Notes under the pieces: model-generated
Databases searched by the model: none
The model's input: the letters and a program-made list of their open reading frames with translations, nothing else
What the model was told of the DNA's origin: nothing
IMG/VR virus record: IMGVR_UViG_3300043395_000558
Location: 2,919-66,918 of that record
DNA: 64,000 nucleotides
Source of the DNA: a virus
Strand: one strand, 5' to 3'
Part shown: piece by piece, positions 1-64,000 of the stretch
Layout of the letters: the number at the start of each line of letters is the position of its first letter
How positions within the stretch are numbered: the stretch's first letter is position 1
Made by a program: the position numbers and the translations under genes

Positions 1-201
1 AGACATGCGCTGTGCCGCAACACTCATCGCGGATGTTTTGAAGTCTTCTGCCATGAGCGCGGCCAGAGCGATAACGTCTGCTGCGGTGTAGTCAAGTTCT
101 GATTCTGAGAGCGTGCGCTTTGCACAACTGAAGTACGTTCGTGACGTATCAACAGCCTGCGTGAGTAGCGCCTCCCAGCTAGCTGAGATGCGGTGTGTCA
201 T
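1..201 (-). CDS. Hypothetical protein (3' end truncated by the window edge)
   Basis: ATG at 201 with GGAG RBS; frame MTHRISASWEALLTQAVD... stays open to the edge; promoter upstream. Confidence 0.65.
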   Translation of the reverse strand, partial: MTHRISASWEALLTQAVDTSRTYFSCAKRTLSESELDYTAADVIALAALMAEDFKTSAMSVAAQRMS

Positions 202-233
202 TGATTGGTTCTCCTAAAAATGATGGGCCACAC

Positions 234-262
234 AGGTTAAGTGAAGCCCGCGAAGTTGTCAA
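234..262 (-). promoter_or_regulatory. Sigma70-type promoter TTGACA-N17-TAACCT
   Basis: Perfect -35 (257-262), 17-bp spacer, -10 at 234-239, intergenic. Confidence 0.75.
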
Positions 263-272
263 GCGTTAGACT
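257..272. promoter_or_regulatory. Operator-like imperfect palindrome, family B (GTCTA-RCGN-TTGACA), copy 1
   Basis: TGTCAAGCGTTAGACT overlaps the -35; similar copies at 7362 and 54788. Confidence 0.6.
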
Positions 273-293
273 TTGGTTTGCATTTTGTATCTC

Positions 294-1400
294 TTAGGCC
301 TCCTTATAAACTTGGTCAAACATGCAACACAGGACTGTGTCGGGGTCATAGGTCTTGCAGTTATCCAGCGCCTCGGCCAGGACGTGGCCGTCTAGCTTGC
401 GCCGGTCGATGAACATCTCCGCCATCTCGGGGTCCTCGGGGTAAACAGTCTCGGCCAGCAGCTCCACAAGCCATTGCTTGTTACCGGCCATCGCGTCATA
501 GATTGCGTCACGCAAACCCTCCAGTTCCCATGCCTCGTCGTCATCGTCGAGCAGCCAATGGCTGCCGGAAAGAGAGCTGACACTGGTCGCTTTGCCCCAC
601 GCCCCCCAGTCCCCCCACTTGTCGGCGTAGGTTTCTTTGACTGTTGGGTCTCGGTCGGCGGGCAGCCCGTCCCAGTCGATGTTGACGATGCGTTCAGCCA
701 GGGCCAGGAAGTGCACGATGTCTAGCTCCTCTCGGTCGGTGTGCTCGTTGGCATAGCCGACTGATATGTTGGTGCACTCAGGAATAACATCGATGAACTC
801 TGCCGTATCTGTATACACACCCGTATCGTCGGGCAGATACATCAGCCGCTCATCCACAGTGAGTTCGTCCGACAGCGCCCGGGCAAACGTGTCCGAGGCA
901 GTACGACCCCACCCCTGGTGCGTGATGACGCTGTCAATACCCCGGCGGTCGAACGCAATAGCCCGGTCAAACTGGGAGAGAAGCGTGGTGTCACGCGCCA
1001 CATGCCGAGCACCGATACCGCCGCACTCCTCGCCTTGGGTAAATAGGTAGTATGCGTCTACACCGCTGTGAAGCAGGTGCATCAGCATCGCGCATCCTGC
1101 GCCATCATCTGCACCAAGCGGCGCACCCTCGGCATACCAATGCGTGTTGGTCTTCCTGATCTTGTTGGGGCCAGCCTTCTTGTGGACTGTGTCAACGTGT
1201 GCAGTGAACAGCGTGCGGTTGGTTGTGGATATGCGGGTGTCGATGTGCAGATTGCCTACCTCATCTCGGTGCACCTTGGCGTGTGCTGGTGCGTTTTGCT
1301 CCAGCCAGTCGGTCATGCGTCTAGTACCCTCGCTATTGTGTGGGCGCATCATGGAGAGTGCGCGAGCTAGGGTCTTGTGCAGGATAGAGTTCTTGTTCAT
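294..1400 (-). CDS. Zn-dependent peptidase, M28/M20 family
   Basis: Motifs AHVDTV, GADDGAG, GEECG, FDRRG, NISVGYANEHT; start after GGAGAAACATCC. Confidence 0.85.
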   Translation of the reverse strand: MNKNSILHKTLARALSMMRPHNSEGTRRMTDWLEQNAPAHAKVHRDEVGNLHIDTRISTTNRTLFTAHVDTVHKKAGPNKIRKTNTHWYAEGAPLGADDGAGCAMLMHLLHSGVDAYYLFTQGEECGGIGARHVARDTTLLSQFDRAIAFDRRGIDSVITHQGWGRTASDTFARALSDELTVDERLMYLPDDTGVYTDTAEFIDVIPECTNISVGYANEHTDREELDIVHFLALAERIVNIDWDGLPADRDPTVKETYADKWGDWGAWGKATSVSSLSGSHWLLDDDDEAWELEGLRDAIYDAMAGNKQWLVELLAETVYPEDPEMAEMFIDRRKLDGHVLAEALDNCKTYDPDTVLCCMFDQVYKEA

Positions 1401-1423
1401 GGATGTTTCTCCTAAGTTGGTGG

Positions 1424-2818
1424 TCATTCATTGTCCTGAGATTCAGGTGCCTCGTCGGGGTGATATGTCTCACCGTCAACCTCTACGTACTCGACGTTGT
1501 CGGTATACCACTTGTCGCTGTCATAGCACTGCCAGCAGTCCTCACGCAGCTCATACTGCTCGGTGTCCTCGGCGTAGCATATCTCGTCTGAGTCATCTGG
1601 GTACCACGCATCGGCTGACTCGATGAAGGTAGCGTTGTCACTGTGCGTGTACCCGCCGTCGTGCAGCTCGACGATGCCGTTGTCGTCAAGGTAGTCCTCG
1701 TCGTAGTACTCACCGTCAGCCTCAACGATGTAGTCGTTGTGCACATAGTACTGATACCCACGGCGGCCATACACATAGGTGTAGTTGTCGATACAGTTGT
1801 CGCACACAATCGTGTCCTCGCCACGACCCACGCAATTCTCATCGTCGTGGTCGTAGATAGCAGCACCGCAGTCCTCGCAGTTGCAAAGTGGTGCGCCGCA
1901 CTTGCCGTCTGTGTTGTCACAGCAGTACTCGCCGTTGGGGGATATGGTCAGGTACATGTCGCTGTAGATGTCAACTTGCCGCTCGTCGCCGTCAATGTAC
2001 GGAGCGAGGAACTCGTTGCTGTTGCCGCTGAGTTTGTAGTAACTCAGCTTGGCATCCTCTGGCCAGCCGCCCCGCTTCTCGAAGCCGATACTCTTGAGGT
2101 ACGCCTCGATAGCCTCGTCAACACCTGAGTGCGAACGCTCGTCCGGGTTGCGCTTGTACGAACGCACGAAGCATTTGTACTGCGTCTCCGGGTCGGTGTA
2201 GAGGAGACAGCGACCGAGTATCTTGCCGTTCTCCACACGCACAGCCATAGACCAGCCAAGCGCGGGGTCGTACACAGCGTAGGGGTGACGCTGCTCGCCG
2301 TCATCACAGCGGATGTTGAAGTGGCGAGTCATACAAGAACTGGGGCCGTTCATCACAGCCTCGATCATGTTGGGCAAGTAGTCAACGATCTCGATACTGC
2401 CTGAGTAGGTATGCCGCGCAACGATGTCACGCAACTCATGGTCAGGCATATGCGAGAAGTGACGGCGCAGATACTTACCCAGGGTAGTGATGGTCTGGCG
2501 ATCAGCCTCGCCCTTGCGCTCGTTCTCGGTGTACGCTACCCGGTTGGGGTCGGTGATGGACTTGTGCGGCCACTCAAGCAGCAACTGATGCCAGTCATCG
2601 GGGCGGTAGATCTCGAACGAGGAGTACACAGCGGGGTGGAACTGATGCTTGTCGTGCTCACGCTTGAACCAAGCACGCCCCTCGTAGCTTTGCTGGTAGA
2701 TGCGGTGTCCGTACTGGTCACGGACATACTCGTGGGTGTCACCCGCCACGATGCGGGCGGCATTGAAGAACATATCGGTGAACAGGCGTGCTTGTTCAAC
2801 ATTGCAGTGTTTACACAT
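1424..2818 (-). CDS. Phage protein with SCM/GRCLLY/PYIDG core and acidic CxxC-rich C-terminal domain
   Basis: 464 aa; RBS GGAGAAAGCAA; CEDC, CDNC and CWQC motifs in an Asp/Glu/Tyr-rich tail. Confidence 0.75.
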   Translation of the reverse strand: MCKHCNVEQARLFTDMFFNAARIVAGDTHEYVRDQYGHRIYQQSYEGRAWFKREHDKHQFHPAVYSSFEIYRPDDWHQLLLEWPHKSITDPNRVAYTENERKGEADRQTITTLGKYLRRHFSHMPDHELRDIVARHTYSGSIEIVDYLPNMIEAVMNGPSSCMTRHFNIRCDDGEQRHPYAVYDPALGWSMAVRVENGKILGRCLLYTDPETQYKCFVRSYKRNPDERSHSGVDEAIEAYLKSIGFEKRGGWPEDAKLSYYKLSGNSNEFLAPYIDGDERQVDIYSDMYLTISPNGEYCCDNTDGKCGAPLCNCEDCGAAIYDHDDENCVGRGEDTIVCDNCIDNYTYVYGRRGYQYYVHNDYIVEADGEYYDEDYLDDNGIVELHDGGYTHSDNATFIESADAWYPDDSDEICYAEDTEQYELREDCWQCYDSDKWYTDNVEYVEVDGETYHPDEAPESQDNE

Positions 2819-2837
2819 TTGCTTTCTCCTTTTGTTG

Positions 2838-3050
2838 TTACACATTCATTTCACGATTACGCACATCGCGCATGTGCTTCTTGTAGAACTGAACGAACAG
2901 TTCATCAAACGCAGAGAGAAGTTTCTCTCTGTTACTCAGGTCGGCGACATAGAACGCACGAGCTATGTGCCCAGCGAAACTACCGCCCTCACTCTCCATC
3001 ATGCGTGCCGCACGCAGCAGCATGTCGTGGTCTAGTTGCATTGCTTTCAT
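2838..3050 (-). CDS. Hypothetical protein
   Basis: 70 aa, RBS GGAGAAAGCAA. Confidence 0.75.
   Translation of the reverse strand: MKAMQLDHDMLLRAARMMESEGGSFAGHIARAFYVADLSNREKLLSAFDELFVQFYKKHMRDVRNREMNV
2912..2931. repeat. Palindrome family A, copy 1 (CAGAGAGAA-GT-TTCTCTCTG), intragenic
   Basis: 9-bp inverted arms, 2-bp spacer. Confidence 0.65.
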
Positions 3051-3208
3051 TTGCTTTCTCCTTCCGCTTTATTCAGCGCTTCCACAATGGTTGCCGCTTC
3101 CCACTGAAACAGGCATGGCAGAGTTATTTCCTCATCACCACGCCCAACCACATAGGTAGGCCCAGCCCCCTCCTCATCGGTTCTTGCGTACCAATAACTA
3201 GCTTTCAT
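3047..3208 (-). CDS. Small hypothetical protein (53 aa, MKASYWYART...GESK), absent from the ORF track
   Basis: GGAGG RBS; ATGA overlaps with both neighbours. Confidence 0.65.
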   Translation of the reverse strand: MKASYWYARTDEEGAGPTYVVGRGDEEITLPCLFQWEAATIVEALNKAEGESK

Positions 3209-3459
3209 TGAATAACCTCCTGTTGAACTTGGTGCTTGCAGAGTATGGTGTACGTGCCACGCATACCCGCTAAAAAATCATCTATCGAAATGCCGTCCTC
3301 TATGGCGTAGTCTGCCGCCATCTTCGCTAGCACATGCAGCAGTATGTCTACCCGCAAGTCCTCCTCCCTGGGTAGCTTCAGGTCTACGATTGCCTGCGCT
3401 ATGGCGCGCTCCAGCTTTTGGAACAGTGCTACGTCTCGGTCTTCATCTTCTTGTGTCAT
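3205..3459 (-). CDS. Hypothetical protein
   Basis: RBS GGAGAAACGCA-ATG; ATGA overlap. Confidence 0.7.
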   Translation of the reverse strand: MTQEDEDRDVALFQKLERAIAQAIVDLKLPREEDLRVDILLHVLAKMAADYAIEDGISIDDFLAGMRGTYTILCKHQVQQEVIQ

Positions 3460-3653
3460 TGCGTTTCTCCTTTCAAGTTGTCTCGTACCCATGTCGCTAG
3501 CAGGTTGGCAGTGAGCGCCGCATCCTTTACGTCCTCGAAGTATTCAGTCCCGTAGATAGCCGGGTCTTCGAGGTAGTTCTCCAAGTCTCGTGCGATACAC
3601 GAGGTCAGGCTTTGAATCTGACGCAGAGCGTCATGGAGGTTCTTTGGTTTCAT
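3456..3653 (-). CDS. Hypothetical protein
   Basis: RBS AGGAGAAA; ATGA overlap. Confidence 0.7.
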   Translation of the reverse strand: MKPKNLHDALRQIQSLTSCIARDLENYLEDPAIYGTEYFEDVKDAALTANLLATWVRDNLKGETQ

Positions 3654-3669
3654 TTAATTTCTCCTGTGG

Positions 3670-4038
3670 TTAATCAAAGTCAAGGTCTGCGCCAACAAAG
3701 TACAGCTCTCTGCCGTCCTTTAACTGGGCGAAGCAAAACGCATGGCTGTCGGGCTCGGCGGGGTCGTCACCTATCACCGCACCATCTAGTTCCCGGGCAG
3801 TGATATAAATGGTGGGCTCTCCCAGATGGTCGTAGTTCCTGAACGAAGCAGAGGCCGGGATAGACACACCCTCCTGTGCAAGGTCGTCCCGCATACGCAC
3901 AGGGCGCATCTCCCATTGCGGGTCTTCCTCCTCTACCTCAACACGAATGAATCGAGCGCCATCGAATATCTGGATCACTTCATAGTCAATGCCCAACTCG
4001 TCCAGAGCAATGTAAATTTCCTGTGCTGTCATCTCCAT
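3670..4038 (-). CDS. Hypothetical acidic protein
   Basis: 122-aa ORF within the early operon. Confidence 0.7.
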   Translation of the reverse strand: MEMTAQEIYIALDELGIDYEVIQIFDGARFIRVEVEEEDPQWEMRPVRMRDDLAQEGVSIPASASFRNYDHLGEPTIYITARELDGAVIGDDPAEPDSHAFCFAQLKDGRELYFVGADLDFD

Positions 4039-4115
4039 ACTCCTACATCTAACATCAACACAATCAGTGCTACGAGTAGCACCACCCGAATTACTTTCTC
4101 CTCTGTTGTCAGCAT
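4029..4115 (-). CDS. 28-aa single-TM membrane peptide (MLTTEEKVIRVVLLVALIVLMLDVGVWR)
   Basis: RBS GGAGAAACGCA; fills the gap between neighbouring genes; one hydrophobic helix. Confidence 0.65.
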   Translation of the reverse strand: MLTTEEKVIRVVLLVALIVLMLDVGVWR

Positions 4116-4363
4116 TGCGTTTCTCCTTCCATGTACAAAGTCAATGCGCTACCCGAGTAGTTGCCGAAGTCATAGTTGGTCATGACTAGGTTCTCAATCT
4201 CGTAGTTGTCTAGCTTTCTGCCCTTGAGGTATGCGCCCAGGGGTATCACGCCGTTGATGTGGCGTGACCTGTCGCTGAACAGTATGTGTTCATCCTCGAC
4301 CACGGCAACCATGCGTTGCCCGTGTTGGTCGTAGTGCCTGCCTGTATTCCACTGGTGTTTCAT
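4109..4363 (-). CDS. Hypothetical protein
   Basis: 84 aa, ATGA overlap with upstream gene. Confidence 0.7.
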   Translation of the reverse strand: MKHQWNTGRHYDQHGQRMVAVVEDEHILFSDRSRHINGVIPLGAYLKGRKLDNYEIENLVMTNYDFGNYSGSALTLYMEGETQC

Positions 4364-4599
4364 TTCTTCTTCCCTTCAAAGTAACCCAGCCATTGCGTGC
4401 CATCTACCTGGGGTTGGTAGAAGTTGATCTCGTAGTTGGTGTCGTGTGACACCGGCACATAGAACAGATTGAATGGGTTGCCCTCCTTCTCCATGTGTGT
4501 GAGCAGTTGCCTGAGCGTGCGGTCTGGCGTGGTTGTTATCCATGTCATTGCACTAGCGGCAAAGTAATGTGACTTGGTGTTGTCGTGGTTCATCTTCAT
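4360..4599 (-). CDS. Hypothetical protein
   Basis: 79 aa, RBS GGAGAAAGCAA. Confidence 0.75.
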   Translation of the reverse strand: MKMNHDNTKSHYFAASAMTWITTTPDRTLRQLLTHMEKEGNPFNLFYVPVSHDTNYEINFYQPQVDGTQWLGYFEGKKK

Positions 4600-4611
4600 T
4601 TGCTTTCTCCT

Positions 4612-4782
4612 TCAGTGGTCGGTGTTGGTATTGAGGTCAACGAACGGATGCTCGTCGTTCAGGAACGAATCGTCGAGGTCGACAAGCGTGAGCCTGTCGC
4701 CTGCATCCCACACATAGACCTCAAGGTCAGCGGCTTCGGGCGGCAGGGCAGTCAACGCCGCAATCAGTTCTCTCACTTTCAT
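4612..4782 (-). CDS. Hypothetical protein (56 aa, MKVRELIAAL...)
   Basis: RBS GGAGAAAGCAA; ATGA overlap. Confidence 0.7.
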   Translation of the reverse strand: MKVRELIAALTALPPEAADLEVYVWDAGDRLTLVDLDDSFLNDEHPFVDLNTNTDH

Positions 4783-5039
4783 TTGCTTTCTCCTTTGATG
4801 ACGAAGCTGAACAGATGGTCGGGCAACGGGTCTTTCCACCCCTTGGGGTACACCACAGCGAGCGCATCGAAGTCACCCAACTCCTCGCTTGTGTACTCCT
4901 TGCCGACAAAGTTAATGTCGTACTCGTCCCATATAACCCAGTCATCGAACGATGCGAGCGTTGTGTCATAGAACTCACGCTCGGACACCACGCCTCGCAC
5001 ATAGCCTTCGGCAAAGGCTTTCACTTTCTCCTGACTCAT
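4779..5039 (-). CDS. Hypothetical protein
   Basis: 86 aa, RBS GGAGAAAGCAA. Confidence 0.75.
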   Translation of the reverse strand: MSQEKVKAFAEGYVRGVVSEREFYDTTLASFDDWVIWDEYDINFVGKEYTSEELGDFDALAVVYPKGWKDPLPDHLFSFVIKGESK

Positions 5040-5079
5040 TTGCTTTCTCCAGTTTCAGATGCCGCCACTTGAATACGCC

Positions 5080-5096
5080 AGAGAGAATTTCTCTCT
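5080..5096. repeat. Palindrome family A, copy 2 (AGAGAGAA-T-TTCTCTCT), intergenic
   Basis: 8-bp arms; adjacent to an 8-bp hairpin at 5103-5128. Confidence 0.75.
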
Positions 5097-5144
5097 AGCA
5101 TCGGCTGTGCGGGCGGCGTAGCACAGCCTAAAAAACTAACCCGG

Positions 5145-5807
5145 TCAAACCATCTCGGCACTACGCATCACCTCTTGCCAACTGTTGGGGATGTGCTCGC
5201 CCAGGGGTATCTCGTGGATGCAGGCAATGGCACGCTTGAGCGTGTCTGCCTTCTCTGTCTCGCCTTTGTCTAATGCGGTGTGCATCTGCAAGCGTGTGTT
5301 GCGTAGCAGGCGACTCTTTCTGCGGTCATACAAGACCAGCGGTAGCCTGCGCTCAAAGGGTTGCTTCACCTTGGCGTGTGCCCTGGTCGGTATGGCGCTC
5401 GCCGCCTCCTCAAAAGCCTGCCGCACACGGGCGGGTACGAAATCAACCCAATGGCTGTGCGGTGGGGGCTTGTACTCTTTGCGTTGCTTGGCCAGTCGTG
5501 CATACAGGGAGTTGAGTAGCGTGGCGTATTGGTTGATGAAGTCGTCCCGTTCAGGGGCAGGCTCGGTCGTTTTGTACCGCATCATCGAGCGCACAACCCG
5601 GCGCTCATGTTGCAAGGCCTCGATCACCTCGCCCCACGCCTCATCGTTTTTCCGGCGGGATAATTTCAGGCGTGTTGCCTCCGCCCTGGCCGCTCTGACT
5701 GCGGTGAGTGTCTGCCCTATGATTTCTTCGGGCATATCGTTGGCACGCAAGTCCCACTCAATGTCCCGGTATGTCCTGCCTTTGTACTTGGCTACAAGAT
5801 CGGTCAT
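5145..5807 (-). CDS. Hypothetical basic helical protein
   Basis: 220 aa, GGAGAAATC RBS. Confidence 0.75.
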   Translation of the reverse strand: MTDLVAKYKGRTYRDIEWDLRANDMPEEIIGQTLTAVRAARAEATRLKLSRRKNDEAWGEVIEALQHERRVVRSMMRYKTTEPAPERDDFINQYATLLNSLYARLAKQRKEYKPPPHSHWVDFVPARVRQAFEEAASAIPTRAHAKVKQPFERRLPLVLYDRRKSRLLRNTRLQMHTALDKGETEKADTLKRAIACIHEIPLGEHIPNSWQEVMRSAEMV

Positions 5808-5841
5808 GATTTCTCCGATGTAATGTTGATGGTGTTAAAAA

Positions 5842-6126
5842 CTGTCCGAGGTTATGCCCGACACGAGCCAACTTCGGACACGCTGAGAGCCGCATGAATA
5901 CTAGCATAGAAACATTTCTGTCCCCTAGTTCTACTGTTTTCAAACACAACTAAAGGGAAGACTTTTAATTGAAAGTTGTTGTAGGTGTGTGTATGAATGT
6001 GTTTATCTATATCTAATAATAGTATAGATAGATAGATAGAGAGGGACTGAAAGTCCCAGACGCAAGCATTCATGCGGGTTGGCGCGTGTCCGAGATTGAT
6101 TTGCGCAGGGCAAAACGAACGGACAG
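5842..6126. other. Putative replication origin: nested inverted repeats around an AT-rich core
   Basis: 31-bp imperfect IR at 5875-5905/6062-6092; CTGTCCG/CGGACAG at 5842/6120; GATA tandem repeats; non-coding. Confidence 0.5.
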
Positions 6127-6148
6127 TAAAAAAATGGGCAAAATGACG

Positions 6149-6376
6149 TCAGACTAGTGACCACTGGGTCAGTTGCGCCTTGCGTGCGAGGTAGGCATCG
6201 GCGGATGCGAAGGTTTCGCTCTTGCCGCCGACGTGGCAGAGGTTGATCCACCAGTAGCGCTTGTCGCCTTTGCCCTTGGGGTAGTAGATGGTGGCGAAGT
6301 AGCGGATGCCGTCTACGCCGGTGAAGCCCGAGTCGATGGGCTCAAGTGTGGGGATGTCGAGGTTACGCATGGTCAT
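6149..6376 (-). CDS. Hypothetical protein
   Basis: 75 aa, AGGAGA RBS, ATGA overlap. Confidence 0.7.
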   Translation of the reverse strand: MTMRNLDIPTLEPIDSGFTGVDGIRYFATIYYPKGKGDKRYWWINLCHVGGKSETFASADAYLARKAQLTQWSLV

Positions 6377-6555
6377 TCTCCTTGGTTGAGTTGGTACATT
6401 GCATCGATCACGGCAAGCCAGAACTTGCGCCCGTCTTCGTGGCTGTCGTACGAGAAAGCGTGGTCGCTTGCCCGTTCCTCTGGCGTGTACTTGCTGGTGC
6501 GGTACACGGACAGCATATGCTTGGCTGTGTCGAGTACCTTTTCTTCGTAGGTCAT
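6373..6555 (-). CDS. Hypothetical protein (60 aa, MTYEEKVLDT...)
   Basis: RBS GGAGAAACGTCC-ATG. Confidence 0.7.
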   Translation of the reverse strand: MTYEEKVLDTAKHMLSVYRTSKYTPEERASDHAFSYDSHEDGRKFWLAVIDAMYQLNQGE

Positions 6556-6627
6556 GGACGTTTCTCCAGTTGGTTGGGTTGTGGCTAGACAGGGAATGAA
6601 ACAGCGGGCCAGCCTCGCCCGCTGAGT

Positions 6628-6646
6628 CAGAGAGAAATTCTCTCTG
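6628..6646. repeat. Palindrome family A, copy 3 (CAGAGAGAA-A-TTCTCTCTG)
   Basis: 9-bp arms; next to a GC hairpin at 6602-6624. Confidence 0.8.
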
Positions 6647-6649
6647 TGA

Positions 6650-7051
6650 TTACTTGGCAACAGCACGCAGAACGGCGATAGCCTCGCCCACGCTGTCGAA
6701 CTTGGCCAGATACGCCTGCGCCGCCTTGCGTAGCTCGGGGCTGTAGCGTTTGCTCGTCTTCGGCTCAGTCTTCGTTTTGCCCTGCATAACGTGGTAGCGG
6801 AAGCCACTCGTCGCTCGGTCGATTGCTCCGGCGTTGATTGCCTCGGCGCCCTTGCCTGCCTCGATGATCGACTGCGCCTCTGAGAGAGAAATTCTCTCTC
6901 GCCCTGCGATGTAGCCCACCATGAACTCAAGCCGTATCTCTGCTTGCTTCTCGGGCTTTGCTTTGCCCCAGGACTTGCGGATAGATGCGGCGAGGGCTTC
7001 GGACTTGGCGTCGTTGTTGCCAATTGACTTGGCGGAAGTGCGGATGCTCAT
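6650..7051 (-). CDS. First gene of the early arm: small basic helical protein, candidate DNA-binding
   Basis: 133 aa from MSIRTSAK; RBS GGAGAAACATCC; contains palindrome A copy 4. Confidence 0.75.
   Translation of the reverse strand: MSIRTSAKSIGNNDAKSEALAASIRKSWGKAKPEKQAEIRLEFMVGYIAGRERISLSEAQSIIEAGKGAEAINAGAIDRATSGFRYHVMQGKTKTEPKTSKRYSPELRKAAQAYLAKFDSVGEAIAVLRAVAK
6882..6900. repeat. Palindrome family A, copy 4 (GAGAGAGAA-A-TTCTCTCTC), intragenic
   Basis: 9-bp arms, within codons for RERISLS. Confidence 0.8.
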
Positions 7052-7361
7052 GGATGTTTCTCCTGGTTGAGCTGTTGGCTGGGCGATATGCCTCGCATCA
7101 ACACTTCCAGTAAACCATATGGGGGTTTTAAACAAGGTCGAAACGTCCTGGCCGAACCCCACCATACCCCCACCCACCGAGATATTTGACGGCCAGGCTA
7201 GCCAGCCAGAACACTGTTTTGCACCCGCTCCCAGTATTCTGTAATACTTTTGTCTACTCTTTACAGCTCCGCACCCCAAATGTTGTAAACCACTTTTGGC
7301 CACTTTGTAAACTTAACCTACCCCACCTCCAAAATTTTTTATAAAAATTCCAGAACACCCC

Positions 7362-7377
7362 TGTCTAACGATTGACA
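7362..7377. promoter_or_regulatory. Operator-like palindrome, family B, copy 2
   Basis: TGTCTAACGATTGACA in the divergent control region. Confidence 0.6.
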
Positions 7378-7382
7378 GGCAT

Positions 7383-7411
7383 AAAAAAACCCCCGACATT
7401 TCTGCCGGGGG
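7383..7411 (-). terminator. Rho-independent terminator
   Basis: CCCCCGGCA-GAAA-TGTCGGGGG followed by T7 on the minus strand. Confidence 0.85.
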
Positions 7412-7479
7412 CTGAATGGGGGAGTCAACCCACCAATAGGAGAAAGCAAAGGGCAACTGCTAGACTTGCACCAATGCCG
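7383..7479 (-). ncRNA. Putative trans-acting sRNA (~97 nt) with anti-RBS seed UUUGCUUUCUCCUAU
   Basis: Own promoter (TTGCGG-N17-TACACT) and terminator; no ORF; seed at 7436-7450 is complementary to a repeated RBS; 5' end estimated. Confidence 0.65.
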
Positions 7480-7514
7480 GAACTAAGTGTACACTGGGGA
7501 CACCGGGACCGCAA
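7466..7514. promoter_or_regulatory. Bidirectional sigma70-type promoter sharing a palindromic -10 (AGTGTACACT)
   Basis: Plus strand: TTGCAC(7466)-N18-TACACT(7490). Minus strand: TTGCGG(7514)-N17-TACACT(7491). Confidence 0.65.
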
Positions 7515-7535
7515 CCCGCATCCGTCTAAGGACAA

Positions 7536-8159
7536 ATGCTCGAACACCTGCTTGACTTCCAGCCTGAAGTTACATCCAGTACCGAGGCACCGCCCCCGGT
7601 AGAAAAAACTACGCCTATGCAGGCGCTGGATGGGAAGATTAATACTTCCGACTGGCTCAAATCCATGGGTGCGCCAGACAAAGAGGCTGTTGTATCCGAG
7701 CTAGAAAAGACCCAGGCCCGTGAAACATTCACGGCGCTCACCACCAACGCCCCCACCGCAGATGCACACGCCATGGTCTCCAAGCTGGAGACCCCGCAAG
7801 CTGTACGGCACCTGACAAGTATGCTCACCGCATACGACTGGGAATTTATACAGCAGGCAAAAGAGCTGCGCGGCTACGCAGTGGCCAAGATTCTGGAGGA
7901 GTGCGAGCACCCGACGGCGTCAATCCGGCTCAAAGCGCTGGCGCTCCTGGGTAAGGTGACCGAAGTCGGTTTGTTTACAGAAAAAATCGAGGTCAAGAAG
8001 ACCGACATGACCGAGGACGAGGTCGATCGCAGGTTGAAAGAGAAGCTCGCCAAGTTCATGGACGTGACGGATGTGCAGCCGATCGAGGACATTGACGTGA
8101 TTGATGTCGTGGCCACCCCCGCCCCACCGGAAGACGAACCGGAAAAGCCCAGTGAGTGA
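7536..8159 (+). CDS. Probable terminase small subunit
   Basis: Directly upstream of and overlapping TerL; ALALLGKV..VGLFTEKIEV motif typical of TerS C-termini. Confidence 0.6.
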   Translation: MLEHLLDFQPEVTSSTEAPPPVEKTTPMQALDGKINTSDWLKSMGAPDKEAVVSELEKTQARETFTALTTNAPTADAHAMVSKLETPQAVRHLTSMLTAYDWEFIQQAKELRGYAVAKILEECEHPTASIRLKALALLGKVTEVGLFTEKIEVKKTDMTEDEVDRRLKEKLAKFMDVTDVQPIEDIDVIDVVATPAPPEDEPEKPSE

Positions 8160-9684
8160 GAAGATCCTGACCCCCGAGGAGGCCACAGCCCTCTACCGCA
8201 GACTACCCACCATGGGTAAAGTGGAGAAATTGGAGACTTTGGACTTGTTGGACAAGCAAGAGCACTGGCGGGAGCTGAGAAAGAAGCGCCAGGACCCCAT
8301 CGAGTTCGCCAAACACGTCTATCCGGGGTTCAAGATCGGGCCACACCACAGGAAACTGGCCAAAATCTTCCAGGAAGTGATCTCCGGCCAGAAAAAACGC
8401 GTGATTATCAACATCGCGCCACGTATGGGTAAGTCGGAGTTCTCTTCCTACCTGTTCCCAGCGTTCTTTCTAGGTAATTACCCTGATAAAAAGATTATCA
8501 TGGGTACGCATACCGCTGGGTTGTCGGAGGACTTTGGCCGTAGGGTGCGGAACTTGATCGATTCGGAGGAGTACCGTGAGCTTTTTCCGAACACGCTGGT
8601 GGCGGACGACCAAAAGGCCGCCGGAAAATGGAGCACCAGCACTGGTGGCCAGTATTATGCTGCTGGTGTTGGCGGTGCTCTTGCTGGACGTGGTGCTGAT
8701 CTGTTCGTTATTGACGACCCTCATTCTGAACAGGACGTAAAGGCGAACTCTCGTCTCGCCTTTGATACCGCCTGGAGTTGGTTCCAGACCGGACCCTTGC
8801 AGCGTCTGATGCCGGGCGGGGCGATCATCATCGTGATGACACGCTGGGGCAAGCTCGACCTGACCGGACGCTTGATCGACTACCAAACGCGCAACCCGGA
8901 GTCGATACCCTGGGAGATCGTGGAGCTACCGGCCATCCTGCACGAGGGCACGGACAAGGAGAAGTCCTTGTGGCCAGAGCAGTGGCCACTGGCCACACTG
9001 AAGGCGACGAAGGCGTCGATCGACCCACAGTACTGGAACGCCCAGTACATGCAGCAGCCCACATCCAACAACGCGGCGATCATCAGCCGGAAACTGTGGC
9101 GGATCTGGGAGCCGGACGACCCACCCGAGTGCGACTACGTCATACAGTCCTGGGATACGGCGTTTGAGACCAAGACAAACTCCGACTACTCGGCGTGTAC
9201 GACATGGGGCGTCTTCTACAACGAGGAGGAAGACAGCAAGGCGCAGGTCATTCTCCTGGACGCGTTCAAGGACCGGATGGCGTTCCCGGAGTTGAAGCAG
9301 ATTGCGCTCAAACACTACAAGGAGTGGGAGCCGGACGCGTTCATCGTGGAAAAGAAGGCTGCCGGGGCACCGCTCATCCAGGAACTACGGAACATGGGCA
9401 TACCAGTCCAGGAGACGAACCCTAGCCGTGGCAACGACAAGATGGTACGATTGAACGCAGTGGCTGATCTGTTCGCATCCGGCATGGTGTGGGCGCCAGA
9501 CACACGCTGGGCGCGTGAGGTGATCGAGGAAGTGGCGTCGTTCCCCAACGGCGAGAACGATGACTTCGTGGATACCACCAGCCAGGCGTTGCTGAGATTC
9601 AGACAAGGTGGGTTTATTCGTCTGGACTCGGACGAACCGGATGAACCCAGATTTTTCAGACGCCGTAGCGCAGCATATTATTAG
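8152..9684 (+). CDS. terL: Terminase large subunit
   Basis: Walker A APRMGKS, Walker B FVIDDPH, MTRW coupling motif, nuclease motifs SWDTA and DDFVD; GTG start at 8152 likely. Confidence 0.95.
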   Translation: MSEKILTPEEATALYRRLPTMGKVEKLETLDLLDKQEHWRELRKKRQDPIEFAKHVYPGFKIGPHHRKLAKIFQEVISGQKKRVIINIAPRMGKSEFSSYLFPAFFLGNYPDKKIIMGTHTAGLSEDFGRRVRNLIDSEEYRELFPNTLVADDQKAAGKWSTSTGGQYYAAGVGGALAGRGADLFVIDDPHSEQDVKANSRLAFDTAWSWFQTGPLQRLMPGGAIIIVMTRWGKLDLTGRLIDYQTRNPESIPWEIVELPAILHEGTDKEKSLWPEQWPLATLKATKASIDPQYWNAQYMQQPTSNNAAIISRKLWRIWEPDDPPECDYVIQSWDTAFETKTNSDYSACTTWGVFYNEEEDSKAQVILLDAFKDRMAFPELKQIALKHYKEWEPDAFIVEKKAAGAPLIQELRNMGIPVQETNPSRGNDKMVRLNAVADLFASGMVWAPDTRWAREVIEEVASFPNGENDDFVDTTSQALLRFRQGGFIRLDSDEPDEPRFFRRRSAAYY

Positions 9685-9698
9685 AAAAGGGGAAAGCC

Positions 9699-10364
9699 AT
9701 GGATCGTCGCAACTTTTTGGGATTGCTGGTTGCCGGGGCGGCAACACCCTTGCTGCCCGCGCTTGCAGACACAACACCACCGCTAGCCAACACACAAATC
9801 TGGACTGCTGAGACCTTGGCGGTCGAGATGGAGAAGCTGTTTGCCTGCCGCATCGGCCCGGCTCAGGGGTTCTTTGAGATGGTGAAGGGTACGGATCAAA
9901 TTGTTGCGGGCGCGCCTGATGACACCCCACGCAAGATTGGGGAGCCGCCGGTAGTGGCAGATGACCGCGTGTATTTTGCCTACAGCACCTACGGCTTTGC
10001 TGTTGAGGGAGGAGAATCGTGGGAGGCCGAGCACAGACTAGCCCAAGAGTTTTACGCACGGTTCTCGCAGGTAGAGCAAAAGAATCTGGTCTGGCGCAGG
10101 AAGCCCTTGTTCGAGACCCAGGAGGTGGCCGAGTATGGCGCAACTTGGGCTACTCGTGAGCAGATTGAGGACGGGTTTATTGACCTGGCTGACAAACCCC
10201 CAGGCGTCGAGCTGGACCCAAACTGGGGCAACTACCGCTACGTGACACGCAAGTACCCATTGCATAGAATGACGATGCGGCTGGCCTTTACGGATCAGCC
10301 AAGCGAAGAAGAGTTGACTTCGCTTACCCCGCGACCTGAAGGCGCGACCCTACCAAGGATTTAA
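9699..10364 (+). CDS. Hypothetical protein with twin-arginine (Tat) signal peptide
   Basis: MDRRNFLG, hydrophobic stretch, ALA cleavage site; sits between terL and portal. Confidence 0.75.
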   Translation: MDRRNFLGLLVAGAATPLLPALADTTPPLANTQIWTAETLAVEMEKLFACRIGPAQGFFEMVKGTDQIVAGAPDDTPRKIGEPPVVADDRVYFAYSTYGFAVEGGESWEAEHRLAQEFYARFSQVEQKNLVWRRKPLFETQEVAEYGATWATREQIEDGFIDLADKPPGVELDPNWGNYRYVTRKYPLHRMTMRLAFTDQPSEEELTSLTPRPEGATLPRI

Positions 10365-10369
10365 TAATC

Positions 10370-12976
10370 ATGGCTACCAACATCGACAAGGCCTTATACC
10401 AAGCCCCTTCCAGCATGGAGGAGGACGCACTCGACGAGGAGCCGATCGAGATTGAGATCATTGACCCGGAAGCTGTGAACATCCACGCGGACGGACTAGA
10501 CATCTCCATCATGCCGGGCGAAGAGGACGAAGAGAGCTTCTCAGCAAACTTGGCCGAGACGATGGCCGAGGGCGCTATCGCCTCCCTGGCCGGAGACTTG
10601 TCAGCCGACATCGACCAGGACAAGCAGTCGCGCAAGGAGTGGGAGAAGTCGTACGTCGAGGGGTTGAAACTGTTGGGCCTCCAGTACGAGGAGCGCACGG
10701 AGCCGTGGCAAGGCGCGAGTGGCGTGTTCCACCCGATGATCACGGAAGCAATTGTCAGGTTCCAGTCAGAAAGCATAACGGAAACATTCCCCGCCCAAGG
10801 CCCGGTGCGGACCAAGATACTGGGTAAGGAGACGCCAGACAACAAGGCGGCTGCCAAGCGAGTTGAGGACGACCTGAACTACGAGCTGACGGATGTCATG
10901 CAAGAGTTCCGCCCCGAGCATGAGCGCATGCTGTGGTCTCTTCCCGCTACCGGCTCAGCGTTCAAGAAAGTCTACTACGACCCGAACCTGGGACGTCAGG
11001 TGTCGATGTTTATCCCGGCAGAGGACATCATCCTGCCGTACGGCACGTCAGACCTAGACAACTGCTACCGGCTTACGCACGTCATGCGTAAGACCAAGAA
11101 CGAGATCATCAAGCTCCAGCAAGCCGGGTTCTACCGCGACATTGAGCTACCGGACCCCACGCACAGTCAGGACGACATCAAGAAAGCCAAGGACAAAGAG
11201 ACGGGCTTCAGCGACATCGACGACGATCGTTACGTGCTGCTGGAGTGCCATGTTGACTTGGTGCTGCCGGGGGATGAAGATGAGGACGGTGACGGCGAAG
11301 AGACGGGAATCGCGCTGCCATACGTAGTAACCCTTATCAAAGGATCGAACGATGTCTTGGCCATCCGACGCAACTGGCGAGAAGAGGACCCCCTCAAACT
11401 CAAGCGACAGCACTTCGTCCACTACCAATACATCCCCGGTTTCGGAGCCTACGGTTTCGGCCTCTTCCACCTCATCGGCGGGTTTGCCAAGTCTGCAACC
11501 TCCATCATGCGCCAGCTGGTGGATGCGGGTACCCTATCGAACCTGCCCGGGGGACTCAAAACCCGTGGGCTTCGGATTAAAGGTGATGACACGCCGATTG
11601 CCCCGGGGGAATGGCGGGATGTAGACATCAGCTCTGGGGCGCTGCGTGACAGCATCATGCCCCTGCCGTACAAGGAGCCAAGCGCTACCCTGTACAACCT
11701 GCTGACCACGATCGTCGACGAGGGTCGTCGCTTTGCCGCAACAGCCGACATGAAGGTGTCGGACATGTCCGCCCAGGCCCCAGTGGGTACAACGCTGGCC
11801 CTCTTGGAGCGGCAACTCAAAGTGATGACGGCGGTCCAGGCCCGCTTGCACTACAGCTTCAAGCAAGAATTGAAGCTGCTGGTCAAGATCATCGAGGACT
11901 ACACCGACCCCGACTACGACTACCAGCCGGAAGAAGGCCGTCGCACGGCCCGCAAGGAAGACTACTCCAAGGTCGACATCATTCCGGTGAGCGACCCCAA
12001 CGCTGCGACGATGTCGCAAAGAGTCGTTCAATACCAAGCCGTCATCCAGATGGCGCAGATGGCGCCGGACATTTACGACTTGCCGCAGCTGCACCGCCGC
12101 ATGCTGGAGGTGCTGGGTGTGAAGCACGCTGAGAAGCTCGTGCCCCTGCCGGATGACCAGAAGCCCCGCGACCCGGTGGCAGAGAACATGGCTGTCTTGA
12201 AAGGCGAGCCGGTCAAGGCGTTCATGTACCAGGACCACGAGGCGCACATCAAGGTACACATGGCCGCGATGCAGGACCCGCTGATCATGCAGTTGATTGG
12301 CCAGAACCCCCGCGCCCCGCAGATGCAAGCAGCGATGCAAGCGCACATTGCCGAGCACGTTGGGTTTGGCTATCGCCAGAAGATCGAGCAGCAGCTTGGT
12401 ATGCCCTTGCCCCCGGAGGACGAGAAGTTGCCGCCCGAGGTCGAGACGGCTCTGTCTGGCATGATGGCCCAGGCAGCACAGCAGGTATTGCAGCAGAACC
12501 AGGCGCAGGCGCAACAGCAGCAAGCCCAGCAGCAGGCCCAGGACCCGGTGCTCCAGCTTCAAAAACAAGAAATAGCTATTCGCCAGAAGGAAGCCGACAT
12601 CAAGCAGCAGAAGGTTGTGCAGGACGGCCAGATTGCGCAGAAGAAGCTCCAGCAGGAAGCAGCCAAGTCTTTGGCACAGATTCAGTTGGAGAAGCAGCGC
12701 ACCGCCGCGCAGCTGCTGCAACGCCAGAACATCGACAGCCGTCGCCTAAATGTGGACGCGACCAAAGCGGCCATCGACGCGCGTCGAGACACCGGGCGGT
12801 TCGATGCCGAGGCCGCACGCATGGAGCAGGAGATGGCTGCACGCAGCCACGCACAGGATCTGGAGCATCGCCAAGCGGCGCATGACCAGAAGTTGCGTCA
12901 CCAAGAGTCCCAGGCGCGAGCCCGGGCCAAGATGATGCGTGAACAAGCCCAAACCAAGGAGAAGCCAACTAAATGA
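10370..12976 (+). CDS. Portal protein (P22-like, long C-terminal coiled coil)
   Basis: 868 aa, follows terminase; GSAFKKVYYD, YGFGL motifs; Gln-rich barrel region. Confidence 0.88.
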   Translation: MATNIDKALYQAPSSMEEDALDEEPIEIEIIDPEAVNIHADGLDISIMPGEEDEESFSANLAETMAEGAIASLAGDLSADIDQDKQSRKEWEKSYVEGLKLLGLQYEERTEPWQGASGVFHPMITEAIVRFQSESITETFPAQGPVRTKILGKETPDNKAAAKRVEDDLNYELTDVMQEFRPEHERMLWSLPATGSAFKKVYYDPNLGRQVSMFIPAEDIILPYGTSDLDNCYRLTHVMRKTKNEIIKLQQAGFYRDIELPDPTHSQDDIKKAKDKETGFSDIDDDRYVLLECHVDLVLPGDEDEDGDGEETGIALPYVVTLIKGSNDVLAIRRNWREEDPLKLKRQHFVHYQYIPGFGAYGFGLFHLIGGFAKSATSIMRQLVDAGTLSNLPGGLKTRGLRIKGDDTPIAPGEWRDVDISSGALRDSIMPLPYKEPSATLYNLLTTIVDEGRRFAATADMKVSDMSAQAPVGTTLALLERQLKVMTAVQARLHYSFKQELKLLVKIIEDYTDPDYDYQPEEGRRTARKEDYSKVDIIPVSDPNAATMSQRVVQYQAVIQMAQMAPDIYDLPQLHRRMLEVLGVKHAEKLVPLPDDQKPRDPVAENMAVLKGEPVKAFMYQDHEAHIKVHMAAMQDPLIMQLIGQNPRAPQMQAAMQAHIAEHVGFGYRQKIEQQLGMPLPPEDEKLPPEVETALSGMMAQAAQQVLQQNQAQAQQQQAQQQAQDPVLQLQKQEIAIRQKEADIKQQKVVQDGQIAQKKLQQEAAKSLAQIQLEKQRTAAQLLQRQNIDSRRLNVDATKAAIDARRDTGRFDAEAARMEQEMAARSHAQDLEHRQAAHDQKLRHQESQARARAKMMREQAQTKEKPTK

Positions 12977-13167
12977 TCCAAGACTTCGCACGCGTATTGC
13001 GCGAACAAATACGCAGCGACCTGAACAACTACGCGGACGACTTGGCGGGTGGTTCATGTCAATCTTTTGAGCAGTATCAAAAACTCTGCGGCGTCATCCA
13101 GGGTCTGGCGATGGCAGAGCGTTACATCATTGACCTTGCAGAGAAAGTCGAAAAAGCAGATGAGTGA
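12973..13167 (+). CDS. Small conserved head-module protein
   Basis: ATGA overlap with portal; EQYQKLCGVIQGL. Confidence 0.75.
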   Translation: MIQDFARVLREQIRSDLNNYADDLAGGSCQSFEQYQKLCGVIQGLAMAERYIIDLAEKVEKADE

Positions 13168-13594
13168 AATCCTCTTGCCCCCGGGCATTCAGTTGCCCAA
13201 GCACATCCAGCCCGTAGACCAACCGGACGAAGGCGCGGATGATGACACCAAGGCGTCAGCCTTGCCAATCCCAGCTGGCCACAAGCTGCTGTGTATCGTG
13301 CCCGAGGTCGATGAAAAGATCGCTGGTACGAGTCTCGACCTGGTTCGAGACGCTGCGACCATACGTCAAGAAGAACACGCCACCACGGTGTTGTTTGTTT
13401 TGCGCATGGGCGCGTCTGCCTACAAAGACCCGGAACGGTTCCCCACCGGCCCCTGGTGTAAAGAGGGAGACTTCATTCTTGTTCGTACCTATACCGGTAC
13501 GCGTTTCAAGATCTTTGGCAAAGAGTTCCGCGTGATCAATGACGATCAGGTGGAATGTGTTGTGCAAGATCCTCGTGGGATCACCCGCGCTTAA
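13160..13594 (+). CDS. groES: GroES-like co-chaperonin
   Basis: PAGHKLL, WCKEGDFILV, FRVINDDQV match the Cpn10 pattern; located in the head module. Confidence 0.8.
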   Translation: MSEILLPPGIQLPKHIQPVDQPDEGADDDTKASALPIPAGHKLLCIVPEVDEKIAGTSLDLVRDAATIRQEEHATTVLFVLRMGASAYKDPERFPTGPWCKEGDFILVRTYTGTRFKIFGKEFRVINDDQVECVVQDPRGITRA

Positions 13595-13605
13595 AGGAGT
13601 GTTAG

Positions 13606-14577
13606 ATGCCTGACGCATACAAGTTTCCAGACGAACTGGAAGAAGAAAATCAGCAGTCCGCCCCGGCGGATGACGTCGAGATCACCGTCGCCGGAGATGA
13701 CGTTGAGATCGAGATCGTAGACGACACCCCTGAAAAGGATCGTGGCCGTCGTCCTCTGGACCGCGAAGTTGCGGACCCCACGGACGATGAGATTGAGTCG
13801 TATACCCAGGGTGCGCAGAAACGCATCAAGGAACTGACCCACGCCCGCCACGACGAGCGCCGAGCCAAGGAAGCCCTGGCTCGTGAGAAAGAGGAGCTTG
13901 AGCGTCTTGCTCAGCACATGATCGAGGAGAACAAACGCCTCAAGGCGTACGTGGACTCCGGTACCCAGCAGTACATGACCATGGCCAACCAGGCGGCGGA
14001 AGCCAAGTTGGAAAAAGCCAGGCGTGACCTGAAAGCTGCACAGGAAGCCTTTGACGCTGACGCCATCGTTGCCGCCCAGGAAGCCCTGGCCGAGGCCACG
14101 TGGGAAGTAAAGAGTGCAAAAAATTTCAAAGCACCCCCTTTACAGCGCGAAGAACCTGTAGTACAAACTACTCCATCGCAACCCCAACGGGTTCAAGCCG
14201 ACGAAAAGACCCTGCGCTGGCAGGCAAAAAACCAGTGGTTCGGCGCCCAGGGATTCGAGGAAATCACCAGCTACGCACTAGGGCTGCATCAAAAGCTAGT
14301 CAACAACGGGGTAGACCCCCGCTCCGATGAGTATTTCGAGCAAATTGACGCTCGCGTGAAGTCAACGTTCCCCGAGGTTTTCGGTGGTAAAAGAGACGAG
14401 CCGTCCCGTACGGTTGAGACTTCGGCAAGGAAACCTGCCGCAGTGGTCGCACCCGCGACTCGCACAACTGGAGCGAAGAAAGTACAACTAACGCCGTCAC
14501 AAGCTGCGTTAATCAAAAAGTACAACCTGGACCCCAAGAAGTATGTGGCTGAAGTTCTAAAACTGGAGAATCAATAA
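13606..14577 (+). CDS. Capsid scaffolding protein
   Basis: Acidic N-terminus, coiled coil (QKRIKELT), short C-terminal helical capsid-binding element. Confidence 0.7.
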   Translation: MPDAYKFPDELEEENQQSAPADDVEITVAGDDVEIEIVDDTPEKDRGRRPLDREVADPTDDEIESYTQGAQKRIKELTHARHDERRAKEALAREKEELERLAQHMIEENKRLKAYVDSGTQQYMTMANQAAEAKLEKARRDLKAAQEAFDADAIVAAQEALAEATWEVKSAKNFKAPPLQREEPVVQTTPSQPQRVQADEKTLRWQAKNQWFGAQGFEEITSYALGLHQKLVNNGVDPRSDEYFEQIDARVKSTFPEVFGGKRDEPSRTVETSARKPAAVVAPATRTTGAKKVQLTPSQAALIKKYNLDPKKYVAEVLKLENQ

Positions 14578-15029
14578 TGGCTGAAAACCGTACCCCTCGT
14601 GACCTGGAGTCACGCGCAAAAACCGCTCGGGCTGTATACGTACCGCCCACAAACTTGCCCGATCCGACCCCCGAACCTGGGTATTTGTATCGCTGGGTAG
14701 CGACACACATCCTGGGCCAGGCGGAACACACCAACGTGAGTCGTAAGATGCGCGAAGGGTGGGAGCCGGTGAAGGCAGTTGATCATCCTGAACTTATGCT
14801 GCTCGGTAACGAAAAGACCGGAAACGTGGAAATTGGAGGCCTCATGCTCTGCAAGATGCCGATCGAACAAGCCCGTGCCCGCGATGAGTACTACTCCAAG
14901 CAAGCGCAAGATCAGATGAACTCAGTGGACAACCACTTCATGCGAAACAATGACCCGCGCATGCCTCTGTTCTCGGACCGCAAGTCCTCGTCCAGTCGCG
15001 GAAACGGGTTTGGTTCTGGTTCTAAATAA
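14577..15029 (+). CDS. Conserved head-module protein
   Basis: PGYLYRWV, EGWEPV, GGLMLCKMP; between scaffold and capsid genes. Confidence 0.75.
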   Translation: MAENRTPRDLESRAKTARAVYVPPTNLPDPTPEPGYLYRWVATHILGQAEHTNVSRKMREGWEPVKAVDHPELMLLGNEKTGNVEIGGLMLCKMPIEQARARDEYYSKQAQDQMNSVDNHFMRNNDPRMPLFSDRKSSSSRGNGFGSGSK

Positions 15030-15043
15030 CAGGAGTTTTTAAC

Positions 15044-15643
15044 ATGGCTTATCCCTCAGTAGCCGCTCCGTACGGCTTCAAGCCAATTAACCGTCTAGAC
15101 GGTATGCCCTATGCTGGCGCAACTCGGAAACTTCCGATCGCCAACACTGCTGGCGCCATCTACTTCGGTGACTTGGTTTCGATTACGGCTGGCGGTACCG
15201 TTGCTCAGTTCGCAGGCACCACCACGGGTTCTCCCGCCGGTGTGTTCATGGGCTGTTCATACACCAACCCCACGACCAAGCAGCCCACCTGGGCTCAATA
15301 CTGGCCCGCAAACACGGCTATCACCGACGCGCAGGCTATTATTGTTGATGACCCCTATGCAGCCTTCCAGGTTGTTGTGACTACCGCTGGTAGCGCGGTC
15401 AACTACGCTTATGCCGACTCTGTCGGTTCCAACATGTCTATCATCATCGGGACTGGTAATACCACCACCGGTGACTCTGGCATGTCCGTTTTGGCTGGTA
15501 GCCAAGACACCACCAGCACCCTGCCCATCCGTGTTATTGACGTCGTTCCGGCCTCGTCTTACACGACCGGCGGTAACGTTGTGTACCCCGAGATTATCGT
15601 CAAGATCAATCTCCATCAGTACAACAACACCACTGGCGTCTGA
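15044..15643 (+). CDS. Head decoration/cement protein
   Basis: Beta-rich 199 aa directly upstream of the MCP. Confidence 0.6.
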   Translation: MAYPSVAAPYGFKPINRLDGMPYAGATRKLPIANTAGAIYFGDLVSITAGGTVAQFAGTTTGSPAGVFMGCSYTNPTTKQPTWAQYWPANTAITDAQAIIVDDPYAAFQVVVTTAGSAVNYAYADSVGSNMSIIIGTGNTTTGDSGMSVLAGSQDTTSTLPIRVIDVVPASSYTTGGNVVYPEIIVKINLHQYNNTTGV

Positions 15644-15659
15644 TAAGGAGTAACACAAA

Positions 15660-16589
15660 ATGGCTATTTCACGCGCACAACTGCTCAAGGAACTGCTCCC
15701 CGGCCTGAACGCTCTGTTCGGCATGGAGTACGCCCGTTACGGCGAAGAGCACAAGGAAATCTACGAGACCGAGAAGTCGGAGCGTAGCTTTGAAGAAGAA
15801 ACCAAGCTGGCTGGCTTCAGTGCAGCGCCGGTGAAGAACGAAGGTTCTGCCATTGCTTATGACAATGCGCAGGAAGCGTTCACCGCCCGCTACACCCACG
15901 AGACCATCGCCTTGGGCTTCTCGATCACCGAAGAGGCGATCGAAGACAACCTGTACGACAGCCTGTCTGCTCGTTACACCAAGGCCCTGGCCCGCGCCAT
16001 GTCCTACACCAAGCAGGTGAAAGCCGCCTCCGTTATCAACAACGGTTTCAGCGGTTCGTACCTGGGCGGTGACGGCGTGTCGCTGTTCGGTGTTAGCGCT
16101 GGCGGCAGCCGCGTGGGTCACCCCCTGGTTAACGGTGGTGTGAACTACAACAGCCCGACCGTGGCCGTTGACCTGAACGAGACCTCCTTGGAAAACGCTG
16201 TGATCCAGATCGCTGCGTGGACCGATGAACGTGGTCTGCTGATCGCTGCCAAGCCGCGTAAGATGGTTGTTCCCCCGGCACTGATGTTCGTTGCCAAGCG
16301 TCTGCTTGACACCGAGCTGCGTGTTGGTACGAACGACAACGACATCAACGCGCTGAAGCAGATGGGTGCTGTGCCGGAAGGTTACACCGTCAACCACTTC
16401 TTGACCGATAGCAACGCTTGGTTCCTGTTGACCGACGTGCCCAACGGCATGAAGCACTTCGAGCGTATGCCCCTGGCTAACTCGATGGACGGCGACTTTG
16501 ACACTGGCAACGTCCGCTACAAGGCCCGCGAGCGTTATTCGTTCGGCTGGTCTGATCCCCTGGGAATTTGGGGCTCTGCCGGAGCGTAA
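15660..16589 (+). CDS. Major capsid protein (Mu gpT-like, HK97 fold)
   Basis: MAISRAQLLKELLPGL...RYSFGWSDP; strong RBS; followed by a terminator. Confidence 0.9.
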   Translation: MAISRAQLLKELLPGLNALFGMEYARYGEEHKEIYETEKSERSFEEETKLAGFSAAPVKNEGSAIAYDNAQEAFTARYTHETIALGFSITEEAIEDNLYDSLSARYTKALARAMSYTKQVKAASVINNGFSGSYLGGDGVSLFGVSAGGSRVGHPLVNGGVNYNSPTVAVDLNETSLENAVIQIAAWTDERGLLIAAKPRKMVVPPALMFVAKRLLDTELRVGTNDNDINALKQMGAVPEGYTVNHFLTDSNAWFLLTDVPNGMKHFERMPLANSMDGDFDTGNVRYKARERYSFGWSDPLGIWGSAGA

Positions 16590-16640
16590 TAAATCCTTCG
16601 GGATTTATGAGAAGGGGGCCTTGTGCCCCCTTTTCTTTTG
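16589..16640 (+). terminator. UUCG hairpin followed by a rho-independent terminator
   Basis: ATAAATCC-TTCG-GGATTTAT, then AAGGGGGC-CTTGT-GCCCCCTT-TTCTTTT. Confidence 0.85.
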
Positions 16641-16654
16641 ATGTATATTGCGAC

Positions 16655-16730
16655 AAACCAGGGTTCCTGGTGCATCAAACTGACCTGGCAGACGACGTAC
16701 CGATTGATGCACTGATCTTGTACGTAAGGA
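16655..16730 (+). ncRNA. Pseudoknotted RNA downstream of the capsid gene, probably the Mu-gpT-DE motif
   Basis: Three interlocked helices (16658-62/16684-88, 16670-78/16704-12, 16695-700/16720-25); location matches the described motif. Confidence 0.65.
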
Positions 16731-16739
16731 CAATTTATC

Positions 16740-17195
16740 ATGGCACTCTCTACCACCCAGAGTATTTGGCGTTCGGGCGGCGGCGACCAGACACGTACCG
16801 CATATTGCGGTTCCGGCGTCATGGCTGCCTCTTTCTACATTGCTGACGCCTCTCCCGCTGTTGCTGGCACTAACGTGACGGTCTCTAACGGCGGCCCTGC
16901 TCTCATTCTTCCCGCTGGCGCAGTTGTTTTGTCTGTCTCCATCAATGATGGCGGCACGGGCACGTTTGACCTGGGCGCAACGGGTTACACCTCTGGCACC
17001 GCTGACAACAACTACATCGCTTCTGGCCTGGCCGCTACGGTTGGCACCACCAGCGTTGGTTCTGTTGTGACCGGTACCCCCTTGACCGAGATGTCTTACG
17101 TTACCGTGACGGACAATAGCTCTGGCGCAGGCACTGTCGGCGGCTATATCACGTATTTCGTTGTCGATCCTCTGCTCGGCCAGCAAAACGTCTGA
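16740..17195 (+). CDS. Virion structural protein (minor head)
   Basis: Gly/Thr/Ala beta-rich; AAGGA RBS. Confidence 0.7.
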   Translation: MALSTTQSIWRSGGGDQTRTAYCGSGVMAASFYIADASPAVAGTNVTVSNGGPALILPAGAVVLSVSINDGGTGTFDLGATGYTSGTADNNYIASGLAATVGTTSVGSVVTGTPLTEMSYVTVTDNSSGAGTVGGYITYFVVDPLLGQQNV

Positions 17196-17207
17196 TAGGA
17201 GCACCCC

Positions 17208-17489
17208 ATGGTGATGCAAACCGATGTCAGTAGTGCGACTGCCACAGGCACGACCACTATAGTCAGCCAGGGTACCCGTATTAAGGGTATTCTGTTGACC
17301 ACGACGACAACGCCCGGGACCGTCACCTTTCGGGATGGCGGCGCAAGCGGTACGACCAAAATGACCCTCAATACCCCCGGCGTGGCAGAGATGTTCAACG
17401 CTTTGCTCCCGGCGGAGGGGGTTTTGTTTCGTACCGACGTTCATGTGACTATCGCGGACGTGGCTTCCGTCACGATTTTTTATGGCTAA
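17208..17489 (+). CDS. Small virion structural protein
   Basis: Beta-rich 93 aa. Confidence 0.7.
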   Translation: MVMQTDVSSATATGTTTIVSQGTRIKGILLTTTTTPGTVTFRDGGASGTTKMTLNTPGVAEMFNALLPAEGVLFRTDVHVTIADVASVTIFYG

Positions 17490-17727
17490 ATCCCCAGCAT
17501 GGCAACGCAAGGAAGGCAAGAACCCCAACGGCGGCCTGAACGCCAAGGGGCGAGCCTCTGCCAAAAAGCAAGGCATGAACTTGAAACCTCCCCAGCCGGA
17601 AGGCGGCTCACGCCGCGACTCTTTCTGCGCAAGGATGAGTGGGATGAAAAAGAAGCTGACCTCCGCCAAGACAGCGAAAGATCCGAACAGCCGTATCAAC
17701 AAGAGCCTTCGGGCCTGGAACTGCTGA
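17482..17727 (+). CDS. Small basic protein (DUF6321-like)
   Basis: GGLNAKGRAS, RRDSFCARM, SLRAWNC. Confidence 0.7.
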   Translation: MAKSPAWQRKEGKNPNGGLNAKGRASAKKQGMNLKPPQPEGGSRRDSFCARMSGMKKKLTSAKTAKDPNSRINKSLRAWNC

Positions 17728-17728
17728 A

Positions 17729-17977
17729 ATGGAGATGATGCTGTGGAACGTCTTGCTGACTACATTCATCGGGTTACTAAGTTGGAATCTGAGGGAGAAG
17801 TCAGCAGAGCTGGTACGAATCACGATCCTGTTAAACAGGACGCGGGAGGAGATCGCTCGGGACAACGTGACACAGGCGGAGATCGACAAGATTGTGGCGC
17901 ACATCGACAGCCGGTTCGACAAGTTGAACGACAAGATTGACCTGTTTATCCGGGAGCAAAGAAGTGCCCTCAACTAG
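17729..17977 (+). CDS. Small protein with N-terminal TM and coiled coil
   Basis: Hydrophobic first 20 aa. Confidence 0.7.
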   Translation: MEMMLWNVLLTTFIGLLSWNLREKSAELVRITILLNRTREEIARDNVTQAEIDKIVAHIDSRFDKLNDKIDLFIREQRSALN

Positions 17978-18359
17978 TCGTAAACAGCACAACTTCATGG
18001 AAGCCGTGGCGCACAGCCCGGCTTTTGCGAAGAAGGCAGGAGTCCCGCAGTCTGTGGGCAAAGAGTTCGCTGCGGCGGACAAAGGTAAGAAGTTTGGCAC
18101 CGGAGGCCGGGCCGCAACACAAGCTATCAACAAGCCGAAAACCGATCACGGGAAGTCGGCACTTTTCTCAGAAGGTGGTTATATGAAAAAGATGTCTTCC
18201 GGTGGTATCACTGACAAAAAGATGGGCAAGGTCAAGACCGCAGCCCCCAGCCGTGACGGTATGGCCGTCAAGGGCAAGACCAAGGGCAAGCAGGTCGTCA
18301 TGAGCGGGAGCAAGCCGCTGGGCATGAACAAGGGTGGCTACGCAAAAGGCAAGTGCTGA
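17964..18359 (+). CDS. Lys-rich small protein with repeated xxGG motifs
   Basis: GTG start after GGAG; MPSTSRKQHNFM... Confidence 0.7.
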   Translation: MPSTSRKQHNFMEAVAHSPAFAKKAGVPQSVGKEFAAADKGKKFGTGGRAATQAINKPKTDHGKSALFSEGGYMKKMSSGGITDKKMGKVKTAAPSRDGMAVKGKTKGKQVVMSGSKPLGMNKGGYAKGKC

Positions 18360-18360
18360 A

Positions 18361-18636
18361 ATGATGGCCTCCCGTGGGATGGGGGCCATCGCTCCCTCCA
18401 AGATGCCCAAGGGCGTGCGTAAAGCACGTCGAGATGACACCGACTTCACGCAGTATGCGGAGGGCGGCAAAGTCAATGCTGCGGGCAACTACACGAAGCC
18501 AGGCTTGCGCAAGCGCATTGTGTCGCAGGTAAAAGCTGCGGCAACCCACGGTACCAAGGCGGGTCAGTGGTCTGCGCGTAAGGCGCAGCTGGTGGCCAAG
18601 AAGTACAAGGAAGCTGGTGGCGGGTACAAGGACTGA
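18361..18636 (+). CDS. Lys/Arg-rich small protein
   Basis: YAEGGKV, GQWSARKAQ. Confidence 0.7.
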   Translation: MMASRGMGAIAPSKMPKGVRKARRDDTDFTQYAEGGKVNAAGNYTKPGLRKRIVSQVKAAATHGTKAGQWSARKAQLVAKKYKEAGGGYKD

Positions 18637-18637
18637 G

Positions 18638-18871
18638 ATGAAAGCACCGCAGAAATCCCTAAAGGATTGGGGCGACCAGAAGTGGCGCACCAAGTCCGGC
18701 AAACCGTCTTCCAAGACGGGGGAGCGGTACTTGCCTGAAAAGGCCATCAAAGCCCTGAGCCCTGCGGAGTACGCAGCCACCACCAAAGCGAAACGTGCAG
18801 GCAAGGCGGCGGGCAAACAGTTTGTTGCGCAGCCAAAATCAATTGCCAAGAAAACAGCGGGGTTCCGGTAA
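18638..18871 (+). CDS. Lys-rich small protein
   Basis: QKWRTKSGK, GERYLPEKAI. Confidence 0.7.
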   Translation: MKAPQKSLKDWGDQKWRTKSGKPSSKTGERYLPEKAIKALSPAEYAATTKAKRAGKAAGKQFVAQPKSIAKKTAGFR

Positions 18872-19047
18872 TGGCCACAAAGAACTGGATCGCAGGCGCG
18901 ATCAAAAAGCCCGGGGCCTTGCGCTCCGCGCTGGGTGCCAAGAAGGGTGAGCCAATCCCCGCCAAGAAACTGGCGGCTGCGGCCAAGAAGCCCGGCAAGA
19001 TGGGCCAACGCGCTCGTTTGGCGCAGACACTGAAGAAAATGAAGTGA
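18871..19047 (+). CDS. Lys/Ala-rich 58-aa protein (MATKNWIAGAIKKPGALR...), absent from the ORF track
   Basis: TAATG overlap; fills the gap exactly. Confidence 0.7.
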   Translation: MATKNWIAGAIKKPGALRSALGAKKGEPIPAKKLAAAAKKPGKMGQRARLAQTLKKMK

Positions 19048-19048
19048 T

Positions 19049-20002
19049 ATGGCAACAACGTCCGGCGTAGCAGCATTCAACCTCGACCTTTCTGAGATCG
19101 TCGAGGAGGCGTTTGAGCGTGCAGGCTCCGAGCTTCGCACGGGCTACGACTTGCGTACAGCACGTCGGTCGCTTAACTTACTGTTTGCTGACTGGGCAAA
19201 CCGTGGCGTCAACATGTGGACGTTCGAGCAAAACACCATCAATCTGGTGGCCGGACAACCCACGTATGCACTGCCTGACGACACGGTGGACATCCTGGAT
19301 CATGTGATTCGTACCCAGGCCAACCAGCCCAGCAACCAGGCGGACCTCACCATCACGCGTATTAGTGTTTCTACCTACGCAACGATCCCCAACAAACTGA
19401 CAACTGGGCGTCCCATCCAGGTTTGGATTCAGCGTTTGACAGCCAACTCATCGCTTACCGCAGCCACAACAACGGGCGGGACAACGGCAGCAAACGCTAC
19501 GACGATCCAGGTCTCGACCTTGGCGGGTCTGCCCACAGCAGGTTTCCTGACGATCGGCACCGAACTGATCAGCTACAACGAGACCAGCAACCCCCAGGAC
19601 GGAGCACCGTTCTACTTGTACAACTGCTGCCGGGGCCAAGACGGCACCACGGCGGCGTCAATTCCTTCTGGCACGGCTATCAAGCTGACCCAGAAGCAGT
19701 CAATTACGGTCTGGCCTACGCCTGACCCCGGGACCCAGTATCAGTTCGTCTACTGGCGTATGCGCCGTATTCAGGATGCTGGCAGTGGCGTGAATATCGC
19801 TGACGTCCCGTTCCGGTTTATCCCCTGTCTGGCCGCTGGCCTGGCCTACTACATCGCGCTCAAGGTGCCTGGTGGCATGGAGCGTCTGGCGATCCTGAAA
19901 CAGCAGTACGACGAGGCGTGGATGACCGCCGCTGACGAGGATCAAGAACGGGCAGCGATCCGGCTTGTGCCGCGCCAGATGTTCATAGGGGCGGGCACGT
20001 AA
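19049..20002 (+). CDS. Head-tail adaptor-like virion protein with an inserted beta domain
   Basis: Helical N- and C-termini, VWPTPD, AYYIA; position in the module. Confidence 0.6.
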   Translation: MATTSGVAAFNLDLSEIVEEAFERAGSELRTGYDLRTARRSLNLLFADWANRGVNMWTFEQNTINLVAGQPTYALPDDTVDILDHVIRTQANQPSNQADLTITRISVSTYATIPNKLTTGRPIQVWIQRLTANSSLTAATTTGGTTAANATTIQVSTLAGLPTAGFLTIGTELISYNETSNPQDGAPFYLYNCCRGQDGTTAASIPSGTAIKLTQKQSITVWPTPDPGTQYQFVYWRMRRIQDAGSGVNIADVPFRFIPCLAAGLAYYIALKVPGGMERLAILKQQYDEAWMTAADEDQERAAIRLVPRQMFIGAGT

Positions 20003-20431
20003 ATGGGCAACCGGTTTTCGTCCGGCAAAAACTCGATTTCGCAGTGCGACCGGTGCAATTTCCGGTTTAAGCTGCACGAGTTGAAGACGGAGATCATCAA
20101 GACCAAGCCGTACCAGCTGAAGGTGTGCAGCACGTGCTGGGACCCGGACCATCCGCAGTTGCAGCTGGGTATGTACCCGGTTGATGACCCGCAGGGTGTA
20201 CGCGATCCTCGTCCTGACATTACGTATTTGTTGGGCGGCAACACGGGCTTGCAGATCACTGAGACAGTGGGCACGGGCCCGAATGAGAACGGCACACCGT
20301 CGGGCGGTAGCCGCATCATTCAGTGGGGGTGGAATCCGGTTGGCGGATCAACGCTTTTTACGTCGGTTGAAACACCAAATAACTTGGTGTCCCGCGTAGA
20401 ACTTGGTACAGTAACGGTAGTAACGACGTAA
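20003..20431 (+). CDS. CxxC...CxxC zinc-binding virion-module protein
   Basis: CDRC, CSTCWD. Confidence 0.7.
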   Translation: MGNRFSSGKNSISQCDRCNFRFKLHELKTEIIKTKPYQLKVCSTCWDPDHPQLQLGMYPVDDPQGVRDPRPDITYLLGGNTGLQITETVGTGPNENGTPSGGSRIIQWGWNPVGGSTLFTSVETPNNLVSRVELGTVTVVTT

Positions 20432-20441
20432 GGAGTCGATC

Positions 20442-20633
20442 ATGGACAAGAAAGACCTGGCGCAAGACAAGAAAATGGTGGCATCGGCTGTGCACAAGCA
20501 CGAAGCCCGCATGCACCCGGGCAAACCACCGACCAAATTGGCCAAAGGCGGCGTGACCTCCAAGGCCATGATGCAGATGGGCCGTAACCTGGCTCGTGCA
20601 GCTAACCAGCGCAGCTCTGGTCGCGGAGGCTGA
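20442..20633 (+). CDS. Small basic protein
   Basis: AGGAG RBS; LAKGG motif. Confidence 0.7.
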   Translation: MDKKDLAQDKKMVASAVHKHEARMHPGKPPTKLAKGGVTSKAMMQMGRNLARAANQRSSGRGG

Positions 20634-20634
20634 G

Positions 20635-20877
20635 ATGGCAAAGATCAACAACAAACCCGCATCCGCATACGCCAAGCCGCACACGATGAGCGGCAAGGAA
20701 GTCACGGTCTCTGCCAACCCTGGCGGCGTGCCGAACAAGAAGTACTTGAAGGATGCCAACGTAGCTGTGGCCAACACCCATAGCAACGACTACCCCGGCA
20801 CCAAGACTGACGGCATCAAAGTCCGTGGCACGGGCGCGGCAACCAAAGGTTTGATGGCTCGCGGGCCGATGGCTTGA
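20635..20877 (+). CDS. Small basic protein
   Basis: C-terminal RGTGAATKG. Confidence 0.7.
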   Translation: MAKINNKPASAYAKPHTMSGKEVTVSANPGGVPNKKYLKDANVAVANTHSNDYPGTKTDGIKVRGTGAATKGLMARGPMA

Positions 20878-20878
20878 G

Positions 20879-21856
20879 ATGAACTACAGCGAACTTGTTT
20901 CTGCTATTCAGTCGTACACCGAGAACGCGTTCCCGGATACGTACCTCTCGAACGGGACGGTGGTCGGGCCAAACGCCCAGATCAACCGTTTCATCGAGCA
21001 GGCAGAGCAGCGCATTTACAACACAGTTCAGTTCCCGTCGTTGCGTAAAAACATGACGGGCACCCTGACATCGACCATACCTTATCTGTCTGCGCCTGAC
21101 GACTATCTCTCTACGTATTCACTAGCGGTTATCGTCAACGGGTCGTACGAATACCTGCTCAACAAAGACGTTAACTTCATCCGGCAGGCCTACCCCAATC
21201 CAACCACGGACACGGGCGTGCCCAAGTACTATGCGCTATTTGGTCCTACTGTATCTGGCAGCACTATTACCAATGAGCTGTCTTTTATTGTCGGTCCTAC
21301 ACCCGACAGCAACTACCCAGTTGAACTGCACTTTTACTACTACCCCAAATCTATTGTGCAGTCCTCTATTAACGCGCTAGGTGTTATTAGCGGGGGTTCT
21401 GGCTACACGGACGGTACGTACTATGGTGTGCCGATTACTGGCGGTACGGGCCAGGGCGCTGTCGCTGACATTGTTGTGACAAGCGGCGCAGTGGATGAAA
21501 TATTTATCAAGAATCCTGGCTGTCTGTACACGGTGACGGACATTATTTCTGCGGACGCTACGTATCTTGGTGGCACGGCCACGGTCGACTTTTCTGTGGA
21601 GATTACCCAGGTCAACAACGCCCAGGGCACGTCTTGGCTTGGCGACAACTTTGACACGGTGCTGCTGTACGGCTGCCTGGTTGAGGCGTATACCTTCATG
21701 AAGGGTGAGACCGACATCATTGCGCTGTACGAAGGCAAGTACAAAGAAGCCATGGCAATGGCCCAGCGTCTGGGTGATGGCCTGGAGCGCAGCGATGCGT
21801 ACCGGAGCGGGCAGGCGCGTGTTGCGCCGCTTCCGCAGAATAACGGGGTGCGTTGA
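20879..21856 (+). CDS. Adaptor/tail tubular A-like protein with an inserted beta domain
   Basis: MNYSELV...AEQRIY, PKYYA, GPTPD, LLYGCLVEA. Confidence 0.65.
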   Translation: MNYSELVSAIQSYTENAFPDTYLSNGTVVGPNAQINRFIEQAEQRIYNTVQFPSLRKNMTGTLTSTIPYLSAPDDYLSTYSLAVIVNGSYEYLLNKDVNFIRQAYPNPTTDTGVPKYYALFGPTVSGSTITNELSFIVGPTPDSNYPVELHFYYYPKSIVQSSINALGVISGGSGYTDGTYYGVPITGGTGQGAVADIVVTSGAVDEIFIKNPGCLYTVTDIISADATYLGGTATVDFSVEITQVNNAQGTSWLGDNFDTVLLYGCLVEAYTFMKGETDIIALYEGKYKEAMAMAQRLGDGLERSDAYRSGQARVAPLPQNNGVR

Positions 21857-22290
21857 TGGCCTTCACGGGAAATTACACTTGCAACACATTCAAGATCGGC
21901 TTGATGAACGGCACGTTCGACTTCACAACGGACACGTTCAAGATTGCACTGTATACAAACACAGCCACACTCAATGCCGACACAACCGCCTACACCACCA
22001 CGGGAGAAGCCTCTGGTGGAAACTATGTTGCTGGCGGCTTGGCCTTGACCGTGACGCAGGTGCCGACAATCGGTAACCAGACCGGGCAGAATGCAGTGGT
22101 CTACATCTCGTTTGCCGACGCCTCTTGGACTGGCGCTATCACCGCACGTGGTGCGTTGATCTACAAAGATGGTGGCGGGGACCCGGCAGTTTGCGTGCTG
22201 GACTTTGGCTCAACCAAGACCTCGGTCAACACGTTTGAAGTGCAGTTCCCAACGTCGGGTAGCACAACTTCTATCATCCGCCTGGTATAA
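21856..22290 (+). CDS. Tail-associated structural protein
   Basis: FKIALYT; paralogous to 22508-22963. Confidence 0.7.
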   Translation: MAFTGNYTCNTFKIGLMNGTFDFTTDTFKIALYTNTATLNADTTAYTTTGEASGGNYVAGGLALTVTQVPTIGNQTGQNAVVYISFADASWTGAITARGALIYKDGGGDPAVCVLDFGSTKTSVNTFEVQFPTSGSTTSIIRLV

Positions 22291-22300
22291 AGGAGAAGAC

Positions 22301-22495
22301 ATGGCACTGGTAACCACCACTAAAGGAATCATGGACGAGAACTTGCTTGAAAAACGAGAGGGTTCCGTCGATAATGACAACGAGTTCACCCGCTGGATTG
22401 AGTTCTGGTTGGACGGCGAGTTGGTGCACCGCTCGGTGCATGTTGAGTTGAAGAAAAACGTTCTGGCCGATGGACTGGCCGCAATGATCGGTTGA
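22301..22495 (+). CDS. Small hypothetical protein
   Basis: AGGAG RBS; LVHRSVHV. Confidence 0.7.
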   Translation: MALVTTTKGIMDENLLEKREGSVDNDNEFTRWIEFWLDGELVHRSVHVELKKNVLADGLAAMIG

Positions 22496-22507
22496 AAGGA
22501 CTGAAAA

Positions 22508-22963
22508 ATGGCAAACACTCAAGCTATGTGCACTTCGTTCAAGACGGAGCTGCTGACGGCAACACACAACTTTGGTACCGCCCCCACTCGTGGTACTGGC
22601 GCGGCTGACACGTATTACGCTGCGTTGTACCTGACCTCAGCTACTTTGGGCGCTGGTACTACTGCTTACACCACCTCTGGTGAAGTGAGCGGCCCCGGCT
22701 ACACTGCCGGTGGTATTGCCGTGACCAACGCTACGGCCCCGACTTCTTCGGGCACCACCGCTTACTGGACGCCGTCCGCAAGCCTGGTTTACACCAGCGT
22801 GACCCTGACCACGGCTTTTGACACTGTTCTGATCTATAACCAGACCCAGAGCAACAAGGCAGTGAGCGTTCATACCTTCGGTTCGCAGACGATTACGGCT
22901 GGTACGTTTACCCTGACGATGCCTGCCAACACGAACACGACCGCACTTATCCGTCTGGCGTAA
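22508..22963 (+). CDS. Tail-associated structural protein
   Basis: CTSFK, AALY, YTAGG, IRL shared with 21856-22290. Confidence 0.7.
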   Translation: MANTQAMCTSFKTELLTATHNFGTAPTRGTGAADTYYAALYLTSATLGAGTTAYTTSGEVSGPGYTAGGIAVTNATAPTSSGTTAYWTPSASLVYTSVTLTTAFDTVLIYNQTQSNKAVSVHTFGSQTITAGTFTLTMPANTNTTALIRLA

Positions 22964-22988
22964 GCCGTCCCCGGTCTAGGGGAGGGCC

Positions 22989-24986
22989 ATGCTGGGTATA
23001 GCCCCATTTGCAGCAGCGCCGTTCGCATCCCTTGCGAACGACGATAAATCTGTTGCGCTCACAGGAATTGCAGCGACTGGGGCTGTAGGCGACATCACGT
23101 CGGTATCAGCTGTTGATATATCCGGCAACTACGCACAAGGTGATGTCGGAGACCTGGCGGTTTCGTTTGACATTGAGTTGTCAGGCGTTGAAGCTGCCGG
23201 TGAGGTTGGTGATGTAACTTCCACTCAAGAAGTATCAGGCGTTGAATCCACCGGTGAAGTTGGTGATCTAACCGCCGAAGCCGCCTTTGACTTGTCGGGT
23301 GTTGAAGCTACCGGCAACGATGCCCAGACATTTCCAGAAATCACTATTGATCTCACTGGTGTTGAGGCCACAGGTGAAGTCGGTGATGTCACATCTGCGC
23401 AAGAGCTTGTTGGGGTTGAGTCCATCGGCGAGGTGGGCGATGTAGCTGTTGAACCTTCCTACGAGCTGTCGGGTGTTGAAGCAACCGGTAACGTTAGCCA
23501 AACATTCCCTGAAACTGAAGTAGCAATTACCGGCGTTGAAGCCGTAGGCGAAGTTGGTGATGTTGTTGCCACGCAGGTACTCGAAGGCGTAGAAACTACT
23601 GGTGAAGTAGGAACCATTGAAAACGGCGGTATTGTTGTCGACCTGACTGGTGTTGAGGCGCTAGTTGAGCAAGGCGAGATGATCGCCACGCAGATCCTAG
23701 ATGGGGTTGAGGCAACTGGAGAAGTTGGCACAGTTGAGAACGGCGGTGTTGAGGTTGAGCTTTCTGGAGTTGAGGCTACCGGAGAGATTGGCGATGTCAT
23801 TGCTACGCAGATTCCAACGGGCGATGTTGCCATTGGTTTTGTTGGCACTGTTAAGTCGGAGTTTGAAGTTGCCATCACCGGCAATGAAGCTACGGGCGCT
23901 GTTGGCGATCTGATTCCTGGCTTTGAAGTTCCCGGAGTTGAGGCTACCGGCCAAGTTGGCAGTGTCGCCCTTGGTGACCGCCAGATTGCCATTACAGGGG
24001 TATCTAGTACCACGGCAGTTGGTACGATTATCTATGCTATTGACCAGCCGTTAACCGGGGTTCAGGCTACGGGTTCTGTTGGCACAGTTGAGTTCTCCTA
24101 CGTACTTGACGGCCAGGTTGCCTACGGCCAGTTGGGCCAGCTCGGTGTTTTGCACACCAATGCGATTTTGGAAGGTTGGGGCGCTTACGGCTGGGGTGAT
24201 GAGCCTTGGGGCGGAACCCAGACCGCAAACGAAACCATTACTGCGGTTGGCAATGTTGTTGGCGGCCAGCTGCTCGGTCCTGGCGTTTCTGCCACAGGTC
24301 AAGTCGGTACTGTTACGGCAAAAGTAACGCCTGTCCCAGACGAAGGTGATGTGGCTTATGGCCAGGTAGGGTCCGTTGGGAACGTACACGCGGTCGAGCT
24401 GTACACAGAAGACTGCCTTGGGTGGGGTGCGGGGCCTTGGAGTGGCGATGTTCCTGGCACTGGGCCGCAAGTTGCGTACGGTGATGAAGGTTGGGGCGAT
24501 TCGCCCTGGAGCGGGGACACCAACGCCGACTATTATGACATTGCCTGGGGTGGTTGCCAGACGCATAATCCGTCAGTTGCATATACCGCCGTTGGCTCTG
24601 TGGGCGTTATTTCTGCTCCGCCGCTGGTCGGAGTCGAGGCCACGGGCCAGGTTGGGAATCTTGGCAATACGCACACGCTTGACCCGTTGACTGGCGTTCA
24701 AGCCACCGGCCAGGTTGGTACAGTCCTGCCGGGCATCATTGCAGCGTTGACTGGAGTTGAAGCCACGGGCTACGTTGGCACAATGGGCGTCATCCACAGC
24801 AATCCCTTGACCGGGGTGGAGGCGGTGGGTATAGTCGGGGATGTCTGCCCGCGCAATTGGACGACAATTGACACTACCCAGAATGCAAGCTGGGCTGTGA
24901 TTCAATCTGCACAAGCGTCTAGCTGGCAGGCTATCCAAAACAGCCAAGATGCCGAGTGGGATCTTGTTGTGACAGAGGAATGTTGA
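22989..24986 (+). CDS. Highly acidic repetitive fibre-like protein
   Basis: Many GVEATGxVG repeats; Trp-Gly inserts; very few Lys/Arg. Confidence 0.75.
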   Translation: MLGIAPFAAAPFASLANDDKSVALTGIAATGAVGDITSVSAVDISGNYAQGDVGDLAVSFDIELSGVEAAGEVGDVTSTQEVSGVESTGEVGDLTAEAAFDLSGVEATGNDAQTFPEITIDLTGVEATGEVGDVTSAQELVGVESIGEVGDVAVEPSYELSGVEATGNVSQTFPETEVAITGVEAVGEVGDVVATQVLEGVETTGEVGTIENGGIVVDLTGVEALVEQGEMIATQILDGVEATGEVGTVENGGVEVELSGVEATGEIGDVIATQIPTGDVAIGFVGTVKSEFEVAITGNEATGAVGDLIPGFEVPGVEATGQVGSVALGDRQIAITGVSSTTAVGTIIYAIDQPLTGVQATGSVGTVEFSYVLDGQVAYGQLGQLGVLHTNAILEGWGAYGWGDEPWGGTQTANETITAVGNVVGGQLLGPGVSATGQVGTVTAKVTPVPDEGDVAYGQVGSVGNVHAVELYTEDCLGWGAGPWSGDVPGTGPQVAYGDEGWGDSPWSGDTNADYYDIAWGGCQTHNPSVAYTAVGSVGVISAPPLVGVEATGQVGNLGNTHTLDPLTGVQATGQVGTVLPGIIAALTGVEATGYVGTMGVIHSNPLTGVEAVGIVGDVCPRNWTTIDTTQNASWAVIQSAQASSWQAIQNSQDAEWDLVVTEEC

Positions 24987-24995
24987 GGATAAACG

Positions 24996-27797
24996 ATGGC
25001 TTTAGTTCTAAAAGACAGGGTCCAAGAATACACCACGACGACGGGTACATCTGACTTCGTCTTGGACGGAGCCGTCCTTTCATACCAAACTTTCTCAGCT
25101 ATTGGTAACACCAACACTACTTACTACACAGCGTTTGACCCCAATGCCGGGGATTGGGAAGTAGGTATTGGTACGTACTCCACAACTGGCCCAACGCTTA
25201 CCCGTGACACGATTCTGGCCTCCAGTGCAGGGGGCGCCAAGGTATCTTTTGCTGCTGGACAAAAGAACGTATTTGCCACATACCCGGCTGAGCGCTCAGT
25301 CAATCTAAATTCTGCGGGTACGTACATCACCCCGTCTACGTTTGACACGGTTACGGCCAACACGGCTACGCTGACTGCTGGCACGATCAGCACAACGCCG
25401 TCCAACAGCACGGACATTGTTAATAAGCAGTACGTTGACACAACGGCGGCAACATCTTTGCATTACCACGCCCCGGTCTATGTGGAGTCGCCTGATACGG
25501 CTGGAAACTTAAATGCTACGTATAACCAGCCCGGTGGTCCTGGAGTTGGCGTTAACGCCACGCTGACTAATGCCGGAACAAAAGCTGCGCTGACCATCGA
25601 CGGTATATTGATGACCGTGGGCAAGCGGGTTCTGATTTACAACCAGACCAATGCTTTTGAAAACGGGGTGTACACGGTTACCACTGTCGGAACGCCTGAC
25701 CCTGGCGGCACGAACTGGGTCTTGACCCGAGCAACAGACGCCGATACTTACTCTCCTAGCAGCCCTAATGCTTTGGGTCAGGGCGATGCGTTCTTTGTTA
25801 CGGCAGGTAACACGGGCGCTGGTGAGACGTATGTTTGCAATACGACTGGCACAATTACGTTTGGCACGACTGCAATCACCTTTGTCCAAATCTCCAGCGC
25901 TCAGGTGTACAACGCTGGCACGGGTCTAAACCTCAGTCCGGCAACTACGTTCAATATCTCGAATACCGGCGTGACTGCTACGACGTATGGCGGCGCATCT
26001 CAGATACCGACTATTGCGGTCAACGCTCAGGGGCAGATCACCAGCGCATCCAATACCACGGTATCGGTTGACTTGGCAACACAGGTCACGGGCAACTTGC
26101 CAGTAACCAACCTGAACAGCGGCACGAGCGCATCGGCTTCCACCTTCTGGCGGGGGGATGGTACTTGGGCTGTTGGTGTTTCTGGCCCGACAGGTCCGAC
26201 CGGACCCACTGGCCCAACGGGTACGGCAGCTACGATTGCTGTTGGTACTACTACAACTAGCCCGGCAGGTGGCAACGCCTCGGTTGTAAATAGCGGCTCG
26301 TCAAGCGCTGCGGTGTTCGACTTCACCATTCCAACTGGTCCGACTGGTCCGACTGGTCCTACTGGACCCACAGGCTTAACGGGACCTACTGGACCCACGG
26401 GCGCCCCCGGACCTACTGGCCCTACCGGCCCTACGGGTTTAACCGGTCCTACTGGTGCTCCTGGACCCACCGGCCCAACTGGACCGACAGGTCCAACCGG
26501 CCCCACGGGCCTTGGCTATGCAGGTTTGACCTCAACCTCGTCGGTTGCAATTGCTACAGGCTCTAAATCGTTTACCGTTAACCAAGCGCAAGGCACGAAT
26601 GCCTTTGTAGTTGGTCAATACATCCGCGTGTTTAATACCGCAACGCCAGCTAATTACATGGCGGGCACTATTACTGCGTATTCCAGCACAACGCTAACAG
26701 TCAGCGTAGACTCTATCGGCGGTTCAGGCACTTTTTCTGCGTGGACAATCACAGATACTGGATCACAAGGAGCTACCGGACCTACTGGACCCACTGGACC
26801 TACTGGACCCACTGGGACCACAGGAAGCCCCGGCCCGACTGGCCCTACTGGCCCAACCGGTCCGCCCGGACCTACAGGCTCCACTGGGCCAACCGGCCCC
26901 ACCGGCCCCACAGGTTTGGGTTACTCTGGATTGACTTCTACGTCATCGGTTGCTGTTGGTACGGGTTCTAAGACTTTTACAACAAACCTAGCTTCTACGG
27001 CTACCGCATTCACCGTGGGTGAATATGTGCGCGTGTTTAACACGGCAACGCCAGCCAACTACATGGATGGCACGATCACGGCGTTTAGTAGCACAACGCT
27101 AACTGTTAACGTCGCTAATACGGGCGGTTCTGGTACGTTTGCAGCTTGGACAATTGTGGCGGTAGGCGCTCAAGGCGCTACAGGTCCGACCGGTCCCACT
27201 GGACCTACTGGCGCACCTGGACCTACTGGCCCCACTGGCCCGACTGGTTTAACTGGCCCGACTGGGCCGGCTGGCCCCACGGGAACAGCTGCAACCATTG
27301 CGGTTGGTACTACAACGACTAGCCCTGCTGGCGGTTCTGCTAGTGTCACGAACAGTGGAACATCAAGTGCGGCTACCTTTAATTTTACAATTCCCACTGG
27401 TCCCACCGGACCAACTGGCGGAACTGGACCCACTGGGCCAACCGGACCAACCGGACCCACTGGACCCCCAGGACCGACCGGCCCATCTGGAGCAACTATT
27501 GTCCGTGCGTGGGTTAACTTCAACGGAAACGCGCCCGTGTCTACACGCGCAAGTTCAAACGTAAGTAGCGTGACTCGTAACAGCACGGGTCTGTACACGA
27601 TTGCTTTCACCAGTGGTTTGGGTGACGGCAACTACGTTGTACAGGGTACTGGGGGTAATAACTCTACCCAGCAGGCGGTAGTTTGCGTACCGTTTAACTC
27701 TACGGCGCCAAGTAGCGGTTCGTGTCAAATCCAGATTAACCAACAAAACGCGGGTTTGATTGACGTTAGTTGGGTAAGTGTTTCGTTTGTAAGGTAA
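24996..27797 (+). CDS. Collagen-like tail fibre
   Basis: [11 protein letters not shown] fibre N-terminus; five Gly-Pro-Thr tracts; C-terminal RAWVNF domain. Confidence 0.88.
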
Positions 27798-27809
27798 CCA
27801 GAGTAGCCA

Positions 27810-28229
27810 ATGAACAAAGTCATTATTTTTAGAAATGAAAATGGCAGCGTTTCTCTCTGCTCTCCTACAGGTGAAATTACCGTAGAGCAAGTGCAGGCTA
27901 AAGATATACCTGCCGGAATCACGAGCTATATTGTTACAACCGATACGTTGCCTGAAGCAGACAATGATTTTTTTGATGCCTGGGTAATGCCGGAGCCCGG
28001 CATTGTGGCTGTTGATCTTGGACGCGCCAAAGAAATCACAAAAAACAGACTGCGGATAGAGCGCGAACCATTGTTTGTCGCCCTAGATGTTGCGTTTCAG
28101 CGGGCAATTGAAGCTGGTTCGGACACTTCCGCTATTGTTGCTGAGAAGCAGCGGTTGCGGGATATTACAAACCTTGTTTACCCCTGCACAACAACCGCCG
28201 AGTTGCGAGCCTTGAAAGTTACTGCATGA
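27810..28229 (+). CDS. Tail fibre assembly chaperone-like protein
   Basis: LDVAFQRA, EKQRLRDIT; follows the fibre gene. Confidence 0.7.
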   Translation: MNKVIIFRNENGSVSLCSPTGEITVEQVQAKDIPAGITSYIVTTDTLPEADNDFFDAWVMPEPGIVAVDLGRAKEITKNRLRIEREPLFVALDVAFQRAIEAGSDTSAIVAEKQRLRDITNLVYPCTTTAELRALKVTA

Positions 28230-28771
28230 GCCACCTTCCAATTTGGTACATGGGGGCGGTAGACCCGGACATTTGCGATAGGGCGGTTGAAGACTTTTGC
28301 ACGCTCCGCACCAGAGATGCCGCCATGGGCTCCGTAGGAGAAACCTTTGATCATAAGTACCGCAACACTACTGTTCGGTTTGCTGGGCCAAAGCATTGGT
28401 TTGAAGAGCACATGTTGCCGGTAGCTGCTTTGGGCAACGAGGTGTGCAAGTGGGACTTTAACGTCACAGACAACGAGCACATTCAGTTTGCCGAATACGG
28501 GCCAGAACAGCACTACAACTGGCATGCGGACACTTTTCCTTTGACCGGCAAGCCTATGGACCGCAAGATAACCGTGGTCTGTTTGCTTAACGAGCCGTCC
28601 GAATTCACTGGCGGAGAGTTCCAGATTCGGCTATATTCTGAATATACCGCTCCGTTGGTCAAAGGTTCCGTGATTGCATTTCCATCGTTTTTGGAGCATC
28701 GGGTAGTTCCGGTTACGTCAGGAATGCGTAAGTCGGCAACAATTTGGCTGGAAGGCCCTCGTTTTAGATAA
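28226..28771 (+). CDS. 2OG-Fe(II) dioxygenase (prolyl 4-hydroxylase-like)
   Basis: WHAD, GGEF, FPS..EHRV.PV..G.RKS: the HxD...H...RxS set. Confidence 0.9.
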   Translation: MSHLPIWYMGAVDPDICDRAVEDFCTLRTRDAAMGSVGETFDHKYRNTTVRFAGPKHWFEEHMLPVAALGNEVCKWDFNVTDNEHIQFAEYGPEQHYNWHADTFPLTGKPMDRKITVVCLLNEPSEFTGGEFQIRLYSEYTAPLVKGSVIAFPSFLEHRVVPVTSGMRKSATIWLEGPRFR

Positions 28772-28780
28772 GGACACAAC

Positions 28781-30154
28781 ATGTCTACATACTCTTCTGA
28801 TCTACGGATTGAACTGATTGCCAATGGCGCCCAGGCGGGTACTTGGGGCACAACGACCAATGACACTTGGGCATACGTTATTGACCCCGCTATCACGGGG
28901 TTTCAAACCGTGGCGGTCTCCAGTGCCAATCAGGCGCTAACTTATGTCAGCGGATCTACGTCCACGGCGTCAGCCAACCAGGCTATTTATGCTTCGTTGG
29001 CGTTCACGACCAGCACGGGCGCTAACTTCAATGTCTATGCTCCCCCTGCGCCCAAGCAGTACATCATATGGAACAACAGTTCGTACACGCTGACAATTTA
29101 CAACAGCACGGTAATCGGTAACACGACGGCTGCTGGCGCAGGTGCAGCAATTCCTGCCGGTAAAAAAGTCCAGGTGTTCAGTACTGGCACAAACTTCTAT
29201 ACGATTGAAGCGGCAAACCTGACAGGAACTCTGGCTATTGCTAACGGCGGCACTGGCCAAACTACCCAACAGGCCGCTATCAATGCCTTAGCTGGAGCTA
29301 CTACTTCTGCACAGTTTCTGAGGGGTAACGGCACAAACGTCGTGATGTCGGCAATCCAAGTGTCGGATGTCCCCACGTTGAACCAGAACACCAGCGGCAC
29401 TGCTGCTGGCCTTTCCGCAACTTTGGCTGTTAGTAGTGGTGGCACAGGGCAGACAACTCAACAAGCTGCCATTAACGCATTGGCTGGCGCCACGACCTCT
29501 GCGCAATTCTTGCGTGGTAACGGTACAAACGTTGTGATGTCGGCCATTCAAGTTGCGGATGTACCTACCCTTAACCAGAACACCACTGGACAAGCTGGTT
29601 CTGTTGCAAACTCTGTAACGTTCAATACGTCTGGCGGCGCGGCTGCTGGGTCGACATTCAACGGTTCCGCAGCACGCACGGTTGATTACTCAACGGTTGG
29701 GGCGCCGTCTACTACAGGTACTAACGCTTCGGGTACCTGGGGTATTAGTATCAGCGGTAACGCGGCCACAGCTACAAGTGCCACAAGCGCTTCGTCTGCA
29801 TCCACGGCTACTACGGCTACGGCACTGACAACAGCCACTGGCTCTGCGCCTTCCTACTCTGCACGCGCATGGGTTAACTTTGATGGGTTTACTGGTTCAT
29901 ACCGTACAGTTGGAAACGTAAGTAGCGTTACGCGTACTGGTACTGGGAAATACACAATTGCTTTTACTACGGCATTACCTGACGCAAATTACACATTTGC
30001 TGGCGGTGCAGGAAACAACACTACTCAAAACCTGTCCGTGTGTATACCGTATAACTTGTCGGTGCCAACCGCATCTGGCTGTGACGTGGAAACTAACCAG
30101 CAGAACGCCGGCCTGATTGATGGCTCGCTAGTCACGATTACTTTCTTCCGTTAA
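28781..30154 (+). CDS. Tail fibre protein
   Basis: GTWGTTTN N-terminus; ~64-aa tandem duplication; RAWVNF C-terminal domain. Confidence 0.82.
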   Translation: MSTYSSDLRIELIANGAQAGTWGTTTNDTWAYVIDPAITGFQTVAVSSANQALTYVSGSTSTASANQAIYASLAFTTSTGANFNVYAPPAPKQYIIWNNSSYTLTIYNSTVIGNTTAAGAGAAIPAGKKVQVFSTGTNFYTIEAANLTGTLAIANGGTGQTTQQAAINALAGATTSAQFLRGNGTNVVMSAIQVSDVPTLNQNTSGTAAGLSATLAVSSGGTGQTTQQAAINALAGATTSAQFLRGNGTNVVMSAIQVADVPTLNQNTTGQAGSVANSVTFNTSGGAAAGSTFNGSAARTVDYSTVGAPSTTGTNASGTWGISISGNAATATSATSASSASTATTATALTTATGSAPSYSARAWVNFDGFTGSYRTVGNVSSVTRTGTGKYTIAFTTALPDANYTFAGGAGNNTTQNLSVCIPYNLSVPTASGCDVETNQQNAGLIDGSLVTITFFR

Positions 30155-30168
30155 TTTGTGAGGTCTCG

Positions 30169-30579
30169 ATGAAAAACGTCATAATTTATACCGGCAAAAA
30201 CGGTGGAGTTTCAGTCTGCTACCCTTCTGGCGAACTGTCGCTGGAAGAAGTTTTGGCAAAAGATATCCCCGCTGGGGTTCAAAGCTATGTCGTTGATTAC
30301 GACACGCTGCCTACAGGCGATAACGATTTCTTTGATGCTTGGAAACTGTCTGGTGGAACTGTGACGGTTGACTTGACTAAGGCCAAAGCCCTGACAAAAG
30401 ACAGACTCCGGGCCGAGCGTGCGCCGTTGCTTGCTGCTCAAGATATTGCGTTTCAGCGGGCACAAGAAACAGGCGCTGATACTACTGCCATCGTTGCTGA
30501 AAAGCAGAGACTGCGCAACATAACAACGCTCGTCGATGCCTGCACGTCTACCACCCAATTGCGTGCGTTGCACTGTTAA
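30169..30579 (+). CDS. Tail fibre assembly chaperone-like protein (paralog of 27810-28229)
   Basis: AKDIPAG, DNDFFDAW, IVAEKQRLR shared. Confidence 0.72.
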   Translation: MKNVIIYTGKNGGVSVCYPSGELSLEEVLAKDIPAGVQSYVVDYDTLPTGDNDFFDAWKLSGGTVTVDLTKAKALTKDRLRAERAPLLAAQDIAFQRAQETGADTTAIVAEKQRLRNITTLVDACTSTTQLRALHC

Positions 30580-30585
30580 TCCAAT

Positions 30586-31140
30586 GTGGATCCGGTCACT
30601 GCTTTCACGATGGTCAGCGGCGCTATCTCAGGCGTTCGCAAACTTTGTGCTCTGGTTAAAGAAGCTCAGGCAGCTGGTAAAGAAGTAGCAGACCTGACAA
30701 GCCAAGTAACTCAGCATGTTGGTAAAGTACTTGAGCACACGCAGGAGTTGAAAAAAGCAGAACTTGAAGTTAAGAAGAACCCACCAAAGGGGAAATCGCT
30801 TCAAGTTCTTGCTTTTGAGGAGGTCGCTAGGAAGATTGAGTTGAGGCAGCAGTACGAACAACTGCGCAACATGATCGTATACGAGCTAGGGTTACCAGGC
30901 GGATTCTGGGCGGATTTTGAGGCGACGGTGCATCGGTTGGAGCAGGAACATGAACAGGAGATGGAACTAGCCGAGCAGATGCAAAGGGAACTGGAATGGC
31001 AACGCAGGGTCAAACTAGATCAAATGCAAGAGGTGGCCCTGGAGGTGGTAATCGTTCTGGTAATGCTGGCGTATCTGGTCGCTCTAATCTGGTCAGTAAT
31101 GTTGCACCAGAAGAACCGATTGGGGGTTTGGTTGGTATGA
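30586..31140 (+). CDS. Coiled-coil protein with C-terminal TM, in the lysis region
   Basis: MDPVT start; hydrophobic C-terminus. Confidence 0.65.
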   Translation: MDPVTAFTMVSGAISGVRKLCALVKEAQAAGKEVADLTSQVTQHVGKVLEHTQELKKAELEVKKNPPKGKSLQVLAFEEVARKIELRQQYEQLRNMIVYELGLPGGFWADFEATVHRLEQEHEQEMELAEQMQRELEWQRRVKLDQMQEVALEVVIVLVMLAYLVALIWSVMLHQKNRLGVWLV

Positions 31141-31283
31141 CGATAATGGCGTTTTTGTTTGCCATCATGTTGCCGGTGATGATGTTCATGTACATCGACA
31201 TGTATAAACTCAGGTTGGAGAACGAACGGATTACGCAGAAAATCGGTAAGTACCGACAATTGATTGAAAGGTGCGATAAGTGA
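31137..31283 (+). CDS. Small TM plus coiled-coil protein
   Basis: ATGA/GTGA overlaps; hydrophobic N-terminal half. Confidence 0.55.
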   Translation: MTIMAFLFAIMLPVMMFMYIDMYKLRLENERITQKIGKYRQLIERCDK

Positions 31284-31897
31284 GCGAACAGCAGGACAAA
31301 GCGCTAGGAGTTCTGGACAGGGTGCTGGCCTACGTGGACAGCCCGTTCAAGCTCATCGCCCTCCTGATCATGTTCGTGTTTGGGTTCTGCGCCTGGTTTG
31401 TTTATAGCAACCAGGAACTGCTGGTCGGAGCCTACAAGGAAAGCCAAAAGCTACCCAGCATCAACGAAGCACGGGCAGACGACGCGGCGGCAATCCTGTT
31501 CAAGTATGGCAACGCTCAGACTGTGGCTATCTTCAAGGTAAACCCGTTATTTGGCACCCGTGTCTTGTACCGGGCATATACAAAAGAAGGGCGTGATAAG
31601 CGCATGGAGGGAATCGATGTCGGTCTCTTTACCCAAAATCCCAACAATAACGCAGACGTTGTTAAGCTTATGGCAGGAGAGACGCCATGCGGTGATTACC
31701 ACAAGCCACAAAGCGAAATCGGCCTGTGGTACGTCGAGGTTGGTGTCACCTACGGTTGTCGTATCTCTGTACCACCCGACGCAACACGTTTCATTGGTCA
31801 AATTACCGTCGGGTTCAAAGATCGACCTGAGAGCATAGAGGACGCCCAGTCCATGTTGCTCATCGCTTCATCCATGTTAACCAAAAAGAGTTACTAA
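31280..31897 (+). CDS. Membrane-anchored protein with a globular (possibly GAF-like) domain, in the lysis cassette
   Basis: One N-terminal TM, then a ~160-aa soluble domain containing two Cys. Confidence 0.65.
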   Translation: MSEQQDKALGVLDRVLAYVDSPFKLIALLIMFVFGFCAWFVYSNQELLVGAYKESQKLPSINEARADDAAAILFKYGNAQTVAIFKVNPLFGTRVLYRAYTKEGRDKRMEGIDVGLFTQNPNNNADVVKLMAGETPCGDYHKPQSEIGLWYVEVGVTYGCRISVPPDATRFIGQITVGFKDRPESIEDAQSMLLIASSMLTKKSY

Positions 31898-32340
31898 TGG
31901 GACTATTAGACACACTTACCGGCGCCGCCAGCACTACCCCCATGGGAGCGTTGCTCAACGTGGGGAGCAAGATTCTCGACCGCGTTCTCCCCGACCCGGC
32001 GGCAAATGCTGCGGCCAAAGCGGAACTCCTGAAGATGGAGCAAGAAGGTGAGCTGGCCCGCCTGGCCAATGAAACCAAGCTGTACGAGACCGAGCAAAAC
32101 AATTTGACCAAACGCTTGGAAGCCGACATGGCCAGCGACTCGTGGCTATCTAAGAACATCCGCCCCATGACGCTTATTTTCTTGCTGCTTGCTTACAGCG
32201 GGTTTGCCGTGGCGTCAATGTTTAACTATGAAACCCGGGGCGCCTATGTTGAGTTGCTGGGGCAGTGGGGCATGCTGGTGATGTCCTTCTACTTTGGTGG
32301 CCGTACCCTGGAAAAAATTGCCGATAGGGTTAAAAAATGA
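31897..32340 (+). CDS. Holin (3TM/GTA-holin-like)
   Basis: SWLSKNIRP, FYFGGRTLEK; directly upstream of the endolysin. Confidence 0.8.
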   Translation: MGLLDTLTGAASTTPMGALLNVGSKILDRVLPDPAANAAAKAELLKMEQEGELARLANETKLYETEQNNLTKRLEADMASDSWLSKNIRPMTLIFLLLAYSGFAVASMFNYETRGAYVELLGQWGMLVMSFYFGGRTLEKIADRVKK

Positions 32341-32789
32341 ACCTCTCCGAACACTTTACCCTGGAAGAAGCCACGTACAGCGAGACGGCTATCCGCATGA
32401 ATATCAACAACCAGCCGGACGAGCGCCAACTGGAGAACATGAAGTCTGCTGCCGCCCAGCTTGAGGCTGTGCGTGCATTGTCGGGCCCCTTGCGAGTCAA
32501 CTCCTGGCTGCGCTTGCCTGATGTCAACGTGGCGGTGGGCGGCTCCAAAGTTTCCAGTCACATGGATGGCTGGGCGATCGACGTGTCTAGTTCCAAACAC
32601 ACCCCGCTGGAGCTTTGCCGTATGGTTGAGGGCGCCGGGATAAAATTCGACCAGATGATCCACGAGTTCGGGCGCTGGATGCACATCAGTTTTGCCCCCG
32701 AGATGCGCCAGCAGAAGCTGACGATCTTTAAGCCGGAGGGTAAGTACAAGGTTGGCATTTTGACCGAGGCGGACTATCATTCAGCCTGA
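32337..32789 (+). CDS. Endolysin, peptidase M15A
   Basis: HFTLEE, NVAVGG..SSHMDGWAID, WMHIS. Confidence 0.88.
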   Translation: MNLSEHFTLEEATYSETAIRMNINNQPDERQLENMKSAAAQLEAVRALSGPLRVNSWLRLPDVNVAVGGSKVSSHMDGWAIDVSSSKHTPLELCRMVEGAGIKFDQMIHEFGRWMHISFAPEMRQQKLTIFKPEGKYKVGILTEADYHSA

Positions 32790-32801
32790 TAGGGGGTCCC
32801 C

Positions 32802-34760
32802 GTGCCATTACAGAAACTTCAGTTCCGACCGGGTGTCAACCGGGAATCGACCACGTTGGCTAACGAGGGCGGTTGGTTCGAGTCCGATAAGGTTCGGTTC
32901 CGTTCCGGCTATCCCGAGAAGATTGGTGGCTGGGTCAAGGATACGGGCGTAGCGGACACCAATCCTCCGGCTACAGGTACTATCTGGGGCGTTTGCCGCT
33001 CCATGTGGAACTGGATTACGCTGTCTGCATACAATCTATTGGGTCTTGGCACAAACCTGAAATTTTATATCCAGGACGGCGCTAACGGCACTTTTTATGA
33101 TGTTACCCCCATTCGTCTAACCCACACGACTGTTGCCAACGCATTTACAACGGACGGCACTACAACAGTTATTGTGAACGACCCGGCCTATGGCGGGATT
33201 GACGGTGATTTTGTAACCATTTCCAATGTGTCTGGCGCTGTAAATGGAATCCCCGCCGCGTCTTTGAACGGTGAGTTTCGCATTACGTACATTGACTCAA
33301 GCCACTACTCCATCACGTCTCCGGTCACCGCAACATCAAGCGGTACTTCTACTGTTACGGCGGATTTTGCATATCAAATTAACACTGGCCTTGAAACATA
33401 CGGTTCTGGTGTTGGCTGGGGCGCTGGCGGATGGGGTGGTATTGGAGCAAGTACTACTTGGGGGTGGGGTTCTCCGGCTCCTGTTGGCATAGGTATTCAG
33501 CCCCGTGTCTGGAGTCAGGCAAACTTTGGCGAATACTTGATTTTCAACCCTCGCGGCGAACCGTTGTACATCTGGACGACAAACGCCAACCCAAACACGT
33601 TTGACCGCGCTCAGCTTCTTGGCCCAGGATCAAGCGTTACTACTCAGTACGGCGTCGTTACGGTAGATGCGTTCTGTCCGACGGTTGCAAACTTTGTCAT
33701 GGTGTCGGATGCTTCACGCTTTGTGCTGGCGTTTGGTGTAAACGATCCAGTCACTAGTATTCAAGACCCCATGCTCGTGCAGTGGTCGGACCAAGAAAGC
33801 TACGCTACCTGGGAACCGCTGGTCACAAACCAGGCGGGTAGCTATCGACTGAGCCGTGGGTCGGAGATCGTCACGGCGATTCAGACTCGTCAAGAAATTT
33901 TGGTGTTGACTGATGCAGCCGTTTATTCCATGCAGTATCTTGGCGCACCACTCGTCTGGGGCTTTCAAATCATGGGAGACAACATCTCCATCATGGGCCC
34001 CAACGCTATTGTTACAGTCAACAACATCACGTACTGGATGGGTGTCGACAAGTTCTACATGTACTCCGGTCGAGTGGAAACCCTTCCGTGCACCCTCCGT
34101 CAGTTTATCTATGACGACATTAACGTCCAACAGGGTTACCAGGTATTCGCGGGAACCAATGAGGGTTATAACGAAATCTGGTGGTTTTATTGCTCTGCTT
34201 CTTCTACCACGGTAGACAAGTATGTAGTTTATAACCACCTTGAGCGCACCTGGTACTACGGCACCATGACGCGCAGTTCTTGGCTGGACAGCCCGCTGCG
34301 ATCGCAGCCGATGGCGACACCGTACGCCAACTCCAACAGTTCTTTGGTCTATCACGAAACTGGGAACGATGATGGTACAACTAGTCCCGCTTCTCCGATT
34401 GTTGCTTACGTTCAGTCTTCCGATTTTGATATTGGTGACGGCCACAACTTTGGCTTTGTTTGGCGTCTGATCCCCGACATCACTTTTGACGGTTCGGACG
34501 TTAATCAACCTCAAGCCAATTTCACCGTGCGCCCGCGTCAATTTCCAGGCACCAACTACGGTACGTCGGATAACCCGGTGGTGGCCAGCACGCAGAATTA
34601 CTCTAGTGTTCGGTCTTACAACGTGCAACAGTTTACTGAGCAGGTCTACGTCCGTCTGCGTGGTCGTCAAATGGCGTTCCGTGTGGAGTCTGACCAGCTT
34701 GGCGTGTCGTGGCAGTTGGGAACCCCGCGCATGGACGTGCGCCCGGATGGTCGTCGATGA
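32802..34760 (+). CDS. Tail nozzle/DNA stabilisation protein (P22 gp10/tail tubular B-like)
   Basis: DKVRFRSGYPEKIGGW; propeller-like repeats (WSDQE, EIWWFY); PDGRR end. Confidence 0.7.
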   Translation: MPLQKLQFRPGVNRESTTLANEGGWFESDKVRFRSGYPEKIGGWVKDTGVADTNPPATGTIWGVCRSMWNWITLSAYNLLGLGTNLKFYIQDGANGTFYDVTPIRLTHTTVANAFTTDGTTTVIVNDPAYGGIDGDFVTISNVSGAVNGIPAASLNGEFRITYIDSSHYSITSPVTATSSGTSTVTADFAYQINTGLETYGSGVGWGAGGWGGIGASTTWGWGSPAPVGIGIQPRVWSQANFGEYLIFNPRGEPLYIWTTNANPNTFDRAQLLGPGSSVTTQYGVVTVDAFCPTVANFVMVSDASRFVLAFGVNDPVTSIQDPMLVQWSDQESYATWEPLVTNQAGSYRLSRGSEIVTAIQTRQEILVLTDAAVYSMQYLGAPLVWGFQIMGDNISIMGPNAIVTVNNITYWMGVDKFYMYSGRVETLPCTLRQFIYDDINVQQGYQVFAGTNEGYNEIWWFYCSASSTTVDKYVVYNHLERTWYYGTMTRSSWLDSPLRSQPMATPYANSNSSLVYHETGNDDGTTSPASPIVAYVQSSDFDIGDGHNFGFVWRLIPDITFDGSDVNQPQANFTVRPRQFPGTNYGTSDNPVVASTQNYSSVRSYNVQQFTEQVYVRLRGRQMAFRVESDQLGVSWQLGTPRMDVRPDGRR

Positions 34761-35428
34761 CTTTGTACGTTTACACCGAACAAGACCTGCAAAGGTTTGT
34801 TGCGCCACGCCTGGCAGCAGCCCCGGTCGAGTACGACCAGCGGTTCATGGATCAGTACACCAACATCCTGCGCCTGTACTTCAACCAGCTAGACGCATTC
34901 AAAAGTCAGCTTCAGACAACGACGGTATCGCCTAACGCCGACGGCACAAACATCTATTTCCCCAACGGGGCGTTTTCATCCTCTGCTTCTCAAACAGCGG
35001 TCAGCACTACGGCGGCGTACGACGTTACGTTTACCAACACTGATGCGTCTAATGATGTTTCGTTAGTGGGTGGGTACCAAGTAACTACTGCTAAGGCCGG
35101 GCGGTATAACTTTCAGTACAGTATCCAGTGCGCTAATCTGGCCAACTCCACGGAGTCTATTGACGTTTGGTTTCTTTATAACGGCGCCAACATACCGCGC
35201 TCCAACACCCGGATCGGCATGGCTGCACGTAAAAATCCGGCAACGCCGTTCTATGCAGTAGGCACAGTGAATTTGCTTGTTGACATGGCCGTAGGGGACC
35301 ACGTTAGCTTGCGGTGGAACACCACAAATACCAGCGCATTTATTCAAGCCGACCCCGCAGGAACGTCTCCCACACGCCCAGCGATACCGTCCGTAATCTT
35401 TACGGCAACGTTTGTGTCAAAGATCTGA
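34757..35428 (+). CDS. Tail tip/needle-like structural protein
   Basis: LRLYFNQLD helix plus a C1q/TNF-like beta C-terminus. Confidence 0.6.
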   Translation: MTLYVYTEQDLQRFVAPRLAAAPVEYDQRFMDQYTNILRLYFNQLDAFKSQLQTTTVSPNADGTNIYFPNGAFSSSASQTAVSTTAAYDVTFTNTDASNDVSLVGGYQVTTAKAGRYNFQYSIQCANLANSTESIDVWFLYNGANIPRSNTRIGMAARKNPATPFYAVGTVNLLVDMAVGDHVSLRWNTTNTSAFIQADPAGTSPTRPAIPSVIFTATFVSKI

Positions 35429-35464
35429 AAATGTTACGATTCAACCAATTTACAGGAGAGCACC

Positions 35465-36877
35465 ATGGGTACTGGTGTAGGTGAAGCCGCCCTGGCGGCG
35501 GAGATTGCTGGCGGTGCTGAAGTTGCCGCTGGAGCAGGTTTTCTTGAAGGAATGGCGGGTGTCTCCGCGCTTGAGGGTGCGGGCGTTGCCGGTCTGGGTC
35601 TTGGCACGGGCGCGGGTCTTGGTACCGGACTAGCTGGTGCTGGTGGTCTGGGCGCATTGAGCCCTGCTTTTCAAACCGCCCTTGGCGAAACCGCCATATT
35701 TAATCCTGAGATTGCCGCGCAGACGGCGCAGTTTGCCAATGTGGGGGCCCTGCCTTCCGCTAACGCAGCCTTGGGTGCAGGTCAGATTGGTGACCCGACG
35801 CTGTTGGCCCAGCAGTTTGGTAGCGGTATTGCCAACGTAAACCCGGCAGCTCCTCTGTATGAGATGAATGCGCTGGAGACAGCGGACGTCATGAAGAACA
35901 TCGACCCCAATATGGTTCAGGGGTATATGCCGATGGACACCCCTAATGCGGCAAATATGGCAGAGAAAGCCCGCTTTGCGGACTATTGGGCTAAGTACCC
36001 CTCAACGCTTGGCACTGCTGCAACACCTGCCGATGTAGCACAAGCTATGGACGCCGGGTTTAATCCCGCTACCGCTACAACTGAAATGGGCGGTAATCTG
36101 GCGCGGCAGACAATGAACTATGTTGATCCCGCAGACATGGCACGGGCATCTGTAAACGCAGCGGACGCGGCCAAGTCTCCGTTCTTCAACCCCCTGTCCT
36201 CCATCTACAACGTCTATAAAGAACAAGATCCGTTGACACAGGGCGTTATGAAGTACGGCGGTATGGGCCTTGGTGCACTGCAAGCCGCCAAATACCTGAA
36301 CAAACCCCAAGGCGTGGCGGCTTCTGAAAAGTATTCGGGCCCGCTGTCCAAGTTCAGCTACAGCCCCAGCACGTACACCCCGTATACGTATAAACCCTAT
36401 GCTGCTGGCGGTCCGGTAGAAGAGATGTCCCGTGAAAACGCAATCGGGGCTAATACGGGTTATCCCCAATCCGACATCCAGCAAGGCGCCTACGCTACCC
36501 CCTGGCAAACCCCCATGTCACGCAATGTCGTGGCCGATGCTGGGGACACCGGCGTGGATCAAATGACGGGCATGGAGCGCATGGCGGGCGGCGGTATTGC
36601 AAACCTTGGCGGCTACTCTGATGGTGGGCGCCTGCTCAAAGGCCCAGGGGATGGCATGTCTGACAACATCCCCGCTACGATTGGGCGTAAGCAACCAGCC
36701 CGTCTGGCCGATGGCGAGTTTGTGGTTCCGGCAGATGTTGTGTCTGGTCTGGGCAACGGCTCTACCGATGCTGGCGCCAAGCAGTTGTACAAGATGCTGG
36801 ACAAGGTCCGCTCGGCTCGTACCGGCACCAAGAAGCAAGGCAAACAGATTAACCCCAACAAGTACACACCCGCATGA
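35465..36877 (+). CDS. Internal virion/ejection protein with GPGDG-SD...GEFV C-terminal domain
   Basis: Gly/Ala-rich N-terminus; three xxGG motifs; C-terminal domain resembles tape-measure C-terminal segments. Confidence 0.7.
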   Translation: MGTGVGEAALAAEIAGGAEVAAGAGFLEGMAGVSALEGAGVAGLGLGTGAGLGTGLAGAGGLGALSPAFQTALGETAIFNPEIAAQTAQFANVGALPSANAALGAGQIGDPTLLAQQFGSGIANVNPAAPLYEMNALETADVMKNIDPNMVQGYMPMDTPNAANMAEKARFADYWAKYPSTLGTAATPADVAQAMDAGFNPATATTEMGGNLARQTMNYVDPADMARASVNAADAAKSPFFNPLSSIYNVYKEQDPLTQGVMKYGGMGLGALQAAKYLNKPQGVAASEKYSGPLSKFSYSPSTYTPYTYKPYAAGGPVEEMSRENAIGANTGYPQSDIQQGAYATPWQTPMSRNVVADAGDTGVDQMTGMERMAGGGIANLGGYSDGGRLLKGPGDGMSDNIPATIGRKQPARLADGEFVVPADVVSGLGNGSTDAGAKQLYKMLDKVRSARTGTKKQGKQINPNKYTPA

Positions 36878-37305
36878 ACCTGAAAATTCAGCACGTCGAG
36901 ACCGATCACGTCCAGCAAGTCTGGCCGATGGTGGAGTCCTTTCTGAACGACGCGCTGACCAAGGGTGTGGATTTTCCTGAGTGGGCTACGTCTTACAACA
37001 TCCACCATGTTCGGCAATATGTGGCGGGGGGACAGTGGCTCCTCTTGGTGGCGGCGGACGAAGAGAATAAAATTCATGGGGCGGCCACCGTGTCGTTCAT
37101 CAACTACCCCCTGCACCGTGTGGCGTTTGTCACCTGTATTGGGGGCAAATTAATTTCCAGTAAGGAGACCTTTGAGCAGCTCAAGGTAATCCTGAAAAGC
37201 CGAGGCGCTACGAAAATCCAAGGGTCAGGACGAGACGCCATCGTCCGGTTGTGGAAACGCTACAACTTTGAACCCCGCAACACTCTGGTCGAGGCATTGC
37301 TATGA
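36874..37305 (+). CDS. GNAT-fold virion-associated protein (T7 gp13-like position)
   Basis: 143 aa; G.GR..IVRLWKRYNF pattern; lies among ejection genes. Confidence 0.6.
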   Translation: MNLKIQHVETDHVQQVWPMVESFLNDALTKGVDFPEWATSYNIHHVRQYVAGGQWLLLVAADEENKIHGAATVSFINYPLHRVAFVTCIGGKLISSKETFEQLKVILKSRGATKIQGSGRDAIVRLWKRYNFEPRNTLVEALL

Positions 37306-38858
37306 GCTACTCACGTCGTCAACTTTACGCCATGGGCGAGACCCTGGGCGAGTGCGTTACCCGCAAAGAAGGCGGTCGAATCATTTACGGTGGCGGTGGC
37401 GGCGGTTCTCCGGCCCCGACTTCCAATACGACCAATACCTCGAACATCCCCGAGTACGCCCGTCCGTACGTAGAGACCATGCTGGGCGCCACCCAGCAAC
37501 AACTGTTCAATACCGCGCCTGGCCCCGATGGCACCACGCAGATTACCAGCGTCAAACCGTACCAGGCTTTTGGTGCCCCGGTTGAAGGTAGTCAGTACGG
37601 TGCGGGTATGGGTCCTGGCGAAATGGGTGCTGCGCGTTCTGCCTATGCCCAGTTTGATCCGTTGCAAAACACCGCCTACCAAGGCGCGGCAAATCTTCAA
37701 GTTCCGGGACAATTCGGTCAAGCTACCGAGGCCACCGGGGCGGGCATTGCTGGCCAGTTTGGTACTACCGGTCAAGCCGGAATGTACGGCGGTCTCGGTG
37801 CCCAATACGGCGGCATGGGGGCACAAGCAGGGCAGCGTGCCGGTATGTACGGCAATATGGGCGCACAAGCAGGACGTCAGGGCATGGGCTATGGCGGCAT
37901 GGGGGCGCAAGCAGGCTTACAAGGCATGCAGTATGGGGCTGAAGCTGGACAAGCAGGCGCACAGTACGCACAGCAGGCAACTGATCCTTACGCGCAACAA
38001 GCATATATGTCGCCGTATATGCAGAACGTGGTGGATGTGCAGCAGCGCGAAGCCCAGCGTGCATCGGATATTTTGGGCGCACAGCAACGCAGTCAAGCTA
38101 CTCAGCAAGGTGCATTTGGTGGCAGTCGCCAAGCGTTAATGGAAGCAGAGCGCCAACGCAATTTGGCTACGCAAATGGGCGGTATCCAAGCCACCGGGCT
38201 GCAATCTGCATTTGAACAGGCACGTCAGGCTCAGCAGTTTGGTGCCAATCTCGGACTACAAGGCAAACAAGCTGCCATGCAAGGCGCTGGTCTCGGTATT
38301 CAAGGTGCTCAAGCCGGTATGCAAGGCGCCGGTCTAGGTATTCAAGGTGCCCAGACAGGTATTCAGGGGCAGCAAGCCGGTATTCAAGGCGCTCAAGCTG
38401 GTATGCAAGGTGCTCAGGTTGGGCTCCAGGGTGTTGGTGCACAGCAAGCCGGTTATGGCCAGGCCATTCAAGGCGCAGGTCAGCTGGGCAATTTGGGTAC
38501 GCAGCAATTGGCAGCTCAACAAGGCGTTCTGGGTACGCAAAGTCAATTTGGTGCTCAGCGACAGGCCTATGACCAAAACGTCATTAACCAAGCCATCCAG
38601 AACTACGCGATGCAGCAACAGTATCCGCAGCAACAATTGGCGTTTATGAATGCCCAGCTTCGCGGTCTGCCCATGCAAGCGAGCACGACACAGTCGTACC
38701 AAGCCCCGCCGAGCTACTTGTCCCAGGCAGCAGGTTTGGGCATGCTCGGCTACGGCTTGAGCAAGATGGGCAAGAAGGGTGGCCTGCCCAAGGACTTTGA
38801 GAAGAAAAAAGACGACGCTCCCGGCGGCCTGCAAGCCCTGGCCCTGTCGAAAATGTAA
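37302..38858 (+). CDS. Gly/Gln-rich DNA ejection protein
   Basis: Leader then GGGGG; YMSPYMQNV, GAFGGSRQ; 7-aa GAQAGMQ repeats. Confidence 0.72.
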   Translation: MSYSRRQLYAMGETLGECVTRKEGGRIIYGGGGGGSPAPTSNTTNTSNIPEYARPYVETMLGATQQQLFNTAPGPDGTTQITSVKPYQAFGAPVEGSQYGAGMGPGEMGAARSAYAQFDPLQNTAYQGAANLQVPGQFGQATEATGAGIAGQFGTTGQAGMYGGLGAQYGGMGAQAGQRAGMYGNMGAQAGRQGMGYGGMGAQAGLQGMQYGAEAGQAGAQYAQQATDPYAQQAYMSPYMQNVVDVQQREAQRASDILGAQQRSQATQQGAFGGSRQALMEAERQRNLATQMGGIQATGLQSAFEQARQAQQFGANLGLQGKQAAMQGAGLGIQGAQAGMQGAGLGIQGAQTGIQGQQAGIQGAQAGMQGAQVGLQGVGAQQAGYGQAIQGAGQLGNLGTQQLAAQQGVLGTQSQFGAQRQAYDQNVINQAIQNYAMQQQYPQQQLAFMNAQLRGLPMQASTTQSYQAPPSYLSQAAGLGMLGYGLSKMGKKGGLPKDFEKKKDDAPGGLQALALSKM

Positions 38859-38867
38859 GGAACGACC

Positions 38868-40706
38868 ATGGCAATGAATCCCCAAAACGTCTTGTCGTCG
38901 CTCCGTATGATGAGCGACCAGCAGTTGCAGCAGTATGCTGCAATGCACAAAAACGACCCGTTCATCTTCCCGTTGGCGTTCCAAGAAAGCCAGACGCGCA
39001 AGCAGATGCGCTCAGAGTCGCAGGCAATGCAGCCCCCTGCACCAAAGGTGGCTGACCAAGCGTTGGCATCCATGGCACCCATGCCCGAGGAAGTGGGTAT
39101 CGGCGCTCTCCCGGCTAAGAACCTGGAAGGCATGTGCGGCGGCGGTATCGTGGCGTTTGATGAGGGTGGTGAGGTGCCCCGGTTCCAGAATACCGGTTTG
39201 GTAGTTGGGCCGCAGTATGACTTCAACGCTTTTTTGCGGCAGATGGGTATTTCTCCGCAAGAATTTGTGGCCTCAGACCCAATGCAACAAAAGAACATCC
39301 GCGAAATGTTCAATCAAACGCACGGCGCACCGCAAACAGCAGCCGCCCCCACAACCCCTGCCGCTACGCCAAGACCCCCCACCATGACGGAGCGCGGGAT
39401 TACCGCTATTGGTAACGCTGCGTCCAGTGCAGGTAACTACCTGTCACGCGGGCTAAGCGGTCTGGGCAAAATAGCTCCGGGGTTTGCAATTGCTGAAGGG
39501 CTTTTTGGACCGCCGCCAGAAGAGTATTTAGAACGCAAAAGACGCGAAGAAGCGCTTGCACGCGCCACAAAAGCAGGGGAAGCGTTTGATCCGACTACGA
39601 TGGCTTCAGTTGCCGCTGGCGCCAAAGACCTTCCCGCAATGCCCGCTAACAAAGACGTGTTTGGTGGCGCAGGTGCATCTGGTAATGCCGGAACAGCCCC
39701 CACAGCCGATACTGGGGCACAACTGCGTCCAGGCGGTGGTATGGGGATTGGGTTCAAGCCTGGTGAGGGCTTGGGTTTGGGCACACGTCCTGGCACATAC
39801 ATGTCCGAGTTGGAATCTATGCAGCCCCAGGGTGAGGTCAAGAGCCCGTTTGAGTCGCAAATTCGTGCTGCGGGTCTAGCTGAAACCAAGGCAGCCGAAG
39901 ACTATCAGAAGCTGCGCGAGCAGCAGATAAAAGATGCCGGACTTGCCGGGGTTGATCAAGAACGCCGCCTCAAAGCACGGGAAGAGAAGCTGGTTAAGAC
40001 TGAAGGCGAGGTTGGCGGTCTGGCGTTGCTCAAAGCTGGCCTGGCTATCATGAGCGGCTCATCTCCGTTTGCCCTCCAGAACATTGGTTCCGGCGCTCAG
40101 GTGGGCGTAGAAGAGTACACCAAGGGTCGTGAGAAGATTGATGCTGCCCGTGAACGTTTGGACGATGCGTTTGATCGTTTGGATCAGGTTCGCCGTGGCG
40201 AGCTGATGATGAACCAAAAAGAGCAGGCCCAGCTGCAACGCGATGTCAACAAGACAATCGCCCAGACCGAGAAGGACGTGCTGGCCGGTGCCCGCGAAGC
40301 CTACGGCTGGAAGAAAGAAGATACCCGGGCTGCCTTCAACGCCTACGTTGCGGATCGCCGCATGGGTGCAGAGATTACTTCTCGTGAGCGTCTTGGTATT
40401 GCCGACATCAACGCCCGGTTGCAAGCTGCCCAGATTAACTCTCCGCTCAACGTGTACCAGCAGCTGGGTGCAGCCAAGCCAGACAGCGCACTGCGTAAGG
40501 GCTTTGACCTCACACAGCAAATGCGTAACTCAGGGCTGTACGGGCTTCTTGGCAAGTATGCAGATCCGATGGAGCTGGAGCAGCTGCGGACGACCAACCC
40601 CGAGATGTACGCCATGGTTGTTGCGCAAATGCAAAACGCGCTTGGAAAAGGACTGGGGGCGTCAGCACTACCCGCCAACGCAGCCATACTTCCGGCCAAG
40701 CAATAA
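38868..40706 (+). CDS. Internal virion/ejection protein
   Basis: 612 aa, helical; MCGGG/FDEGG motifs. Confidence 0.7.
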   Translation: MAMNPQNVLSSLRMMSDQQLQQYAAMHKNDPFIFPLAFQESQTRKQMRSESQAMQPPAPKVADQALASMAPMPEEVGIGALPAKNLEGMCGGGIVAFDEGGEVPRFQNTGLVVGPQYDFNAFLRQMGISPQEFVASDPMQQKNIREMFNQTHGAPQTAAAPTTPAATPRPPTMTERGITAIGNAASSAGNYLSRGLSGLGKIAPGFAIAEGLFGPPPEEYLERKRREEALARATKAGEAFDPTTMASVAAGAKDLPAMPANKDVFGGAGASGNAGTAPTADTGAQLRPGGGMGIGFKPGEGLGLGTRPGTYMSELESMQPQGEVKSPFESQIRAAGLAETKAAEDYQKLREQQIKDAGLAGVDQERRLKAREEKLVKTEGEVGGLALLKAGLAIMSGSSPFALQNIGSGAQVGVEEYTKGREKIDAARERLDDAFDRLDQVRRGELMMNQKEQAQLQRDVNKTIAQTEKDVLAGAREAYGWKKEDTRAAFNAYVADRRMGAEITSRERLGIADINARLQAAQINSPLNVYQQLGAAKPDSALRKGFDLTQQMRNSGLYGLLGKYADPMELEQLRTTNPEMYAMVVAQMQNALGKGLGASALPANAAILPAKQ

Positions 40707-40773
40707 AACAGCTACACTGCTGTTGTGCGTAGAACGCGCCGTCGCACCGGCGCACTAAAATTCGAGACCCTGT

Positions 40774-43700
40774 ATGCCAAAGTACTACCAACTTCCAAAT
40801 GGTGCCTACTACGAAGCTCCCGATGAGCTATCTCCAGGCGAAGCGTACAAGCAGGCATTTAGGGATTACCCCGAGGCGTTTGGTGGTCCGGCGCAAAAAG
40901 GCCCGGAGTCCGGGTTCTTGCCTGCCGCCAAGGCCGGTATCTCCTCTCTTACATCCGACATTGCTGCACTTGCGGGCCGTACTGGCCTCATGGACGAGGC
41001 TGCTGCTGAAAAGAAAATCCAGGCAGAAGAAGAGTACCGCAAGCGTATCTTCAAACCCACGCAAACCTGGGGTGAAGCCCCGGTAACCAAGGGTCTGGAG
41101 CTATTGGGCGGTTCGTTGCCGTACATGGCTGCCCCCTTGGTAGCTGGCGTTGCCGGTGCTGCCACGCCTATTGCGGGTGCCGGGGCTGCTGCAACCGGGC
41201 TTGCCTCTCTTGCTCAGTTTGCGGGTTCCAACTTGTCTCGTCAAATTGACGAGGGCACGCGGCTTGGCCAGACGGATATAGGTGCGGCCTTTGGCGCTGC
41301 CGTTCCCCAGGCTGCGCTTGATGTGCTGTCGTTCAAGATGGCGCCTGGTATTCGACAAATCTTTGCTGCTGCCGGTAAGGAAGTGCCGGAAAAGGCCGCA
41401 GAGCAGATCGCCAAACAGGGCACCATGCGCACGCTCCGTGACTACGGTATTGCCACCGGCAAAGCCATGGGAGCAGAAGGTATTACGGAAGCTGGGCAGC
41501 AGTTCTTTGAACGCCTGCAAGCCGGGTTGAACCTGACCGATGCAAAAGCCCGTGACGAGTACTGGGACAGCCTGGTTGGCGGTGCTGTTCTTGGCGGCGC
41601 CTTGGCGCCTGCTGGCCGTTACGTTGAGCGTGGGCAGATTGCCCAACGCCAGGCCCAGGAACAGCGCGACCTAGAGGCCAAGAAAGCCGCCGAGGAAGCC
41701 AAGCTGGCTGCGGCAGAAGCTGAACAGCTCAAAGCCTACCGGCAAACGCCCGAGTACCTGACCGATATTCAGCAACGTTATGCCACCCTGGTTGAGCAAG
41801 AACAAGCGTTGATTGCCAAGACCAAGATCAAACCGGAAGGTACTGACCCGGCGTCCATGAAGATTGCCGAAGAGGAGAAGCGGGCTGCGCGTAAAGAGCT
41901 GGCTGACTTCAAATCGTCCGACGACTACCAGAAGACGTTGGCTGAGTTCATTGAAGCCAAGCCGCTCCTCAAACAGATTGACCAGAAGCGCAAAGCTACC
42001 GAGGCAGTGTTTGGTCAGCAAGACTTGTACACCCCGGAAGATACGTCGCCCGCTGCCCAGGCTCTCAGCCTGCAAGCCCAGATTGATGATCTGAAAAAAC
42101 AGCAAGCCAAGAAGGGTTTGACCCTGGCAGAGCAACAGCCGTTCCAGAACCGCATCAACGCGCTGGAAGAGCAGCTGTACGGTAAAGAGGGTAAAGAGGG
42201 CATGGTGCCCAGCATGCCTGAGTACACCGAGGCCAAGCGTCAGCTTGATGAGATGATCAAGCGGGCAGGTGAGGGGTTGACTGCTGCTACGACTACTGCC
42301 GACCTTCAGCGCAACACCGACAACTTGCAACGCCTGGAAAAAGCAAAAGCGGACCTGGAGAAGTTGCGCCCGCTCATCCAGACGCCAACGGCGCAGCCGT
42401 CTTTGGCCCAGCTACGTGATCAAGTAGATGCAGCCCAACAAAAAGGCGACACCAAAGCATTGCAGCGTTTGACCCCGATGCTGGCTGAAGCGGAGAAGAC
42501 CCCTGAGCTGCCGTTTGCTACCGGCTACGAGTCCGAGAACCAGCTGGCCGCCGAGATTGCGCAGGGTCGTGAAGACGCTACTCGCCGCCGTGAAGTTGTA
42601 GAAGCCGAGACCAACGCACTGCTACGTATTGGCCAGCGCCCGCTTACGCCGTTTGCCTTGGGCCGCCGTGAGGCTACGCTGCGTGAGGCACGTGAAACGT
42701 TGCGTGCAGCAACTAAACCTACCGGACGTACCGTGTCCAAAGGCACCGCCTACCAGGTTGTGGATGGCAAACTGGGTGCTGCCACCGAGGTGTCTAAGAT
42801 TGTTCGCCGCAATGAGCAGGACTGGGACGCGTTTGGTAAAGACCTGCAAGAGCGTGATTTCCGTACCGTTGGTGAGCGTGAGCGTTTCCGCCAAGAACTC
42901 AAGGACAAGCTGAAAGAGCTTGAGGCTGACTACAGCCAATTCACCGAGCCGTCACCGGCGTTGCAGAAACTCCATCAGACATACGTCGACGCTATTAAAA
43001 AGACGTTAGCAGACGTTGAGAAGAAGTTGGCCCTGACCTCGCAAGCCAAAGGCGACGTTGAGTCCATGATCATGACCGCCAGCGATGAGCGTGTTGCTGA
43101 CCTGATTGACCGTTTGCTTGGCCCGGCCACCGCACGTACCGCAGAAGAAAAAACCCAGCGCCCGCTGGAGGGTATGCAGCCTTCGCTGTTTGACGTTGAG
43201 GCACAAAAGAAAATTGCCGCAGGTGCGCTTGAGACCCGGTTGCCGCAGAAAGCTGAATCGCAAGCACGTGGTGAACTGCCGATCGAACAAGCCCAACGCT
43301 TGATGGAAGAGGCGCAAAGTCTGCGTGCTTTGATAACGGACTACAGCAACAAGATTCAACGTGCCGGTCGTCCAACCAAACCAGAAAAAATTGCAGAGCT
43401 AGCCGACCTGAAGAAGCTACGTGACGACGCCAAGGATTTGCTGGAGATTACCCAGAACCAGTACGAGCGCCTTGTGCAGATGCAGACCCCGGCATATGCG
43501 GCTACGGAAGCTGCACCGACAACCGCCGATTTATTTGGTGGGCTGGAAGAAGCTCGGTCCGAACAAAACAGAATCCAAGACAACCTGGATCGCCTGTATG
43601 GTGAGCGCGACAAGCTGCGCTCTGACCTTCAACGCCGTGGCCAGATGGGTGCTACCCCGCAGCTGCAAGCCCTGGTTGACCAATACAGCAAAGACACCCC

Positions 43701-46700
43701 GCGCCTGCGCCAAGTTGAGGACGAGATTGCCCAGCAAGAAGCCGAACTTGAGCGGGTAAGCGGCAAGACCAGCGCCCGGTTTGACGAGTTTATCCAGGCC
43801 CGTGAGGCTGAACGCGGTGAGGCAGAAGATAAACGCACCCGCACTTTGCCCGGATTTGAGCGCCGTGCTGGCGTTCGTCCCGTTGATGAGCAACAGCTGC
43901 GTGATGCCCGTACCGAGTTGGTGGCACTGCAAAACACCGGGGAAGAGCTGCGTAAAGTTCAAGCCTCGCAAGACAAGGATCCAACCCGGTACCTGCGCCA
44001 GCTGGCTATCCAGAAGAACGAGCAGTACGAAGCGTTCCTGACACAGGCTGATGACCCCATCATTCAGACCTGGCCGATTGAAAAACTTACGTTGATGAAG
44101 CGTAAGTACCCCAAGCGCATTGACCCCACGCAACGGGATGTGGAGTACTTTGACGCCCTGCGCAAACAAGTTAAGTATCTTGAAAACATTATGCGCGGCG
44201 GCAAACGCCGGGATGTTGAGCAGGCAGTCCAAGATAACCTAGCCAAACAAGATCAGGCACGTGCACGTATTGCTGAACTGGAAAGCCGCCAACGCGCATA
44301 TGAGCAGCAAGAAGCCGTGCGTACTGGTGCGGCCCCTGGTGAAGCAGAAGCTCAACGTTTGATTGAGGGGGCGGGCTATCGCACCCCCTCTGGTGCTACC
44401 CGCAAGGCACCCAAGAAACTGGCAAGCTGGGGCATTACAGCTATTACCAAGAAGAACGCAACGCCGGTAGCACCGGCCAAGGTTGCTGCTACGTCTAACG
44501 TGCTGCGGCAATACCAGAAAGAAACCGAGGAAGCAACGACTGCGGGCGCGGCAAAGCAAGAGTCGCTTCAGAAGAAGTTGGCCAAGGCTACCAAGAACCT
44601 GGAAAACCTAAACAACGTTTTGAACCAGGTGTACCCGGAGAGCGTGGCCACGGCAACCGAAGAAGAAATTACCAACCTGTTGGCCGCAGGCATGACGCCA
44701 GAACAACTGGCGGATATGCGCGACATGGGTAAGGTGTACCTTAAACTTAAAAACTCTGTTGCAGGCAACACCGTAGCCGACGTTATTGCCCGTCTTGAGG
44801 CGGAGAAAGAGCGTTTGTCAGGCCAGCTTGGTCGGTTCACAGGACGACGTGGGTCTGTGGCGGAAGAGAAAGAAAACAAGAAAGTAAGCCAGACTATCCA
44901 AGAGCAGCTCCAGGACCTGACCAAAACCATCCGTGACCTGAGCGCGCAACCAAAGAGCAAGGACCCGTGGACCGCCGCATTTAACGCGTTGATCCAAGAG
45001 ACCAACGCCAAGGCGTTGATTACATCGCAAAACGTGGGGTATGAAAGCCTAGCGTTGCAGGGGGCCAAGAACCGCCTTGATGCGTTCGAGAAGGCTGCTC
45101 AAGATGCTCTAGTGGCTGTGGATGCTGAGCCGGATTCTCCGTCAAAAGCCATGCGGTTGGCCAATGCACGTGAAAAGCTGGACCGTATTACCCGGCGGCT
45201 TCCCATCAACGACAACGCCTATAACGCTACGCTTGACGCATACAACAAGGCCGTTGACGAGTTTGACGGCTACCAGGCCGCATACCAGACGGCTCGAATT
45301 GAGCAGCTGTCTTTGCTTCAGGCTTACGGTAACGATGTCAAGAAAGCAATTGACGCAGAAGTTGCCAACATCCAAGCTCTAACGCCGCAGTTGGAAGCAC
45401 AAGCCAAAGAGAACGCTGACCGCGCTGCCGAACTGAAAAAGGCAAACCAGGCGTTGGCCAAGGCCAAGATCGAGGAGCGCAAGAAAGCGGCAGAGGTGGT
45501 ACCGCCCCAAACTGCGGGCCTCACCTATTCCGCAAACGAGCGCCGGGCGCTACAGCGCATCCGCGAGGGCCTGGGCTTGCCCGGCACCCGCTACGAGACA
45601 GACACCACTTCCGAGCTGGTCACCAAAACCAAAGCGGCCATCCGTCAAACGCTTACCCTGGAACAGGCCAAGCTGGATAAAGCCCGCGAAGCAGACGACG
45701 TGGCTAAAGTGCAAGAGCAGACGCTCAAGGTGCAAGAGCTTCAAAAGGCGTTTGAAAGCGTGCAGGACCTGGGCGAGCGTGTCGTTACGCCGGTGGGTGA
45801 AGGCGCCGAGGAGCGTGTGGTTGAGCGTGAGGAGTCTGGCGTGCTGCCTGGCACCCGCCTCCCCCGCCGTCGCGTTGGACCTGTAGCTCGCGTTGGTACG
45901 CAGCCCCCGGGGCAGATGCTGTCTGGTACTGCTGAATCCCGCGAGGCTATCTCCAAGGGCAACCGCCCAATGCAGACGGGTACCCAACGCTTGACCGCTG
46001 CTGATATGAATCAGCAAAACGCCACGTCGGTTAGCCTGGCTGTGCTGCAACAGCAACGCGATGCCGCTACCGGGGACCGCAAGACGCAACTCGATGCCGC
46101 GTTCAAGGCCGCTACTGACGGCATGACCGAAGCCCAGATCAACGACAAGATCAAAGAAGGTAACGATCTTATCAAGGTGCCTGGAGCAGCTACCGTTGTG
46201 GCTGCCCGTGAAAACGTACGCGCTGCTAACGAAGAGTTGAAAGCTGCCGAAGCCGAACGTAGAGCCGCTACGACCCCGGCAGCTAAAGAGATTGCACAAG
46301 ACACGGTGGACGCGGCTCAGGCCAAACTTGACCGCGCATACGCCAAGCTGGAAGCAGCACAGAACGCGGTTGCTGTTGGGATCGAGCCCAACGTAACGCC
46401 TAAAGACGCTGTGCAAAAAGCGTTTGATGAAGCTGCTGAAAGAGAGCTGCGCCAGAAGACGGACAAGACCCGCGCTACTCAGGCCAGCGAAGACATCTAC
46501 GGCGAAGACGTGGCGATGGAGTACACCACCGCTACCCGCACGGAGTCCAACGCAGCAACGCAGGAAGCCATCAAGGACGGGCGCTTCATGGAAGCGGTTG
46601 AGCGTCTGGCTGTGGATAGCGACAACCCGTTGATCCGTGAGACAGCCAACGACATCCGTCGTCTGTTGATGCGTACTAAAGTTGTCATTGATCCTGAGCT

Positions 46701-49700
46701 GACGGTAAATGGCAAGCCAGTCCCGGCCGCCTACGACCCGGTAACCAACACCGTCAAGTTCCGTTCCGAAGCCATTACGGACGAGGACATCATCCACGAA
46801 GCCGTCCATGCTGTTACGCTGCAAGTGCTGCGCACACCTGACGGGAAACTCACGCCGCAGCAACGCAACGCCAAGCGCGAGTTGATGGCCATCTACAAGA
46901 AAGCGGCTGAGCGCGGGGACTTGCGGAAAGAGTACGGTATTACGGACGTGGAAGAATTTGTGTCCGAGATGCAGTCTAACTCGGAGTTCCGTGCCGCTGT
47001 GGACAAGCAGCCCTGGTACAAGCGGTTCTGGCATGCGCTCACCCGTTTGTGGAGTAACAAACCGATTGAGAAGATTAGTGCTCAAGCCAGCGACTTGATC
47101 AAACAGCTGTACCTGCCGTCTACGAATGTGCTGGAAGGCAAGCAGGTTGCGTCTATCTTCCGTCGGGAAGCGCCCGTGCAGTCGTCGCTGGTGGCAACCG
47201 ATCAGCCAGGCAAGCTGGCTACCCTGCGCGGCAACTTGTTCGGTCTGTCTGGCCGAGTGCAATACATCGACCGCCTGGCTGCTGCCGATGCGGGTATTGT
47301 GGCTGCCGAGGGTGCGGGCAAGTTGTCTTCCACCGAGGCGTTTAACGCCCAGTACTTCATGCGTATGGGGGACAAAGTTACGCAGGCGGCTGGCCAGTTC
47401 ATCACAAGCGGTCCCGTCCGTATCGTGGCTGACAAGCGCAGTACCGGCGTTGAATACCGCTACGAGTCTACCGATGGCCCGACCCTGCTGCGTATGACGG
47501 AGCACCTGGAGCGCGGAGCCAAGGCCGCCAACATGTCCCCGCAAGAAGCCGAGGTGATGCTGACTACCCTGATTGCTGGGCAGCGTGCCAACTCCTTGGT
47601 CAACGGATGGGAGCGTTTGCAGTCCGACAACCCCGCAGCGGCCAAGGCCGAATATGCCAACGCCCAGGCGCGTATGCGTGCCAACCCCAAGCTGGCAGAA
47701 GCTATGGAAGCTGCGATGCAGGAGTACAAGTCCTACAACGAGGGCCTGCTCAACTTTGCCGCGCAGTGTGGCTATCTCAGCAAGGACGAAGTTGCTCGTC
47801 TGAACAAGCTGCCCTACGTGCCGTTCTACCGTGTTGAAGACGGCAAGGTCCAGCTCAACGTGCTGGGCGAGCGCCCGATCACCATCGGCAACTTGAAGGA
47901 CAGCCCGGACCTCCAGCAGTTCTTGGGCGACAACAAGAAGATCATGCCGATCCTGACCAGCGCCGTGCAAAACACGTTCATGCTGACCCGGGCGTCCATG
48001 CGCAACAAGTCGGCCATGGAGACCAGCAACGCCCTGTTCAAGGCTGGCTTTGTCAGCAAGATGGGTAAGGGCCCCGGCCTGGCCAATCCAAGCACCGTGC
48101 ACTACAAGATCGACGGCGCCGACCACTTTGCCACGATTGACGCCGACACGTTCGGTATCCCGGCAGAGCTGATTGTGCGCGGCATGGAGGGTATCAAGAC
48201 GATTGTGCCCGACGTAGTGAAGATGCTGGGTATCCCGGCCTCGGTCCTGCGCAAGTTCATCACCCGCAGCCCCGCCTACGTTGTGCGTCAACTGATCCGT
48301 GAACCCGTGAACGCCTTCATTGTGTCGGGCGTGGATGGGGTGCCGGTTGCCAACGCGCTCAGGCAGATGGCCAATATGCGGGCCGGACGCAGTCCAGAAG
48401 AGCTGGCGCTCATGCGCGGCCTGGTGGTCAGCTCCAACATCTACACCGGCGACGAAGCTGATATGCAGAAGTTCCTGAACGATGTGGCCGCTGGCCGCAG
48501 CGGCTGGGACAAATTCCTGGGCAAGCTCGACACGATGGCGTTGCAGGCCGACTCGGCTACCCGCGCAATCATCTACCAGGACAGCATTAAGAAAGGCTTC
48601 TCCGAAGCCCAGGCGCAGTTCCGTGCCATGGAGTCCCAGAACTTTGGCCGCCGGGGTCTGTCGCCCAGCATGCAGATCATGAACACGCTGGTGCCGTTCT
48701 TTAACGCACAGATCCAGGGCTTGGACGTGCTGTACCGTTCGTTGCGTGGTCGCATGCCCTACTCGGAGCAGCTGGAGATCCAGCGCAAGATCGTGGCTCG
48801 CGGTGCCCTGCTGTTCGTTGGTTCGATGGCGTACGCGGCCATGATGCAAGACGACGAGGACTATAAGAAGGCGAAGCCGGAAGAGCGTTACGCCAACTTC
48901 TTTGTGCATATCCCTGGCGTCAAGGACCCACTCAAGCTGCCTGTGCCGTTTGAAGTCGGTCTGTTGTTCATGGGCTTGCCGCAGGCGTTGGTGGATACGG
49001 CAGCTGGCGACACCAAGGCGTCCGAAGCTGTCAAGGCTCTGGGCAAGCTGCTGCTCAACTCGGCGCCTAGCGTCATACCGGCAGCGCCCAAGCCTATCCT
49101 GGAAGCCTTCTACGGCCAGACGCAGTTTGGTCCGATTGAGTCCGAGCGCGAGAAGAAGCTGGAGGCCGAGGTGCGGTTCCGTCCGCAGACGACCGAGCTG
49201 GCCAAAACCCTGGGCGGGTTTACGGGCGCAGTAGGCATTTCGCCGTTGATGCTGGAGCATTTTGTTCGTGGGTATACGGGTGGGTTGGGGGTCGCCCTGA
49301 TGAGCACGTTGAACCCGCTGTTGCGTTCAAGTGAAGAGGGGGCGAAGGTTCCGCTGGGTGCAGCCAAGCAGCCGTTTATCGGTGGGCTGTTCCAGACGTC
49401 CGAGGGCCGCTTCTTTATTGACCGGGCGTATGAGCGCATGGACGAGATCGTTCAAGCCCAGCAGACCTACAAGGACTACATCAAGCGTGGTATGCCCGAC
49501 CGGGCCGCTGCGTATGCCAAAGAGCACTCGGAACTCCTGATGAGTGAGAAGATGGCGGGTAAGTTTCGGCAGAAGATGGGTGAGTTGTTTGAGCAAGAGC
49601 GTGCTATTGCAGCCAACCGCCGTCTGAGCGAGGACGAGAAAGAGCGCCAGATCGATCAGCTCAAACAGTTGGAGAACACCTACGCCAAGAGTTTCTACTC

Positions 49701-49728
49701 GATCACCGATAGAACCAGACCCCGCTGA
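40774..49728 (+). CDS. Large polyvalent injected protein with a zincin-like domain and LPD38-like C-terminus
   Basis: 2984 aa; hydrophobic Gly/Ala N-terminus; coiled coils; YDP...IIHEAVH...EEF; PFFNAQIQG, PVPFEVG. Confidence 0.8.
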   Translation: MPKYYQLPNGAYYEAPDELSPGEAYKQAFRDYPEAFGGPAQKGPESGFLPAAKAGISSLTSDIAALAGRTGLMDEAAAEKKIQAEEEYRKRIFKPTQTWGEAPVTKGLELLGGSLPYMAAPLVAGVAGAATPIAGAGAAATGLASLAQFAGSNLSRQIDEGTRLGQTDIGAAFGAAVPQAALDVLSFKMAPGIRQIFAAAGKEVPEKAAEQIAKQGTMRTLRDYGIATGKAMGAEGITEAGQQFFERLQAGLNLTDAKARDEYWDSLVGGAVLGGALAPAGRYVERGQIAQRQAQEQRDLEAKKAAEEAKLAAAEAEQLKAYRQTPEYLTDIQQRYATLVEQEQALIAKTKIKPEGTDPASMKIAEEEKRAARKELADFKSSDDYQKTLAEFIEAKPLLKQIDQKRKATEAVFGQQDLYTPEDTSPAAQALSLQAQIDDLKKQQAKKGLTLAEQQPFQNRINALEEQLYGKEGKEGMVPSMPEYTEAKRQLDEMIKRAGEGLTAATTTADLQRNTDNLQRLEKAKADLEKLRPLIQTPTAQPSLAQLRDQVDAAQQKGDTKALQRLTPMLAEAEKTPELPFATGYESENQLAAEIAQGREDATRRREVVEAETNALLRIGQRPLTPFALGRREATLREARETLRAATKPTGRTVSKGTAYQVVDGKLGAATEVSKIVRRNEQDWDAFGKDLQERDFRTVGERERFRQELKDKLKELEADYSQFTEPSPALQKLHQTYVDAIKKTLADVEKKLALTSQAKGDVESMIMTASDERVADLIDRLLGPATARTAEEKTQRPLEGMQPSLFDVEAQKKIAAGALETRLPQKAESQARGELPIEQAQRLMEEAQSLRALITDYSNKIQRAGRPTKPEKIAELADLKKLRDDAKDLLEITQNQYERLVQMQTPAYAATEAAPTTADLFGGLEEARSEQNRIQDNLDRLYGERDKLRSDLQRRGQMGATPQLQALVDQYSKDTPRLRQVEDEIAQQEAELERVSGKTSARFDEFIQAREAERGEAEDKRTRTLPGFERRAGVRPVDEQQLRDARTELVALQNTGEELRKVQASQDKDPTRYLRQLAIQKNEQYEAFLTQADDPIIQTWPIEKLTLMKRKYPKRIDPTQRDVEYFDALRKQVKYLENIMRGGKRRDVEQAVQDNLAKQDQARARIAELESRQRAYEQQEAVRTGAAPGEAEAQRLIEGAGYRTPSGATRKAPKKLASWGITAITKKNATPVAPAKVAATSNVLRQYQKETEEATTAGAAKQESLQKKLAKATKNLENLNNVLNQVYPESVATATEEEITNLLAAGMTPEQLADMRDMGKVYLKLKNSVAGNTVADVIARLEAEKERLSGQLGRFTGRRGSVAEEKENKKVSQTIQEQLQDLTKTIRDLSAQPKSKDPWTAAFNALIQETNAKALITSQNVGYESLALQGAKNRLDAFEKAAQDALVAVDAEPDSPSKAMRLANAREKLDRITRRLPINDNAYNATLDAYNKAVDEFDGYQAAYQTARIEQLSLLQAYGNDVKKAIDAEVANIQALTPQLEAQAKENADRAAELKKANQALAKAKIEERKKAAEVVPPQTAGLTYSANERRALQRIREGLGLPGTRYETDTTSELVTKTKAAIRQTLTLEQAKLDKAREADDVAKVQEQTLKVQELQKAFESVQDLGERVVTPVGEGAEERVVEREESGVLPGTRLPRRRVGPVARVGTQPPGQMLSGTAESREAISKGNRPMQTGTQRLTAADMNQQNATSVSLAVLQQQRDAATGDRKTQLDAAFKAATDGMTEAQINDKIKEGNDLIKVPGAATVVAARENVRAANEELKAAEAERRAATTPAAKEIAQDTVDAAQAKLDRAYAKLEAAQNAVAVGIEPNVTPKDAVQKAFDEAAERELRQKTDKTRATQASEDIYGEDVAMEYTTATRTESNAATQEAIKDGRFMEAVERLAVDSDNPLIRETANDIRRLLMRTKVVIDPELTVNGKPVPAAYDPVTNTVKFRSEAITDEDIIHEAVHAVTLQVLRTPDGKLTPQQRNAKRELMAIYKKAAERGDLRKEYGITDVEEFVSEMQSNSEFRAAVDKQPWYKRFWHALTRLWSNKPIEKISAQASDLIKQLYLPSTNVLEGKQVASIFRREAPVQSSLVATDQPGKLATLRGNLFGLSGRVQYIDRLAAADAGIVAAEGAGKLSSTEAFNAQYFMRMGDKVTQAAGQFITSGPVRIVADKRSTGVEYRYESTDGPTLLRMTEHLERGAKAANMSPQEAEVMLTTLIAGQRANSLVNGWERLQSDNPAAAKAEYANAQARMRANPKLAEAMEAAMQEYKSYNEGLLNFAAQCGYLSKDEVARLNKLPYVPFYRVEDGKVQLNVLGERPITIGNLKDSPDLQQFLGDNKKIMPILTSAVQNTFMLTRASMRNKSAMETSNALFKAGFVSKMGKGPGLANPSTVHYKIDGADHFATIDADTFGIPAELIVRGMEGIKTIVPDVVKMLGIPASVLRKFITRSPAYVVRQLIREPVNAFIVSGVDGVPVANALRQMANMRAGRSPEELALMRGLVVSSNIYTGDEADMQKFLNDVAAGRSGWDKFLGKLDTMALQADSATRAIIYQDSIKKGFSEAQAQFRAMESQNFGRRGLSPSMQIMNTLVPFFNAQIQGLDVLYRSLRGRMPYSEQLEIQRKIVARGALLFVGSMAYAAMMQDDEDYKKAKPEERYANFFVHIPGVKDPLKLPVPFEVGLLFMGLPQALVDTAAGDTKASEAVKALGKLLLNSAPSVIPAAPKPILEAFYGQTQFGPIESEREKKLEAEVRFRPQTTELAKTLGGFTGAVGISPLMLEHFVRGYTGGLGVALMSTLNPLLRSSEEGAKVPLGAAKQPFIGGLFQTSEGRFFIDRAYERMDEIVQAQQTYKDYIKRGMPDRAAAYAKEHSELLMSEKMAGKFRQKMGELFEQERAIAANRRLSEDEKERQIDQLKQLENTYAKSFYSITDRTRPR

Positions 49729-49891
49729 GGCGGTTCTTGATGGCCGGGTAGGCTTTGGCGTTGAAGATGCGATGGCGTAGGGCTTCGTTGAGCCCGGCCT
49801 TGCGCACCTTCTCCACGTCGAGGCAGGGGACGAAGAACCCCTGCCCCTTCTCAACCAACTGCCACGGGAATAACCGGCTGGAGTACGGCAT
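49703..49891 (-). CDS. Small putative DNA-binding protein
   Basis: FPW..VEKGQGFFVP...GVWFYR pattern; overlaps both converging genes. Confidence 0.55.
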   Translation of the reverse strand: MPYSSRLFPWQLVEKGQGFFVPCLDVEKVRKAGLNEALRHRIFNAKAYPAIKNRLSGVWFYR

Positions 49892-52823
49892 CTTCTAAGG
49901 TGTGTATGTGTCGGCTGATCTTGATCGCCGCCACGCGCATCGGCGGCCCCTCGGTCTTGGACATCATATCCTTCTTGGAGATGAACGTCACCGTGAACAG
50001 CTTGGCAATATCCGATTTGAAGTTGGTGTAGCTGAAGCTCATGTTGGAGCAGAACATCCGCATGAGCCGCTCCTCGATGTAGAAGTCCACGCCACCCTCG
50101 GTCACGCCATGCTCGACTCGGCCCATCACCTCTGCGCGTGTGGTCTGTTTGCCGATCGTTGTGCCGTCGCTGAACATAGCTGCGGGGCTGGCCTTCTCGC
50201 CGTACTTGATGACGACAAACTTGCCCTGGTACTCCTGGATGTAGGCGTTGAGCACGTCCTCAGCGGAGCGCTTGCCGCCCTTGATACAGGCGCGTAGGGT
50301 GATGATCTGACGCTTGTACGCCTCGATGATTTCCTGCACCGGGATCGTCGCAATCCCTGCCCGGTTGAACAGGATACACGCCGCCACAACGCAACCCACC
50401 GTGGCCATCCAATAGCGCTCATCGCTGGCAGCACCGAACTCGTCATACATCCGGGCAACGCACTCGTTGGTCAGTTCTTTGATCTCCTCGCGGTGATCCA
50501 CCAGGTACTGGGCGTAGATGTTGCCAGCCAGCCCATAGTTGCTATGCAGGGACTTGATGAGGTTGATCTCGTCTTGGCTCCACTCCAGCTTTTGGTCCAT
50601 GGCAAACTCGATCAGGCGTCGCAGCTCACCCTCAGACGCATGGTCCCGGGCACCGGCCAGATAGTCCATAGCCCCACGGTTTGACGACATGATGGCCAGC
50701 GCAGCCCAAATAGACAGGTTTAGCCGCTCGCGGTTGGTGCCCGCCTCCATGCGCTCTTTGCCGCGCCCTTCGCTCATACTGAACAGGAACGCCGGGAACC
50801 ACTCGAAGTCCTTGCGGTTGTTGGTCGTGATCTCGTCGGTGATGAGTGGCATGCTACGCAGTAGGCCCAGGCGCTGCTGCATGGCCACAGCAGACGTCCC
50901 AGCCCCTGTGCGGTAGTGCACCGGGTGACCCCAGATTGACGCCCCTGCATCGAGCGATAGGGATTTACCCGTACCTGACTCGGACGAGGCAACGTGTACT
51001 GTACATCCAAACAGCCCTGTGAATCCCATCAGTGGTGAGGCAGCGCTTGCCATCATGACGGCCAGCTGATCCCACATCTTGCGGCGCACCAGCATGTCTA
51101 CCACCTTGCGCCAGTTCTCCATCGAGCCCGTGGGCTGGGTGTTGCTGACGATGTTGGCCAGCTCCGACATGGGCACCATGACCGGCTGGGCGTTGGGGCT
51201 GTAGATTTTGCCCGCGTAGACAAACGTGTGGTCGTCTTGCCAGCCGAAGCTGGACGGTACTTTGATCGGGGTTTTCTCTGAGGACATTTTCTCTACGCAG
51301 GCGCGGATGTATTCGTGGAAGTTCTTGTCGTTGCCGGTGCCAAACGCCGCCATGACGTTCTGGCTAGCCAGTTGCTTGATCGTGTCGTCCTTGGTAGCCA
51401 GTGCCCGCTGTGGCAGCAGCACCTCACCCATCTTGCCGTTGCGTACCACGCAGAAATGCACCTCGTGTACGCCGTTGTTATTCAGAATATCCACGGGGAA
51501 GATGTCATGTGCACACAAAAGTATCTGTTTCGTGACGGGGTTGCCGTCGTCACCGACCTCGCTGCGCTCCATGAACACGCCGCCGTGGCGGCCATACGCA
51601 TACCCGTGGGGTGGTTCCGGGCGCATGATCTTGATGGGTGGCTCATCTGATGAGCCTGGGTCTACCTTGATCTCCGTCTCGGCGGTCACGACCGCTGTCT
51701 CGCGTCCCCAGATCAGGGGGTTGGTGATTTTGCCCCAGTGCGGACACTTGCGGCAGATGCCAGGGTTGATGTCGTCCATGGCGTTGCAAGAATACGGGCC
51801 CTTGATCTCGTCGAGCTTCTTGTGCATGCGCTCGCGGTCGTAGGGGTGCATCTCGCTCAACCAGATCGTTGCCTTGTCGGCCTCCTCGCAGACCTTGGCC
51901 CAGCTCAGTACACCGCGCCACAGCGGCTCCATGCCGTCGTCAGATGCGTTCTCGATGTAATGCGCAAGCTGGCCGCAGCCGGTTCCGTCACGCGTTTTGA
52001 GCACGATCTTTTTGAACTTGGTCACGCTGTTTTCAAACAGTTTGACGGCGGCAGAAGAAGAGACACTGGTCGGCCTCTGCCCCGGGAGGGCCAGGGCCGT
52101 GGGGGCGGGCTTCTTTACAAAATCTTTACCTATGCCATTGGCCACCAGGACGGCCTCGATGTCGGCTACCTGGAAGCGGTCGCCCTCGGAGAGGAAGCGT
52201 ACCTGGGTTTCCTCCCGCACCTTCTTGCCGTTCTTGACCCCGGTGTTGACCGTGTCTGGCACACGCAGAACCCGTGACGCATCGCTGGTGATGGCCATGT
52301 CGATGTCCAGGTCGTACTTGACGCACAGCTCCTTGAAGCGCCTAGCCAGGGGGTACCACTCCTCCCTGAACAGCATCTGGTCCAGCGGCCAGTATGCGTG
52401 TAGCCCGCCGCCTGAATGCACGAGCCAAGGGTCGCCCAGGGCGGATAACCCCGTGTCCTCACAGAACTTCTGCAACGTCTGCGCCGCAACCTTGGCGCTG
52501 GCGTAGGCCTTGCGCTTGACGACCAGCTCCCCGCTTTCCTCGTCCACCACGGACGGCAAGTCTTTGGGGTGGTTGCAGTCTATGTCCACGGCCAGCACTT
52601 GGCTGGCGTGCATGTTGTCCTTGGTCCGGTCTTCGCTGGTACCAAAGGTGCCCAGGGCAAAGAAAACATCCAGCCCGTCCTTCTTCCACTTGTCAATCGT
52701 AGGTTGCAGTTCCTCCAGCGTCTCCTTGTAGACGTGTTCTTTTTTTCTTGTCAGTTCTACCGCGCAGTAATAGCCATTACCCGGCGACGGCAAAACCGCC
52801 GCTAGCATTTCGAGCGGGGTCAT
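49851..52823 (-). CDS. Primase-helicase (AEP/RepB-like primase, Zn/PriCT region, DUF927, P-loop helicase)
   Basis: DIDC, HSGGGLHAYW, RVLRVP, CRKCPHW, FGWQ, ESGTGKS, ITDE. Confidence 0.9.
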   Translation of the reverse strand: MTPLEMLAAVLPSPGNGYYCAVELTRKKEHVYKETLEELQPTIDKWKKDGLDVFFALGTFGTSEDRTKDNMHASQVLAVDIDCNHPKDLPSVVDEESGELVVKRKAYASAKVAAQTLQKFCEDTGLSALGDPWLVHSGGGLHAYWPLDQMLFREEWYPLARRFKELCVKYDLDIDMAITSDASRVLRVPDTVNTGVKNGKKVREETQVRFLSEGDRFQVADIEAVLVANGIGKDFVKKPAPTALALPGQRPTSVSSSAAVKLFENSVTKFKKIVLKTRDGTGCGQLAHYIENASDDGMEPLWRGVLSWAKVCEEADKATIWLSEMHPYDRERMHKKLDEIKGPYSCNAMDDINPGICRKCPHWGKITNPLIWGRETAVVTAETEIKVDPGSSDEPPIKIMRPEPPHGYAYGRHGGVFMERSEVGDDGNPVTKQILLCAHDIFPVDILNNNGVHEVHFCVVRNGKMGEVLLPQRALATKDDTIKQLASQNVMAAFGTGNDKNFHEYIRACVEKMSSEKTPIKVPSSFGWQDDHTFVYAGKIYSPNAQPVMVPMSELANIVSNTQPTGSMENWRKVVDMLVRRKMWDQLAVMMASAASPLMGFTGLFGCTVHVASSESGTGKSLSLDAGASIWGHPVHYRTGAGTSAVAMQQRLGLLRSMPLITDEITTNNRKDFEWFPAFLFSMSEGRGKERMEAGTNRERLNLSIWAALAIMSSNRGAMDYLAGARDHASEGELRRLIEFAMDQKLEWSQDEINLIKSLHSNYGLAGNIYAQYLVDHREEIKELTNECVARMYDEFGAASDERYWMATVGCVVAACILFNRAGIATIPVQEIIEAYKRQIITLRACIKGGKRSAEDVLNAYIQEYQGKFVVIKYGEKASPAAMFSDGTTIGKQTTRAEVMGRVEHGVTEGGVDFYIEERLMRMFCSNMSFSYTNFKSDIAKLFTVTFISKKDMMSKTEGPPMRVAAIKISRHIHTLEDAVLQPVIPVAVG

Positions 52824-52843
52824 GGGGGTCCTTCGGGAATGGG

Positions 52844-53038
52844 TTACAGGGGCAGTTCGAGCTGGCGGGGATCGGGCGTGTTGGCGGTCTGGTTTTCTTT
52901 ACCTTGGGTGTAGTAGTTGAGGCGGCGCATCAGCTCCAGGCTGTGTGCGTAGTCAAGGATGGAGTTAGCAGCCAGTCGGTCAGCACAGGCGCTGATCAGT
53001 TCTCCGTTTGTCAGGGTTCGAGGTTGAGTTCCTTGCAT
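52844..53038 (-). CDS. Hypothetical protein
   Basis: 64 aa ending QLELPL (resembles a beta-clamp-binding motif). Confidence 0.65.
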   Translation of the reverse strand: MQGTQPRTLTNGELISACADRLAANSILDYAHSLELMRRLNYYTQGKENQTANTPDPRQLELPL

Positions 53039-53289
53039 ACTTTTCTCCAGGCGTCTTCTGCGTTATGTGATGATTGAAGAATCTTGAGCATCCACTCGGC
53101 GCGGTCACGATACGCCGGGAAAATGTCTTTGCCCAAGAACCAGTTGTACACGGTCTGGCGGGTAACCCCCAGAGCCTTTGCTATGCGCACGACCGAGAAG
53201 TCGTGGTAAATCGCCCAGCGACCGAGTTGGTTGCCGAGTGACTTCGGTGTTTCACCGATCTTGTCGATGATGTCTTGTGAGTAGGGCAT
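53011..53289 (-). CDS. Cro/XRE-like helix-turn-helix regulator
   Basis: VVRIAKALGVTRQTVYNWFLG. Confidence 0.82.
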   Translation of the reverse strand: MPYSQDIIDKIGETPKSLGNQLGRWAIYHDFSVVRIAKALGVTRQTVYNWFLGKDIFPAYRDRAEWMLKILQSSHNAEDAWRKVCKELNLEP

Positions 53290-53300
53290 GATAGGTAGGT

Positions 53301-53372
53301 GGGGGTACTCGCTGCGTCTGTTCTGGATATGCCCTTTAGACAGCACCTGCCTCCAGCATCCGCTTTCCCCCC
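53301..53372 (-). ncRNA. Structured RNA element with a loop-E/sarcin-ricin motif
   Basis: GGGGG-GAA-AGC...GCG-AGUA-CCCCC closing stem, inner CUGGA/UCCAG helix; fills the intergenic gap. Confidence 0.6.
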
Positions 53373-53380
53373 GATTCTCC

Positions 53381-54343
53381 TTACTCGTCGTCCCAGTCGC
53401 TCACGATGTCAGCGAGCTTGGACTTCTTGGCGGGCACAGCGGTAGCCTTGACAGCTTCCTTGCGCACCTCCGGCTCGTCGTCAGCATCGGCGGCGGGCGC
53501 GGTCTTGGGGGCCTTCGCCGCCTTGGGGGCGGGTGCTTCCTCGTCGTCCTCGACCACCGGGGCCTTGGGTGCCGGTGCCTTACCCGGGATAGCCAGGGCA
53601 GGTGCAGCCTTCACGCCATCAGCCTGGGCCACCGTCATGACGATAGCTTTCTTGGCGTCTTCCGAGTCGCCCTGGCTGACCACCGTGGGGTACTCGTCGT
53701 CAGTCAACCAACGCACAGGTGCGAAGAACAACTTGGGGCTCTCGGCCTTGGTGTCGAACTTCATGCGGGTGACGATCTGCTCGGGGTTAACCGGCGGGTT
53801 CTGCGCGGCCAGGAATCTGGCAAACGCTTGCAGGGGGCGCTTGTCGCCGTCCTCTTTCCCGAACACACTCGTTGCAGGCAGCGTGAGCTGGAGCACATCA
53901 CCGTCCATGTTGTTGGCCAGCACAACGGCCAGACGCTGTTGGAAGCGGCAGGCACGGCTGTTACCCATACCCGATCCGGCCTCGTTCTGAGGGCAGCCCA
54001 TGCACGTGCGGTGCTGCGGGTCTTTGATCGAAGCGTCGGGCTTCTCGCCGTCGTTGCTCCAGCAGTCAGGGCGCACAATCTTGTCGGCATCATATGACCC
54101 GGCGTAGAAGATGCGGCTGACCTTGGGGGCAGCGCGGACGATGACAACGTCCAGATGGCGGTCGTCGATAGAAGCGACTTCCTTGCCGCCAGCTACCAGA
54201 CGGAACACGCCGCCTTTGATGGAGATGCGCTTGGTGCTGACACCAGAGCCGCCACCCGTCAGGGCCTTGGCGGTATCAGACAGCTCGTTGTTGCGAGCGA
54301 AAGCGGGAACATTGGATGACGAAAAAAGCGTTACGTTGCTCAT
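53381..54343 (-). CDS. Single-stranded DNA-binding protein (phage type, Cys-containing)
   Basis: PDCWS.DG..P, C..CPQN..GS..NSRAC; low-complexity linker; acidic tail DWDDE. Confidence 0.7.
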   Translation of the reverse strand: MSNVTLFSSSNVPAFARNNELSDTAKALTGGGSGVSTKRISIKGGVFRLVAGGKEVASIDDRHLDVVIVRAAPKVSRIFYAGSYDADKIVRPDCWSNDGEKPDASIKDPQHRTCMGCPQNEAGSGMGNSRACRFQQRLAVVLANNMDGDVLQLTLPATSVFGKEDGDKRPLQAFARFLAAQNPPVNPEQIVTRMKFDTKAESPKLFFAPVRWLTDDEYPTVVSQGDSEDAKKAIVMTVAQADGVKAAPALAIPGKAPAPKAPVVEDDEEAPAPKAAKAPKTAPAADADDEPEVRKEAVKATAVPAKKSKLADIVSDWDDE

Positions 54344-54350
54344 GGTTGAT

Positions 54351-54767
54351 TTACTTTCTTGCTTTGGTTACACGAATGTCGAACCCGGTGACCGAGTTCA
54401 GTCCCGGCGGTACAACGCCGGGGTTCTCCTCCAGAAACTGCGCCATGTTGGTTTGGGCGATGCGCTTCTCCAGCAGGTCAACGACTTGATGCTCAAGCAC
54501 GAATGCTTTGAACGAGTCCCAGTCCTGGGTGTTGTAGCGCGTCGTCTTCATCAACGACACAGTACCGAAGGAGGTCTTTACCGATGTCAGCCCAAGGGCT
54601 TTCATCTGGTCCTTGATGGCCATGCGGATCTCTTCCCGCTGCTCTTCTAGATCAGCGAGTTGCTTGTCGAGCAGCTCCTGCCGGGCCTTAATCTTAGCGT
54701 GGATAGCGACCAGCTTGTCGAGCGGGATTGCTTCCACCGCCGGTGCTTCTTCAATGTCTTCAGTCAC
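54351..54767 (-). CDS. Conserved replication-module protein (Gam/gp157-like coiled coil)
   Basis: DWDSF, LLEKRIAQ, VPPGL; GTG start with strong RBS. Confidence 0.7.
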   Translation of the reverse strand: MTEDIEEAPAVEAIPLDKLVAIHAKIKARQELLDKQLADLEEQREEIRMAIKDQMKALGLTSVKTSFGTVSLMKTTRYNTQDWDSFKAFVLEHQVVDLLEKRIAQTNMAQFLEENPGVVPPGLNSVTGFDIRVTKARK

Positions 54768-54787
54768 TTACTTTCTCCTATGTTGTT

Positions 54788-54830
54788 TGTCTAGCGTTTG
54801 ACAGTTTACCTGATTTCAAATTGCCTGCAA
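54788..54830 (-). promoter_or_regulatory. Promoter TTGCAG-N16-TAAACT with family B operator (54788-54803) over the start site
   Basis: TGTCTAGCGTTTGACA lies directly downstream of the -10. Confidence 0.6.
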
Positions 54831-54837
54831 CCCCCTT

Positions 54838-56397
54838 TCAAGAATTTATTTCAAGTGCAAACATCTCGGTCAGCAGCGTGTTGTCGCTGACCTTGGCGCT
54901 CAGGGCCTTGAACATTTTCTTCTCAACTGGCGAGCCCTGAATATGGATAACTGTTACTTTATCGCTACTCTGTCCCTTGCGATCCGCACGAGCGATAGCC
55001 TGGATGTATTGCTCAACGCTCATCAATGGGCCGTAGAACACCACCGTGTCGGCAGCAGTTAGGGTAATCCCGTGGGCGGTAGCTTGCGGTTGCATCACCA
55101 GGACCCGGGGCTCGGCGTCAGTCTGGAATCGGTGGATGATGTCAGCGCGTTTGTTCGCTGTCACACCGCCGTGAATACATTCGTTTGCAATACCCTTGGA
55201 TGACAGGTGCGTCTGGATGGTGTCGATGGTTGAGCGGAACAACGCGAAGATGATGACCTTGCGCTGCGTCTCTTCGAGTATCTCCTCCAGCACACCCAGA
55301 CGCGGCGCTGAGTCGAACTCCACCACCTCCTTGGCGTCGGTGTATGCGGCTCCACAGCTGATCTGCAAGAGCTTCGAGAGGCTAGCAGCGGCATTGACCG
55401 CTGTGATGGTCTCCCCTGCGGCTTGCACCAGCATCTGTTCTTTCAAGAGGTTGTAGTACTTGGTCTGCTGCGGAGTCAGCGGCACCTCACGGGTGAGCGT
55501 CATCACAGGCGGCAAGTCCAGGCATTGGTCCTTGGAGTAGCGGATCGCTGGTTGCAGTGCGTTGAACACCTTGTCCTTGGCGTCAGGTCGTGGTGCCCAC
55601 TTGTACATGGTGATCTTGTTCATCACCGCATCACGCCAGCCAGTGAAGAACATCGGCACACCGTCCGGGTTCACGAGCTTGGCTAGACCAAACGCATCAG
55701 CGGGTGACTGCGATGCTGGAGTACCCGTCATCATCCACAGGTGGGTCTGCGGTCCGATGATTGACTTCAACGTCTTCCACCGCTTGGTGGTGCTCGTCTT
55801 GTAGGCGTTGGCTTCATCGACGATAACCAGATCAAACCGGCCATCGTTCTTGATCTCATCTGCAATCAGGTTTAGCCCGTCGTAGTTGCAGATCACGAAG
55901 TCATAGTCTTGCTGAATCATCTCGATGCGGCGTGATGCCTTGGGATGATGCGCCACGATTGCTGATCGGTGGATGATGCTGTTGTTCAAGTCGCTCAACC
56001 ACGCAGACTGCATGATCGATAGTGGGCACAGGATCAACACACGCCGCACAAAGCCAAGCGTCATCAGGTAGTCAGCAGCCCAGAGAGCCGCCAGCGTCTT
56101 GCCAGTACCGGGGTCGTTGAAGCAGAACGCCTTCTTGTGCATCGTCAGGAACGATGCCGTCTCGATCTGGTGCGCCATAGGCTTGTATCGCCCGGGCCAC
56201 TTATAGCGTCGGGTGATCGGGGATTGGATGTCTTTGACGCCGAGGTTCTTCAGAACTCTTGACTCATCCAGCCCCCAGTAAACCGCTACCTTGTATGTGT
56301 CTCCTTCTTGCTCAATGATCTTGTGCTTTGGAATGATGCTGTACTTCTCAGGGTTGCGCGTTCTGAAGACGAGCGCTTTGTCGTCAATAATTTCCAT
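54838..56397 (-). CDS. SNF2-family (SF2) helicase
   Basis: DPGTGKT, VDEAN, MTGTP, HGITLT, QAIARADRKGQ; start MEIIDD. Confidence 0.9.
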   Translation of the reverse strand: MEIIDDKALVFRTRNPEKYSIIPKHKIIEQEGDTYKVAVYWGLDESRVLKNLGVKDIQSPITRRYKWPGRYKPMAHQIETASFLTMHKKAFCFNDPGTGKTLAALWAADYLMTLGFVRRVLILCPLSIMQSAWLSDLNNSIIHRSAIVAHHPKASRRIEMIQQDYDFVICNYDGLNLIADEIKNDGRFDLVIVDEANAYKTSTTKRWKTLKSIIGPQTHLWMMTGTPASQSPADAFGLAKLVNPDGVPMFFTGWRDAVMNKITMYKWAPRPDAKDKVFNALQPAIRYSKDQCLDLPPVMTLTREVPLTPQQTKYYNLLKEQMLVQAAGETITAVNAAASLSKLLQISCGAAYTDAKEVVEFDSAPRLGVLEEILEETQRKVIIFALFRSTIDTIQTHLSSKGIANECIHGGVTANKRADIIHRFQTDAEPRVLVMQPQATAHGITLTAADTVVFYGPLMSVEQYIQAIARADRKGQSSDKVTVIHIQGSPVEKKMFKALSAKVSDNTLLTEMFALEINS

Positions 56398-56398
56398 G

Positions 56399-56584
56399 TC
56401 ACTTCTCCAGCAGTTTCGTCGTGTGCAGTGTGTACTGCCGCGAGCCGTGCTCTTGAAGCATGGCCAGCACACGCTCGGCTTCTCTCTTGTTGGTGTAGGC
56501 GTGTTCCATCACGCCGCTGCTGCTGTGGTCGTAGTACTCCCACGCAATCACATAAACATACACATCTAACTCGATAATTTCCAT
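56399..56584 (-). CDS. Hypothetical protein
   Basis: 61 aa; RBS GGAGAAAGCAA. Confidence 0.65.
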   Translation of the reverse strand: MEIIELDVYVYVIAWEYYDHSSSGVMEHAYTNKREAERVLAMLQEHGSRQYTLHTTKLLEK

Positions 56585-56601
56585 TTGCTTTCTCCATAGT
56601 T

Positions 56602-56835
56602 TTATTTGTCGCTCATGTTGGCCTTGGGGCTGCGCAGTCGCGTGTTGCCGGGCGTTGACTTGCCGCCTGCACGCAAGGGTTTGATGTGGTCGATGTGCTT
56701 TCCACTCCGATCCACGCCTTCCTTGTCGTACTTACGACGCGCTCGCTGGCGCTCAATCTGATCGGCTGTTTCACCGGATTTCTTTTGCAGCTTGTAGGCA
56801 TGCTTGTAGTCTCGCTTTCCATTGGTTTGTGTCAT
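56602..56835 (-). CDS. Minimal HNH-fold protein
   Basis: IDHIKPLRAGG...GN...AN. Confidence 0.75.
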   Translation of the reverse strand: MTQTNGKRDYKHAYKLQKKSGETADQIERQRARRKYDKEGVDRSGKHIDHIKPLRAGGKSTPGNTRLRSPKANMSDK

Positions 56836-56836
56836 G

Positions 56837-57508
56837 TCAATCTCTCTTTCGGTTGTGCTCACAAGTCATGACCGGGCACCACCCGCACAGTGGCGTCGGC
56901 CTGGGGTTCCACACCCCGCTCTCATGCGCTTGTTCAATGCGGGCAACGCGTTCCCGATAGTCCCACCAGTACTCCTCGGCCTCACCGACCAGGAAGCTAG
57001 CCTTGGCAATGTCGTTCTTGACCACGAACAGCAGCGCCCCAGACACGCGACGGATATGTGGGAAGTGCGCAAACACCATCAGTGCCATGAGCTTTAGCTG
57101 CTCCCGGTCAGGGTACTTGTTGTTGCCGGTCTTGTAATCAACAACCCTTGCCGTGAGATTGTCGTCATCAATAATTAAAAGATCGGCTATCCCCCGGCAC
57201 CACACGTCTTTGTCTGCAAACCCGCAGGGCGACAGGTCTGCCCGCACGCCCATCTTGTGCTCGCACAGCTTCCTACCGGGTTTTGACTTGAGTGCATCAA
57301 GCGCGTCCTGGATGAAAGCAAACTGGGGCGGCAAGGGCGTGTCATCCTTGATGTAGAACTCCGCAGCCTCGTGCAGCTCCTTGCCGTAGATCGTCGCTTG
57401 GGTGTCGGTGAACGGGTAGTTCTTGAGCACCTTCACTTCGTGGTAACGGCGAGGGCAGCCCTCGTAATCTTTCAGGGAGCTGTGGCTCCAGGTGACAGGT
57501 TTAGTCAT
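56837..57508 (-). CDS. Cas4-like PD-(D/E)XK exonuclease
   Basis: SHSSL...CPR, G..LH, GIADL, DYKTG, Q, C.WC...C. Confidence 0.88.
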   Translation of the reverse strand: MTKPVTWSHSSLKDYEGCPRRYHEVKVLKNYPFTDTQATIYGKELHEAAEFYIKDDTPLPPQFAFIQDALDALKSKPGRKLCEHKMGVRADLSPCGFADKDVWCRGIADLLIIDDDNLTARVVDYKTGNNKYPDREQLKLMALMVFAHFPHIRRVSGALLFVVKNDIAKASFLVGEAEEYWWDYRERVARIEQAHESGVWNPRPTPLCGWCPVMTCEHNRKRD

Positions 57509-57705
57509 GGAAGGTTTACTGCGGTTTGTTGAACGTGCTTGAGGTGCTCGCCCAGCTCGGCGTATTCCTCGATGGGTACTATCCGGCTCTGAAGCTGCCC
57601 ATCAATATACGACGTGAGCATGATGCCCGTACCGTACAGAAACACATTCTCCAGCAGCTTGGCGTAGTCGTCGTTGATCTGGTCACTCACTAAGGTCACG
57701 CTCAT
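57505..57705 (-). CDS. Hypothetical protein
   Basis: 66 aa, overlaps both neighbours. Confidence 0.65.
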   Translation of the reverse strand: MSVTLVSDQINDDYAKLLENVFLYGTGIMLTSYIDGQLQSRIVPIEEYAELGEHLKHVQQTAVNLP

Positions 57706-58013
57706 CAGAACCTCGCACTCTGAATAGCCCGGGCAAGCCGGTTGCTGAACTCCTCGACAAAGTTCTCGTCGTTGTTCAGATCGGTACGATCCATGTTCTC
57801 AAGTATGGCATGTGTCAGCTCGTGCCAAAAGGTTTCGTGAAGGGCGGATAATTTCAAAGGTACGCCGTGATAAGACCTGCGTGCCAGGGTGATCGTGCGC
57901 TTGCCGTAGTGCACCTCACCCATCATCGCCCGTTCTTTCATCGACTCGACCACGTCAACGCTGTACCACTTGTCACCGATCTGTATTTTTTTAGGTAGTG
58001 TCAATTGCTTCAT
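57705..58013 (-). CDS. Small zincin-like (HExxH) protein
   Basis: TFWHELTHAIL...E.FV. Confidence 0.72.
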   Translation of the reverse strand: MKQLTLPKKIQIGDKWYSVDVVESMKERAMMGEVHYGKRTITLARRSYHGVPLKLSALHETFWHELTHAILENMDRTDLNNDENFVEEFSNRLARAIQSARF

Positions 58014-58022
58014 GCTTTCTCC

Positions 58023-59993
58023 TTATTTAATATCACCGTAGCACCGGCTGTGGCCAACGTCTGAGTTGAGCGGTATCCCAGGCATATACTTGGGCTCCGC
58101 AACCATCTGTTCCCACACCCACTTGGTTGCTTCTTCTGCTTCTTCAGCCGGTACCACCGCCCACAATTCATCATGGACTGTGCCTACCACGGGGTACTTT
58201 TTGCTCACCCGTAGCATGCCGTCTGTCATCACCACACGCGCAGTTCCCTGCACGATGTTGTTAGTGATCTTGCCTCCGTAGAGGTTGAGCACCGCAGGGC
58301 GCCCGTTCTTTTCACCATCATAAACCCACGCCCCGGTCTTGTCCCGGCGCAGGTTGCGGTAGTGGATCGACATGCCCGAGGGCAATACGATCTCCTCCTT
58401 TTTGAAGGTGACACATTTATACACGAACTCCTCACCACCGACAAGAGCCGACTTCAACAGCCGCTCGCACATGTCCCAGAAGGTCGTCACCGGGTGGGCT
58501 GTAGCACGATAGTTGTCAATGATCTTCTTGGCCGTGACGCAGTGGATCAACAACTCCTGGTCGGTGCAGTTGTGCGGGATGCTGGTCATGCGGGTCAGGT
58601 TGTCTTCCCACCCCATGAAGCGCTCGATGTATGCCCGGTCTATGCCCAGCTGCTTGGCGTCAGCCTTGGTATAGCGTAGCGGTGCCGCCCCCAGGAAGCC
58701 CGTCAAAAGCTGCGCAGAGAAGCTCGCCCACCCCAGTTGATACCCAGCCCCCAGCAAGGCCGATTTCGCGCTCTGGCGCTCGATTGGATGCGTCTCCTTG
58801 GTCATGCCAGGAAGCCCGAACATCTGTGCACCAAAGAGGGAGTACACGTCTTTGCCGCTGCGGAACATGGCCAGCACGTCCTCGTAGTCGGTGAGCCACG
58901 CCAGCACCCTGGGCTCGATCTGGGACAGGTCACCCACCACCAGCTCGTACCCCTCCGGGGCCAGGATAGCCCGCCGCATGGCGCCGCCCCGCTTCAGGTT
59001 CTGCATGTTGATGGCCGCACCCCTCGTCGCCGTCCAGCGCCCAGACTTAGCGCCATAATAGTTAAGTGGTACTGGAAGGCGGCCCCGTTGTGAAATGTCA
59101 AGGAACCGTTGGGCTCGCGTTCGCTCTCCGGTCGATTTAACTTTAAGGCGAGCCTCACAAAGGTCGACAATGTCTTCACGCTCGCCGTTGAGAAGTGCCT
59201 GGAACAGCGCATCGTTCTTGGCAAGTGCCAGGGACTCCTTGCCTGTGGTCTTGCTGACCTTTGTCGGAGGAGTAACCCCGAGCCTTTGAAGTAGGGCAGC
59301 AAACTTTGGGTTCGACGCGAGTTCAGCTTCTTCCACGCCGAGTTGTCTGAGTAGGCCTTCACGTCGTTCTCCTTCTTCTTGCAGTGCGGTGATCAACACC
59401 TTGCGGTCCAGCTCCAGCAGCGGGCGTGTGTACATCTTCAGCGTCATGTCGATCAGGCGCAGCTCCTTCGTAGGGTAGCCCTCAACCAGGCGCTCGAACA
59501 CCCGCTCGCACAGGTACACGTCATGCTTGCAGTACTCGGCCAGCTCCTTCTCGATCTCAGGTGTGAGGTCAATGAGCCCATCTGTGCTGTGCACAGCCTG
59601 CCCCTTGGGCGGTAGGCCGAAGTCTTCGGCCAGCTTCATCAGCGAGTTACCGACTTCCAGGCCGCGTAGAGCTCGCGCCATTGATAGCGAGTCGAAGATG
59701 AACGCGGGTTCAACACCGTATACCCAGGAGAGGATCGATACGTCGAACTGTGCGTTATGAGCAAGGACTGCGGTGGTTGACCAGTCGTAAGTCCCCAGGA
59801 TTCTAGGAAGCTCATCTCCTCGATACCACTGAGTGACTCGCTCAGATCCGTACTCATGGATGCACGCGCCGAACGCCTTGAAACGCTTGTCACGAATGTA
59901 CTCCTCAGTTGTCATCTTGGACAGCGTGTAGTCCGACCTGTCCCAGCGTGTCTCGAAATCGATTGTCAGTATGCGTTTGTATGGTGCTGTCAT
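58023..59993 (-). CDS. polA: DNA polymerase family A with 3'-5' exonuclease (Leu762 type)
   Basis: DFET, HNAQFD, YCKHD; motif A DLSQIEPR; motif B RQSAKSALLGAGY; motif C VHDE. Confidence 0.93.
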   Translation of the reverse strand: MTAPYKRILTIDFETRWDRSDYTLSKMTTEEYIRDKRFKAFGACIHEYGSERVTQWYRGDELPRILGTYDWSTTAVLAHNAQFDVSILSWVYGVEPAFIFDSLSMARALRGLEVGNSLMKLAEDFGLPPKGQAVHSTDGLIDLTPEIEKELAEYCKHDVYLCERVFERLVEGYPTKELRLIDMTLKMYTRPLLELDRKVLITALQEEGERREGLLRQLGVEEAELASNPKFAALLQRLGVTPPTKVSKTTGKESLALAKNDALFQALLNGEREDIVDLCEARLKVKSTGERTRAQRFLDISQRGRLPVPLNYYGAKSGRWTATRGAAINMQNLKRGGAMRRAILAPEGYELVVGDLSQIEPRVLAWLTDYEDVLAMFRSGKDVYSLFGAQMFGLPGMTKETHPIERQSAKSALLGAGYQLGWASFSAQLLTGFLGAAPLRYTKADAKQLGIDRAYIERFMGWEDNLTRMTSIPHNCTDQELLIHCVTAKKIIDNYRATAHPVTTFWDMCERLLKSALVGGEEFVYKCVTFKKEEIVLPSGMSIHYRNLRRDKTGAWVYDGEKNGRPAVLNLYGGKITNNIVQGTARVVMTDGMLRVSKKYPVVGTVHDELWAVVPAEEAEEATKWVWEQMVAEPKYMPGIPLNSDVGHSRCYGDIK

Positions 59994-60250
59994 TGGTTGT
60001 TCCTTTCTCGGATGTGGTCTGCACAGTTGATGCAGGCAGAATCCCAATCTCCTTCGGACAGGTCAGTTGCATTGTCCTCACACACCTTCGCACACGCCTC
60101 GCGCTCATCTGCCCTTTCCTCGGCCAGCAATTTCTTTATCCTGTCGCCGTACATGGAAACCACAATGCTTGGCAGACCTATTGCCTGGGCTCTGTCGTAC
60201 AACTTGATGTCATCCAGCGTCAGAGTTACGGTTATTTCAGGGTGAATCAT
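59990..60250 (-). CDS. Hypothetical protein, EREACAKVCE family, copy 1
   Basis: ATGA overlaps; motif shared with the next two genes. Confidence 0.7.
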   Translation of the reverse strand: MIHPEITVTLTLDDIKLYDRAQAIGLPSIVVSMYGDRIKKLLAEERADEREACAKVCEDNATDLSEGDWDSACINCADHIRERNNQ

Positions 60251-60474
60251 GCTTGCCCCCTTGCTCGGATGGCGTGAGCATAGGTAGGCCATGCCAACAA
60301 AGTGTTTTTGTCTTCACACACTTTCGCACACGCCTCACGCTCTGCGGCGACGACAAGGGTGGCAAAGCGTTCAATCTCCTCCTGCGTCAGCGTCCAGAAC
60401 CCGTTGTGCCATGCGTCCACCTTATCGGTGTCGCAAGCCTCCCGCGCCATGCGGATGATGTCATCTTTGTTCAT
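60247..60474 (-). CDS. Hypothetical protein, EREACAKVCE family, copy 2
   Basis: DDIIRMAREA...AIRARGQA. Confidence 0.7.
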   Translation of the reverse strand: MNKDDIIRMAREACDTDKVDAWHNGFWTLTQEEIERFATLVVAAEREACAKVCEDKNTLLAWPTYAHAIRARGQA

Positions 60475-60797
60475 GCTTGTCCCCTTGCTCGGATGGCGGC
60501 GGCGCACTCATATCCAGTCATGTACGTCTCGGTATTGCCGTAGCCTTCCCATTGACCGTTGTAGCCAGCAGGACGACCAACAATCTTTTCACACACCTTC
60601 GCACACGCCTCACGCTCTGCCAATCGCCCGGCCTCGTAGCCTTCTTGGTAAGACGTGAAGCTGGACGGGTCGATGTTGGCGAGCGTATGTGCGGCGACAA
60701 GGGTGGCAAAGCGATAGAGCACCATGTCTTCAGGACGTACCATCACACACTCTATGCCAGCCTCCCGCGCCATGCGGATGATGTCATCCCGGCTCAA
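60471..60797 (-). CDS. Hypothetical protein, EREACAKVCE family, copy 3
   Basis: TTG start overlapping the upstream stop; same motifs. Confidence 0.65.
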   Translation of the reverse strand: MSRDDIIRMAREAGIECVMVRPEDMVLYRFATLVAAHTLANIDPSSFTSYQEGYEAGRLAEREACAKVCEKIVGRPAGYNGQWEGYGNTETYMTGYECAAAIRARGQA

Positions 60798-61090
60798 TTG
60801 AACATCTCCCGAGCAGGTGCGTCTTCGGTCACGACCGCGCCCATCACCTCTTGTGCTTTGTTCAGTATCTCCATGCACTCCATCTCGGAGGCGCCAACGC
60901 TGATCGTCATCAGGTGGTCGTTATTGTCGACAAGCAAAACTGCCTTGTGGCCGCCGTCTTCCACGTAGCACTTGGCGAGCTTGCTCAGTAGCAGGGCAAA
61001 GTGCATCCGCTTGTCGTCCGATAGGTCTTCCAACAGGGTGAGCGTGTCAGCCCACTCCGTTTTCAGCTTTTGTTTAATCATCGCATCCAT
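60794..61090 (-). CDS. Hypothetical protein
   Basis: MDAMIKQK start after AGGAG. Confidence 0.7.
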   Translation of the reverse strand: MDAMIKQKLKTEWADTLTLLEDLSDDKRMHFALLLSKLAKCYVEDGGHKAVLLVDNNDHLMTISVGASEMECMEILNKAQEVMGAVVTEDAPAREMFN

Positions 61091-61371
61091 TGCAGTAACT
61101 CCTTTATGGTGGTTATGTTTTCTTCGTTGATCACGTACGCCATACCGCCAGCTGCGCGTATTGCGTTGATCTCTTTCTCTTGTAGGGCAGTCGTCTTGCC
61201 CTTCCCCGCTTTGCACTCGAAGGCAATGAAGCGGCCAGCACAGCACGCAATGATGTCGGGTATGCCAGCCCTCCCCATCCCGGCTTGGAACGGAGAGAAG
61301 TGGTACACGCCCAACTCGTTGAGTGTGTCTTTGACGCGCCGTTTCACGGCTGCCTCCGGTGTTTGTGCCAT
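61078..61371 (-). CDS. VRR-NUC nuclease/Holliday junction resolvase
   Basis: TPE, GIPDII, FECKA, TALQ. Confidence 0.85.
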   Translation of the reverse strand: MAQTPEAAVKRRVKDTLNELGVYHFSPFQAGMGRAGIPDIIACCAGRFIAFECKAGKGKTTALQEKEINAIRAAGGMAYVINEENITTIKELLQWMR

Positions 61372-61373
61372 TT

Positions 61374-61625
61374 TTATTTCGCTTGTGTTTCGTTGAGTTT
61401 CATCAGGTAGTGTGCGGCTTTGCCTGCATCGTCGCTGCCTTCCTTGCGTCCGGCTCGCATCGAGTATTTAATCACGTTGCCCTTGAGAAATCCAATGAAT
61501 TCTTCGTGCGTGAGCACGGCCTCCATCACAGCCCAGGGCTGCACTGGCATCTCTTTGTAGTGATTTCCACTTACCTGCATATCGTCGGCACGGGTGCCGT
61601 TCAATCCGTCTTTCAGTTGTGTCAT
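61374..61625 (-). CDS. DUF3310 (T7 gp1.7-like) protein
   Basis: G.HY, GFLKGNVIKY..RAG.K...D..KA.HY. Confidence 0.8.
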   Translation of the reverse strand: MTQLKDGLNGTRADDMQVSGNHYKEMPVQPWAVMEAVLTHEEFIGFLKGNVIKYSMRAGRKEGSDDAGKAAHYLMKLNETQAK

Positions 61626-61646
61626 AGCGGTGCTTCTCCTACGCTA

Positions 61647-61895
61647 TCAAGCGTCTTTTGTTTGTGTAGTTTCTCCAGCAGCTTTGGCTCCACCCTTGTG
61701 AAGGGCCACCAGTCGTTGGTGCGTAGCCTTTCCATAATCGCTGCGGGCTTTTCTGCGGACTTCGTCGGGGATGACGACTTCCTGCGTCGTGAACTTGTGT
61801 TCGTTGGCACACTCCCTCCTTCTTACGTAACCGAACAACAAAGTCTTGCGGGTCTCGATCACGTTGGACCAAGCACCGCACTCGGGGCATTTCAT
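61647..61895 (-). CDS. NrdR N-terminal-like zinc-ribbon protein
   Basis: MKCPECG...VIETR...RRRECAN.HKFTTQE. Confidence 0.75.
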   Translation of the reverse strand: MKCPECGAWSNVIETRKTLLFGYVRRRECANEHKFTTQEVVIPDEVRRKARSDYGKATHQRLVALHKGGAKAAGETTQTKDA

Positions 61896-61896
61896 T

Positions 61897-62136
61897 TCAT
61901 GGTTCCTCTGGTTCAACTTTCCTGGCGTGGCCACAGGTGCCACACTTCCACAACAGGCAGGTGCCTGTCAACATCATCACGTCTTGCTTGCACACGGGAC
62001 AGTCCTCGTAGTCGCTGAGGTCAGTCTCGCCAACTGTGTGGAACACAGCCTCTTGCCAGACGAACCGAGCATTATGCTCGCCGATTATCTTCTGCTCGCG
62101 TGGGGTGAGCGTTGCCCACCATTTGTCGAATGTCAT
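61897..62136 (-). CDS. Zinc-ribbon hypothetical protein
   Basis: CPVC, CGTCG. Confidence 0.65.
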   Translation of the reverse strand: MTFDKWWATLTPREQKIIGEHNARFVWQEAVFHTVGETDLSDYEDCPVCKQDVMMLTGTCLLWKCGTCGHARKVEPEEP

Positions 62137-62588
62137 TTGCGTACCCTCACTCTTGCTCTTCCTTTCGTTACGTTCCAGTCGGTTGCGGCATTTCTGTCAA
62201 TTGCCTTTGTCAGTGACAGCTCGGCCACCTGCTTATTGCGCCGGTTCTTTGCCTGTGCGCTTGCCAAATCCCGGTCTGCGTTGGTGCGGTACTGGGTCTT
62301 CTCGGTGCTGTACTTGGACTTCTGCAACTTGCGTAGCAGGGCAAGGTCTTTCTCCGGCGCTTGCTCCCACAGCCTGTCGTTGATCTTGGGCAGGTAGTAT
62401 GCGGTAAACACACGCACCCCGGTCTTCCACGGGGTGTTATCTCGTGGCGTCCGTAACAGTTCGCACTCATCGATGCGCTTGCCCGTGAGAGACAGAAACA
62501 TACTCATGGCATCCAGCAGACACAACTGCCGCCGCCACGACCGGATGAGACATGCGTCCCAGTACTCTTGTAGTGTGTTCATTCCCAT
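62133..62588 (-). CDS. Hypothetical basic protein
   Basis: 151-aa ORF within the operon. Confidence 0.65.
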   Translation of the reverse strand: MGMNTLQEYWDACLIRSWRRQLCLLDAMSMFLSLTGKRIDECELLRTPRDNTPWKTGVRVFTAYYLPKINDRLWEQAPEKDLALLRKLQKSKYSTEKTQYRTNADRDLASAQAKNRRNKQVAELSLTKAIDRNAATDWNVTKGRARVRVRK

Positions 62589-62809
62589 GCCTTTCTTATT
62601 CCATTCGACATACCGATAGCCCTAGCAAACGCCATGCCGTCGTATTTGTTGTTGATCTCATCCGCAATGTCTTTGCACGAGTACCAATAAAACAAAGTAA
62701 ACCACATCGTTTGCTCGTTACCCTTTTCAAAGTGCCCAATCGCAGCATCCATCAAGTTCGCTTGACTTGCAAGCGCCCAATAGTATCGGCTGAGTTCGAC
62801 TAGCGTCAT
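62579..62809 (-). CDS. Hypothetical protein (paralog of 62806-62994)
   Basis: H...GN...MW..L.Y motif. Confidence 0.65.
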   Translation of the reverse strand: MTLVELSRYYWALASQANLMDAAIGHFEKGNEQTMWFTLFYWYSCKDIADEINNKYDGMAFARAIGMSNGIRKAWE

Positions 62810-62994
62810 GTGTTCTTCTCCTTCAGCCTATCCCAGTGTGTACCATACACATCTTCCGCCATGGCGTGGTAGAGTAACTGAAGCCACATTGATCGGTTGT
62901 TTCCAATTTTGTGGTGCGCCATAGCCACATGCAAGTGGTTGTCTGCCATGCGCTGGACATAGCTTTCTCTGGTGTCGTCGTTGTAGGGGATCAA
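62806..62994 (-). CDS. Hypothetical protein
   Basis: TTG start overlapping the upstream stop; ends LKEKNT. Confidence 0.65.
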   Translation of the reverse strand: MIPYNDDTRESYVQRMADNHLHVAMAHHKIGNNRSMWLQLLYHAMAEDVYGTHWDRLKEKNT

Positions 62995-63407
62995 GTGTTC
63001 TTCTCCTTCAGTCGTTGCTCTGCCCAGTCCATTGCGTCAGCCCGAGAGCCACCAAAGTCTTGGGCCAAGTACTCCTTCTTCTCATCTAACGTCAGCCCAA
63101 CCCATTCACGCTGTGGTTGTGGGGTGGTGTAGAGGGGTGCGACTTTCCTGAATGGCGGGACAGAAATGTTCCCATACCCAAGTTGGTGTAGTTGCTCCGC
63201 CGTATACGCGAAGCTGTAACCTTGCCCATCTCTTTCACACAGCCACGCCACCGGCTCCTGCTTCTCAGCCTGCTCTATGGCTTGGCGTAGGTACTGCATC
63301 CCGTTAAAGTAACGACCAAGCGACAGCTTGATAATGCCGCTTTCGTCCTCGTATGGATAATGTTTCTCCAACGCCTCCAGCGCCTGTTTCATGGCGGTGA
63401 TGCTCAT
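62991..63407 (-). CDS. Mosaic phage hypothetical protein
   Basis: MKQALEAL, QEPVAW, PLYT.P, WVGLT, LKEKNT modules. Confidence 0.75.
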   Translation of the reverse strand: MSITAMKQALEALEKHYPYEDESGIIKLSLGRYFNGMQYLRQAIEQAEKQEPVAWLCERDGQGYSFAYTAEQLHQLGYGNISVPPFRKVAPLYTTPQPQREWVGLTLDEKKEYLAQDFGGSRADAMDWAEQRLKEKNT

Positions 63408-63598
63408 AACTCCTCCGGGTCGTAGCCGTGGTTGCTAAGCAAATCATCAATCATCATGTGTGCAATGTCCGCTAAGTCAATAGGAACCCTGCGCTCAACA
63501 TACGTTGTTTCAACCTTGGGCTTGGTTGGCTTGATGCCGTCACCATAGTCAACCTCCATGCCTTCACCCTTAATAGGGGCTTTGTTGAATTCGCTCAT
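63404..63598 (-). CDS. Hypothetical protein
   Basis: ATGA overlaps. Confidence 0.65.
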   Translation of the reverse strand: MSEFNKAPIKGEGMEVDYGDGIKPTKPKVETTYVERRVPIDLADIAHMMIDDLLSNHGYDPEEL

Positions 63599-63825
63599 CG
63601 CTTCATCCCCCGCACAAAGATAGCAAAGCTCGCCACAGTATCGGGGCCGAACGCTGGTTTGAACTTCTCAATGGCGCGGGCTATCTCGTCGATGGTCTGG
63701 TTGCGCACCATCTCCCGGTAGGGGTCAAGCCCCCGTGTGAACTCCACCTCGTTAGCGATCTGGCGCTTGCGCCAGCCACGCGCCTGCTCGATCTGCTCAA
63801 ATGCCTCGTCTTCATCTGTTTTCAT
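63595..63825 (-). CDS. Hypothetical protein
   Basis: 76 aa, GGAGG RBS. Confidence 0.7.
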   Translation of the reverse strand: MKTDEDEAFEQIEQARGWRKRQIANEVEFTRGLDPYREMVRNQTIDEIARAIEKFKPAFGPDTVASFAIFVRGMKR

Positions 63826-64000
63826 CTCGCACCTCCCAGGCTACGAACCCATGCAGGCTCGGGGTCTTTGACAACAGGCGGGGTCATCTTCTCGCTCGGC
63901 GGAGTCCAGCCGTACTTGCGCCACGTTGCTTGCACGTCAGCGCCCGATGTCCACTTGTACTCGGGATGCCCGACAGGTATCCAAGGTTTGGTTAGTTTTG
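63822..64000 (-). CDS. Hypothetical protein (5' end outside the window)
   Basis: Open frame ...DVQATWRKYGWTPPSE...; stop overlaps the next ATG. Confidence 0.6.
   Translation of the reverse strand, partial: KLTKPWIPVGHPEYKWTSGADVQATWRKYGWTPPSEKMTPPVVKDPEPAWVRSLGGAR

What the first reader, a model, noticed from the sequence alone, without database searches (positions are those of the whole stretch)
7383..7514. Candidate phage sRNA that silences early and replication genes through a shared extended RBS (early-to-late switch)
Seen: a strong minus-strand terminator (7383-7411) has no protein gene upstream of it. About 100 nt upstream is a minus-strand promoter, TTGCGG-N17-TACACT. The predicted ~97-nt RNA carries 5'-UUUGCUUUCUCCUAU-3' (7436-7450) between two hairpins. 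That segment is the exact complement of the RBS of the minus-strand genes starting at 2818, 3050, 4599 and 4782 (13 nt), 5039 and 56584 (12 nt) and 58013 (11 nt). It pairs over 15 nt with two G-U pairs at 54767, and over 7-8 nt at 201, 1400, 3459, 3653, 4115, 5807, 6555 and 7051. Most plus-strand late genes use other SD contexts (AAGGACA, AGGAGT, AGGAGC). Inference: one trans-acting anti-SD sRNA, made from the same promoter region as the terminase operon, shuts off translation of many early/middle genes, and the targets have converged on its seed. I do not know of this system being described.
Basis: partly seen in the sequence, partly recalled or inferred. Interest (0 to 1): 0.92.

Follow-up and report, generated by a model that had tools for sequence, protein, structure and literature searches.

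The report
Phage small RNA with anti-ribosome-site seed
Between the early and late genes of an uncultured freshwater phage lies a conserved gene for a roughly 95-base structured RNA whose exposed stretch is the mirror image of the ribosome-landing site used by many of the phage's own early genes, and by one gene of its possible host, so it probably switches their translation off.

Summary

**What the window shows**
- 7383-7479 (minus strand) has a weak promoter, three hairpins and an intrinsic terminator. No ORF is conserved on either strand.
- The 12-mer GGAGAAAGCAAA occurs exactly 7 times: 6 before minus-strand starts and once, inverted, here (shuffles: mean 0.26).

**What relatives show**
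- 38 of 45 distinct regions upstream of terS in related viral contigs keep the module.
- The module is SL1, then a single-stranded UUCUCCU, then SL2 (a different stem sequence in nearly every lineage), then a terminator with a U-tail.
- G-U pairs and the U-tail fit only the minus strand.

**Predicted targets**
- The 12 best-ranked translation starts are all early-arm genes.
- Seed variants track the early-gene RBS variants at class level only.

**Two additions**
- The closest known family is Rfam RF02278, the Betaproteobacteria "toxic"/double-hairpin sRNAs with a CU-rich anti-RBS stretch. The match is 24 bits against a cut-off of 50, so this RNA is not a member.
- The same segment is antisense over 16-25 nt to the start region of a Lys/Ala-rich histone-H1-like gene of Comamonadaceae. 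That would be a possible host target, but the host is unproven.

**What is missing**
- No strand-resolved RNA data exist.
- The early-to-late switch role is inference.
- Seven sRNA-less relatives still carry the RBS motif.

The scan had not found this RNA on other DNA.

The parts
7383..7479 (-). Predicted small RNA, about 93-97 nt. The 5' end is near 7478/7479, 7 nt after the -10. The 3' end lies in the U run 7383-7387.
   Evidence: Folds at -40.4 kcal/mol, z -3.7. There are 30 distinct homologues with the same three-domain fold. No ORF is conserved.
7509..7514 (-). -35-like hexamer TTGCGG of the sRNA promoter.
   Evidence: Read. TTGnnn at N17 (N16 or N18 in a few rows) is kept in all lineages with the module. 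It is GTGTAA in 6 of the 7 sequences of the sRNA-less clade and TTGTAA in L051.
7486..7495 (.). Palindrome AGTGTACACT. It reads TACACT as a -10 on both strands and is shared by the sRNA promoter and the terS (late) promoter.
   Evidence: The sRNA-less clade has GGTGTACATT, which reads TACACC on the minus strand.
7466..7471 (+). -35-like TTGCAC of the rightward terS promoter, 18 nt before TACACT. The same bases form part of SL1 in the RNA.
   Evidence: TTGCnn is conserved in relatives.
7445..7478 (-). SL1. The RNA's 5' end pairs with the UUUGCU part of the anti-RBS segment. An inner hairpin is GCAA/UUGC.
   Evidence: The minus strand is more stable than the plus strand in 28 of 30 (mean -5.1 kcal/mol). 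Partners vary C/U opposite G and G/A opposite U. The L074 clade has a change on both sides.
7436..7450 (-). Anti-RBS segment UUUGCUUUCUCCUAU. 7436-7444 (UUCUCCUAU) is the single-stranded linker.
   Evidence: The core UCUCC is unpaired with P of 0.84 or more in 30 of 30. Its complement occurs 6 times before early starts.
7417..7435 (-). SL2, a short hairpin.
   Evidence: Present in 29 of 30, with 28 distinct sequences. Mean z -2.1 and no strand bias.
7383..7413 (-). SL3, an intrinsic terminator (stem 7413-7388) plus a U-tail.
   Evidence: A hairpin plus a U run of 4-8 is present in 30 of 30 homologues, with changed stems.
2818..2830 (-). Predicted target: RBS and start of a 464-aa early protein.
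   Evidence: 13-nt match. ddG -15.0.
3050..3062 (-). Predicted target: RBS and start of a 70-aa early protein.
   Evidence: 13-nt match. ddG -15.9.
4599..4611 (-). Predicted target: RBS and start of a 79-aa early protein.
   Evidence: 13-nt match. ddG -18.0.
4782..4794 (-). Predicted target: RBS and start of a 56-aa early protein.
   Evidence: 13-nt match. ddG -13.0.
5039..5050 (-). Predicted target: RBS and start of an 86-aa early protein.
   Evidence: 12-nt match.
56584..56595 (-). Predicted target: RBS and start of a 61-aa protein in the replication arm.
   Evidence: 12-nt match. ddG -14.6.
58013..58023 (-). Predicted target: RBS and start of a 102-aa protein, just downstream (in the direction of transcription) of the family A DNA polymerase gene.
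   Evidence: 11-nt match. ddG -13.9.
54767..54781 (-). Predicted target: RBS and start of a 138-aa protein (DUF7307, Gp157-like).
   Evidence: 11 Watson-Crick nt, or 15 with two G-U pairs. This is the best ddG, -18.8. Pfam.

Best explanation
The region is a gene for a trans-acting regulatory small RNA of the phage.

Shown by comparison:
- It is transcribed leftward from a weak sigma-70-type promoter whose -10 lies in a palindrome shared with the rightward terS (late) promoter.
- It ends at an intrinsic terminator just before the leftward early promoter.
- The RNA folds into SL1, a single-stranded UUCUCCU linker, SL2 and a terminator with a U-tail.

Inferred:
- The exposed CU-rich linker nucleates pairing with the Shine-Dalgarno AGGAGAA of messages that carry the extended start region AAGGAGAA(A)GCAA(A)UG.
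- Pairing then spreads into the 3' strand of SL1, giving 12-15 bp over the RBS and start codon. This blocks 30S binding.
- The documented carriers of that start region are 8-10 early or replication-arm genes of the phage itself.
- A Lys/Ala-rich histone-H1-like gene of Comamonadaceae, the possible host, carries it too and could be hit as well.
- In kind, this is a phage-borne relative or analogue of the CU-rich anti-RBS 'double-hairpin/toxic' sRNAs of Betaproteobacteria, with an added 5' stem-loop.
- That it acts when the late promoter fires is a guess from its position.
For: - Module conservation: 38 of 45 distinct regions upstream of terS in relatives keep the module.
- Fold: among 30 distinct homologues, 29 fold into three domains, and the UCUCC core is unpaired (P of 0.84 or more) in all 30. 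Mean z is -4.1.
- Strand: the minus strand is more stable in 26 of 30 for the whole RNA and 28 of 30 for SL1. SL1 partners change C/U opposite G (17 C-G, 13 U-G) and G/A opposite U, which is compatible only with minus-strand RNA. The L074 clade changed both sides (GUAGC/GCUAC). A U-tail follows the hairpin in 30 of 30.
- Promoter: TTGnnn (N17 in most rows), TAnAnT is kept wherever the module is. Six of the seven sequences of the clade without the module have GTGTAA...TACACC (L051: TTGTAA).
- Coding: no ORF is conserved on either strand. By my reading, 14 of 38 distinct sequences have no ATG after the motif.
- Targets in the window: 10 of the 12 early-sense matches of 9 nt or more sit at starts, against 0 of 2 in the late arm. 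In a cofold ranking of 42 early and 43 late heuristic starts, the top 12 are all early, and the medians are -7.4 and -3.3 kcal/mol (Mann-Whitney p 7e-6).
- Class-level co-variation: GGAGAAAGCAA seeds go with the same RBS (2-6 copies). The L023 GGAGAAGCAAC seed goes with 3 such RBSs. The L062 GCAAG seed goes with GGAGAAAGCAAGatg. The L074 GGAGAGTAGC seed goes with CAAGGAGAGTAGCtatg.
- Kinship in architecture: RF02278 aligns end to end, as UGUCUCCU, hairpin, AUUC, terminator, U7. It is also the sub-threshold hit at the sRNA site in 5 of 12 relatives' loci.
- Literature passages: the RF02278 RNAs carry unpaired CU-rich stretches that are the reverse complement of RBSs (PMC5688073).
Against: - No strand-resolved transcript data exist. 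RNA-library contigs cover 7381-8232, but they cannot give strand, ends or level, and they may contain DNA.
- The promoter is weak, matching 7 of 12, and is not called by the scan.
- The 5' end is predicted, not mapped.
- Seven distinct sRNA-less relatives still show the RBS motif in several arms (L037: 4 copies; L048, L049 and L051: 2 each).
- L024/L028, L034 and L067 carry the RNA but have no match of 10 nt or more in the 3-4.5 kb of early arm held. A phage's own seed is the best-matching seed in only 4 of 19 arms.
- In the window clade the base opposite the U of AUG is a mismatch, so other clades' seeds fit this phage's RBSs better than its own does.
- Part of the seed is sequestered in SL1.
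- Conservation of GGCAACTGCTTGCC could instead reflect a DNA operator at the late -35.
- The RF02278 score is under half the cut-off, and sub-threshold hits to this model occur in 11 of 14 unrelated control genomes.
Confidence: 0.5

Rival explanations
1. The RNA is real, but its selected target is a host message. This is the start region of a Lys/Ala-rich histone-H1-like, presumably nucleoid-associated, protein of Comamonadaceae (MATAKKAPAKK...). The phage early RBSs merely copy that strong host start region, so their complementarity to the RNA is secondary or an added layer.
For: - A scan of bacterial genomes with the sRNA-sense pattern gave 77 hits. By my count of the titles and contexts, about 20 are one orthologous gene start in Hydrogenophaga (10 titled Hydrogenophaga, plus 1 under another title), Ideonella, Hylemonella and Burkholderiales MAGs.
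- The gene is a 171-aa AKKAPAKK-repeat protein counted from MATAKK (the listed ORF, from an upstream TTG, is 178 aa).
- 344 of 401 genomes sampled from that family have GGAG-N5-9-ATGGCNACNGCNAARAA, with ATGGCAACTGC nearly invariant (the count includes one unpublished genome, G148, on which nothing specific rests).
- In the Hylemonella MAG the extended RBS pattern occurs once, at this gene.
- Ungapped complementarity with up to 1 mismatch is 25 nt for L024 (23 exact), 23 for the window, 21 for L053, 20 for L015 and 19 for L014.
- Cofold ddG for the window RNA is -21.6 and -20.9 against the host starts, compared with -18.8 for the best phage gene.
- Variants pair best with matching host variants. 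L022 goes with the GCAACAUGG type (-20.7 against -13 to -14). L015 and L014 go with the GCAAUGG type. L024 and L053 go with the GCAAAUGG type.
- The lineages L024 and L034 have no own-gene matches.
Against: - The host is unknown. A TerL search in 301 genomes of that family found nothing above 37% identity.
- One gene family matching a 19-nt RBS-plus-start pattern among about 185,000 genomes is near what chance allows. I estimate about 35 random hits for that pattern.
- About half of the lineages lack GCAGUUGCC and reach only 9-16 nt, which is the RBS part alone.
- GCAA/UUGC is also needed for SL1 and for the late -35.
- Most genomes of that family have other spacers (AAAATGATG, AACATGATG and others) that no phage seed matches.
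Confidence: 0.22
2. The minus-strand transcript exists but works in cis at the DNA or transcription level. RNA polymerase bound for leftward transcription at the shared palindromic -10 excludes the rightward late promoter, and the terminator merely insulates the early promoter. On this view the RBS-like stretch is a DNA operator or an accident of descent.
For: - The two -10 hexamers overlap in one palindrome, and the terminator sits right before the early promoter.
- GGCAA-CTGC-TTGCC is an inverted repeat over the late -35.
Against: - This does not explain an invariant UUGCUU..CUCC beside freely varying SL2 stems.
- It does not explain the wobble-only changes that keep SL1 on the RNA strand, or the predicted exposure of the CUCC core in 30 of 30.
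- It does not explain why the stretch equals the phage's own RBS class.
Confidence: 0.12
3. The motif is the working or decayed RBS of a small plus-strand gene or leader peptide, for example a captured 5' end of the host H1-like gene. There is then no functional antisense RNA.
For: By my reading, 24 of 38 distinct relatives have ATG right after the motif. Some then read M-A-T-A, like the host gene.
Against: - The ORFs are 0-82 codons long, with no conserved frame, length or sequence. 14 of 38 lack the ATG.
- The ORF lies upstream of, and across, the only conserved rightward promoter. No conserved plus-strand promoter lies to its left (reading).
- The hairpin with its A-run is a terminator only on the minus strand.
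- SL1 is 5 kcal/mol better on the minus strand.
Confidence: 0.05
4. It is a generic host-type CU-rich 'toxic/double-hairpin' sRNA, borrowed by the phage to damp host metabolism broadly by pairing with many host RBSs. It has no special relation to the phage's early genes.
For: - Sub-threshold end-to-end match to RF02278.
- True members are present in Hydrogenophaga and in a Burkholderiales MAG, at 53.6 and 73 bits.
- Overexpression of ncS27 attenuates growth (PMC5688073, passages).
Against: - The scores of 23-33.5 bits are far under the 50-bit cut-off.
- The conserved extension UUUGCUU beyond CUCC is absent from the host members, which read UGUCUCCUC. It does match the phage RBS class.
- The extra SL1 is absent from the family model.
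Confidence: 0.08

Closest known systems
Rfam RF02278, Betaproteobacteria 'toxic small RNA' = 'double-hairpin RNAs' ncS03/ncS05/ncS27/ncS62 of Burkholderia cenocepacia
   Same: - Both have an unpaired CU-rich stretch (UGUCUCCU against UUUCUCCU), then a short hairpin, AUUC, and a terminator with a U-tail.
- In the published family that stretch is the reverse complement of RBSs, and 55-80% of predicted interactions fall at RBSs (PMC5688073, passages).
- ncS27 is 92 nt with a 5' extension that is processed off (same paper).
   Different: - It scores 24.3 bits against a cut-off of 50. The best relative scores 33.5.
- It is phage-borne and single-copy, not 3-5 chromosomal copies.
- It has an extra 5' stem-loop that sequesters a conserved UUUGCU extension.
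- Its complementarity is to a specific extended start region shared by the phage's own early genes.
Start-associated sequences (SAS) of Cluster K mycobacteriophages
   Same: - Both are conserved asymmetric motifs that contain AGGAG and extend beyond it.
- Both occur a few nt before the start codons of many unrelated non-structural genes, in one orientation.
[quoted passage not shown]
- In Anaya I found that copy in a 385-nt non-coding gap. On the transcribed strand it reads CCUCCUAUCC in a 10-nt hairpin loop.
   Different: - The motif is different (GGGATAGGAGCCC), as are the host phylum and the phage type.
- The SAS role is still called unknown (PMC11373665 and PMC12699233, passages), and no RNA partner has been proposed there.
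- Pixie (K3) has 6 forward and 0 reverse copies of the core in the 7,148 nt of right end that I searched.
T4 RegB endoribonuclease and RegA translational repressor
   Same: Both are phage-encoded shut-off of many early messages through their ribosome-binding regions. RegB cleaves in GGAG and needs a further conserved sequence (PMC1702504, start of abstract seen).
   Different: They are proteins, not RNA.
Classical phage antisense RNAs (lambda OOP, P22 Sar, lambda aQ) and recent trans-acting phage sRNAs (PreS, VpdS, 24B_1)
   Same: They are short phage transcripts ended by terminators that pair with messages and block translation or trigger decay (review PMC12197685, its section 2 read).
   Different: - OOP, Sar and aQ are cis-antisense to one overlapping gene. 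Here no gene lies opposite.
- PreS and VpdS act mainly on host targets.
- None in that section is described as hitting many of the phage's own genes through a shared RBS.
Prokaryotic bidirectional promoters built on symmetric -10 elements
   Same: One pseudo-symmetric -10 region serves divergent transcription (PMC12825309 and PMC10268837, starts of abstracts seen).
   Different: Here the two hexamers overlap by 2 bp in a 10-bp palindrome. The geometry described in the original work is recalled only, so I did not compare spacing.

Membership tests
Rfam RF02278 (Betaproteobacteria toxic / double-hairpin sRNA) | Covariance-model score at or above the curated gathering score (50 bits) | tested here: not met
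   The window scores 24.3 bits. None of 20 relatives' loci reaches the cut-off. The best relative, L029, scores 33.5 bits.
Rfam RF02278 (Betaproteobacteria toxic / double-hairpin sRNA) | Unpaired CU-rich stretch complementary to ribosome-binding sites | tested here: met
   UUCUCCU is unpaired, with P of 0.84 or more, in 30 of 30. It is not at the RNA's 5' end, because SL1 precedes it.
Rfam RF02278 (Betaproteobacteria toxic / double-hairpin sRNA) | Two hairpins, the second an intrinsic terminator with a U-tail | tested here: met
   SL2 plus SL3 and a U run of 4-8 are present in 29 of 30. L029 lacks SL2.
Rfam RF02278 (Betaproteobacteria toxic / double-hairpin sRNA) | Several chromosomal copies per Burkholderiales genome | tested here: not met
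   There is one sub-threshold match in the 66.9-kb virus record.
Cis-antisense phage RNAs (OOP, Sar type) | Transcribed opposite to, and overlapping, the gene it controls | tested here: not met
   No ORF is conserved on the opposite strand. The predicted RNA ends before the early genes and starts 23 bp from the predicted terS transcript start (by reading).
Type I toxin-antitoxin pair | Small hydrophobic toxin ORF opposite the RNA | tested here: not met
   The plus-strand ORFs after the motif are 0-82 codons long and unrelated in sequence.
Hfq-dependent trans-acting sRNA | Binding to Hfq through the terminator U-tail and an upstream U-rich linker | not testable with these tools
   A U-tail and a UUC/UUU linker are present. 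Binding itself is not shown.
Start-associated sequence system (Cluster K) | The 13-bp motif GGGATAGGAGCCC before starts | tested here: not met
   The motif here is GGAGAAAGCAAA(TG). Only the layout is alike.

The most novel reading that the evidence does not exclude
The RNA is the phage's post-transcriptional master switch. It is made divergently from the late promoter. It shuts off a whole regulon of early genes that all carry one start region copied from a highly expressed host nucleoid-protein gene, and it silences that host gene at the same time. The seed, the phage RBSs and the host start region therefore co-evolve. The same logic, with one inverted copy of the start motif inside a structured RNA, would explain the start-associated sequences of Cluster K1 mycobacteriophages, whose function has been unexplained since 2011.
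Probability: 0.15. Interest if true: 0.88.

Novelty: new variant of a known kind. Interest (0 to 1): 0.66.

Why it matters
- Few phage small RNAs are known, and almost none from uncultured environmental phages. This one is a family with dozens of members and a clear architecture, and comparative evidence settles its strand.
- If it represses the phage's own early regulon through a shared ribosome site, it would be an RNA counterpart of T4 RegA/RegB. It would also be a compact, portable 'one RNA, many genes' switch.
- If it also, or instead, silences a host histone-like protein, it would be a new form of host take-over.
- It gives a concrete, testable idea for the unexplained start-associated sequences of Cluster K mycobacteriophages: look for the single inverted copy as an RNA.

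Tried and rejected
**Searches that led nowhere**
- Near-identity search of 6000-12000 against cultured phages found no match. The best TerL relatives are about 50% identical.
- Rfam at gathering score on the whole window, and ARAGORN, found nothing.
- MAFFT alignments of the RNAs (A1 with 24 sequences, A2 with 10) were structurally poor. RNAalifold on A1 recovered only 6 terminator pairs. I therefore built no covariance model and did the structure counts per sequence in scripts.
- An RNAduplex scan of the whole window at -13 kcal/mol gave 1,123 plus-strand hits, which is noise. I replaced it with exact-run counting and cofold.

**RNA runs**
- Only Logan contigs were served. I laid 4 of the 24 listed runs.
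- Contigs from three riverine RNA libraries cover 7381/7382 to terS and terL at depths of 24-47. Little or nothing covers 6000-7312.
- One contig (X8) ends at 7382. Two run on 104 and 78 nt into the sequence that L006-type relatives have there.
- The contigs give no strand or ends and may contain DNA, so I count this neither for nor against.

**Other checks**
- The own-seed against other-seed matrix gave class-level co-variation only.
Most have a single copy, which by my own rough estimate is about chance level. Only 80 loci were held, and two multi-copy contigs among them (L115, L129) also carry the RNA module.
- The TerL search in 301 genomes of the candidate host family found no close prophage.
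- I did not search for other seed variants (L014, L021, L052, L055, L068, L074 types) in bacterial genomes.
- Pixie's right end has no reverse SAS core.

**Ideas considered and rejected**
- A plus-strand promoter from the TTGACA at 7373: there is no conserved -10 in relatives.
- A minus-strand 40- or 47-aa ORF: not conserved.

**Papers: what I saw**
- Passages by term search: PMC3203893, PMC12699233, PMC11373665, PMC5688073, PMC4603805, PMC10987360, and PMC9262239 (nothing relevant).
- Outline plus its section 2: PMC12197685.
- Listing or start of abstract only: PMC13502914, 10.1101/2024.10.31.621285, PMC1702504, PMC3014915, PMC12825309, PMC10268837.
- Not seen, known only through the above or recalled: Kimelman 2012, Sass 2019 (NcS27), Dedrick 2019 (ZoeJ), and the original 2021 paper on symmetric promoters.
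- I did not ask for supplements. Pope 2011's supplementary Figure S3, which shows the reverse sites in Adephagia, Angelica and CrimD, may bear on the Cluster K remark.

That no multi-target anti-RBS phage sRNA is in print rests on two searches and on section 2 of the review only.
Full report
**Setting.** The window is bases 2919-66918 of a 66.9-kb IMG/VR virus record that CheckV rates complete.
- Minus-strand genes fill 1-7051 and 49851-64000. They include a family A DNA polymerase, an SNF2 helicase, a DUF927 primase-helicase, an M28 peptidase and many small proteins with no PHROG match.
- Plus-strand genes, starting with the terS-like gene at 7536 and terL at 8101, fill 7536-49728.
- So 7051-7536 is the single divergent control region of the genome.
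- No cultured phage is close. TerL is about 50% identical to those of pelagiphages and of a phage whose record names Gammaproteobacteria as host.

- The terminator is called on the minus strand at 7413-7388, with 11 pairs and a T run.
- GGAGAAAGCAAA has seven exact copies: six before minus-strand starts and one inverted at 7439-7450. Shuffles give 0.26 on average at up to one mismatch.
- Exact complementarity of 9 nt or more to a 23-nt stretch of the putative RNA occurs 12 times on the early-arm sense strand, 10 of them right before the start of an ORF of 40 codons or more. It occurs twice on the late-arm sense strand, neither at a start.
- The proposed promoter is present but weak, at 7 of 12, and the tool's scan does not call it.

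**Relatives.**
- The terS-like protein retrieved 73 related viral loci at 44-99% identity.
- Of 45 distinct 190-nt upstream sequences, 38 keep the same layout on the plus strand:
  - an A-run and a G+C hairpin
  - a short hairpin
  - A(A)GGAGAA(A)GCAA
  - a GCAA..TTGC element that includes the -35 of the rightward promoter
  - 17-18 nt
  - a palindromic -10 (AGTGTACACT or AGTATATACT)
  - the terS leader
- Some lineages have an extra hairpin inserted between the motif and the -35 (L029, L062/63, L069).
- One clade (seven distinct sequences, L036-L051) lacks everything between the early promoter and the late promoter.

**It is an RNA, and it is on the minus strand.** I took 30 distinct homologues from the predicted start to the U-tail (75-126 nt).
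- 29 fold into three domains.
- The UCUCC core is unpaired with probability 0.84 or more in all 30.
- Mean z against dinucleotide shuffles is -4.1, compared with -2.5 for the complement.
- The minus strand is the more stable in 26 of 30. The window's RNA gives -40.4 kcal/mol, z -3.7.
- SL2 has 28 different sequences that all pair.
- SL1 is formed by the RNA's 5' end and the (C)AUUUGCU part of the anti-RBS stretch. That stretch is almost invariant. Its partners vary C/U opposite G (17 C-G, 13 U-G) and G/A opposite U. These changes keep pairing only in RNA of this strand.
- In the most distant clade both sides changed (GUAGC/GCUAC).
- SL1 alone is more stable on the minus strand in 28 of 30, by 5.1 kcal/mol on average.
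- The U-tail follows the last hairpin only on this strand.
- The minus-strand promoter keeps TTG (17 nt away in most rows, 16 or 18 in a few) from TAnAnT in every lineage with the module. Six of the seven sequences of the clade without it have GTGTAA and TACACC (L051: TTGTAA). That correlation is a single evolutionary event.

**It is not a gene for a peptide.**
- ATG follows the motif in 24 of the 38 distinct sequences and is absent in 14, among them the window's clade, which has AGG (my reading).
- The ORFs that overlap the seed range from 0 to 82 codons on the plus strand and share no frame or sequence on either strand.
- The plus-strand copy lies upstream of, and across, the only conserved rightward promoter.

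**Targets within the phage.**
- I ran a cofold calculation that charges for opening both partners. It used 42 early and 43 late starts called by a simple SD-aware heuristic.
- It ranks early-arm starts in the first 12 places and in 14 of the first 20.
- Medians are -7.4 and -3.3 kcal/mol, p 7e-6.
- Across relatives the seed follows the phage's own RBS at the level of classes:
  - GGAGAAAGCAA seeds go with 2-6 such RBSs in nine arms.
  - GGAGAAGCAAC goes with three in L023.
  - GCAAG goes with GCAAGatg in L062.
  - GGAGAGTAGC goes with the same in L074.
- The fit is loose.
  - A phage's own seed is the best of 19 seeds in only 4 arms.
  - Three arms of 3-4.5 kb have no match of 10 nt or more.
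  - Three phages with the shorter seed have the longer RBS.
  - Several sRNA-less relatives keep the RBS motif.
- So the RBS motif does not depend on the RNA, and 'convergence on the seed' is not supported. The reverse, a seed kept matched to a pre-existing RBS class, remains possible.

**A known kin.**
- A permissive Rfam search of 301 nt gave RF02278, the Betaproteobacteria toxic small RNA, as the best hit. It is on the minus strand at 7382-7445, scores 24.3 bits against a cut-off of 50, has E 0.006, and aligns end to end as UGUCUCCU, hairpin, AUUC, terminator, U7.
- The same family is the sub-threshold hit at the homologous site in 5 of 12 relatives' loci, the best at 33.5 bits. None of 20 loci reaches the cut-off.
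- Sub-threshold hits to this small model are common in unrelated genomes, occurring in 11 of 14 controls. The match therefore shows shared architecture, not membership.
- In Burkholderia cenocepacia these 'double-hairpin RNAs' carry unpaired CU-rich stretches that are the reverse complement of RBSs. 55-80% of predicted interactions lie at RBSs. ncS27 is a 92-nt form processed to the short one, and its overexpression slows growth (PMC5688073, passages; also PMC4603805 and PMC10987360).
- The idea of one anti-SD RNA for many genes is therefore not new in bacteria. What is new here is that the RNA is phage-borne, sits at the early/late control region, has an extra 5' stem-loop, and carries an extension that matches the phage's own start regions.

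**An unexpected second candidate target.**
- A scan of about 185,000 bacterial genomes with the RNA-sense pattern gave 77 hits. I estimate about 35 are expected by chance.
- About 20 of them are one orthologous gene start in Hydrogenophaga, Ideonella, Hylemonella and Burkholderiales MAGs.
- In gene sense it reads GATCAAGGAGAAAGCA ATG GCA ACT GCG AAG AAA. The gene encodes a Lys/Ala-rich AKKAPAKK-repeat protein of the histone-H1-like kind.
- 344 of 401 sampled genomes of that family have such a start, with ATGGCAACTGC almost invariant and the spacer variable (one unpublished genome, G148, is in the tally).
- In the Hylemonella MAG the extended RBS occurs only at this gene.
- Complementarity to the phage RNAs reaches 25 nt with one mismatch (23 exact) for L024, 23 for the window, 21 for L053, 20 for L015 and 19 for L014. 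It is only 9-16 nt in the lineages that lack GCAGUUGCC.
- Predicted ddG for the window RNA is -21 to -22 kcal/mol, better than for any phage gene.
- Three RNA variants each prefer the host variant with the same spacer.
- Cautions: the host of these phages is not known, and no close prophage was found in 301 genomes of that family. A single family-level match is near chance for a pattern of this kind. GCAA/UUGC is also required by SL1 and by the late -35.
- I treat this as a serious rival or an additional target, not as shown.

**Expression.** Only assembled contigs of RNA libraries were available. They cover the RNA region contiguously with terS in three riverine runs. They give no strand or ends and may include DNA. 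I draw no conclusion from them.

**Mechanism I consider most likely, and how sure I am.**
- That a discrete minus-strand small RNA is made here: about 0.8.
- That it acts by pairing its CU-rich linker, with extension, to start regions in trans: about 0.6.
- That the phage's own early genes are real targets: about 0.45.
- That the host H1-like message is a target: about 0.3. These two are not exclusive.
- Shown: anatomy, conservation, strand and complementarity.
- Inferred: transcription, pairing, repression and timing.

**A wider link.**
- Cluster K mycobacteriophages have 13-bp start-associated sequences before 11-19 non-structural genes. [quoted passage not shown] The authors left open an RNA or protein partner (PMC3203893), and the role was still called unknown in 2024-2025.
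- In Anaya that copy lies in a 385-nt gap between gp96 and gp97. On the transcribed strand it is CCUCCUAUCC in the 10-nt loop of a strong hairpin (-66.3 kcal/mol for 141 nt, z -5.3).
- Pixie (K3) has no reverse copy in the 7.1 kb of right end that I searched.
- This is a lead, not a result.

**Verdict.** This is a real, conserved and previously unnamed family of phage small RNAs. It is a new variant of the CU-rich anti-RBS kind. Its target set is plausible but unproven, and there are two competing readings of what it silences.

Noticed in passing
window 7339-7377: Inverted repeat TGTCTAACGATTGACA (7362-7377). Read leftward it gives a -35-like TTAGAC, with TATAAA about 18 nt further on. The palindrome (TGTCTAA-N2-TTAGACA type) and the AT-rich TTTTATAAAAA box are kept in nearly all relatives, including the sRNA-less clade. 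This is probably the leftward early promoter with an operator for a dimeric regulator.
   Followed up: partly
L075:34770-34910 (Mycobacterium phage Anaya, record about 59,769-59,909): The single reverse-oriented start-associated sequence of Anaya lies in a 385-nt non-coding gap. On the transcribed strand it forms CCUCCUAUCC in a 10-nt hairpin loop (z -5.3). It could be an anti-SAS RNA. Pixie has no such copy in its last 7.1 kb.
   Followed up: partly
L231:6075-6590 (Hydrogenophaga intermedia) and 344 of 401 genomes of its family: In the Lys/Ala-rich histone-H1-like gene, the first 11 coding bases ATGGCAACTGC are almost invariant across the family, synonymous sites included. Many genomes have two such genes. 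This suggests a conserved regulatory site at the start of the message.
   Followed up: partly
L006:5752-5846: Close relatives of the L002/L006 type have about 95 extra bases, with a hairpin GCTGCT..AGCAGC, between the sRNA terminator and the early-promoter palindrome. RNA-library contigs X5 and X6 extend into it.
   Followed up: no
L064:1310-1918: One relative has an array of five tRNA genes, plus a sub-threshold tRNA-Sec-like hit, placed directly beside the sRNA terminator.
   Followed up: no
L072:2790-2839 (minus strand): Sub-threshold match to the type III hammerhead ribozyme (36.8 bits against a cut-off of 48.5, E 3e-4) in the early arm of the most distant relative.
   Followed up: no
window 1400-1416 and 7051-7068: Two unrelated early genes, the M28 peptidase and the first early gene, share a second extended start motif, AGGAGAAACATCCATG.
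   Followed up: no
window 7496-7535 and relatives: The terS 5' leader keeps conserved blocks (CATCGGGAC.GCAACCCGC in one group, CAACGAGGTT.CAAGGGCCTACGCATG in another). The second group can pair around the start codon, so it may be a structured leader. The same bases supply the -35 of the sRNA promoter.
   Followed up: no
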